NCBI GenBank assembly: GCA_038207085.1
Contig: JBBRAE010000031.1
Coordinates: 1-31,973, forward strand
Direction: 5' to 3'
Origin: Armatimonadota bacterium
Lineage (GTDB): Bacteria; Armatimonadota; UBA5829; DTLH01
Length of the DNA stretch: 31,973 bases
In this document: one piece after another, positions 1-31,973 of the stretch
Numbering within the stretch: position 1 is the stretch's first letter
Layout: each line of letters starts with the position of its first letter
Made by a program: the position numbers and the translations under genes
The notes under the pieces: generated by a model
What the model was told of the DNA's origin: nothing
Database searches by the model: none
Seen by the model: only the letters and a program-made list of their open reading frames with translations

Positions 1-176
1 TCTCCAGCTTGGACATCTCTTCCCACACTAACTACTTATACACCCACCCCACTTGTACCTTTGTCCAAACTGTGATCTTTTCTGGATACTTTCTGGAACC
101 CTGCACCTCAGGCAATCTCTACCTAAAAACGATGCTCCTGACGTCGATACTTCTAAGGCACCAACGTCAGGCGATC

Positions 177-1283
177 TCAGTCGTCAAGTGTCCCTTCGGG
201 AAGCCCTGTGACCATCGGAGCAGGTTTGGTGCAGGAGGTAGTGATGTCGATGTGTCTACCCTCCCGGGAAGCGTCGTGGAAGGCGTGCATGATGTCGAGT
301 ACGTGGAGTGCGAGGTCACCACTTGCTCTGTGAGGCCTCCCTGAGCGCATTGCGTAGGCCATATCGGCAACTCCCGTGCTTCGGCTGATACTGGCATAAT
401 CGTGGGTGAAGGGTGCATCCGTCCAGTCCTCATCCCCGAGGCGCCTGAGTTTGATTGGGCCGGAGGGGGAGTTGGGGTCGGGCACCCGGATCGTGCCTTC
501 AGTGCCGTAGATCTCGATATTGGGCATATTGGAGGCATGGGAGACGTCAAAGCTTGTGATGATAGTTGCGATCGCCCCTTCACAGAAGTCCATGACTCCA
601 GCAACGTGCGTCGGCACCTCAACTTGGATCTTGGTCCCATATTTCGGCTGGCTTGTGATTGTGCGTTCTGTCCTTGTGATCTGGGCGGATCCCGTTACTC
701 GCCTTACCGGGCCGAGCAGGTTGACAAGGGCGGTCAGGTAGTACGGACCCATGTCAAACATCGGCCCTGCGCCTGCTTTATAGTAGAACTCAGGATCTGG
801 GTGCCAATTCTCATGCCCTCCGCACATCATGAATGCCACAGCCGCAACAGGCTTTCCTATTGCGCCTTCGTCAATGAGTTTCCTGCAGGTCTGAGTCCCG
901 GCTCCAAGGAAGGTGTCTGGCGCGCATCCAACAAGCACACCATTCTTTCTTGCGGTTGCAAGAAGCAGAGAGCCTTGCTCACGGGTGAGGGTGAGCGGTT
1001 TTTCGTTCCAGACGCTTTTGCCTGCCGTGACCGCAGTCATAGCGATCTCGTAGTGGGCTATGGGGATAGTGAGGTTGACGATAATGTCTATCTCTGGGTT
1101 GCCTAACAGCTCTTCAGGTGTGCACGCCAAGGCTACACCGTGCTCTTTGGCTTTGGCCTGTGCTCGTTCGGGTATAATATCGGCGCAGGCTGCGACTTCA
1201 AGTATCTCAAACTTGGGACACTGTGACAGATACGCGCCGCTTATAGCGCCGCATCCGATAATTCCGACTTTTGTCTTCTTCAA
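177..1283 (-). CDS. Gfo/Idh/MocA family NAD(P)-dependent oxidoreductase
   Basis: Rossmann motif VGIIGCGAIS, 'NEKP' motif, GPMFDMGPYY segment. Start moved to TTG at 1283 (LKKTKVGII), which has a GGGAG SD upstream; the ORF track starts at 1331. Confidence 0.9.
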   Translation of the reverse strand: MKKTKVGIIGCGAISGAYLSQCPKFEILEVAACADIIPERAQAKAKEHGVALACTPEELLGNPEIDIIVNLTIPIAHYEIAMTAVTAGKSVWNEKPLTLTREQGSLLLATARKNGVLVGCAPDTFLGAGTQTCRKLIDEGAIGKPVAAVAFMMCGGHENWHPDPEFYYKAGAGPMFDMGPYYLTALVNLLGPVRRVTGSAQITRTERTITSQPKYGTKIQVEVPTHVAGVMDFCEGAIATIITSFDVSHASNMPNIEIYGTEGTIRVPDPNSPSGPIKLRRLGDEDWTDAPFTHDYASISRSTGVADMAYAMRSGRPHRASGDLALHVLDIMHAFHDASREGRHIDITTSCTKPAPMVTGLPEGTLDD

Positions 1284-1400
1284 CTGTTTTCGTCTCCCTA
1301 ATCTGATGTATTTTACAGCAAGAACGGGCAATTTGCCTTGGCAAATGGACGAGGGTCCGCTATCATAACTATTGTAATCACCCGACTTGGAGGATATGAG

Positions 1401-2477
1401 TTGCCACTACTATACAAGAAAGATTGGGATGAGTCAAAGAAAAGGTTCGAAGCCTTTTGGAACAGGGACATAGCCGACAGACCGCTTCTCCTGATCGGTA
1501 CAGCGACAGATGGGTCGGGTGAGGTACCCCCGACGCCGCCAGCGACTCTTGAGGAGCGCTACACCGATGTCGATTACCTGCTTGCCGCCGTAGAGTACGG
1601 CTTGAAGCGGACTTACTACGCTGGGGACATGTTCCCGCACTTTGCGCCTTACCTTGGGGCAGGCTCCGTTGCGCTCTATCTTGGGTCTGAACCCGGATTC
1701 GCTGAGGACACTATTTGGTTCGAGAAGTGCATCGACGGACTGAAAGACCCCATTCCAAGCTTTGACCCGAACAACAAGTGGTGGCTGAAGACCCTTGAGA
1801 TAACCCAGAAGGCCGTCGAACGATTCCGTGGCAAGGCGCTCGTGACGTTTCCAGATCTTGTCGAGAATGTGGACATTATAGCAAGCTTGAGAGGCACCGA
1901 AGAGCTTCTCTTCGACCTGATAGAGTGCCCCGAGGACGTTCACAGGTGGCAAAAGGCTCTCCTGGACCTCTACTTCGAGTACTATGACAGGCTCTATGAT
2001 ATGATCAAAGAGGACGACGGAGGCTCGAGCTTTATAGCGTTCAACATTTGGGGACCGGGCAGGACTGCAAAGATCCAGTGTGACTTCTCGGCGATGATAT
2101 CCAAGCCGATGTTCGATGAGTTTGTCGCGCCGTATCTGGAAGAGCAGGCAAAGCGGCTCGATTACGTCTGCTACCATCTCGACGGGCCAGGCGCGCTCCA
2201 GCACGTCGACACCCTTGTCTCGCTGCCCAACATCGATGCGATCCAGTGGACCCCCGGTGCGGGCACTTCTGGGGTCGGTGACCCTGCTTGGATACCGCTT
2301 TACAAGAAGATCCGCGAAGCCGGCAAGTCGCTTGTTCTTCTTGGTCCATCGCCGGATGAAGCAGAGCATATCGCCCGTGAAGTCGGGCCCGAAGGAATTC
2401 TTTTCGCTACTGGCGCAGACTCACCCGAGCATGCCGATGAGATAGTTAAGAGCTCTTACAACTGGAAGAAGTCCTAA
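1401..2477 (+). CDS. Uroporphyrinogen decarboxylase / cobalamin-dependent methyltransferase (MtaA/CmuA)-like TIM-barrel protein
   Basis: 'LRGTEELLFDL', 'QCDFSAMIS..MFDEFV.P', 'YHLDG', 'IQWTPG' segments typical of this family. GGAGG at 1389-1393 precedes TTG at 1401. Confidence 0.75.
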   Translation: MPLLYKKDWDESKKRFEAFWNRDIADRPLLLIGTATDGSGEVPPTPPATLEERYTDVDYLLAAVEYGLKRTYYAGDMFPHFAPYLGAGSVALYLGSEPGFAEDTIWFEKCIDGLKDPIPSFDPNNKWWLKTLEITQKAVERFRGKALVTFPDLVENVDIIASLRGTEELLFDLIECPEDVHRWQKALLDLYFEYYDRLYDMIKEDDGGSSFIAFNIWGPGRTAKIQCDFSAMISKPMFDEFVAPYLEEQAKRLDYVCYHLDGPGALQHVDTLVSLPNIDAIQWTPGAGTSGVGDPAWIPLYKKIREAGKSLVLLGPSPDEAEHIAREVGPEGILFATGADSPEHADEIVKSSYNWKKS

Positions 2478-2503
2478 AAACGAGAGTTTCCTGTTGAGAT
2501 TAC

Positions 2504-2556
2504 GAAGTCGTCTGTTAGCTTCTTCTTTGGAAGGAGCCGGCAGGCGACTTCTTTGT
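2504..2556 (+). terminator. Intrinsic terminator-like hairpin
   Basis: GAAGTCGTCTGTTAGCTTCTTC / GAAGGAGCCGGCAGGCGACTTC stem with several G-U pairs that work only on the + strand, followed by TTTGTGTT, just after the stop at 2477. Confidence 0.6.
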
Positions 2557-2753
2557 GTTGGGGTAATGGTCCCAACGGCCTAGTGTTGGATTAACCCGGC
2601 TGTGGAAGATTCCACACATCTATCTACGAGGCCTCGCACGCTGTGAAACAGGTTGTCGTGCAGGAACTGTGCGGCTGAGACGTTTACCGATATGCCGATC
2701 GGAGCAAGTCCGGAGTCCTGCCGGCAGTACACTCAAGAAGCCGCATAGCTCCG

Positions 2754-3206
2754 CTACGTGCAGAATTTGTGGGCAGAGGGAGGCTCGTTCAGCACCAGCC
2801 AGAACAGGCCGAGCGTTCTTGCGGCTTCGACGAACTGGTTGTAATCGACCGGCTTTCTCACGTATGCGTTCGCGCCGTACCTGTAGCTTGAAACGACGTC
2901 ATCGTCTTCTTCGGAGGATGTCAGGACGATCACAGGCAGACAGCTTGTGCGGTCGTCGGCGCGTATCCGCTTCAGCACATCAATGCCCCCGATTTTGGGA
3001 AGCTTCAGATCGAGCAGAATCACCGATGGTTGGGCATCGGCCTCGCGGTCTGCATAGAGGCCGGTGTGAAAGAGATAATCTATCGCCTCCTCGCCGTCCC
3101 GCGCGACAACGATATCGTTGCAGAGCTTACTTTCTTCAAATGCAAGCATGGTGAGCTCCACATCGTCGGGATTGTTCTCAACAAGGAGTATCTCGCCGTC
3201 TCTTAA
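2754..3206 (-). CDS. Single-domain response regulator (CheY-like, Rcp1-type); start codon unclear
   Basis: ILLVENNPDDVELT...ILLDLKLPKIGG..VL...PVIVLTSS...GANAYVRKPVD. The conserved N-terminal strand lies upstream of the first GTG (3161), and an in-frame TAA at 3216-3218 leaves no ATG/GTG/TTG before it. Confidence 0.8.
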   Translation of the reverse strand, partial: LRDGEILLVENNPDDVELTMLAFEESKLCNDIVVARDGEEAIDYLFHTGLYADREADAQPSVILLDLKLPKIGGIDVLKRIRADDRTSCLPVIVLTSSEEDDDVVSSYRYGANAYVRKPVDYNQFVEAARTLGLFWLVLNEPPSAHKFCT

Positions 3207-3285
3207 AGGCTGGCGTTATGCGCCACCGGTCGTCGCGCCGCTGAAATGCGCTGCCCCCGGCATTTGCTATTTCCTGCATCTGTCG

Positions 3286-4911
3286 CTACTTGATGCTGTC
3301 CGCGATCGTCATCTCGATTGCTACGGTCGTGCCATCCGGTCCGGTAGCGAGGTAAACCGTGTCCGCAAACTCGATGATAAGTTTATACCCCATCCCAAGC
3401 GTTCCTGCGGTCGAGTAGTGCCTGGTAAGGGCCACGTCAGGAAGCTCGAGCGCGCGAATCCCAGTCCCGTGGTCTTTGGTGATGAAAACCAGCCGGTCAG
3501 CGTCCCGGCAGAGCGTGCATTCTCCTCCACCTGCGTGCTTGAGGGCGTTTGCCGCAGCTTCGATCACGCAGCCCAGGAACTTGTAGACCCGGCGGTCTTC
3601 CATCTCGTAACCGCGCAGCAGTGTTATCAACTCATCGCGCATAAGCCCAACATCGTCGTGGTCTTTCATCTGCCAGGACTTGACGTGCTCGAAGGCGATC
3701 TTCGCGATGTTCTCCTCGTCGGATATAACGAGCTTACCTTCAGTTGCGGCAAGAATGGTCCTCCTGTAGAACTCCAGCTTATGCGCCTCAAGCTCCCGCG
3801 CCGCGAGTTCGGCGGCTCTTCGCTCTGTGATGTCCGAAAACGCCGAGACGGACCCCCGGGGTTTTCCCGAATCATCGAGGAGCGGCGAGGCGTCGCCCAA
3901 GAGGTAACGGGTTGTGCTGTCATCAAAGAGCAACTCAAACTCATAGTCTTTGATGACTTCGCCCTTTGCAGCCCTTTGAACGGGAAGTTGGTCTATTGGT
4001 ATTTCCACGCCGTTTTTCATCGTTCTGAAGTTGGTGGGCCGCTCGACTTCGGGAGCAGACTTGGAGGCGTTGGCGTCCAGGGGCAGCCGGAGCAGTTCGT
4101 AAGAGGCCTTGCTGCCGGTGATTTGGTGGCTTTCTGGGTCGTGTGAGATCCAGACGATGGTCGGGATCGCGTCAAGGACAGCCTGAAGCTCCTGGGCGCG
4201 GTGGCGTTCATCGTTTAGCATGCGTATCCGTCCCATCGCCGTTGCGACGTAGTCGGCGACGGTCTTCATAAGGCTCAGTTCGTCGCTGCTGAAGCGGATA
4301 TTGCTCTTTGATCCGAACGAAAGCGTCCCGATCACTTTGCCGCCCTGTCCAAGCAGTGGATGACACGCGTAGGCTTGAATGCCATAGCTTTTTACGAGGT
4401 CGGTCTTTACGTCAGGGGTGTCAAAGATGTTCTCGGCGACGATCCGTGCGCCGTCTCTTGCCACACATCCGCACACCGCCACACCGTAGTCCAGCCACTC
4501 TATGCTTTTGCCGACTTCCTCGGGGATCCCGGCGAATGCGTTCAGGTGCAGCTTCCCGTGGTCATCGTCCACAAGGAAGTTGAAGAACGCGTGGCAGCCG
4601 AGCGCTTCCATCACTTTCTCGCAGAGCGACTGCACGAGCCCCTGTGGGTCGTCGGTAACAAGCAGCCTGCTGATGGTCTCTGAGAGGAGTGTGAGGTGTT
4701 TGCGTTCATCTTCATGGCATGGGTAGGCGCTGTAGGAGGTCAGAGTGACGACCATATCATAGCGGGTGTCGCGAAGCTTGGCGCAGGCATCCTCCTGTGA
4801 GCCCACCACGTCCACTTGGAACCCCGCCGATATCAGCACAGTGACCTCGGGCGACTCTTTGCCTCCAATCACAAGTGCGCGTTTATTCGTCTCATCTTGC
4901 TCGCACTGCAT
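3286..4911 (-). CDS. GAF + PAS sensor fused to an anti-sigma-factor-type HATPase_c (RsbT/RsbW-like Ser kinase)
   Basis: GAF (VCGCVARDG..IVAENI...AYACHPLL), PAS/PAC (SPLLDDSG...SAFSDITER), C-terminal EAAANALKHAGGG / DHGTGI / GTLGMG. No HisKA H-box seen. Confidence 0.8.
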   Translation of the reverse strand: MQCEQDETNKRALVIGGKESPEVTVLISAGFQVDVVGSQEDACAKLRDTRYDMVVTLTSYSAYPCHEDERKHLTLLSETISRLLVTDDPQGLVQSLCEKVMEALGCHAFFNFLVDDDHGKLHLNAFAGIPEEVGKSIEWLDYGVAVCGCVARDGARIVAENIFDTPDVKTDLVKSYGIQAYACHPLLGQGGKVIGTLSFGSKSNIRFSSDELSLMKTVADYVATAMGRIRMLNDERHRAQELQAVLDAIPTIVWISHDPESHQITGSKASYELLRLPLDANASKSAPEVERPTNFRTMKNGVEIPIDQLPVQRAAKGEVIKDYEFELLFDDSTTRYLLGDASPLLDDSGKPRGSVSAFSDITERRAAELAARELEAHKLEFYRRTILAATEGKLVISDEENIAKIAFEHVKSWQMKDHDDVGLMRDELITLLRGYEMEDRRVYKFLGCVIEAAANALKHAGGGECTLCRDADRLVFITKDHGTGIRALELPDVALTRHYSTAGTLGMGYKLIIEFADTVYLATGPDGTTVAIEMTIADSIK

Positions 4912-4951
4912 AACTATCTCGCTATTTCTGTTGACAAAACCACGGCTCGTG

Positions 4952-5281
4952 TCATCTGGCCGGCACTTCGACGATGTCCATAATCTCGTCGAAACCGGAC
5001 ATTTTGAGCACTCTGCGTGGGTAAGCGCTCTCTGATACCAGCACGCGAAGCCTGTTGGATCGTTTCAACATGGTCGTTGCAGCTTTGGTCACACACAGGA
5101 CTACGGCGGTGTCTATGAACTGCACTTCCGTTAGATCGACCTCAACCACCGAATCGGTAAATGAGGCAAGCCTGAGCTGCTCGTGAAACTGCTGATAATT
5201 GGTCAGGTCGAGGCTATCGCTGTCAGTAAATATGACCGTGGCATCACCACGGACAATTCTAATGTTTGCCTGCTGAGTCAT
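4952..5281 (-). CDS. STAS domain anti-sigma-factor antagonist
   Basis: 'LDLTN', 'VDLTEVQFIDTA' (phospho-acceptor position is Thr), 'RRVLKMSGFD'. Confidence 0.85.
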   Translation of the reverse strand: MTQQANIRIVRGDATVIFTDSDSLDLTNYQQFHEQLRLASFTDSVVEVDLTEVQFIDTAVVLCVTKAATTMLKRSNRLRVLVSESAYPRRVLKMSGFDEIMDIVEVPAR

Positions 5282-5621
5282 AGTGGTTCTACAATCACCT
5301 CAAATTTCGTCCATCTTTATGGCAACTCTATGGCGGCAACATCCTGCAGTCTACCGCCTGCGCGCCAAATGGAAGGCCCGGGAGTCGCTTGCTGCGTATG
5401 TTGGTCGACATTGTAATTATATCAGACTCGAACCAATTGTCGAACCATTCACAATGCCGTGCATAAAGCAGGCTAGCCTGATCCATAAAGATGTATATAC
5501 CCGTCTGTGCCACTATGGTTGGGTCTGATGGAGAAATTGTCTCTGCAATGTTGCAATGTTGCGACCAATTGACATGCGCGCCTGTCGACTGTACACTGAA
5601 CCAACTCGGAGATATGTTCGT

Positions 5622-6821
5622 ATGTTATACTACCTGAAGAACTGCGCCCTGCTGCTCGCTGTCCTGATCTTTGCGACCCCGCTTGTCGGGTGCCGCCCGG
5701 CGGGTCGGGCGATTACGTCCGTGCAGTATCACAACATCGATTATCGCGTGGTAAAGACCGTAATGACGATGAACGCAGGCGACGGGGCGCTCGATTTGCG
5801 TCCCTTGATGGAGTGCGAGGTCTACACGGGCACGGTGACTGTAGGGCGCGTCACCGCAGAGTTCCCCCAGGGGTTTGAAGAGACCGCAAGAGAGCTTGCC
5901 GCGGAGTTTGACGCTTTCTATCCCACGGTAGCGCGCGAGACGGGTATCGACTGGAGCTTCGATCTGATGCTCAAACTCGTTCGCGTTCCCCAGGGGGTGA
6001 GCGGCTTTCGCTACTCGGTAAAGCTGCCGAAGAGCCGTCGGCTAGCGTTCCCGGTTCCTGTCTCGCCGGACGGAAAAGGTGGCTGGTGGACCCCACTAAT
6101 TGCCCACGAGATGACCGAGGCGAGCCTGATCGCCCCGATAGACCGCAACAAGATCGTCCTTGACGACCTCTACTCTGAAAACTTTTGCCTGAGATTTGGC
6201 ACGAGGTGGTTTCGTGACGGGGTTTCCAACTATGTGATGTGGAGCTTCGTCGACCCAACTCTGAACCCGCCCGATGCGGTATTTACCGAGCTTAATCGGG
6301 CGAAAACGCGCCTGCTGACTTGGTCGAACTGCCCAAACGAGCCCGACCTCTATGCCGCGGCCCACGGACTCATTCAGTTGACCGTCAACCGCTTCGGCCC
6401 GGACTCGATCCCGCGTCTTATGTCCGAGTTGGCCCAAGAGGAAGTTCCAGGGGGTGGGGGGCTTGCCCGGGCCTACAAGCGGGCGACGGGGGAGGACTTG
6501 AAGGCCTTTCTTGGAAACTATCAGCTCGCCTGGACTGGTTTTTCGGTTCGGCAAACTGGCCGACCCGTCGTAACGCAGGTCTACCCCGCGACTCCGGCGA
6601 GCAGAAGGGGAGTGCGGGTCGGTGACGTGATTGTCTCTGTCGCAGGAAAGCCTGTCCGTGACTCAAACGACCTCGCCCGTGCGCTTTCGATGCAAAATCC
6701 GGGTGAGATGACGTTGTTTGAGTTCGAACGGGACGGTCAAGCGCTCCAAACGCGCCTGAAACTAATCCCAATGCCGGTCGATCTCACTCAGTTTCTGAAG
6801 TCTTCCGAAGCTCTTCCTTAA
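5622..6821 (+). CDS. Putative lipoprotein with gluzincin-like domain and C-terminal PDZ domain
   Basis: Hydrophobic signal ending in lipobox LVGC; AHEMTE...WFRDG resembles HExxH...WxxEG; PDZ motif VTQVYPATPA..GVRVGDVIVSV. GGAG upstream of ATG 5622. Confidence 0.7.
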   Translation: MLYYLKNCALLLAVLIFATPLVGCRPAGRAITSVQYHNIDYRVVKTVMTMNAGDGALDLRPLMECEVYTGTVTVGRVTAEFPQGFEETARELAAEFDAFYPTVARETGIDWSFDLMLKLVRVPQGVSGFRYSVKLPKSRRLAFPVPVSPDGKGGWWTPLIAHEMTEASLIAPIDRNKIVLDDLYSENFCLRFGTRWFRDGVSNYVMWSFVDPTLNPPDAVFTELNRAKTRLLTWSNCPNEPDLYAAAHGLIQLTVNRFGPDSIPRLMSELAQEEVPGGGGLARAYKRATGEDLKAFLGNYQLAWTGFSVRQTGRPVVTQVYPATPASRRGVRVGDVIVSVAGKPVRDSNDLARALSMQNPGEMTLFEFERDGQALQTRLKLIPMPVDLTQFLKSSEALP

Positions 6822-7296
6822 ACCTGATCACGCAGGTTCCGTCGCCCGCGCAGAGCCGTTTCTCCAGTTTGAAGCTGATCTCTCCCGCAAATTCGTTTGT
6901 CCATCCCTCGAACTCGGCTGTGCAGATCTTCTCTGAGATCGAGTTTGCGATCGCCTCGCGCCCGGCGTGCGAAAGCATTGCATACCACGGGCACCGGCGG
7001 ACGACTATTTCGAGCGCGTCTTCCGAGGGCCAGCGCACCTCGTAGTCGAACCCCTCGGCTGCGAACTTCAGCCCAAAGCATGCCGCGAGGTCCCTCAGGC
7101 TGTTTCCTTCAAGGCCGAGCAACTGCTTTGCCTTGCGTGCCTGGATCTTGGGCATCACGGTCCACACCTGTTCATCAAGCTCAAGCGCCTCTTCAAACGA
7201 GCGTTTCTCCTCGGTCTTGACGAACCACAGCCCGTCCACCGTGAAGTACGACCTTCTCAGGAACTCGACAAGGGTAGCATCGTCGAACTTGTCCAC
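6784..7296 (-). CDS. DUF6125 / V4R-like (L-2-amino-thiazoline-4-carboxylate hydrolase-like) protein
   Basis: 'TVDGLWF..TE', 'RCPW', 'IC..EF', 'LC.GD..C..RF' cysteine pattern; directly follows DAHP synthase. Confidence 0.65.
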   Translation of the reverse strand: MDKFDDATLVEFLRRSYFTVDGLWFVKTEEKRSFEEALELDEQVWTVMPKIQARKAKQLLGLEGNSLRDLAACFGLKFAAEGFDYEVRWPSEDALEIVVRRCPWYAMLSHAGREAIANSISEKICTAEFEGWTNEFAGEISFKLEKRLCAGDGTCVIRFKEELRKTSETE

Positions 7297-7299
7297 AGG

Positions 7300-8322
7300 C
7301 TACATCCTTTTCCCGTGACAGAGCGAGGGCACGGTTTCCATAATCGCCTCAAGCGTGTCGAGCGCAAGGGCCTGGGGGCCATCGCAGAGCGCGTGGGTCG
7401 GGTCCGGGTGAACTTCGATCAAGAGCCCGTCGGCTCCTGCCGCCGCCGCCGCGTAAGATAGCGCCGGGACGAAGCTTCGGCTCCCTGCTGCGTGGCTTGG
7501 GTCGACGATCACCGGCAGGTGCGAAAGCGACTTTGCAACCGGGATGGCTGAAATATCGAGCGTATATCGTGTATAGGTCTTGTCGACGGGATGCACCCCA
7601 CGCTCGCAGAGTATCACCCTGGAGTTCCCTTGGCTAAGGATATACTCGGCCGCGAGAAGCCACTCGTCGATAGTTGCGCTCGGGCCGCGCTTCAGCATGA
7701 CCGGCACATCGAGCTTGCCGACGGCGGTGAGGAGCGCATAGTTCTGCATATTGCGCGCGCCGATCTGTAAAATGTCGGCATATTCGGCGATGAGGTCGGC
7801 GTCGTGGTGGTCCATAATCTCGGTGACGGTGACAAGGCCGAACCTGTCGCCCGCTTCTTTGAGATACTTGAGCCCCTCGGCGCCGAGCCCCTGAAAGGCG
7901 TAGGGCGAGGTTCTGGGCTTGAATGCGCCGCCCCGCAGCAGTTTCGCCCCGCAGAGCTTGACCGCGCCCGCGATGCCCATAAGCTGCTCGCGGCTTTCGA
8001 TCGCGCAGGGGCCAGCCGCCACGGTGAAAGTCGGCGCACCGATAGTCACCCCTTTGATCTCAACAACGCTGTCGACGGGGTGGAACTCGCGGCTTGCGAG
8101 CTTGAAGGCCCGGCTGACCTGGGTTACATGATCGACCCCCGAGAGCAGTTGGAGCTGTTCGGTAAGGGGACCTCTAAGATCAGGCGGAATCGCGCTTGCG
8201 ACCCCGACGGCGGTCCGTTCGCCTCCGGGAAGGCTGACGGCTTTCAGGCCATGCTCTTCAATAACGCCGACGACCTGTCTGAGTTCCACTTCGGAGGCTC
8301 CGCTCCGCATTGCCACTATCAT
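7300..8322 (-). CDS. aroF: 3-deoxy-7-phosphoheptulonate (DAHP) synthase, type I-beta with N-terminal regulatory domain
   Basis: [53 protein letters not shown] motifs. Confidence 0.93.
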
Positions 8323-8344
8323 AACTTGGTGCTCCTAGTCAAAA

Positions 8345-8511
8345 GTATCCACAAACTTATCCACACGGCTATGGATAACATCTTCTCCAAATTACCCACA
8401 ATCTATCCACAGGCCGTTTCCACAGCCAGCCGCGATCAAATCCACAGTAGATAGTGAAATACTTCGCCAAGTAGAACCGAAATACCTTTGTGGAGAAAAT
8501 GCTGTGGAAAT
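8345..8511. promoter_or_regulatory. Cluster of DnaA-box-like 9-mers
   Basis: Perfect TTATCCACA at 8357-8365; near matches GTATCCACA 8345, TATGGATAA 8370 (rev), TTACCCACA 8392, CTATCCACA 8403, GTTTCCACA 8416, AAATCCACA 8438, TGTGGAGAA 8489 (rev), TGTGGAAAT 8503 (rev). Confidence 0.75.
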
Positions 8512-8790
8512 CTCTTGGGGGGTGGGGAAATGGGGGAAAGTCGCCAGGGCTGGCGAGACTTGGGGGATTTTGCTAGCTTCCCTTTGTTGTAGTACGTCGA
8601 GAAATTTGTGCATTGCACCCTTCGAGAGCCTCAGGGTGAGGGGTTGGCTTGGGTGAAATGTGAAGGATTGTACCGCGCGCACCAATCTCTCAACTACAGA
8701 TCAATCCAAAACCAATCACGTTGAGGCTCTCGAAACGTGCGCTCCACCCAAACCCTCGACATCCACGAATCTCCTCGAAGCTAATCCCAA

Positions 8791-8831
8791 TCTATCGTTG
8801 GCCCGGATTTGCAATCCGGGCCAACGATAGA
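8791..8831. repeat. REP-like perfect palindrome
   Basis: TCTATCGTTGGCCCGGATT-TGC-AATCCGGGCCAACGATAGA, 19-bp perfect stem; its 24-bp core recurs exactly at 13196-13219. Confidence 0.8.
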
Positions 8832-8893
8832 AGGCTGAGCTCGGTACAAATCTCCCAAACCTCGCCAGTCCCAGACTAGCGACTAGCCACTAA

Positions 8894-9673
8894 CTAGCGA
8901 CTGTCCGCTGGCAGCCTATCGTAAATAATCTCGCAGGGCGGGTCGGAGAGCAGGCTTGGCATTACCTGGTTTACGAGGTCGGCGACCTCTTCGTCCACGT
9001 GACCGATCGAGACGATCAGCGTTTGGGGTTTGAGCAGTGTCATAACCCTTTGCACGCCCTCTGCGACCGAACGGACGCGCTCTACGTGGCGCACGAAGTT
9101 GATTTTGCAGGATTTGGACACCCGCTCGGCGTCATCGAGCTTGCGGCGCGCGAGGGATTCTGCCTCAGGAATAGGGCTTGCAAGCGGCATGCTCCTTGGC
9201 ACGCGCAAAAGGTCGATCGCGTGGACCTCGTTTTTGCGTCTATCGGCGACGCTGCATGCGAGCTCCATAGCCCGTTCCCAGTTTCCGACAAGCAGCACCG
9301 CGATGTCGCTCAGGCGCTGGTCGCCGGGGTGGGTGGAGAGGTCTTCAAGCCCAAGGCTCGCCCGCGCGGACTCAACGGTAGGGGCGACCGGGAGCTGCGA
9401 CGCAACGGCGCGCACCCCTCGGATCACCTTCATAGCGTTCTCAGGCACCCCCGCGACGATGATCCTCGCGTCGTGGCGCTGAATATACTTTATCGCCTCA
9501 AGAAAGGTCTTTGCTCCCTGCTCGGTGACCTCGGTCAGCTGCCCGCAGTCGATGATTATCCCCTTGGGATTCTCTTCGAGGAGCACCTTGGCGGCCGCCT
9601 GGATCGTCGGCCACTCATTTTCGTTGAGTGACCCCCTGAGCGTTACAACGTCTCGTCTTGCCTCAACTATCAT
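8894..9673 (-). CDS. STAS domain + universal-stress-protein-like domain fusion
   Basis: N-terminal 'VVTLRGSL...IIIDCGQLTEVTEQG' (STAS-like); C-terminal 'AMELACSVA...VHAIDLLRVPRSMPL...ERVRSVAEGV...PPCEI' (USP-like). Start abuts the stop of the transporter (TAAATG). Confidence 0.7.
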   Translation of the reverse strand: MIVEARRDVVTLRGSLNENEWPTIQAAAKVLLEENPKGIIIDCGQLTEVTEQGAKTFLEAIKYIQRHDARIIVAGVPENAMKVIRGVRAVASQLPVAPTVESARASLGLEDLSTHPGDQRLSDIAVLLVGNWERAMELACSVADRRKNEVHAIDLLRVPRSMPLASPIPEAESLARRKLDDAERVSKSCKINFVRHVERVRSVAEGVQRVMTLLKPQTLIVSIGHVDEEVADLVNQVMPSLLSDPPCEIIYDRLPADSR

Positions 9674-11503
9674 TTATTTCTCCAGGTAGTATCTAATATT
9701 TGCGACCACGATGTCCCGTCTAAAGAGCAACGCGTATTTGAGTTGGAGCCCCGACTGACCGTGGAGGATTTGGTGCCACCATTTCGCCGGAACAAACTCC
9801 GGCAGGACCACCGTCACGATGTGTCGCGCCCGTTCCTCTTTGACCTCATTGAGGTATTTCATAATCGGCTGAATGACCGACCTGTAGGGGGATTCGAGAA
9901 TAACAAGCGGAATCCCCTGGCCATATTTCTCCCACCGCTCGGTAACAAGCGGGGTAGACTCGGCCTCTGTTTCAATATATACCCCCCGGCAGTCCGGTGA
10001 CAAGCTTTTTGCGTACTGCAGCGCGGGAAGAATGCCGTTGTGTATCCCTGAGACAAGCACTATAACCGTGTTTCTCATCTCAGGAAGCTCGATCGTATCT
10101 TGATCAAGCGGCAGCCTGAGCTGCTCTGCCATCTGCATATAGTGCTGGTTGATCTTCCTGAACATAATCACCAGCAGCAATATCAGCACGACGACGATGC
10201 CGGCTCCACCCCAGAACTTGGTGTAGGCTTGAATTATTGTCACGATACCGGTCAGGATAGAGCCAACGAGGCTGACGAGCCATCCCAGCCCTTTTTCTTT
10301 CAGGCGCCTGCTCCGCACGAACATGCCGGCCTGTGACAGGGTGAACGCCAGAAATACTCCAACCGCGTAGAGCGGGATCAGCTTGGAGACCTCCGCCTTG
10401 AATGCTATTACCAGGACAGCCGCCATAAGTGAAAGCACGATGATTCCGTTTGAGAACACCAGCCGGTCACCGATATTGCCGAACTGTCTGGGCATAAATC
10501 TGTCGCGGGACAGGAAGTAGGAAAGCCTCGGGAAGTCGGCAAAGCTTGTGTTGGCGGCAAGGACGAGGATAGCCATAGTCGCGCCCTGAATCGTGAAGTA
10601 GAACCAGGTCCGCCCGAATATACCTCGCGCGACCATCGAGACGACAGTCTCATGCCCGCCGGTGTGTTCGCTCGGCACGACTCCCATATGGAACGCCAGC
10701 CAGGAGATCCCTATGAACAGCACGCTCAGGATGGTCCCCATCAGAACGAGCGTCGTCGCGGCGTTCTTTGCCTCAGGAGGCTTGAAAGCGGCGACTCCGT
10801 CGGCGACGGCTTCGGTTCCGGTCATCGCGGTACAACCACTGGCAAATGCCCGAAGAATCAAAACCAGTCCAAGTGCGTGGGTAGTTTCTACGATGGGCGT
10901 CGGTGCAGCAGGTAGGCTTCCCGACAGGGCTCTGGTCACTCCCACCCCGATCATCACCACAAAGCTTATGATAAAGAGATAGGTCGGGATCGCAAACAGC
11001 GCGCCCGACTCTTTCACTCCACGCAGGTTTGCAAGCGCGATCATAGCGATGAACATAACCGCAAGCAGAACCTTCTCAGGCGCAAGGTCAGGGAAGGCCG
11101 ATATGATAGCCGCAACACCTGCTGAGATACTTACAGCGACGGTAAGCGTATAGTCGATCAAAATCGACGCAGCGGCAATAAGGCCCCAACCGACTCCGAG
11201 GTTGTCCTTGGAGACAATATAGGTTCCTCCGCCTCTTGGGTATGCCTGGATAGTGCGCCTGTAGGAGGTGATTACCATCCACAAAAGCCCGATGACCACA
11301 AGCGATATCGGCACAGAGAGCCTGAGCGCATACCCACCCGCCGCGACAAGCACCACAAGGATTTCCTGAGTGGCGTAAGCGACTGAGGACATAGCGTCAG
11401 AGGCAAAAACGGGCAGCGCCAGGATCTTGGGGAGTCGTTCATGTGCCGCTCGCCAAGTAGGCAGCGGCTTACCAAACAGAAATCGTCTTACTGAAAAAGC
11501 CAT
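9674..11503 (-). CDS. APC-superfamily permease, KimA/YdaO-like K+ transporter
   Basis: 'LPVFASDAMSSVAYA', 'YPRGGGTY', 'DYTLTVAVS', 'FASGCTAMTGTEAV', 'LIPLYAVGVF', cytoplasmic 'ESPYRS...PEFV..KWWH..LH.Q'. Confidence 0.88.
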   Translation of the reverse strand: MAFSVRRFLFGKPLPTWRAAHERLPKILALPVFASDAMSSVAYATQEILVVLVAAGGYALRLSVPISLVVIGLLWMVITSYRRTIQAYPRGGGTYIVSKDNLGVGWGLIAAASILIDYTLTVAVSISAGVAAIISAFPDLAPEKVLLAVMFIAMIALANLRGVKESGALFAIPTYLFIISFVVMIGVGVTRALSGSLPAAPTPIVETTHALGLVLILRAFASGCTAMTGTEAVADGVAAFKPPEAKNAATTLVLMGTILSVLFIGISWLAFHMGVVPSEHTGGHETVVSMVARGIFGRTWFYFTIQGATMAILVLAANTSFADFPRLSYFLSRDRFMPRQFGNIGDRLVFSNGIIVLSLMAAVLVIAFKAEVSKLIPLYAVGVFLAFTLSQAGMFVRSRRLKEKGLGWLVSLVGSILTGIVTIIQAYTKFWGGAGIVVVLILLLVIMFRKINQHYMQMAEQLRLPLDQDTIELPEMRNTVIVLVSGIHNGILPALQYAKSLSPDCRGVYIETEAESTPLVTERWEKYGQGIPLVILESPYRSVIQPIMKYLNEVKEERARHIVTVVLPEFVPAKWWHQILHGQSGLQLKYALLFRRDIVVANIRYYLEK

Positions 11504-11663
11504 TAAAAATTATCCAATATACGTTCTCTAAATAATACCAATCCCCAGCCAATAACGTTCCTCTAAGAGACGGGGCATCCATTCATATTATATTAGGCAA
11601 GCGAACAGGAGATTCCTTCACACGTGATGCAGGAATTGTGTCGGCGGGGAACGCTCAGTAGAA

Positions 11664-13076
11664 TTATCCCAGCCTGTAATCCGTCGAAAGCAGTCTTAGC
11701 TGATCCCGATACTTGGCGACAGTCCTTCTGGCGATCTGTACGCCGTGGGTTTGCAGGCGTTCGGCGATTTCGTTGTCGGATAGCGGCTTGCCGTTCACTC
11801 GTTCGGTCGCGTAACGTCGGACAAGCTCTTTTACGGGAAGCGCCGCGTCGAACAGCACTTCAAATGGGATCACCTCGCCCGATGGCAGTTGGATCGACTT
11901 GCCATCGGTCGCCCGGCAGACGGTGGACTCGTGGAGGCCTATCTGCTGGGATATCTGCTTGCGGTTGATCGGCTTCAGGTGCTCGGCCCCGAGCTTGAAG
12001 AACTCGAACTGGCATTCTATCAGGTGCTCGGCGACCCGACGAAGCGACGAGCGGCGAAACTCGAGCGCTTCGATCAGCGACCGCGCGTTCTGCACGCTCT
12101 CTTTGATGGTCTGAACGTCCTCTTTGGAGTGCCCGTTCTTTTGGGTCATATCTGAGTAGAGGCTTGCGTAGACCTCGTCCATCCCGATCTTTCCAGCGAT
12201 TGGGTCGACCACTTCGGCGACAAGCCCAATTTCGGTCTCGCGGACGACGACATCGGGGGCAAGCCGGGCCTCACGCCTCGGTGCGAGCGCGTGCCAGGGG
12301 TCGCGGAACTGGCTTGCGGGGTAGGGGTTCAGTCTCTCTCGGATAAACCGAAACGCCGACTCGACGTCGCACTTCTCAAGCCCCATGCGCTTGGCGATCT
12401 CGTCTACCTTGATCTTGGAAAGAAGCTCCCAGTGCTCTGATATGATCACAGCGGCGCGTTCTTTCTCTTCTGAATCGGCCTCGATCTGCTCGGTCTGAAC
12501 CAGCAGGCACTCCTGAAGCGTCCGCGCCGCGATCCCCGGAGGGTCGAGCCGCTGGAGCTTGTAGAGCACCTCTTCCATCTGCGGCACGCTCATGCTGAAC
12601 TGCGAGGCGAGGTCGAACATCGACTCCCGGAGGTACCCGTCCTCATCTAGGCTGTCGACCAGAAATTCAGCGACCGGGATCATGTCTTCTGGGAAATTGG
12701 TGTGAATCTGCTGTCTCAGGTGGTCCGCGAGCGAACACGGCGTCGCGACGAAGGCGAAGGGTTCGAGCTCATCGTTATCGGGAGGTGGTGCGGTCCAGTT
12801 TTCTTCTTTCACCCACTCGTCGGTCTCGCGCTGTCCGGCTTCTTCGTCGGTAAATGCTCGCGACCCGCAGGAGGAGCAGGCGCCTTCCATCATAACCGAC
12901 CCACAGACCGGGCAGATGGCTTCGTCCTCGATGACGAGCGCAGGGTTATCGGCAAGCTCGGAGCGCACGAACTGGTGCAGCTCCTGCAGGCTCATCTTGA
13001 GAACCGCCTTGCCGAGCAGATGCTCCGGGACCATCCCCGGCGACTGTCTTTGAAATTGTCCAGCGCTAAATGCCAA
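11664..13076 (-). CDS. rpoN: RNA polymerase sigma-54 factor
   Basis: 'LDEDGYL', 'LDPPGIAAR.LQECL', HTH 'GLHESTVCRA', RpoN box 'ARRTVAKYR'. Confidence 0.93.
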   Translation of the reverse strand: MAFSAGQFQRQSPGMVPEHLLGKAVLKMSLQELHQFVRSELADNPALVIEDEAICPVCGSVMMEGACSSCGSRAFTDEEAGQRETDEWVKEENWTAPPPDNDELEPFAFVATPCSLADHLRQQIHTNFPEDMIPVAEFLVDSLDEDGYLRESMFDLASQFSMSVPQMEEVLYKLQRLDPPGIAARTLQECLLVQTEQIEADSEEKERAAVIISEHWELLSKIKVDEIAKRMGLEKCDVESAFRFIRERLNPYPASQFRDPWHALAPRREARLAPDVVVRETEIGLVAEVVDPIAGKIGMDEVYASLYSDMTQKNGHSKEDVQTIKESVQNARSLIEALEFRRSSLRRVAEHLIECQFEFFKLGAEHLKPINRKQISQQIGLHESTVCRATDGKSIQLPSGEVIPFEVLFDAALPVKELVRRYATERVNGKPLSDNEIAERLQTHGVQIARRTVAKYRDQLRLLSTDYRLG

Positions 13077-13151
13077 TTGAACCCTTACCTCTGTGGGTTG
13101 TGATTACCTGGTAATATTATCGGGATTGAGGGGGCTGGGGGTTAGTGTAGC

Positions 13152-13331
13152 ATGTTGGCCCGGATAGCGCCGATGTTGCCCCGGATTGAGCCGATGTTGG
13201 CCCGGATTTGCAATCCGGGGCCCAAGGGCAGTCAAGGGATCTGTGATCCCGTTCTTTCGACTGTGCCCAATCTACCGGCATCACAGATGCCTGTCCGGCC
13301 CAAACGTCCCGGATAACATATCCGGACGAAC
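13152..13331. repeat. REP-like repeat cluster (21-bp tandem units plus palindromes)
   Basis: ATGTTGSCCCGGAT units at 13152, 13173, 13194; the third extends into CCCGGATTTGCAATCCGGG. Variant CGTCCCGGATAACATATCCGGACGAAC at 13305-13331 in the opposite orientation. Confidence 0.7.
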
Positions 13332-13344
13332 ATACACCCATCCT

Positions 13345-14706
13345 CTAAATCCCAAACTCCTTAAGTTTATTTCGAAGCGTCTTGCGGTCGATCCCCAGCG
13401 CAGCCGCCGCACGGGTCTGGTTGTTCTCGCAGTTTTCGAGAACTCTCAGGATATGCTGTCGCTCCACTTCGGCGAGGGTGCGCATGTCGTTTGTCGGCGC
13501 AGGCTCGACCGCTTGCGTCGGAGCGACTTCGGTCATTTCCTCGCTAAAGAGCAGGTGCTGCGGCAGGATCGTTCGCCCGTTACAGAGTATTACCGCCCGC
13601 TCGATGCAATTTTCAAGCTCGCGAATATTCCCCGGCCACGGGTAATGCTGAAGCATCAGCATCCCCTCCGGCGCGATTCCGACGATCCCCTTGCCGGTTT
13701 CCACTCCGTATTTCCTGATGAAATGCTCGACCAACTGCGGCACGTCCTCGCTTCTGTCACGAAGCGGCGGCAGCGAGATCGTGAAGACGTTCAGCCTGTA
13801 GAACAGGTCCTGCCTGAACTCCTTCAGCTCTATCGCTTCTTTTAGATTTCTATTAGTCGCGGCGATGATGCGAACGTCGGTCGAGATCGTTTGGCTGCCG
13901 CCGACGCGCTCGAACTGCTTCTCCTGAAGCACGCGCAAGAGCTTCACCTGGACGGACTGGGAGGTGTCCCCGATCTCGTCGAGGAAGAGCGTGCCGCCAT
14001 CGGCCATCTCAAAGCGCCCGATCCTCCGCGCAATCGCGCCGGTGAACGACCCCTTTTCGTGCCCGAAAAGCTCACTTTCAAGAAGCGATTCGGGAAGCGC
14101 CGCGCAGCTCACCTTCACAAACGGGCCGTTAGCCCGAGCGCTTTGGTAGTGAATCGCCCGCGCGAGGTATTCCTTGCCCGTGCCCGTTTCGCCCAGGATC
14201 AGCACGGACGCCGAGCTGTCGGCGACTTTGGCGGCCATCACGTAGGCCTTTTGCGCCTCCTGTGAGAGCCCGATCACGTTGTCGAACCCGTAGGTGGTGC
14301 GAAGCTCGGTGCGCAGATACTCGTTCTGGTCGATCAGACGATGCCGCTCGATCGCGCGCTCCGCGACAAGCTGCACGTCGTCGAGGTCAAAGGGTTTGGT
14401 GATGTAGTCATACGCGCCGAGCCTCATCGCCTCGATCGCCGTCTTCATCGAAGCGTAGCCCGTTATGATTATCACAGGAACGTCGGGTTTCGCCTCTTTA
14501 AGCGTCCGAAGCAGCTCAAGGCCGTCGACTCCGGGTAGGCTTAGGTCGAGTATCACAAGGTCATTGTCGCCCGCAAGCGACGCCTGAAGCCCCGAGTGCC
14601 CATCGCCCTCGACCTGGGTGTCATATCCGAGACCGCCGAAAAGCTCCGCGAGCAGGGTAGTGATCCCCGGCTCGTCGTCAATTATCAAAATCCTTTTGTT
14701 GCTCAT
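13345..14706 (-). CDS. Sigma-54-dependent response regulator (NtrC/AtoC family: REC + AAA+ + Fis HTH)
   Basis: REC (ILIIDDE, DLSLP, KPFD), Walker A GETGTGKE, ESELFGHEKGSFTGA, FLDEIG, FRQDLFYRLNV, WPGNIRELEN, HTH 'LGIDRKTL'. Confidence 0.95.
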   Translation of the reverse strand: MSNKRILIIDDEPGITTLLAELFGGLGYDTQVEGDGHSGLQASLAGDNDLVILDLSLPGVDGLELLRTLKEAKPDVPVIIITGYASMKTAIEAMRLGAYDYITKPFDLDDVQLVAERAIERHRLIDQNEYLRTELRTTYGFDNVIGLSQEAQKAYVMAAKVADSSASVLILGETGTGKEYLARAIHYQSARANGPFVKVSCAALPESLLESELFGHEKGSFTGAIARRIGRFEMADGGTLFLDEIGDTSQSVQVKLLRVLQEKQFERVGGSQTISTDVRIIAATNRNLKEAIELKEFRQDLFYRLNVFTISLPPLRDRSEDVPQLVEHFIRKYGVETGKGIVGIAPEGMLMLQHYPWPGNIRELENCIERAVILCNGRTILPQHLLFSEEMTEVAPTQAVEPAPTNDMRTLAEVERQHILRVLENCENNQTRAAAALGIDRKTLRNKLKEFGI

Positions 14707-16271
14707 CCGTTGCGCGAAAGCGCCTCCTCAACTACAGCAGAGAGTTTCTCAATGGTGACGGGCTTTGCAAGCACCACGTCCACCTTGGACCTCTCAAGTT
14801 CAGTTCTGTCTATCGCCGCTCCCCATCCGGTCAGCATGACGACCGGAGTCCGCCCTGAAATCTCTTTTATCGCCTCTGCGACCTGCCAGCCCGACATTCC
14901 CGGCATCCCGAGGTCGGTGATAACGAGATCAAACTCACCCGAACGAAACGCTTCGACGCCCGAGCCGCCGTCCGCCGCCGAAGCCGCCGAGTGTCCGCAA
15001 ACCTCAAGCATCTCAACGATTGCGCGGGCGAAAAGCTCCTCGTCGTCGATCACAAGCACCCTCGCGCTTTTGCCTGAAACTGCGAGCCCTGCGCCAGAAT
15101 CTCCGGCGATCGTTGCGGGTATTTCTACCGATGGAAGCGTGACGGTAATCGTCGTCCCGACTTCGGGCTCACTTTCAACCGAAATGCGGCCTCCGTGGCG
15201 CTTGGCGATCCCATAGGCGACGCTCATCCCGAGGCCTGTCCCCGCGACCCCGCGCGTGGTGAAGAAGGGGTCAAAGACCCGCTTGCGCGTGTCCTCGCTC
15301 ATCCCGACGCCGTCGTCTTTGATCCTGACCCAGCAGTTTGATCCGTCAATTCCGGTCGAGACCTCTATTTTGCCGCCCTGGGGCATCGCCTGCGCCGCGT
15401 TCAAGAGTAGATTTGTAACGACCTCGCGCAGTTCATGAGCGCTTCCCTTGACCCAAGCCTCGGCTCCGGCGTCGAGCGCGACTTTGATCTCGCAGCCCGC
15501 GCTTTTTGCCGTGTTCTCCACGACCGGGCGCATCATCTCGACGACCTGCGCGGCGAGCTTCGATAGGCTGAGCATGACCGGCGGCTCCTCGGGGAGGCTG
15601 CGGGTGAACTCCTGGATCCTTCGCACCGTGTCTACCCCATCCTGCGCCGCCCGCTGCGCCGATTCGAGTTTGGCCAGCGCTCTGGGCTCGGTCACTGACC
15701 TTTGTAGCAACTGGATATTGCCGAGGATGATCCCCAGGATGTTGTTAAAATCGTGTGCGACTCCGCTTGCGATCTCTCCGACCGCCCGGAGTTTTTCGCT
15801 CTGCACGAGCTGGTCCTGTGCTGCCCGGAGGTCTTGGTAGGCGCGTTTGACGGCTCCTTCAAGCTCCCGTCGGCGGGTGATATCGCTAAAAATCTCGACC
15901 CGGCCGATGCAGGCGCGAAACTCGTCAAAAAGCGGTGCGCTGTATCTATGGATAACCCGAGCATCATCCCCGGCAAGCTCGAGCACGTCATCGAGCACCT
16001 CTTCGGGGCTTTCCCAAACTCGTCTACAGCTCGCCTCATACTCCCGAGGGTCACGCAGTCGCCCCTTGATGACCTCGACCGCTTCCTCGCGGGTGCGTCC
16101 GACTATGGAGCTTGGTTCTATTCCAAGCAGGTGAAAGACGTTAGAGTCCGTATAGGCGACGCACCGGTCGTTGTCGATGACAATAACCCCGCGGCTCCCA
16201 GCCGGGCCCTGCAACTGAAACGACGGCGCGGCAAATTGATCCTCTGATGTTCTAGCGGACTCCAAACCCAC
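14703..16271 (-). CDS. Hybrid sensor histidine kinase (PAS-HisKA-HATPase_c-REC)
   Basis: GVAHDFNNIL H-box, NLLLNAAQAM, DDGVGM, FDPFFTT, GTGLG, C-terminal receiver (IDDE, TDLGMP, KP). 4-bp ATGA overlap with the downstream regulator. Confidence 0.93.
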   Translation of the reverse strand: MGLESARTSEDQFAAPSFQLQGPAGSRGVIVIDNDRCVAYTDSNVFHLLGIEPSSIVGRTREEAVEVIKGRLRDPREYEASCRRVWESPEEVLDDVLELAGDDARVIHRYSAPLFDEFRACIGRVEIFSDITRRRELEGAVKRAYQDLRAAQDQLVQSEKLRAVGEIASGVAHDFNNILGIILGNIQLLQRSVTEPRALAKLESAQRAAQDGVDTVRRIQEFTRSLPEEPPVMLSLSKLAAQVVEMMRPVVENTAKSAGCEIKVALDAGAEAWVKGSAHELREVVTNLLLNAAQAMPQGGKIEVSTGIDGSNCWVRIKDDGVGMSEDTRKRVFDPFFTTRGVAGTGLGMSVAYGIAKRHGGRISVESEPEVGTTITVTLPSVEIPATIAGDSGAGLAVSGKSARVLVIDDEELFARAIVEMLEVCGHSAASAADGGSGVEAFRSGEFDLVITDLGMPGMSGWQVAEAIKEISGRTPVVMLTGWGAAIDRTELERSKVDVVLAKPVTIEKLSAVVEEALSRNG

Positions 16272-16660
16272 GTGTGCTTCCTTTCAACCTCAGGCATAGC
16301 GACCAATGATATCTTCCTGTTTTTGGGGTCGGTTGTCAAGGGGAGTATCAGTTCAGAGTTCAGAGCACGATGGCCCGGTAGATGTCTGCCGGGCTCCGCT
16401 ATCCGGGACATTCGTCCCCAATCCACCTTGCGTTGTGTGAAGAACGTAACGACAATATGCACCACGTCCAACAAATTACAAGTTTTCTACAAATAAGGCC
16501 AAGGAAAACCATCTCAATTGGTCTAAATAAGGTATAATGCCACGGACGATTGCTATCTCTGAGGGAATGGCGGTTTTTGCCATTTCCTTTCCCGCAAACA
16601 GGCGCGCTTGCGCGCTGAGTTGCTCTGCGGGCAGCGTCGAGCATACGAGGAGGGTTTACC

Positions 16661-17653
16661 ATGCGTCGTGTCTGCAACATCACTGCTTTTGCTATCTGTT
16701 TGATCACCACATTGACCGCCCTGCCGGGCACGGTCTGGGCCCAGGTGCCGCCAGGCCAGGACAAGAACCGGGAGTATACCGCCGAGCAGATCAGGAGTAT
16801 AGCTCCCGAGTCGTTTTTGGAGTTGATGGAGAAGCCGGACCCGGGGTATGAGAGGTTCGCGGCGCTTCGCGCACTTGGCACAAAAGCCCGGGAGAGCGAT
16901 CCGAACGCCCGACTGAACATACTCAATATGGTCACCAGGGTGATGTATGACAAGTCGCGCTCTGAGTTCATCCGGTTCCAGTGCTGCTACGTGATCAGTG
17001 CTAGCAAGGACGAGCGGGGCCTGCCGTGTCTCATTTATGTGTTGCAGAAGGACCGATCGGAAACGATGCGTTCGGTGGCTGCCGAGGCGATCTCCCAGTA
17101 TCCCAACTTTTCATCAAACACAGTCATCATGGACGCCCTGCGCTTGGCCGCTCGCACTGATCAGAGTGCAAAGGTGCTCGAAGTTGTCAACCGTAGTCTG
17201 AATACGGGCAAAGTCGCGTATACCGCTGACCAGGTCGCAAAGATCCCCGCGCAAGACTTCCTCAAGTTTATGAACCAGCCTGAGCCGGGATACGACAAGT
17301 TCGCCGCGATGAACGCTCTTACCCAGAAGCTCAAACAGAGCGACCAGAGCGAACGCGAGTCGATCATGAAGATGGTGATCGCTCAGATGAACGACAAGTC
17401 CCTGGCTCAGATTCCGCGCTGGCAGTGCTGCTACGTGATCAGCGGCAGCGGCGATGTAACCGGGATTGACGCCCTGATCAAGGTAATGATGAACGACGAC
17501 CAGCCGATACTGCGAAGCGTCGCAGCCGAAGCGCTCGGGCAGTTCCCGAACAGTCCCACCATCCACGACGCGCTTGTAAAGGCACGGAGCAAGGAGAACA
17601 ATGAGACGGTCCTCCAGTCTCTGAACAAGGTTCTCAGTAAGACCGGTTCCTGA
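16661..17653 (+). CDS. Secreted HEAT/PBS-lyase-like repeat protein with two ~150-aa duplicated domains
   Basis: GAGGAGG SD, signal peptide (..TVWAQ), two copies of YTA.Q...PGY..FAA...R.QCCYVIS...RSVAAEA..Q.PN. Confidence 0.7.
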   Translation: MRRVCNITAFAICLITTLTALPGTVWAQVPPGQDKNREYTAEQIRSIAPESFLELMEKPDPGYERFAALRALGTKARESDPNARLNILNMVTRVMYDKSRSEFIRFQCCYVISASKDERGLPCLIYVLQKDRSETMRSVAAEAISQYPNFSSNTVIMDALRLAARTDQSAKVLEVVNRSLNTGKVAYTADQVAKIPAQDFLKFMNQPEPGYDKFAAMNALTQKLKQSDQSERESIMKMVIAQMNDKSLAQIPRWQCCYVISGSGDVTGIDALIKVMMNDDQPILRSVAAEALGQFPNSPTIHDALVKARSKENNETVLQSLNKVLSKTGS

Positions 17654-17705
17654 GCTATATAGTCCTTGAGACGGGCGGCAGTAATACCGATGTCCCAAAT
17701 AGCAG

Positions 17706-17729
17706 CGCCGGGGAGGAATCTCCCCGGCG
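17706..17729. terminator. GC-rich hairpin between convergent genes
   Basis: CGCCGGGGAG-GAAT-CTCCCCGGCG perfect 10-bp stem; no clear U-tract. Confidence 0.45.
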
Positions 17730-17743
17730 ATCACGATTATACT

Positions 17744-18589
17744 CTACTTAGCCGCCTCAAGCGTGCAAATCGCCCCCGGGCGCTTGATCCGTAGCGCGAC
17801 GCTCTCCATCACCCGGAACGGATGGTTCAGGTTCGCCGGGCCGAGGTACCCCGTCACGTAGTCCTGGGCGATGGCGATATCGAGGTTCTGCACGCCGGTC
17901 GAGACGACCACGCCGTAGTCGGCTATCGCAGGCGACTGATAGACCCCAGCCGTCGCGACGTCACGGATATGGTTGATCTCAAGGACTCCCGTGTTTGCGT
18001 ACACCCGGTGCATCTGGGCGAAGCGTCTCGGACTCACGGCGACGGCGTACGGCCCGTAGAACCCACCCGCGACGAGCTTTTGGATCGCCGCGACCACGTC
18101 CTCAAACGCCCCGCCTGCCTCGTCCCAGTTGTGGGCTTCGACCTTGTTGCGTCCGGTCGCGGTGAGGAGCCCCTGGAACCCGAGCGCGGGGTCGCCGTTG
18201 AAGATGATATCGTCTTCTTTTTGTGCGACGAACGCCGACGCGGCTGCCGCTGCGGCCACATCGAGCGGAAGCCCAATCCTGCGGCTTGACTCGATATCGC
18301 GCCAGAAGACGATGAAGTCCTTGTAGATCAAAGGCAGGTTCTGGTGACGGCGATCGAGCGGCTGGACAACGTTTTCGTCGCCCCTGCCGAGCATATCCAC
18401 CGCCGCCTCTTCGATCCCACTGAAAGTATCGAATATTACGTCCTGAAGCCCCGCTCCAAGCGGGCCAAACACGCTTATGAAGCGTCGTCCTACAAGCTGT
18501 CTCGTCGCAGCCTGGACCACAATGTTGTCTATCGCAGCCCACTCGGAGTCGGTGAGCGGAGCATCGCCCCGTGCTAGCAGATCGATCAT
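17744..18589 (-). CDS. Family 1 encapsulin nanocompartment shell protein (Linocin M18-like)
   Basis: 'MIDLLARGDAPLT..EW..ID', 'GRRFI...GPLG.G', 'WRDIE', 'EDDIIFNG', 'GFYGPY', 'DIAIAQD', 'ES.ALRIKRP.AI'. GGAGG SD supports ATG 18589 rather than 18739. Confidence 0.9.
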   Translation of the reverse strand: MIDLLARGDAPLTDSEWAAIDNIVVQAATRQLVGRRFISVFGPLGAGLQDVIFDTFSGIEEAAVDMLGRGDENVVQPLDRRHQNLPLIYKDFIVFWRDIESSRRIGLPLDVAAAAAASAFVAQKEDDIIFNGDPALGFQGLLTATGRNKVEAHNWDEAGGAFEDVVAAIQKLVAGGFYGPYAVAVSPRRFAQMHRVYANTGVLEINHIRDVATAGVYQSPAIADYGVVVSTGVQNLDIAIAQDYVTGYLGPANLNHPFRVMESVALRIKRPGAICTLEAAK

Positions 18590-18618
18590 AGTGGATCCTC
18601 CAAAGTGTTCATACTGAC

Positions 18619-18648
18619 AAAAAAGGTGCCCGCCGAAACTCGGCGGGC
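18619..18648 (-). terminator. Intrinsic terminator just upstream of the encapsulin start
   Basis: On - strand GCCCGCCGA-GTT-TCGGCGGGC-ACC-TTTTTT. Confidence 0.7.
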
Positions 18649-18844
18649 TAACAGGGATGCTACCACAACACTTGAAAGGAGAAGAAGATGTTCGGTAAAG
18701 ATAGAAGCTTCGCGTTAGCTTGGCTACTGTCTTCACCACTAGCTATGTTCCCCAGTAATAATACCTGCAAACCACTTGGCAACAAATATTTTGTACATAG
18801 ATCAGGTTATACACAATAGTGACACGTAATGGTAGGGGTACGTC

Positions 18845-18886
18845 GAAGAGGCCCCGGTGTATGAAATCCCACACCGGGGCCTCTTC
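18845..18886. terminator. Long perfect hairpin (terminator or sRNA 3' stem)
   Basis: GAAGAGGCCCCGGTGT-(10 nt)-ACACCGGGGCCTCTTC, 16-bp perfect stem. Confidence 0.55.
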
Positions 18887-19111
18887 AAGGAGATGAAAGG
18901 AGAATCGTATGTCGTATGTTAACCGCCGATATTATGGCGGGAGATGCTGAACCGTTGCATTCAAGCCCAGCACGACCAGTCAATCATCCATATTCAAGTA
19001 TTAGAAATATTCCACGTGCTGCGATGCCTGTACAATGATTTTTCGCCAATATTGTAGAATAACACAATAGTTGTAAACCCAGAGGACGCCCCGCGTGTCA
19101 TAAGTGATGAG

Positions 19112-19612
19112 ATGAACACTTTGCAGATCCGACCAGCCGAAAAATCCGACGCCCAAGCGATGACCGACATCTACAACTACGCCATAGAGAACCTGACTGC
19201 GACCTTCGACACTGTGCCCTCGACCGTCGAGTCGCGCCTCACGTGGCTGGACGAGCACGTCGGCCCGTACCCCGCAATCGTCGCCGAACAGGGCGGCGAG
19301 GTCGCAGGCTGGGGTTCTCTAAGCCCGTTTCACGAGCGCCCGGGCTGGCGCTTTACCGTCGAAAACGCCGTCTACGTCCGCCCCGACAAGTGCGGGCTGG
19401 GCATCGGCAAGGCGATCCTCGCGCGCCTGATCGAGCTCGCCCGCGAACACGGCCACCACGCCATAATCGCCCAGATAGCCGGAGACAACACCCCAAGCAC
19501 AAAACTCCACCAGAAGTTCGGCTTCGAAACCGTAGGCGTCCTGAAAGAAGCGGGCCACAAGTTCGGCCACTGGGTAGACGTAGTGCTGATGGAGAAGTTG
19601 ATCGAGCCTTAA
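19112..19612 (+). CDS. GNAT N-acetyltransferase (phosphinothricin acetyltransferase Pat/YncA family)
   Basis: 'IYNYAI...TATFD', 'TVENAVYV...G.GIGK', 'N..S.KLH.KFGF..VG', 'KFG.W.D'. Confidence 0.9.
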   Translation: MNTLQIRPAEKSDAQAMTDIYNYAIENLTATFDTVPSTVESRLTWLDEHVGPYPAIVAEQGGEVAGWGSLSPFHERPGWRFTVENAVYVRPDKCGLGIGKAILARLIELAREHGHHAIIAQIAGDNTPSTKLHQKFGFETVGVLKEAGHKFGHWVDVVLMEKLIEP

Positions 19613-19627
19613 AGCGTAACAGCAGAG

Positions 19628-19655
19628 CTTTACACTTTGCACTTTTCACTTTACA
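19628..19655 (+). repeat. Heptamer tandem repeat (CTTTNCA x4)
   Basis: CTTTACA CTTTGCA CTTTTCA CTTTACA immediately before the polymerase ATG. Confidence 0.7.
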
Positions 19656-19664
19656 CTAGCTCTT

Positions 19665-21809
19665 ATGCTGGACACTCAAACCATACTATTTGGCAGCGAC
19701 CCTCTCGAAGGGATCATGGCTGTGGAGCCTGCCGGGGACCGGGTGGCGATCTACCGGCGCGTCGACGGTGGAGTTGTGCGCGAAGATCGGGAGTTCACTC
19801 CCTGGCTCGTCGCGGCAGAGAAGCTCGACCTGCTGTCGGCCCGATGGACGGAGCTTGAGGGCGACGGCTACTACAGACAGCTTGCGACCTTCCCCAACTG
19901 GAACGCGGCCCGGGCGGCGCGCTTCAAGCTTCGGGATGAACACGCGAGCGCGATAGCCTACCCGAGCGCGGTCAAGCAGTATCTGACGATGTCCGGGCAG
20001 ACTATGTTCAAAGGTATGGGCTACGCAGACGTTCACAGGCTGCAGCTCGACATCGAGACGCTGGGGCTTTCTCCCGACCCGCCGGAGAACGCAATATTTC
20101 TCATCGCCATCTCCGACAACCGAGGCTTTGAGACTGTGCTTGAAGGCACTGAAAGAGATATGCTCACGCGGATGGTCGAGATCTTGCGCGAGCTTGACCC
20201 GGATGTGATCGAGGGGCACAACATCATCGGCTTCGACCTGCCCTACATTGCCAAACGCGCGGCGATGTGTGGGGTGAGAGTCGGCATCGGGCGCGATGGG
20301 TCGGAGATGACGGTCGGCTACGAGCAGAACACAAGCATCGGAGCGATCAGCCGCAGCCTTACTCCTTACCACGTGCATGGGCGGCATATCATCGACACCC
20401 TGATCGGGGTGCAGCGCTACGACATCTCCCGCGGGGTGCTCTCCAGCTACGGCTTGAAAGAGTGCGCGCGGGTGTTTGGCATCGCATGTGAGGGGCGCAT
20501 CGAGATTCCACACGAGAAGATCGCCGAGGTATGGGGGCGGGACCCGGAGAGGGTCAAGACCTACGCGCTCCAGGACGTGATCGAGACTCGCAGGCTCTCT
20601 GAGCTTGTGAGCCCGGCTGAGTTCTTCCTCACTGAGATGATCCCCGACAGCTACTCCAGCGTCGCGACTACCGGGACCGGCGAGAAGATCAACAGCATCC
20701 TCTTGCGCGAGTATCTGCGGCAGGGGAGAGCTATCCCGCGTCCGCAGCTTCCCCGCGAGGTGCCGGGAGGCTACACAGAGGTGCGGATGACGGGGCTTAT
20801 CAACCGCGTCGTGAAGTGCGACGTTGAGAGCCTCTACCCGAGCCTTATGATTACCCACTGCATCGCGCCGGCATCCGACAAACTTGGGATATTTATCCCC
20901 GCGCTCTATGAGCTCACGCGCAGGCGGATCGATGCCAAGGGACGGGCGAAAGCGTCGGCGGGGCAGGAGCGGGCTTATTGGGACGGGCTGCAGAGCTCGT
21001 TCAAGACCCTCATCAACAGCTTCTACGGCTACCTTGGAGCGGTGACCTTTAACTTCAACGACTATGACGCCGCCGAGCGCATCACCACCGAGGGGCAGGC
21101 GACGGTCAAGAGGATCGCCGAGGAGCTTGTGGCTACAGGTAGCGGCGTGATTGAGATCGACACGGACGGCGTCTATTTCCAGCCGCCGGAGGGCGTCGAC
21201 GGGGAGGAGTCCGAGACCCGCTACATCGAGGAGATCGGGCGCGTGCTCCCTGCGGGGATCAGGCTTGCGCATGACGGGCGCTACCAGGCGATGCTCTCGC
21301 TCAAGGTCAAGAATTACGTGCTCGTCGGCTATAGGGGCGAGCGGGTGTTCAGGGGCGCGTCGATGCGTTCGCGGGCTGATGAGCTCTTTGGGCGCGAGTT
21401 TATCGCTCGTGCGGTCGACCTCTTGGTCGAGGGCAAACCGGGCGAGGTCGCGGAGCTTTATCGGCAGATCGCAGGCGACATCGAGGCCAAGCGGCTGCCA
21501 CTTCTCAAGTTTGTGCGGCGTGAGAGGATCACGGAAAAGACCTTCACATCCGCCGCCCGCCGCAGGCTCGCTGAAGCGGCGCGTGGGGCGTCGGTGGGCG
21601 AGTATATCAGCGTTTATCAGCGCGCTGACGGCTCGATCGGGCGCGCGGAGAACTACGCGAACGACGAGGATACGCGCTACCTGCTGGACAAGCTCTATAA
21701 GTTTGCGAGCAGGCTCCGGGAGGCGTTTGGGAGCGAGTTTGACGCGCTCTTCCCGAAGCCATCGGCCAAGACCAAGGCAGAGGCGGCCGGGCAGCAGACG
21801 CTGTTCTGA
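19665..21809 (+). CDS. polB: Family B DNA polymerase with 3'-5' exonuclease
   Basis: ExoI LDIET, ExoII HNIIGFDLPY, ExoIII YALQD; pol motifs DVESLYPS, KTLINSFYGY, IDTDG, KNY. Confidence 0.9.
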   Translation: MLDTQTILFGSDPLEGIMAVEPAGDRVAIYRRVDGGVVREDREFTPWLVAAEKLDLLSARWTELEGDGYYRQLATFPNWNAARAARFKLRDEHASAIAYPSAVKQYLTMSGQTMFKGMGYADVHRLQLDIETLGLSPDPPENAIFLIAISDNRGFETVLEGTERDMLTRMVEILRELDPDVIEGHNIIGFDLPYIAKRAAMCGVRVGIGRDGSEMTVGYEQNTSIGAISRSLTPYHVHGRHIIDTLIGVQRYDISRGVLSSYGLKECARVFGIACEGRIEIPHEKIAEVWGRDPERVKTYALQDVIETRRLSELVSPAEFFLTEMIPDSYSSVATTGTGEKINSILLREYLRQGRAIPRPQLPREVPGGYTEVRMTGLINRVVKCDVESLYPSLMITHCIAPASDKLGIFIPALYELTRRRIDAKGRAKASAGQERAYWDGLQSSFKTLINSFYGYLGAVTFNFNDYDAAERITTEGQATVKRIAEELVATGSGVIEIDTDGVYFQPPEGVDGEESETRYIEEIGRVLPAGIRLAHDGRYQAMLSLKVKNYVLVGYRGERVFRGASMRSRADELFGREFIARAVDLLVEGKPGEVAELYRQIAGDIEAKRLPLLKFVRRERITEKTFTSAARRRLAEAARGASVGEYISVYQRADGSIGRAENYANDEDTRYLLDKLYKFASRLREAFGSEFDALFPKPSAKTKAEAAGQQTLF

Positions 21810-22587
21810 TAGAGCGGTAATTTCGGGGTTCTGGTGAAACGATTTCGTGCTCGCTTTGAGCTTGGGGGGATTTCGTTTTGTCGGTTTTTGTATGGTGGGC
21901 TCATTTGTTTCCTGAACCACTGAGGTGATGAATGTTTTGAGGGCACTGAATGTCTTCACTTGGTGATGTCTCCTTTCTGGTGAGTTAGCTGTGGTGCTGG
22001 GTGTATAGCCTCTGGATGGCTTCGGGGTTGGTATGGAGTGCGGCATCTTGATGCCGCTTTGTTTTTCGGCTGCAGACTGCTTCTTCGGGCGTCAGGGTAT
22101 GGCTGTCGCCCGAAAGCAAGGCGCCGTCGAGACGACGCACTCCGAAAAGTATTCTCCCATATTATAAGACTAACTGCCAGGTTAATCAGTCATTTCAACG
22201 CAAGCTGACGCCACATCTCTGCCAAAGGTCTATCAGCCTCCCAACTCACCATACTCAGCAAGACGACTCCCGCATATCCATTCCGGTGTTGATCCCTCTC
22301 GTAGCTGGGACAGACTCGATTTGCTATAACAGGTTGACTGCCGTACATGCTATAATATGGCCGAGATACTCGCGTTCTCTTTGAGGGTCAATCCGTGAAC
22401 GAAGCCGATACCTGCAGAATCCACATAACGCCCGCACTCCATAGCGCCGGAGTGGGATACCATCATTCGAACTTCACCGAGGACTACGAGGTGAACTCGA
22501 AGCGTCTAATGGCCAAGTGATGCAGCATCATGCACAAACATCCGTGAGAATGGTAGCGGGCTATCGCACACTTCAGGAGGGTTTCTG

Positions 22588-24351
22588 ATGTCTTCAGCAC
22601 GTTTCAGAGTCGATCCGCGTCTTGCGACGCTTCTGGGTGAGAGCTATCGATCTACCGAACGAGCTCTTAAGGAGTTGGTAGACAACGCCTGGGATGCCGA
22701 TGCGCAGAACGTCTGGATCGAGCTACCGGACATTGTATCGGATCAGCCTATAGTTATCCGCGACGACGGCAGCGGCATGACCGAGCAGGAAATCCATCAG
22801 GAGTACCTCGCTGTCGCGAGCGATAGACGCACGCGCAAAGGCACGACGACCGTTATAAAGAAGCGCACCGTCAAGGGTCGCAGGGGCATCGGGAAGTTTG
22901 CCGGCCTGGTGGCGGCGAGCACGATGACTGTCGAAACGAAAGTGAAAGGCGTCATAACCTCGCTCACAATGGCGAAATCCGCTATCCTTGAAGTAGCCAA
23001 AGACCTGGAGGAGGTCGATCTGCCGGTTCAGATTTCGGCCTGCGGCAGCGACGAACATGGAACGACAATCACACTCAGCGACCTCAATCAGAACCTCGAA
23101 GCGCCTAAGCCCGATGTCCTAAAGGAATTGCTCGCTCTCGAATACGGTCGAGATCGTGATTTTACCATTTTCGTGAATGGCGAGCAGTTGGGTTTCCAGG
23201 ACATCCCAGGCGAGGCTTTCTCGTACAATGACGAACTGCCGGGAGTTGGTAAAGTAAATCTGCAGTTCAAGGTTATGGAGAGCGGCAGACCGCTGGCAAA
23301 GGCTGGCATAGTGACCCGCGTTGATGGCAAGATAGTCGGTAAGCCGAGTTTCTTCGGTCTGGACGAGCGAGATGATTTTCCCAAGAAGTTGCTCCACAGG
23401 ATAAGCGGAGAAATAGCCGCCGACGGCCTCGAAGGCGACGTGACAGCAGACTGGGGAGCGATCATTGAGAACAGCAAGGCGCGACAGGCAGTGCAAGAAT
23501 GGGCTCAGGAGCACCTGAATCGAGATGTAGAAGTTGTCTTTGAGCGCGAGATCAAGACCGCACAGGCTCAACTGAACCGCCAGATTCGGGAACGTCTGAG
23601 GCAGCTACCTGAGTACAGACGCCAGTTCGCTCAAGAAGCGCTGGACAGGGTAATGCGAAAGTTCTCCGACTTGCCAATTGAGAAAAGGAATATCCTGGCG
23701 TCACTCGTACTCGATGCTATGGAGAAAGATGAGTATTTCCAGGTATGTCAGAGGATCTACGCTGCCCGCGACGGTGACATCTCCAACTTGGCCGACGCGC
23801 TCAACTCATTCGGCTTGGTGGCTATGACCACAATGGCATACTCCGCTCACTCTAGAATAGTATTGCTGAACGGTCTCGACAATTTGGCACTTAATCCGGC
23901 TACTCTCGAAATGGAGATGCACAAAGCCCTCGAATCCAACCTGTGGGTTCTCGGCCCGGAATACTCGCTGATGGCCTCCAATCAGACTCTCAAGAAGACC
24001 ATTGAGCAATTTTCCGACAAGAAGTTCTCTGGTGCGAGGGCCAACAAACGGCCCGATCTGCTCCTGGCACAGGATATGCCCGATCGCATGCTGTTGGTCG
24101 AGTTCAAGAAACCGTCAGACTCCCTGACCCGTGACCACGAAAGCCAAGCCAAGAAATACAGGGACGATCTGCAAACGAAGTTCCCTGGCAAGAAGATCGA
24201 CATAGTGCTCATCGGCGGCCAGAAAAGCGCCGGTATCACACACGTTGACGGCGACACTCGGTTTTCTTCGTACAAAGAAGTCATCTCCAACGCCCGTAAT
24301 CAGATGGAGTGGCTGCTCCGGGAGTTGCTGAGCGTCAACCAGAACGACTAA
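22588..24351 (+). CDS. GHKL (HATPase_c_3 / MORC-like) ATPase fused to a C-terminal PD-(D/E)XK nuclease-like domain
   Basis: ALKELVDNAWDADA, IRDDGSGM, GRRGIGK, HGTTITL; C-terminal E..MH..L..NLW...RPDLLL...LLVEFKKP...QAKKY. AGGAGG SD. Confidence 0.82.
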   Translation: MSSARFRVDPRLATLLGESYRSTERALKELVDNAWDADAQNVWIELPDIVSDQPIVIRDDGSGMTEQEIHQEYLAVASDRRTRKGTTTVIKKRTVKGRRGIGKFAGLVAASTMTVETKVKGVITSLTMAKSAILEVAKDLEEVDLPVQISACGSDEHGTTITLSDLNQNLEAPKPDVLKELLALEYGRDRDFTIFVNGEQLGFQDIPGEAFSYNDELPGVGKVNLQFKVMESGRPLAKAGIVTRVDGKIVGKPSFFGLDERDDFPKKLLHRISGEIAADGLEGDVTADWGAIIENSKARQAVQEWAQEHLNRDVEVVFEREIKTAQAQLNRQIRERLRQLPEYRRQFAQEALDRVMRKFSDLPIEKRNILASLVLDAMEKDEYFQVCQRIYAARDGDISNLADALNSFGLVAMTTMAYSAHSRIVLLNGLDNLALNPATLEMEMHKALESNLWVLGPEYSLMASNQTLKKTIEQFSDKKFSGARANKRPDLLLAQDMPDRMLLVEFKKPSDSLTRDHESQAKKYRDDLQTKFPGKKIDIVLIGGQKSAGITHVDGDTRFSSYKEVISNARNQMEWLLRELLSVNQND

Positions 24352-24360
24352 CAGCAACCT

Positions 24361-25083
24361 TCAGCGCAGCGCACCGTCATCCTTGAACGCCATGTTGTGC
24401 GCTATGCCAAGGTTCCAGTATATCTGCCCGAACAGATCTCGGGCAAGACGGCTGGTGTTCTCCTCGAACAGGTCGGGCAATCCTGCTTCAGCAGCTACCT
24501 GAACAAAGGGTGTGTGAACAGGTGCCCAGTCGTGGCGATTGGCATAGTCCAATCGGCAGCCCTTTATGCCGCCGAGTGTCAGGATTGCCCGGAACTGGCT
24601 ACCGGCCGCAATGTCGCAGAACAGAACAGCCAGCACCCTCAGTTGCTGCAATATCTTCCTCGCCAGATATTGATGAGGCAGTATCTCCGCTGGTTGCTCG
24701 ATCCGACGCACCCATCCAAAGTCAATCCGGCCAGATTGTCGCAGTTTGACATACTCCTCGCGGATTCCATCATGGGTATACTCGGTGGTCGCTCCGTAGT
24801 CGGTCGGCTTGGCGCTATTTCCGAAGTGCTGGTTCAGATGCTGAATGCACGCCATTTTCGACAAGGAAAGAGGCTCCGTCGGAATCAGTGCGACGTTCAT
24901 CAGAACCGTGTCGGTAGGATGGTCATACAAACCATCGGATACGATTGGCAAGTCTGTGTCCCTAGCGAGCAGCACTTTGCTGCTCCCTTCCTCGACGACC
25001 GTACCGACAGCGTTCCAGAACTGCTGCCCCAGATCGTTCAGTAGTTCCATGTTCAGACCAACCAGCTTGTATTCAACTGCCAT
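24361..25083 (-). CDS. Hypothetical protein, probably co-transcribed with the DUF4062 gene
   Basis: 240-aa ORF, GAGGAG SD, starts ~30 bp after the DUF4062 stop, globular composition. Confidence 0.65.
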   Translation of the reverse strand: MAVEYKLVGLNMELLNDLGQQFWNAVGTVVEEGSSKVLLARDTDLPIVSDGLYDHPTDTVLMNVALIPTEPLSLSKMACIQHLNQHFGNSAKPTDYGATTEYTHDGIREEYVKLRQSGRIDFGWVRRIEQPAEILPHQYLARKILQQLRVLAVLFCDIAAGSQFRAILTLGGIKGCRLDYANRHDWAPVHTPFVQVAAEAGLPDLFEENTSRLARDLFGQIYWNLGIAHNMAFKDDGALR

Positions 25084-25114
25084 GCCATGCGCTCCTCACC
25101 TTCGGCAACCCCTC

Positions 25115-26182
25115 TTATTCTTCCGGCCTGCGTTCATTGCGGAAACGACGACGAAAAAGCTCCACCATATCTTCCGCCACTGCTGCCCAGTCGGCGGGTG
25201 ACGCTGGCATATCGCGTTGCTCTGGTGAACCGGGCACGATCACTGGCGTAGACCCATCACCGGGAAACATATGTCCCGTGTGTTGCTCACCTGAAGGGCG
25301 CGGGCCGAACATTCTGTGTCCCATATTGAGCAGTCCCGCCGTCACATACACCGTCCCAGCATATCCATATACAGTCTGATATGTGTCAGCAGAAAACGCC
25401 GCTAACCTCGTCAGGATATCCCTGACATCCTCCTGGTCAACCAAGAAGAGGTTGCCCATATCAAGGTGAGACTTCCTCTCATGCCTCAGGACCTTGGCGG
25501 AGACCAATAATCCACCACAGGTGGCAATCACGAGAGACTGCGGTTGTCGTCCTCCGTTGGACTGAAAGAGACGCAGACTATCCTCGTCAACAGCCTCATC
25601 AAGGCCAAGTTTTCGGTCGAAGAAGCCATGCTTGCCATAGGTCAAGCTCTGCGCCATTGTGCGCTTCATGTCTTCATCGCCAACTTGCTTGGTGCTGAGT
25701 CGAACGCCTGTGTTTGTAGGCAGACAGGACAGCACTACGGTCGTATCGTCACCCGACCACGTTCGATCACTGAAGATGGCCTGGAATTCCGCCGATGCAT
25801 CGGTAGCACGTCTCATTTGAGAACCCGCCTCCTTCTGATACCGGCTAAGCGCCTTTACGATCTCATCTTTCAGTTCCTCAGGGTTGCCAAACGAGCCTCT
25901 GAATAGACCGTTCCCATAATCTTCGACCTTCTTGACGAAATCCTGTTGGCGTTTCTCCTTACTCTCAGTAGAAACGAATGCAAACCGAGGTTTGCAGCGC
26001 CGGACAGCCTCATCATACTCCTGCTCCGTTACCGATATTCCATCTGGAGTTATCCAGCCATATCGCGGCCCGAGTATGAGTATGTAGACTTCGCTACTGG
26101 CGACTTCCGAAAGGCAGGCTTGCTCTGGGGTGTGGGGTCGTGCGCCGAAATCCTCGGCCATGATAGGAGTGTGGTGCAGAAT
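25115..26182 (-). pseudogene. DUF4062-domain protein, N-terminally truncated
   Basis: 'HTPIMAEDFGARP..PEQACL.EV..SEVYILILG.RYG...SVTEQEY.EA' is DUF4062-like, but the usual leading xFISS strand is missing: in-frame TGA TGA at 26192-26197. May still be translated from ATG 26161. Confidence 0.7.
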
Positions 26183-26184
26183 AT

Positions 26185-26858
26185 GAACCCCTCATCATTC
26201 AGGAACCTGGAGACTTTCGTGTGCGTGTACCCTTGTAGCCTTAGGTCAACCAGTCGGCGCATCGTCTCCGCATGCTCGTTTAGCACATAGCTATCGTCGT
26301 TTCTTGTGAGCCAGAACACCGGCTGGGCATGGAGTTTCCCATTCTTCACGGCAGCGAGCGCCGCCGCGCTTACCCATTCGGAGATATTTTCCGATTCCAT
26401 CTCCGCAACGGCAAGGAGGATGGTCGTCATCAGCTTCCCAGACGGAGTGCTGGTATCTATCTTCTGCTTTATGCAATGGACGCTGCAATCGGTCTTCCCG
26501 AACTCCTCGAAGAGATGCAGTCCCTCCTGGACGTTACGCGCGAACCTCGACATTTTAAAGAAGATAATGGAGTCGTAGTCGCCACTTCTGGCTTCCTCAA
26601 GAAGGGCACCCAACCTGGCCGCTTTTGCCACTTGAGGCGCGAGGCGGACTTGTCGATGTCAACGTGCCTGAGTGATGCCTCTTCGTCAAGCTGGTAACCC
26701 TTCATGTGCAGCCGCACATAGTCCCTGGCGGCGTCGAGCTGTATCTCTGGTGAGAGGAAATCTCCGTTCCCCTCACCTTTGCCTCTTACTCCCTGGTGGC
26801 TGACCCTGATGTAGCATCGGGCCACCCTTGTTGTCTCTGTGTCTGTGCTCTTCCGCAT
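26185..26858 (-). pseudogene. Large serine recombinase, frameshifted and C-terminally truncated
   Basis: YIRVS catalytic motif, 'SPEIQ', 'KRPG' in one frame; continues 'LGALLEEARSG...KMSRFARN...IDTSTPSGKLM..ILLAVAEMESENISE' in another (1-nt loss at ~26612). Homology stops at 'FLNDEGF' ~26185. Confidence 0.85.
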
Positions 26859-26962
26859 GTTTTATTCTTTCTCTCCAATTCTTCTCGAAACGTTGTATAA
26901 GGCTCGATAACTACATGAACTCGATGTTCACTAACTAACACTTTGAGAGGAAATAGAAGAAA

Positions 26963-27160
26963 ATGACAAAAGAAGAATCCTGCACAGAACGAGCCGACGT
27001 AATCGCCGCTATCCTGTCGGCCAACTCCCTGATTGATGAAGCCCAAGCGACCGAGGTCTACAATATCCTCGATGCCGCCAGAATACTCCTGGCCATCCCG
27101 AGAGGCCAGCGAATAGTCGTCAGCAAGTCTGATTACCCGCAAGGGCCATCGGGCCATTAG
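26963..27160 (+). CDS. Small hypothetical protein (65 aa)
   Basis: GAGAGG SD-like sequence upstream of ATG; amphipathic helical-looking sequence; divergent from the left recombinase. Confidence 0.4.
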   Translation: MTKEESCTERADVIAAILSANSLIDEAQATEVYNILDAARILLAIPRGQRIVVSKSDYPQGPSGH

Positions 27161-27778
27161 ACCCGCGTCCCCATAGACACTCACCTGGGCAGAGGGCTTC
27201 CTGACCCCAACCCAGGTGAGCGACGGCACCGGCCCGAGAGGGCCGTGATACATTTCACTGGATATATGTAATCTGGAACCCGCATTCATCTGTGTCAATT
27301 CTGTGATGTCGCCGCTTCCGCTTGGCATCAGTTCGTTTTGCATAGTCTTCGTCCTCATCCCTTTCTCTCTGTGAACCCAACCGTAGTTTCAATGTTGTTA
27401 TTGTTCGGCTTTGGGTTTATCTGCATCGGCCCCGAAAGATTTGTCTGATCTTTCGGAGGGCAGCGAGGGGACGGCCTGAGCCGGGCGCAGCCCATGGAGC
27501 GGTTCGCCCCTCTCGGTACCTGATAAGAAGGGCAATGGAGCAACCGACCCGCGCTTTTCGGCGCGGGTCGGTTGCTGGACGAGCGGTAGATTATCTACCG
27601 CCTTGGATGAGCTTGCGCTGAAGAAGAGTTGCCTGTAAGATGAGGATGTGCAACGGGCGGAGAAATCCGCCCCAAGGCCCTACTGGGCCATGTTCAAGGC
27701 TGGCGCAATAGCGCCACCGACCTGAAGGTTGCCCCTGCCAGGGCAGCCTTCAGTCCATCTCTACAGGAACTACTTTCA
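27130..27778 (+). ncRNA. Candidate large structured non-coding RNA
   Basis: About a dozen stems, three GNRA tetraloops (GCAA 27139, GAGA 27236, GAAA 27662), G-U wobbles compatible with the + strand, and a long-range helix 27623-27642 / 27756-27776 closing four hairpins. Confidence 0.6.
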
Positions 27779-29005
27779 TCTCGCTCCCCTCCTCAAGGCC
27801 CGTCTCTCCTCGCCTGGGGTAAGGGGAATGCCGAGCATGTTCTTCAGTTTCGTGACGGCGGTCTCGACAGCCGCACGCTGCGCGCTCATCCTGCCGCTGA
27901 TTACGACGCTGCCCTGCCAGATATCGGCATCCCGCGTCCAGTCCACATCGCGCGCAAGCGCCTCTATCAGCCTCTCCCGCTCGGAGCTGGGGTAGTTCCT
28001 GATGTAATATCCCATCCTCCCGATGACGGTCAGGCCCGTTCCGGTGCAGTGAACGAACCTGTGCCGAAGGAGATTGGTGTCCACGGTGCCAAGAGCGGGG
28101 TCACCGGCCCCGAGTATCTGCGACCATTCAGAGTTGGATAAACTGAAGAAGTTGAAGAAATCCACGACGTATTTCATGTGCTCATCAACCGCCTCGCTGC
28201 TCCCAAGCATCTTCGTCATGTCCTTCTTGAGGGACACGGTGGCCTGGGCGGAGTCGCCCGTAAGTATCTCTGCCACCGCGATCCTAAGCTGGTTCAAGGT
28301 GAAGAGGTTGATGCTCGATTTCCCCACGCTTTTCGAGACCTGCTCGACCCTACCACGGAATACCTCGACCTCCCGCTCCACCGCACGGACGAGCCTCGCG
28401 AGCATGTCCCTGTGGTCGTAGGCCGTAAGCAGGCTCTGGGGAACGGGCCGCGATTGCGCGCAGTCATAGAACAACTGATGGATAATCTCCATATCACCTT
28501 CAATCACGATGGTGACGCCGATCCCGTCGCCGCCGAGTGCTTCCTTCTGCATCAGGGCGTTTCGTATTCCCTGCACTCTATGCTGGCCGTCTGTTATGTT
28601 GTAGACGACCGATGTCGGTAAGACCACAACCCCGAGCTTCACCGTCGATGAGGTTTTCGGCACATGGCAGTGAATCGGCTCTTGCAGGCAGAGTGAGAGC
28701 GGCGGCAGCACATAATCATCCTGACTCGTGAGGTAGGCGGTGATGGCCCGATGATGCTCGGGAAGGAGCGGGCGGTTGTAGTGCTCGTGCGCGTCCCCTC
28801 CGCGTGCGAGGTTATCGATCCGCACTCTCTCGGCGATGTACCGGAGCGGGAATGCCGTCGTCATATAGCTCCTCTTGCCTTGACCGTATAGGATAGCCGG
28901 AGCAATGGTTGCCATACTGGTAGCGGCTTCCTCGGCGGCGGCTCTGAATGTGTCTTCATAGGTCTGGTGCTCGACCTGAACTAGGGCCGGGCTTTGCTGT
29001 TCCAT
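27776..29005 (-). CDS. DGQHR-domain protein, DndB family (ParB/sulfiredoxin-like fold)
   Basis: 'NRPL...H..AI..YL....DYVLPPL', 'ITDGQHR..GI..AL', 'QLF.D', 'YDHRD', 'LFTL'. GGAGG SD supports ATG 29005 rather than 29137. Confidence 0.85.
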   Translation of the reverse strand: MEQQSPALVQVEHQTYEDTFRAAAEEAATSMATIAPAILYGQGKRSYMTTAFPLRYIAERVRIDNLARGGDAHEHYNRPLLPEHHRAITAYLTSQDDYVLPPLSLCLQEPIHCHVPKTSSTVKLGVVVLPTSVVYNITDGQHRVQGIRNALMQKEALGGDGIGVTIVIEGDMEIIHQLFYDCAQSRPVPQSLLTAYDHRDMLARLVRAVEREVEVFRGRVEQVSKSVGKSSINLFTLNQLRIAVAEILTGDSAQATVSLKKDMTKMLGSSEAVDEHMKYVVDFFNFFSLSNSEWSQILGAGDPALGTVDTNLLRHRFVHCTGTGLTVIGRMGYYIRNYPSSERERLIEALARDVDWTRDADIWQGSVVISGRMSAQRAAVETAVTKLKNMLGIPLTPGEERRALRRGAR

Positions 29006-29152
29006 TTTCTTGATCCTCCAAGTTACAGTTTCTGGTCTTTCGTCGTTTCGTGCCGGGGACGAGTTATAGGCTCTTTTCTCTCTTCTATCACCTCCCTGAG
29101 GGATGAGAGCCTGATGGGTGAACTGCAACCCCAGCATTACTCGACTGATCTC

Positions 29153-29181
29153 AGAGTAGATCGATTATTTGGCGAAGTCAA
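29153..29181 (-). promoter_or_regulatory. Sigma-70-type promoter for the DGQHR gene
   Basis: TTGACT (29181-29176), 17-bp spacer, TACTCT (29158-29153) on the - strand. Confidence 0.55.
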
Positions 29182-29523
29182 GTCAATTTAGTGTTTTCGA
29201 TCAAGAATTCATTAAGATGGCGTCGATGTGATGACAACGCGATCAAAATATAAGGACTTCTTGCAGGTGTGCCTTCCAGAAACCCTTAAGATACCTAATG
29301 ATGAGCCAGGCTGAGGCGACCAGTCGTCGAAAATGGGCCAAATTCACGGAGAGGAGTAGGCATAGACATGTATCGGCACGGACGAGTAGCCAGCAAACAG
29401 CCTAAATTTGAGCTCAAAATGAGAGTATGCCACGATGATGTTGTTTCGACGCGTACATGACTTGCAAGGCGTTTAGAACACACCATCATCGGGAAGACTC
29501 TTCACGGAAAAGGAGAAAGCACT

Positions 29524-31393
29524 ATGATAGAGACAATGACAGAGACATGGGAGACTGGCGGTCCACCGGGGCTGCGCCAGAAAGACCCGAAGTTTGCGAA
29601 GGTAGCGATCCAGGCCCGCAAGAGCAACAAAACGGAGGGGCGCAGTAAGAGTTTGCGGGGAGCAGGAGGAGTTCTGCAAGAAGGTATGCCAGTACTACGG
29701 GTTTGACCCGGACAACATAAGCATATACGAGGAAGATGAAGGCTATAAAGGGGAGTGGTATTGGCAGGATGCCGAAAGCCGCAATCCGAAGCCCTGGAGG
29801 CCAGTGCTCACCCAACTGGTGAACGACATATTGGCTGAAAAGATAGATGTAGTCGTGGTATGGCGCTCAGACCGCATCGTTCGAGACAGCGGCGTGTGCG
29901 ACTCTCTGATGAAGCTCTTCAGGGCGAAGGGCACTCGTTTCATCTGCGGTAACAGAGATATGGACATAACCTCTGCTACCGGCCTCTACCAGGCGATGGT
30001 AGAGGCTGCCAACAACAGGCGGTATCGCGACCAGACGAGCGAAGACATTATGCGAGACCATGACTTCAAAGCGGCTCTGGGCATGTTCAGTCGCAATCCG
30101 AGCTGCCTTGGTTACCGAAGTAAGGGCAAAGGCAGCCAGGCAGTAGAGGTCATACCTGAAGAGATAGAGTTGGTCAACAGAATATTCAGGCTCTTCGTCC
30201 AGGGAGAGGGCGAAGAAGGCCCCCTCGGCATCAATGCCATCTGTCGGAAGCTTATGGACGAGGGGACGAAGCTAGCTCGCGGTGCGAAGGGGCATATTCC
30301 AAAGCACGAGAACAAAGTCCACACTTCTCAAATACGGACGATACTCAGCAATTGCATGTACATCGGCAGATGGCGGCACAGGGGCAAAGAATACGAGTGC
30401 GACCTGGTGCTTGTTCCTTCCTCCGACGGCACAGATAAGTGGCAGACCGCTGTGCCGGTCGCACTGTATGAAGCTGCGCAGGAGAAGCTCAGGCTTTCAG
30501 ACCGACCAGGGAAGAGGTCTCTTACGAGCGAGCACCTGCTGACGGGCCTGATGGTCTGTGCGCGATGCGGCAGGCCGCTTCAAGTCAACTACAGGCAGTA
30601 TAAGGACAAGGACGGCAATGAGACACGGCCACCGCGTCGGACTTACCTCTGCACCAACTCCAGGCCCCCTGGCTACTGTAAGAAGTGGGGGATGAAGCTC
30701 GTTCAGGAGCCTGTCCTTGATGAGTGGGTGATACAGGAGCTTGCTCCGCTTCTTGAGGCCGAGATACGGGAGATGAGAACCGCATCGGGCAGGGACGCGG
30801 ATGTGCAGACCCTCGCCGAGCTTGAGAGAAAGCTGAAGGAAGCTCGGGAGAAAGAGGGGCCAGCACTTGCTGAGTGTATCAGGACAATGGACAAGGAGCA
30901 GATCGAGATGGTCGCGAAACACCTTCGGGGCGAGCGCGAGCATCTTCAGCGTCGCGCCGAGGAAATCCGAGCCAGGTTCGCCATGCAGGAGACGGTAGCG
31001 CCAGACCTTTCTGCCGCCGACCTTGCAGGAATGCCGAAGGGGGCGGTGAAAGACGCGCTCCGGCGCGCGATCCAGTGGATAGCGGTCGGGAGCGAGGGAG
31101 TGACTGTGCTAACTTCCTGGGGAACCTACATAGGGGCAACATTCCAGGAAATCCCCAAGAGAACGTATTTCAGACCCGACACTCGGCGGGGCATAAACCC
31201 GCCATCACCAGCCGCCTGTCTGCGATGCCCAACATGGCTGCCATCGCCAGAGGACTTTATCAAGGGACGGCGCGACAGTATGGGCAAGAGGGCGGTCGTC
31301 CTTTCCGATAATAAGATATTGCCCGACCCTGCCCAGACGAACGGCGAACCAGTCCAAGATGTGGAGTTATCCATAGAGGTCATAGACCTGTAA
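29524..31393 (+). pseudogene. Large serine recombinase (resolvase + recombinase + Zn ribbon + coiled coil) with one frameshift
   Basis: AAAGGAG SD; 'KVAIQARKS...SKSLR' then, after an extra G in GGGG 29657-29660, 'EQEEFCK...RPVL..LV..I....IDVVVVWRSDRIVRD', 'LGY', 'ILSNCMYIG', 'LLTGLMVCARCG...YLC'. Repaired length ~622 aa. Confidence 0.88.
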
Positions 31394-31426
31394 ACAAATC
31401 GTATCCATCAACAAAGGAGACGAACA

Positions 31427-31714
31427 GTGAAAAGACAGAGCGCACAAACAACGGCCACAGGCCGGTGCGAAACAGCGGCAGGCGAGGCGGAAACATCCTC
31501 GCTTCCGCTGTCACCGGAAGAGCTTGAGGAAATCCGAGCGGCATATCGAGACGGGTGCAGTGGCGAGATAGTCATTGGGATGCGCGGGGAGGAGCGAGTG
31601 ATAACCATGCTTGTTCCCGCACCGGGCTCATGTGACCTCGCGAAGAAGCTGGTGGGACTTGGCTGTGACCGATTCATCAGAGTTCAAAAAGCAGTTAGAC
31701 GTGGTCGCGATTAG
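31427..31714 (+). CDS. Small hypothetical protein downstream of the recombinase
   Basis: AAAGGAGA SD before GTG 31427; 95 aa; starts ~30 bp after the recombinase stop. Confidence 0.55.
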   Translation: MKRQSAQTTATGRCETAAGEAETSSLPLSPEELEEIRAAYRDGCSGEIVIGMRGEERVITMLVPAPGSCDLAKKLVGLGCDRFIRVQKAVRRGRD

Positions 31715-31973
31715 ACGAGCATATTGTCGGACAATCGCCCCGAAAGGGTTCTGTCAGGACTGGTGGGAATTTCGGCGACTTGACGTGTTTGTGCAAATTG
31801 GTTCACTGCTTACGCCGCCACTTTTACCATGCGTCTGGCGTCAGCAGCCATGCAACCCATAAATAGTTGTTGGAATACAATGACAGATTGTAGAAAGTGT
31901 TCTCGGCCTTGAGCCAGTGATATGTTCTCCTTCATGACCGTTCGTTTGCGGAACAATTGACGGATTTCGTCGA

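Follow-up and report, generated by a model that had tools for sequence, protein, structure and literature searches.

A candidate five-gene transposon-like cassette with two divergent large serine recombinases around a DndB-like gene and a predicted antisense RNA

The window analysed here, a 31,973-nt stretch of an Armatimonadota genome, carries two large serine recombinases (LSRs) pointing outward from a DndB-like gene, DGQHR, and a structured spacer. We lean towards the view that this is a copy, with its left recombinase broken, of a ~6.3-kb five-gene cassette that is multi-target and transposon-like, with two recombinase arms that each bring a partner gene and with control by DGQHR and an antisense RNA. 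The relevant features are as follows.

22588..24351, + strand: probable cargo, GHKL-ATPase with a PD-(D/E)XK-type nuclease, restriction-enzyme-like, below the curated cut-off of NF050001
24361..25083, - strand: probable cargo, protein of 240 aa for which database searches gave no family
25115..26161, - strand: probable cargo, DUF4062 gene minus its first ~25-30 codons (PF13271 match from profile position 32)
26185..26858, - strand: LSR1 remnant with the catalytic domain and the first part of the recombinase domain (PF00239, E=1e-19)
26963..27160, + strand: small1, encoding 65 aa, a conserved companion of the close LSR1 clade
27539..27576: central hairpin, 16-bp perfect; homologues have a strong hairpin of different sequence in the same place
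27613..27641, + strand: conserved sigma70-type promoter (TTGC.. 17 nt TA...T) directed towards the 3' end of DGQHR
27647..27765, + strand: predicted small RNA (hairpin 27655-27672, ~43-nt insert, hairpin 27722-27753, pyrimidine-rich tail)
27776..29005, - strand: DGQHR (DndB-like), 409 aa, intact, predicted soluble (PF14072, E=1e-66, 225 bits)
29153..29181, - strand: DGQHR promoter of sigma70 type, conserved at 7/7 loci with DGQHR and LSR2, where it lies 160-179 nt ahead of the start
29232..29418: divergent-spacer boxes, from an alignment of eight spacers
29524..31393, + strand: LSR2, full-length large serine recombinase with Resolvase, Recombinase and Zn-ribbon domains
31427..31714, + strand: small2, encoding 95 aa, a conserved companion of the LSR2 clade
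31747..31973: end of a multi-copy repeat, probably an IS, with copies on contigs C49, C69 and C74 and its junction in sequencing runs X1 and X2

The layout proposed in an earlier sequence-only reading of this DNA is conserved: the order small2-LSR2 / DGQHR, structured spacer, small1 / LSR1 is present in full at four loci (the window, L013, L016 and L046) with unrelated flanks, and L014 agrees with it as far as small1, where its contig stops. As that reading had also stated, the recombinases are dissimilar and outward-pointing, intact LSR1 and LSR2 being 20% identical and divergent, unlike the ccrAB genes, which are arranged in tandem. L013 and L016 have all five genes intact, without cargo, and are colinear over both arms with 79% identity across 6340 nt; their similarity stops at small2 and ~80 nt past LSR1, and their flanks are unrelated. 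Both recombinases of L013 have Resolvase, Recombinase and Zn-ribbon domains, and the catalytic R-x-S motif was seen. Purifying selection was detected on all five genes, with dN/dS between L013 and L016 of 0.06/0.70 for LSR1, 0.04/1.03 for DGQHR and 0.25/0.72 for small2, a value of 0.08/0.66 for LSR2 between L014 and L016, and dN < dS for small1, which has 22 homologues. As L013, L014 and L016 are close kin, about four or five independent lineages are represented; L013 and L014 share DGQHR at 96% and LSR2 at only 66%, the arm having been exchanged with the layout retained. An LSR lies <=3.5 kb from 9 of the 11 close DGQHR loci, and the RNA motif and paired LSRs co-occur in homologues, while matches to the LSR1 and LSR2 profiles were found at none of 52 distant DGQHR loci. 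The linkage whose lack would have spoken for two unrelated elements inserted back to back is thus present among the close DGQHR relatives.

The arms vary among copies. The two LSRs occur together in three families with unrelated flanks, and one genome, G031, holds seven copies or fragments across six contigs. As indirect indications, contigs of the same size stand behind matches to DGQHR and LSR2 (74704, 149087, 6383 and 15152 nt) and to DGQHR and small1 (149087 and 9294 nt). Two LSRs are not obligatory, since L045, in a complete genome, is without LSR1 and has an HTH_17 gene as its neighbour, and in L044 the place of LSR1 is taken by an unrelated tRNA-Glu-site integrase (LSR3) reading into tRNA-Glu; an LSR3-type gene is also the neighbour in L015. 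L011 consists of DGQHR-small1-LSR1 without an adjacent LSR2, and LSR2-small2 is found without DGQHR in L115, L116 and L117, from three other families. Two deletion derivatives hold pieces of both arms: in L120 the 3' half of small2 runs into the final 74 nt of LSR1, the orientation being that of the element, and in the complete genome G042 an LSR1 remnant and an LSR2 pseudogene stand divergently next to each other. All known members come so far from a single phylum of uncultured bacteria, so the reach of the family is limited.

The copy in the window is damaged. LSR1 starts at 26858 on the minus strand, changes frame near 26607-26612 and loses homology to intact homologues near 26185, its C-terminal ~320 aa, with the zinc-ribbon and coiled-coil half, having been deleted; it matches the intact LSR1 of L011, L013 and L016 at 50-53%. 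The remnant is fused at ~26185 to the 5'-truncated DUF4062 gene, a fusion that lies within one 4.5-kb contig of run X1, and the frameshift is represented in that run by two low-depth alleles. LSR1 is broken in four of seven close copies (the window, L046, L141 and G042). LSR2, which matches its homologues at 57-67%, has a single extra base near 29658 compared with six of them, and this frameshift is missing from the matching contig of X1. The multi-copy repeat breaks the window contig 33 nt past small2. A two-recombinase element carrying defence cargo had been expected; the element is conserved and defence-type cargo adjoins several copies, but cargo is optional, being lacking in L013 and L016.

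The comparison with empty-site genomes proposed for defining att sites yielded neither an empty site nor an att pair, and no junction of a circular form. A candidate empty site suggested by polB synteny, in which csrA follows polB in two relatives, was rejected, as csrA lies mid-contig elsewhere in the window's own genome. The only end repeat found was a 7-nt direct repeat at the L013 boundaries, with no counterpart in L016, and second copies of the tRNA-Pro 3' end in the G023 stretches examined and of the tRNA-Glu 3' end on the L008 contig were not found. The viral contig collection contained no relative of DGQHR or LSR2, and a plasmid search returned only LSRs at 23-27% among the best 10 of 71 matches.

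Each recombinase is accompanied by a small gene of its own. At all six close LSR1 loci that keep the 5' end of LSR1, small1 lies beside it, and the two are divergent in the window, L013, L016, L046, L011 and L141; small2, with 45 relatives at 50% clustering, adjoins LSR2 at 11 of the 12 inspected LSR2 loci, three distant families among them. No family in Pfam, NCBIfam, PADLOC or PHROG was found for small1, and an Atlas search with one of its homologues gave nothing usable, while fold searches with small2 gave no clear match (best Z 4.8) and no viral match at E<=0.001. A 190-aa ORF on the strand opposite small1 lacks conservation and was rejected as a gene. Most directionality factors (RDFs) are described as proteins of 7-9 kDa with no common fold (PMC11795197). 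small1 and small2 are candidate directionality or accessory factors.

The spacer between small1 and DGQHR (27161-27775) folds at z=-9.2. This signal is confined to 27520-27775, where 200-nt windows reach z of about -8 against -2.1 and -1.2 on the small1 side, and none of 70 ORF-free control windows of the host reached z -6. The structured RNA of the earlier reading narrows to a short conserved motif with the look of a promoter followed by two hairpins, predicted to be antisense to DGQHR, and not a structured RNA of 600 nt. The promoter at 27613-27641 is present at all seven loci with DGQHR and LSR2, its 17-nt spacing fixed, and is missing in L011; a generic promoter scan missed both it and the DGQHR promoter because of its 9-of-12 rule. 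Across this promoter and the second hairpin, 21 of 57 ungapped columns are invariant, compared with 1 of 75 fourfold sites in DGQHR. The second hairpin is 94% paired with nine two-sided changes, and its covariation exceeds that of every one of 500 shuffles (0/500 as high). A model of the RNA (R1) built without the window retrieved window positions 27601-27765 at E=1e-5; the ~43-nt insert is specific to the window. The balance of nine G-U to one A-C favours the strand antisense to DGQHR. Taken together, the promoter and two hairpins in 27520-27775 predict an RNA of 70-120 nt antisense to the DGQHR 3' end, and the central hairpin is likely a terminator between two back-to-back promoters. The motif occurs at 7/7 loci with DGQHR and LSR2 and is absent from L011 and L141. 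Rfam gave no match at the gathering threshold for the window or five homologous sources, and ARAGORN found nothing significant. A hammerhead-like reading of the spacer was rejected by eye, as the core motif fails.

The DGQHR protein scores above the cut-off of TIGR03187 (115 against 59) and fails that of the DndB equivalog TIGR03233 (139 bits against 328), and D-G-H-R is invariant among 24 homologues. In fold searches its best matches were PadC, sulfiredoxin and KorB, and the top eight VIA-align rows were all ParB/Srx-fold proteins; the match is weak (best Z 6.2, rmsd 3.7, 98 aligned; Foldseek best E=0.028, to ParB). The protein is probably of ParB fold and is not a DndB orthologue. The absence of its usual companions stated in the earlier reading was borne out for dndC and dndD when their profiles were searched against four host genomes (73-100% complete, the window's own included): dndC was found in 0/4, and dndD in 0/4 above the cut-off, with a match below it in the window's own genome. 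Upstream of DGQHR, the boxes conserved in the divergent spacer comprise TGACAA (29232-29237), TGCAGGTG (29262-29269) and the palindrome TTTGAGCTCAAA (29407-29418), which are candidate operators or recombinase sites. DndB is described as repressing through binding of promoter palindromes (PMC4507180), and a DndB-like protein as binding ATP and GTP (10.1101/2025.10.10.680097).

In the reading that we favour, the cassette likely acts as an integrative element, transposon-like and multi-target, whose ends would lie just past small2 and just past LSR1. Each LSR is likely paired with its own small partner protein, and these partners may serve as directionality factors. The central DGQHR protein likely represses recombinase expression and, by analogy with DndB, may bind the divergent-spacer boxes in a nucleotide-dependent manner, while the predicted antisense RNA likely tunes DGQHR, either by pairing with its 3' untranslated region or by terminating convergent transcription. 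LSR2-small2 would be the older arm, LSR1-small1 would have been recruited from ordinary stand-alone integrases, and defence genes would have been acquired as optional cargo on either side. A bolder proposal, which we consider rather doubtful, is a new class of serine-recombinase transposon in which two unrelated LSRs with their own directionality factors divide the task, each serving one end of the element or one integrating and the other excising, and a nucleotide-sensing ParB-fold switch held by a cis-antisense RNA times their firing.

The variation among copies could instead mean that the true unit is a ~4.6-kb core of small2-LSR2 / DGQHR-RNA that settles beside the integrase end of other islands, with the LSRs acting independently and LSR1-small1 only one among several possible neighbours (LSR3, an HTH_17 gene or nothing). 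We regard this as a real but minority possibility. The arrangements of L044, L045 and L015 fit it, as do the tracking of the RNA motif with DGQHR and LSR2, the frequent breakage of LSR1 and the distant LSR1 relatives, which stand alone at 10 of 10 loci from other families; the joint occurrence of the LSRs in three families with unrelated flanks, the retention of both arms in L120 and G042, and the colinearity of L013 and L016 over both arms, with LSR1 under purifying selection, argue against it. That two unrelated elements happened to insert back to back in this genome, to which the 20% identity of the LSRs and the stand-alone relatives of each might point, is hardly credible, being already contradicted by the identical order at other sites in other genera and families.

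Similar questions surround the spacer. We would give limited, though not trivial, weight to its being mainly terminators and promoter-proximal hairpins that insulate convergent genes, the short transcript being functionless. It contains only simple hairpins of no Rfam family, the last has a U-rich tail in most homologues, and a 121-nt deletion in run X1 takes out this hairpin together with the DGQHR stop; yet the promoter conserved at 7/7 loci lies directly upstream of the hairpins, the G-U pairs indicate the strand antisense to DGQHR, and in L015 the motif is duplicated alongside a different gene. A toxin-antitoxin-like maintenance pair of DGQHR and its convergent RNA seems improbable to us. 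The convergent promoter and 3' untranslated region overlap do resemble type I loci such as txpA-RatA, and DGQHR is intact at 7/7 DGQHR+LSR2 loci while the recombinases decay, but it is lost or broken in G042 and L012 and occurs in L011 without the RNA motif, and the characterised DndB, to which this 409-aa protein is similar, is described as a repressor (PMC4507180). A role for the RNA in recombination itself, called speculative in the earlier reading, is not supported, and its guiding or scaffolding the reaction like the IS110 bridge RNA is very improbable: the motif is restricted to these elements among 53 genomes of the class, but no guide-like complementarity was found, since the RNA matches its own element or nearby flanks over 8-11 nt at best and not at the ends, it has no variable loops, LSR2-small2 loci of other families lack it, and both LSRs have the usual DNA-binding domains.

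These results give orphan DndB-like ParB-fold proteins a concrete candidate role beyond phosphorothioation, the control of recombinase expression, and offer two new candidate families of RDFs, which are normally hard to find, in strict cognate pairing. L013 and L016 represent a natural 6.3-kb cargo-free element, small enough for whole-element work, and the targeting, relaxed as it seems, makes the system interesting for integration tools. Should both recombinases prove necessary, this would be a second, differently built two-LSR reaction beside CcrAB.

Among known systems, Tn4451/TnpX and Tn5397/TndX are serine-recombinase transposons, and XisF-XisH/XisI exemplifies an LSR with a small RDF. 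Like the pairs SprA-SprB and A118 Int-gp44, each LSR clade here is tied to a protein of 6-11 kDa that belongs to no known family; unlike them, there are two pairs on one element, small2 mostly follows its LSR directly and in the same orientation, and the RDF role is putative. The type I toxin-antitoxin locus txpA-RatA has a convergent antisense RNA, and a short convergent RNA overlapping a gene's 3' end is likewise predicted here, but its target would be a soluble 409-aa protein of probable ParB fold and not a short hydrophobic peptide. With DndB of dndBCDE phosphorothioation and orphan ParB-CTPase-fold proteins, DGQHR shares its motif, PF14072, a probable ParB-type fold and upstream promoter boxes, while it fails the equivalog cut-off and has recombinases as neighbours. 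CcrAB of SCC/SCCmec carry out excision and integration (PMC13296057) and are likewise two sequence-divergent LSRs on one cargo-carrying element; in contrast, ccrAB elements are site-specific at orfX/rlmH, whereas here sites vary and no two full copies have the same flanks, the two LSRs point away from a regulator between them and have one small partner apiece, and NCBIfam CcrA/B/C scores are 29-70 against cut-offs of 700-900. The multi-targeting LSRs (Cp36 clade) are described as related recombinases at many unrelated loci with several copies per genome (PMC10083194), as is also seen here. In our closest LSR pairs identity is 87-89%, each pair occupying two sites, the published criterion being one 90%-identity LSR cluster in >3 target clusters. 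Multi-targeting elements differ in having a single LSR, often with DUF4368, which is present in 63% of the published clade (PMC10083194), is not obligatory for the class and was not found in LSR1 or LSR2 of L013; for these elements the portions of PMC10083194 drawn on here describe no DGQHR protein or RNA.

The window makes up the whole of contig C31 in a 3.35-Mb genome of 83 contigs, and the layout proposed by the sequence-only reading, with divergent LSRs around a DGQHR gene, a structured region and small ORFs, is present there as stated. Beyond the last host gene come first a multi-copy repeat and then three genes that are likely cargo, ahead of the five-gene module.

Selected features of the window
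End at 21809: family-B polymerase, last host gene
Start 26858, end near 26185, minus strand: LSR1, frame change near 26610
27776-29005, minus strand: DGQHR gene, intact
29524-31393: LSR2, one extra base near 29658 relative to six homologues
31747: multi-copy repeat, where contig C31 breaks off

The polymerase gene (19665-21809) is kept in three of five genomes of the same family. The non-coding, MITE-like repeat at 21816-22170 lies at the left edge of the island, with further copies at the ends of contigs C4, C6, C43 and C76, plus shorter ones, and an ORF at 17744-18739 has a translation that is similar to a linocin/encapsulin shell protein.

Frameshifts were checked against contigs of X1, a sequencing run matching 94% of sampled words. 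As these contigs lack the extra LSR2 base near 29658, span the junction at which the 3' end of LSR1 is fused to a DUF4062 gene without a start, and carry the LSR1 frameshift as two alleles at low depth, LSR1 is dead in this lineage and the population probably carries an intact LSR2. On comparative evidence both small ORFs are real genes, since small1 has 22 homologues and small2 has 45, with dN below dS. LSR1 is cut at nearly the same codon in the window (26185-26195) and in L141 (~8030), a locus from a second family, in both cases after an LNxEG motif and within ~15 nt; the shared point is possibly a deletion hotspot or an internal recombination site. Within the DUF4062 gene, 22 nt (26044-26065) are identical to part of the small1-side spacer of locus L046, maybe by chance.

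Homologues of DGQHR were split into a close group (at least 44% identity) and a distant group (at most 40%). Of the 11 close loci, a total that takes in the window and a fragment, nine lie no more than 3.5 kb from an LSR. The fragment, L012, keeps half a DGQHR gene; a different LSR stands 2 kb from it, and the locus was left out of the nine. L017 shows no LSR on its 9-kb contig. LSR2 diverges from DGQHR with small2 behind it in seven of the 11, and the full order including LSR1 is found in four (the window, L013, L016 and L046). Of the other close loci, L014 stops after small1, L045 lacks a second LSR but has an HTH_17 gene, L044 carries in place of LSR1 an unrelated recombinase, LSR3, that reads at its end into tRNA-Glu, and L011 keeps both small1 and an intact LSR1, its LSR2-small2 pair lying on a different contig of that genome. 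Profiles of LSR1, LSR2, small1 and small2 found no match at the 52 distant loci, many on short contigs; L053 gave one weak tblastn match 7 kb off, and Pfam assignments for 63 of 152 neighbouring ORFs at 16 longer distant loci comprised methylases, nucleases and one tyrosine integrase, with no resolvase. The lack of linkage that would have refuted the sequence-only reading is not seen in the close group.

An N6/N4 DNA methylase-domain gene follows distant DGQHR genes in L047, L050, L051, L056 and L020, and lies one gene further on in L029; gene order marks the two as a separate conserved pair. Coleofasciculus loci L058, L059 and L061 each hold two convergent DGQHR genes. YbjN-like genes lie beside the more diverged DGQHR copies (L015, 230-4184; L011, 936-1712), and in L015 one such gene is duplicated along with the RNA motif.

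With modest confidence, we favour an integrative element that resembles a transposon and has relaxed targeting, in which each of two arms would consist of one LSR and its small protein, and DGQHR plus an RNA would form the control core. The main rival, a one-LSR core sitting beside various integrases, we consider rather improbable. The modularity of the arms counts against a strict unit: LSR2-small2, to judge from its distribution, is a wider module than the full cassette, occurring without DGQHR in three genomes of other families (once with a ParB-HTH gene and with tyrosine integrases next to it), and small2 adjoins LSR2 in 11 of 12 LSR2 loci, while small1, DGQHR and LSR2 are absent from all ten distant LSR1 loci. 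Pairwise identities are mosaic (L013-L014, DGQHR 96% and LSR2 66%; L044-L046, 63% and 79%). On the side of a single unit, L013 and L016 share 79% identity across 6340 nt that start at small2 and end ~80 nt beyond LSR1; all five genes are intact in both, neither carries cargo, and their flanks are unrelated. In L120, a relic of 230 nt, the 3' half of small2 is joined to the LSR1 end in the orientation of the element; the complete genome G042, which represents a third family, has lost DGQHR and retains a remnant of LSR1 that diverges directly from an LSR2 pseudogene; and genome G031 holds seven copies or fragments across six contigs. Alternatives concerning the RNA can in part coexist with the transposon-like reading, and a division of labour between the two LSRs seems doubtful.

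Defence cargo, also proposed, is borne out in part: defence-like genes accompany the window (restriction-type ATPase-nuclease), L046 (type I R-M), L044 (TIR/SLATT genes), G042 (helicases) and, nearby, L011 (DUF499 ATPase), but not L013 or L016. The element core contains no relaxase or replication gene, and searches for an att pair, empty site or circle junction found none. A 7-nt direct repeat at both apparent boundaries of L013 (5334 and 11659), with no counterpart at the left end of L016, is a candidate crossover core. Three pieces of the element in G031 (L012 ~9050-10740, L120 ~6700-7200, L141 ~7360-8030) are embedded in, or abut, Rhs-type gene fragments. ParB-type neighbours are frequent near LSR2-clade genes with or without DGQHR (L116, 7457-10644; L115, 4475-5791; L044, 3665-5272), namely a ParB-HTH gene flanked on each side by a tyrosine integrase (Pfam), and methylases with N-termini ParB-like by eye.

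The DGQHR protein passed the DGQHR domain model and failed the DndB equivalog, and its structure model (pLDDT 79) best matched ParB/Srx-fold proteins with modest Z. In four host genomes neither dndC nor dndD scored above cut-off, in agreement with their claimed absence. The DGQHR promoter is kept in 7/7 loci and three boxes across eight divergent spacers. Salmonella DndB represses its own operon via palindromic boxes, as outlined in PMC4507180, and ATP and GTP are bound by a DndB-like protein, according to 10.1101/2025.10.10.680097; by analogy, DGQHR may act as a repressor in this element.

The suggested structured RNA survives in reduced form, with a fold signal confined to 27520-27775 of the spacer. 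Seven loci conserve TTGC, a gap-free 17-nt spacer, TA...T and a GG(C/U)GGA/UCCGCC hairpin; 21 of 57 ungapped columns of this promoter and hairpin are invariant, versus 1 of 75 fourfold sites in DGQHR. The promoter pattern, matched 0.1-0.5 times per whole shuffled spacer, lies 107-120 nt away from the stop codon of DGQHR in six homologues; in the window, where there is an insert, the distance is 163 nt. The first hairpin pairs fully in all six homologues; four one-sided G-U changes occur in it, and two-sided changes are lacking. In the second, 94% of cells are paired, and its nine two-sided changes exceed all 500 shuffles, a control that ignores kinship in a set of seven sequences with three close kin; its non-canonical cells (nine G-U versus one A-C) point to the plus strand. 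A model built from the six homologues recovered the window copy (E=1e-5) and a weak L015 copy (E=0.003), and across 53 genomes of the class matched at these elements only; no Rfam family matches. We predict an RNA of 70-120 nt that would run antisense to the 3' untranslated region of DGQHR. Guide-like matches between this RNA and the element ends were not found, which speaks against the suggested role in recombination. X1 contigs skip 27673-27793 (121 nt), between two 8-nt direct repeats, a deletion that takes out the stop codon of DGQHR together with the final RNA hairpin and leaves the RNA promoter in place. L013, L014, L016, L046 and L141 share another conserved block, in which a TATAAT faces small1; this block is not clear in the window or L011.

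This is a real, conserved element family, whose named LSR2 homologues are mostly from Armatimonadota, and it is apparently undescribed. In a search with subscription journals and supplements outside its reach, eight papers named DGQHR and none named it together with a serine recombinase, and titles and the opening portions of abstracts held nothing on the layout. On present evidence the family belongs to the LSR-based mobile elements rather than to a separate category. The recombinase genes of ccrAB stand in tandem order, and TnpX/TndX, XisF/H/I, txpA-RatA and bridge RNA are further systems for comparison. The predicted fold of small2 is a compact alpha/beta domain, for which structure searches gave no clear match. 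Known RDFs, as described in PMC11795197 and PMC12286644, are mostly 7-9 kDa, share no common fold and bind the DBD2/coiled-coil junction; small1 and small2 are like them in size and linkage only.

Follow-up and report, generated by a model that had tools for sequence, protein, structure and literature searches.

The locus investigated in this study lies in a window of 31,973 nucleotides (the whole 32-kb stretch of an Armatimonadota contig that was analysed), in which a gene for a DndB-like DGQHR protein faces a small open reading frame, p65, across a structured intergenic region. A sequence-only reading had proposed that about 650 nt of this region (27130-27778) form one densely structured + strand RNA of a mobile element, converging on the DGQHR gene. 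The features recognized, with coordinates counted in the window, are as follows.

26050..26858, - strand: remnant of LSR2, a second serine recombinase, frameshifted and shortened
26963..27160, + strand: p65, a 65-aa ORF; upstream unit, sharing its strand with the RNA candidate
27161..27538, no strand assigned: lineage-specific spacer with local hairpins (27180-27220, 27231-27244, 27373-27418, 27432-27456, 27464-27515); no homologue found
27539..27576, + strand: hairpin T1, a 16-bp perfect stem (repeat search, alignment to L001)
27583..27601, + strand: hairpin T1b, 8-9 bp (repeat search)
27613..27641, + strand: promoter-like motif, with -35 TTGCGC (27613-27618), a 17-nt spacer and -10 TAAGAT (27636-27641)
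27648..27762, + strand: candidate small RNA, ~115 nt in the window and ~70 nt in other loci, both ends putative
27655..27672, + strand: hairpin A, 7 bp with a GAAA loop, present in 4/4 loci
27673..27718, + strand: insertion seen in the window only, with two extra hairpins (27676-27689, 27702-27715), from the alignments
27722..27753, + strand: hairpin B, 13 bp and a 6-nt loop in which UGC is invariant; putative terminator of the small RNA
27776..29005, - strand: DndB-like DGQHR gene, 409 aa when counted from Met45 of the listed ORF, running toward the RNA
29524..31393, + strand: LSR1, a large serine recombinase, pointing away from the DndB-like gene; in the window its N-terminus lies in another frame

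With respect to the genes, the DndB-like protein matched the Pfam family DndB (E 2e-66) and, in NCBIfam, scored above the cut-off of TIGR03187 (DGQHR), with 139 bits for the DndB equivalog against a cut-off of 328. Most of its homologues are 407-411 aa long, the closest being 81% identical, and about 20 further metagenomic homologues were recorded; among plasmids and phages (tblastn), only canonical DndB was detected, at 25-29% identity. We take the DndB-like protein to have a ParB-like fold. Its AlphaFold model (mean pLDDT 84) gave no fold match in the PDB at E <= 0.001, the nearest relevant structure being SspE with a TM of 0.23, so that the fold offers no clue to RNA binding, and the PDB sequence search returned nothing meaningful (E 0.86). 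The LSR1 gene is intact in the related loci L004 and L002, and LSR2 is full length in L001 (563 aa) and degraded in L004 and in the window. Both recombinase genes look broken in the window, suggesting that the system may no longer operate here. The best explanation of this arrangement is a small integrative element in which two serine recombinase genes flank the DndB-like gene, and it adjoins tRNA genes in two relatives. The literature consulted on DGQHR contained no RNA and no recombinase link, and no report joining DndB-like proteins and a serine recombinase was found; in one paper that mentions both large serine recombinases and antisense RNA, antisense RNA was used only as a knock-down tool.

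For comparison, six loci (L001-L006) were set beside the 32-kb window. The recombinase and DndB-like gene module was recognized by synteny in the window, L001, L004 and L002, with LSR1, the DndB-like gene and the region downstream of it common to all four; these sequences fall into two close pairs, window/L001 and L004/L002. Further downstream the gene content varies, as L001 has no p65 and L002 has neither p65 nor LSR2, and the conserved element keeps its place at the 3' end of the DndB-like gene, whichever genes follow. The remaining loci, L003, L005 and L006, are distant DndB-like loci without recombinase and without the conserved element, each carrying one perfect GC-rich hairpin at the equivalent place.

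The upstream gene p65 matched no Pfam, NCBIfam or PADLOC family, and nothing except itself in the protein database; its sole relative is a 68-aa ORF at the same position in L004, with 41% identity over 56 aa. The first ~30 nt of the flagged interval (27130-27160), including the CCC-GCAA-GGG stem, lie inside this ORF. The sequence that follows, 27161-27538, had no counterpart in the six loci by blastn, nhmmer, tblastx or shared k-mers, and the wider stretch 26900-27800 had no blastn match in the plasmid and phage collections. When 27100-27612 was compared with the loci by tblastx and k-mers, only chance-level matches were obtained, with no 8-mer common to three of the four spacers; the motif GAACCC, found twice each in the window and L004, was judged to be chance. 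The corresponding space is mostly occupied by unrelated ORFs in L001, and in L004 it is a structured spacer of 279 nt (z -5.3). We also considered coding sequences: the overlapping ORFs 26786-27358 (-), 27355-27543 (-) and 27729-27995 (+) belong to no Pfam family and were taken as spurious, and two small hydrophobic ORFs (27306-27374 and 27392-27448), considered as type I toxins, are without a ribosome-binding site, share the strand of the RNA and lack equivalents in L001, L002 and L004. The earlier description of the region as non-coding and situated within a mobile-element module was borne out. The 380 nt of 27161-27538 are probably a lineage-specific spacer, that is, UTR sequence with local hairpins.

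The expectation that no known RNA would be recognized was also correct. With Rfam 15, no match reached the gathering threshold in the window, the best sub-threshold match within 26700-28000 being Leu_leader on the - strand (23 bits against a cut-off of 50), and the six loci yielded tRNAs only. A type I toxin-antitoxin system does not fit, the convergent partner being a 409-aa DndB-like protein and not a small hydrophobic peptide; as regards a REP or MITE-like element, no repeat of the region was present within the 32-kb window of this genome.

All the stems that had been named are indeed in place, as seen by direct reading and by a repeat search, which recovered the following arms.

27539-27554/27561-27576: 16 nt, 100% match
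27722-27734/27741-27753: 13 nt, 92% match
27180-27189/27211-27220: 10 nt, 100% match
27432-27440/27448-27456: 9 nt, 100% match
27583-27591/27593-27601: 9 nt, 100% match

Folding of the whole interval (649 nt) is far above chance on the + strand, with -298.3 kcal/mol for the natural sequence and -236.5 +/- 7.5 for 20 shuffled ones (z -8.27). The fold of the reverse strand is just as stable (-298.5 kcal/mol, z -8.21), so that energy alone does not favour the + strand over the interval taken in full. The structure claimed over ~650 nt exceeds chance overall and is patchy, not dense throughout: in a GC-regressed scan of 150-nt windows across the full 32-kb window, six successive scan windows in 27451-27850 gave + strand z-scores of -2.4 to -3.3, structure in 27101-27300 was chiefly on the - strand (z -3.7 and -2.6), and 27251-27450 had less structure than the average scan window (z +0.9 to +1.4). 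By itself, 27161-27538 reached z -2.13 on the + strand, with 5 of 100 shuffles as good, and z -3.46 on the - strand, and 27642-27775 reached z -6.57, with none of 200 shuffles as good. Comparable perfect hairpins were noticed in other intergenic regions of the window, at 8791-8831 (19 bp) and 18845-18886 (16 bp).

Conservation is confined to the 3' part. Only 27541-27791 of the 650-nt interval could be aligned to L001 (nhmmer, E 1.8e-10); the other significant match, to L004, consists of the recombinase start and p65, not of the spacer, and counterparts in the three related loci were found for 27539-27775 only. Covariation among homologues, which had been named as a check on the interval, was observed as compensatory changes in the 3' hairpins, with 27161-27538 having no counterpart to compare. 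Between the window and L001, both sides are changed in 3/16 pairs of T1 and 3/8 pairs of T1b; together, 44/48 cells are paired and 6/24 pairs are changed on both sides, a covariation score reached by 7 of 500 shuffles for these two sequences. In T1 of L001, one pair is A-C on the + strand, equal to G-U on the - strand, which counts against the + strand. No counterpart of T1b was seen in L004 or L002, where a strong hairpin with a T-rich tail occupies the place of T1 immediately ahead of the promoter-like motif; in L001, L004 and L002, T-rich tails come after the T1-type hairpins. T1 is likely the terminator of the p65 unit.

Closer to the DndB-like gene, hairpins A and B recur in all four module sequences, only 4 nt apart in L001, L004 and L002, which lack the insertion of the window. 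In hairpin B, 51/52 cells are paired over the four loci and 3/13 pairs (6 cells) are changed on both sides; its covariation score was reached by 9 of 500 shuffles, and slid controls were 22-46% paired. Hairpin A, whose pairs were counted by a script with explicit arms and not from the MAFFT alignment, has zero pairs changed on both sides and three non-Watson-Crick pairs (two in L004, one in L002), every one G-U on the + strand, and it is missing from the minimum-energy fold of L004 (RNAfold). Hairpins A and B of the four loci contain nine transition-type non-Watson-Crick pairs, and every one of these reads G-U on the + strand and A-C on the - strand, pointing to selection on the strand that runs toward the DndB-like gene and not on that gene's mRNA. 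The earlier suggestion that G-U wobbles favour the + strand is therefore upheld for these two hairpins across homologues, and not for the upstream part. As the four sequences form two close pairs, the independent events are few, amounting to ~7 wobble events and 3 + 6 double changes. A covariance model of hairpin B found one site per locus and none elsewhere (155 kb). These comparisons, going beyond shuffled and slid controls, give moderate support for structured RNA under selection at hairpin B and at T1/T1b. The 'multi-way domain' proposed for 27623-27776 was not supported by the comparison, as its closing helix has 27/36 cells paired, and of the 11 pairs in this helix 6 are lost in one or more sequences.

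A promoter-like motif stands between T1b and hairpin A. Following the pattern TTGC-N2-N17-TAnnAT, its TTGC and TA..AT positions are invariant in 4/4 loci, and the spacer sequence varies. The relaxed pattern occurs once on the + strand and zero times on the - strand of the 32-kb window, and seven times in total on both strands of the three loci (~119 kb of strand), three of the seven being the sites themselves. A generic promoter scan called the site of L004 (TTTGCA-18-TATCAT) and not those of the window, L002 and L001, and the -35 hexamer matches the TTGACA consensus at 3 of 6 positions. We read 27613-27641 as a putative sigma-70-type promoter of the + strand.

The stretch downstream of this motif, from 27648 to 27762, folds better on the + than on the - strand in 4/4 loci, with minimum free energies of -69.8/-68.3 kcal/mol in the window (nearly equal), -42.5/-36.2 in L001, -40.9/-27.6 in L004 and -31.3/-23.6 in L002; its counterparts in the homologues have fold z-scores of -4.54, -4.21 and -3.70. 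The tail of hairpin B is terminator-like by scan in L002 only and T-rich by eye in L004, where the hairpin is followed by TTATTTGT. The window and L001 have no clear U-tract after it (TCCATCTCT and TCCAACCCT), and the generic scan found no terminator there. An RNAduplex scan for a trans target in each module gave no recurring position, with long non-specific duplexes dominating the energies.

Considering these observations together, the flagged 650 nt are probably a composite and not one large RNA, and the 'set of RNAs' that the sequence-only reading kept as a fallback is closer to the evidence. We give about an even chance to the reading that terminators of the upstream unit are followed by a convergent (cis-antisense) small RNA of ~70-115 nt, expressed from the putative promoter; its orientation, convergent with the DGQHR gene as originally described, is directly seen. 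Under this reading, 27539-27775 would separate two transcription units that converge within a small integrative element, with T1 and T1b ending the upstream + strand p65 unit. The promoter TTGCGC-17-TAAGAT (27613-27641) would start a + strand RNA at ~27648, in which a short leader precedes hairpins A and B, and hairpin B would act as an intrinsic terminator ~22 nt short of the DndB-like stop codon on the opposite strand. The DndB-like gene has no terminator ahead of the small-RNA region, and the gene that follows on its strand encodes the second recombinase, which is complete in L001 and degraded in L004 and the window; the DndB-like mRNA, or a transcript reading through into that recombinase gene, should thus contain the exact complement of the small RNA. 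The small RNA may therefore pair with that transcript as a cis-antisense regulator, lowering or tuning its stability or read-through. We infer the promoter activity, the RNA ends and every function of the RNA from comparison of these loci.

A simpler account would have T1, T1b, A and B as stacked intrinsic terminators, possibly bidirectional, or insulators, with no separate small RNA and with a motif conserved incidentally or for another role; we regard it as unlikely, though it is the strongest competitor. All four hairpins are GC-rich stem-loops in the convergent intergenic region between p65 and the DndB-like gene, L003, L005 and L006 carry a single perfect GC-rich hairpin here, and comparable perfect hairpins exist elsewhere in the window (8791-8831 and 18845-18886). 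Hairpin B of L002 is called terminator-like, and that of L004, standing between AAAA and TTATTT, fits a plain bidirectional terminator. This account, however, leaves unexplained why eight positions with the spacing of a promoter are invariant from T1b to hairpin A in 4/4 loci and why hairpin A is maintained 4 nt from hairpin B in the three other loci, and the 9/9 G-U bias suggests selection on the strand running toward the DndB-like gene and not on its mRNA. One large + strand structured ncRNA of at least 600 nt over 27130-27778, with a conserved 3' core and a fast-evolving 5' periphery, is distinctly improbable. Its appeal lies in the strong fold of the whole region (z -8.3), the structured counterpart spacer of L004 (z -5.3) and the absence of an Rfam match, but 27161-27538 is without homologue in the six loci, is marginal on the + strand (z -2.13) and better on the -, and includes unstructured sequence (27251-27450). 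The equivalent space in L001 holds largely unrelated ORFs, the helix that should close the domain is unconserved (27/36 cells paired), and the T-rich tails of the T1-type hairpins in L001, L004 and L002 would stop such a transcript. The alignment, limited to 27541-27791, and the promoter-like motif conserved in mid-interval tell against one conserved ~650-nt RNA as well.

Even less probable is a role at the DNA level, in which the DndB-like protein would use the palindromes as an operator, or the serine recombinases would use them as attachment or accessory sites. The 13-bp palindrome of hairpin B has a centre that never varies, the locus is bordered by recombinase genes, and there is a precedent in Salmonella, whose DndB is described as a regulator binding palindromic TACG-N10-CGTA motifs (PMC4507180). 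No such motif was present between 26 and 30 kb; with at most one mismatch the window has 8 matches against 6.6 expected, none of them in the module. The departures from symmetry are 9/9 G-T in one orientation, as expected of RNA pairing and not of a duplex-DNA site; changes on both sides affect three pairs in hairpin B and six in T1/T1b, with the flanking proteins maintained at 62-73% identity; the site is at the gene's 3' end, not at a promoter; and the covariance model finds no second copy as a partner site. There is a similarly slim chance that the hairpin array 27539-27775, perhaps with the 5' part, is a dedicated RNA of an unrecognised compact integrative element with two recombinases and a DndB-like gene, going beyond a routine antisense regulator. 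For example, the DndB-like protein might bind or cleave RNA, switching the recombinases between integration and excision; DndB is described as also having a HEPN domain (PMC3632139).

Mobile elements commonly carry convergent antisense RNAs and stacks of terminators, and the present element is of an undescribed but ordinary kind, with no new class of RNA. If the antisense reading is true, it would add an undescribed family of small RNAs that goes with a distinct branch of DndB-like proteins linked to recombinases, a handle on the control of the recombinase or DndB-like gene in compact elements, and a new covariance model for use in annotation. The case also teaches that a very strong fold z-score over a whole region can stem from a few perfect hairpins and not necessarily from one large RNA.

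With reference to known systems, OLE, GOLLD, ROOL and HEARO/omega RNA are large ncRNAs with hundreds of nucleotides of conserved, covarying multi-domain structure. The present region resembles them in its intergenic position, strong predicted folding and mobile-element association, whereas only ~240 nt are conserved here, as independent hairpins, with no Rfam match. The neighbouring protein shares the DndB/DGQHR domain with canonical DndB, the regulator of the dnd phosphorothioation operon, but differs in its 25-29% identity, its score below the equivalog cut-off, the absence of dndCDE nearby and its linkage to serine recombinases. Intrinsic and bidirectional terminators are similar in their GC-rich stem-loops, their location in convergent intergenic regions and their T-rich tails, as at hairpin B of L002 and L004; here, in contrast, four hairpins follow one another and enclose a conserved promoter-like motif, and the window and L001 have a weak U-tract. 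RatA/txpA and SR4/bsrG of Bacillus subtilis prophage-like elements and GadY/gadX of E. coli are 3'-overlapping convergent antisense small RNAs with their partners. The candidate differs from these in that its partner is a 409-aa DndB-like protein and not a small hydrophobic toxin peptide, its transcript overlap is predicted, and there is no sequence or Rfam similarity; it is like them in being a short RNA aimed at the 3' end of its neighbour from its own, here putative, promoter, with few hairpins and the terminator last, an expected perfect complementarity to the partner mRNA, and a location on a mobile element.

The interval 27130-27778 had been taken, in a sequence-only reading, for a densely structured + strand RNA candidate of about 650 nt, possibly a large ncRNA, or a set of RNAs, of a mobile element. 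The window is a segment of a bacterial chromosome, with genes that include sigma-54, an NtrC-type activator, DAHP synthase and encapsulin, and its island-type genes start at about 19.6 kb, as follows:

within 19665-24351, family B DNA polymerase (714 aa), island cargo adjoining the module
within 19665-24351, GHKL ATPase (587 aa) with a Shedu/VRR-NUC-like end, resembling the BbrUII/HgiDII restriction enzymes
25115-26858, - strand, DUF4062 protein gene and, next to it, the second of two serine recombinase genes
26963-27160, + strand, p65, a 65-aa ORF bounding the flagged interval on one side
27776-29005, - strand, DndB-like DGQHR gene, its 3' end bounding the interval on the other side
29524-31393, + strand, LSR1, the first serine recombinase gene

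The start of the DndB-like gene was placed at 29005 because its homologues are mostly 407-411 aa long and a GGAGGA ribosome-binding site lies upstream. An ORF antisense to the polymerase gene (19686-22046, - strand), for which a Pfam search gave no family, is probably spurious.

All the stems listed in the earlier reading were found in place by sequence reading and a repeat search, and the folding excess of the whole interval is real, yet without strand specificity at this level: its 649 nt gave -298.3 kcal/mol (z -8.27) on the + strand and -298.5 kcal/mol (z -8.21) on the opposite one. A local scan with GC-corrected 150-nt windows across the full 32 kb placed structure chiefly on the - strand at 27101-27300 and below the window average at 27251-27450, and on the + strand z lay between -2.4 and -3.3 in six consecutive windows of 27451-27850. 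Folded alone, 27161-27538 gave z -2.13 on the + strand and -3.46 on the - strand, and 27642-27775 gave z -6.57. The interval opens with 30 nt of p65 coding sequence, and its unstructured middle holds two very hydrophobic + strand ATG ORFs, 27306-27374 (22 aa, GRAVY 1.9) and 27392-27448 (18 aa, GRAVY 1.6), which lack both a ribosome-binding site and any counterpart in the related loci L001, L002 and L004, and are probably due to chance. When the interval was checked against Rfam for a known RNA, no match was obtained at gathering thresholds, and sub-threshold matches were at chance level only.

Other structured sites were also observed in the window. A 16-bp perfect hairpin (18845-18886) stands between the divergently oriented genes for encapsulin and a GNAT acetyltransferase. 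Two exact copies of a 24-nt sequence (8797-8820 and 13196-13219) both lie in intergenic stretches that fold strongly (z as low as -4.1 in the same 150-nt scan); the first copy lies within a 19-bp perfect hairpin, 8791-8831, and the repeat may be a REP-like palindromic element. The intergenic stretch 2470-2675 (+), between ORFs 1338-2477 and 2669-3154, gave a fold z of -4.55 (0/200 shuffles as good) and contains a long hairpin and, after it, a T-rich run, with no Rfam match.

A profile built from 24 homologues of the DndB-like protein was used to search a genome collection, yielding six loci; about 20 further homologues were seen at protein level and lie outside the four-sequence comparison below. 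Identity to the window's protein is 73% in L001, 65% in L004 and 62% in L002, which share a divergent large serine recombinase (57-67% identity), and 35-44% in the distant L003, L005 and L006, which are without this recombinase. L004 also has p65 (41%) and the second recombinase in common with the window. Searching the six loci by nhmmer with 26700-27800 gave two significant matches, one in L004 (E 2.9e-16; window 26706-27155), covering the recombinase start and p65, and one in L001 (E 1.8e-10; window 27541-27791). Between these, 27161-27538 found no counterpart in the six loci (blastn, nhmmer, tblastx, shared 8-mers) and no match in plasmid or phage collections, and the equivalent space in L001 is mostly filled by unrelated ORFs. 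The corresponding place in L004 shows structure as well (z -5.3 and -4.8), much of it contributed by a T1-type hairpin. The window's own 380 nt upstream of the conserved part are probably a spacer or a UTR carrying local hairpins.

Alignment of the DndB-proximal region of the window, L001, L004 and L002 defined a conserved block of four elements, and the comparative claims rest on these four sequences, which form two close pairs:

27539-27576 and 27583-27601, hairpins T1 and T1b
27613-27641, promoter-like motif, TTGCGC-17-TAAGAT
27655-27672, hairpin A, present in 4/4 loci
27722-27753, hairpin B

For T1 and T1b, 44/48 cells (one base pair in one sequence) are paired between the window and L001, with 6/24 pairs changed on both sides; 7/500 shuffles were as good, and slid registers were 31-46% paired. 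In L004 and in L002 this place is taken by a single strong hairpin that does not align, and a T-rich run comes after it. The motif consists of an invariant TTGC, 2 + 17 variable bases and an invariant TA..AT, reading TTGCGC-17-TAAAAT in L001, TTGCAG-17-TATCAT in L004 and TTGCAT-17-TAATAT in L002. Its relaxed pattern occurs once on the + strand and never on the - strand of the 32-kb window, and seven times on both strands of the three other loci, three of these being the motif sites themselves; a generic promoter scan, requiring 4/6 matches per hexamer, calls the site in L004 and not those in the window, L001 and L002. Hairpin B is paired in 51/52 cells, with 3/13 pairs changed on both sides, six G-U cells and an invariant UGC loop core; 9/500 shuffles reached its covariation score, and slid registers were 22-46% paired. 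A scan calls hairpin B a terminator in L002, with a T-rich tail; the L004 tail is T-rich by eye, and those of the window and L001 are weak. Only the window has an insertion of about 46 nt, with two extra small hairpins, between A and B. With a covariance model of hairpin B and its tail, scores were 56-72 bits for the four sites used in training and 17-30 bits for their images on the reverse strand, and no other match in 155 kb exceeded 12 bits. There is one copy of the element in each of the four loci and none in the three distant ones.

The multi-way domain earlier drawn over 27623-27776 is, in our view, unsupported by this alignment. Its closing helix, which in the minimum-energy fold joins the -10 region to the tail after hairpin B, pairs in only 27/36 cells, and 6/11 of its pairs are broken in one or more sequences; the window keeps the helix, its close relative L001 keeps part of it, and covariation is absent. 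The proposed + strand preference is supported for the 3' part, where wobbles and fold energies agree, and lacks support further upstream, with slightly better folding there on the - strand. All three non-Watson-Crick pairs of hairpin A are G-U on the + strand, and across A and B in the four loci 9/9 transition-type non-Watson-Crick pairs are G-U in this orientation and would be A-C mismatches in that of the DndB-like mRNA. Two wobbles shared by L004 and L002 were probably inherited together, leaving about seven independent events, all in the same direction. One T1 mismatch in L001 favours the - strand. Fold energies of the candidate RNA (kcal/mol) were:

window, + strand -69.8, - strand -68.3
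L001, + strand -42.5, - strand -36.2
L004, + strand -40.9, - strand -27.6
L002, + strand -31.3, - strand -23.6

Frameshifts were found in both recombinase genes of the window, and may reflect either genuine decay or indels introduced by assembly. In LSR1 (+ strand), the N-terminus with the catalytic ARKS motif lies in 29524-29706 and the rest, 29606-31393, in another frame; L004 and L002 carry the gene unbroken, and in L001 it contains an in-frame stop and changes frame in its C-terminal part, these breaks being either element decay or assembly indel errors. The second recombinase gene, full length (563 aa) in L001 and on the strand of the DndB-like gene, is cut short in the window and split by a frameshift into 26469-26858 and 26050-26631 (- strand). 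The DUF4062 gene matches Pfam profile positions 32-82 of 82, so its N-terminus is missing, and its overlap with the recombinase remnant suggests an insertion or rearrangement. The second recombinase gene of L001 overlaps, at its 3' end, a tRNA-Glu gene (L001 11748-11822), and in L002 about 780 nt separate the first recombinase from a tRNA-Pro gene beyond it (L002 6845-6922); no tRNA gene was found in the window or L004. Because tRNA genes adjoin it in L001 and L002, the module looks like a compact element integrating at tRNA genes. In L002 a 125-aa ORF (11557-11934, + in the locus) follows the small-RNA element in place of p65 and the second recombinase, its C-terminal half resembling, by eye, an excisionase-type helix-turn-helix.

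The conserved pattern would be accounted for most simply by a terminator of the upstream + strand unit, formed by the hairpin or hairpins with T-rich tails, followed by a small RNA gene with its own promoter and terminator. The -35/-10 motif would serve as promoter, directed at the DndB-like gene, and hairpins A and B with the T-rich tail would form the RNA body; a start 6-9 nt past the -10 hexamer predicts an RNA length of about 115 nt for the window, against about 70 nt for L001, L004 and L002. The main rival, that all four hairpins are merely terminators, accounts for the hairpins and leaves the invariant, promoter-spaced motif unexplained. An operator or recombination site acting as DNA is disfavoured, considering that the G-T asymmetries are one-sided, that pairs have changed on both sides, and that the palindrome reported for Salmonella DndB (TACG-N10-CGTA; PMC4507180) is absent from the module.

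As for the function of the candidate small RNA, no terminator for the DndB-like gene precedes the small-RNA element, and the second recombinase follows on the same strand, full-length in L001 and degraded in L004 and the window; the DndB-like transcript should therefore contain the RNA's complement. We infer that the RNA may exert cis-antisense control of the DndB-like mRNA or of read-through into the second recombinase gene. A trans-target scan was uninformative, the DndB-like protein fold gave no lead on this function, and literature searches yielded no publication that connects DndB-like genes with serine recombinases or with a small RNA. The element is without an Rfam family, yet of a familiar kind: 3'-overlapping antisense RNAs occur on other mobile elements, and the proposed small RNA resembles them.
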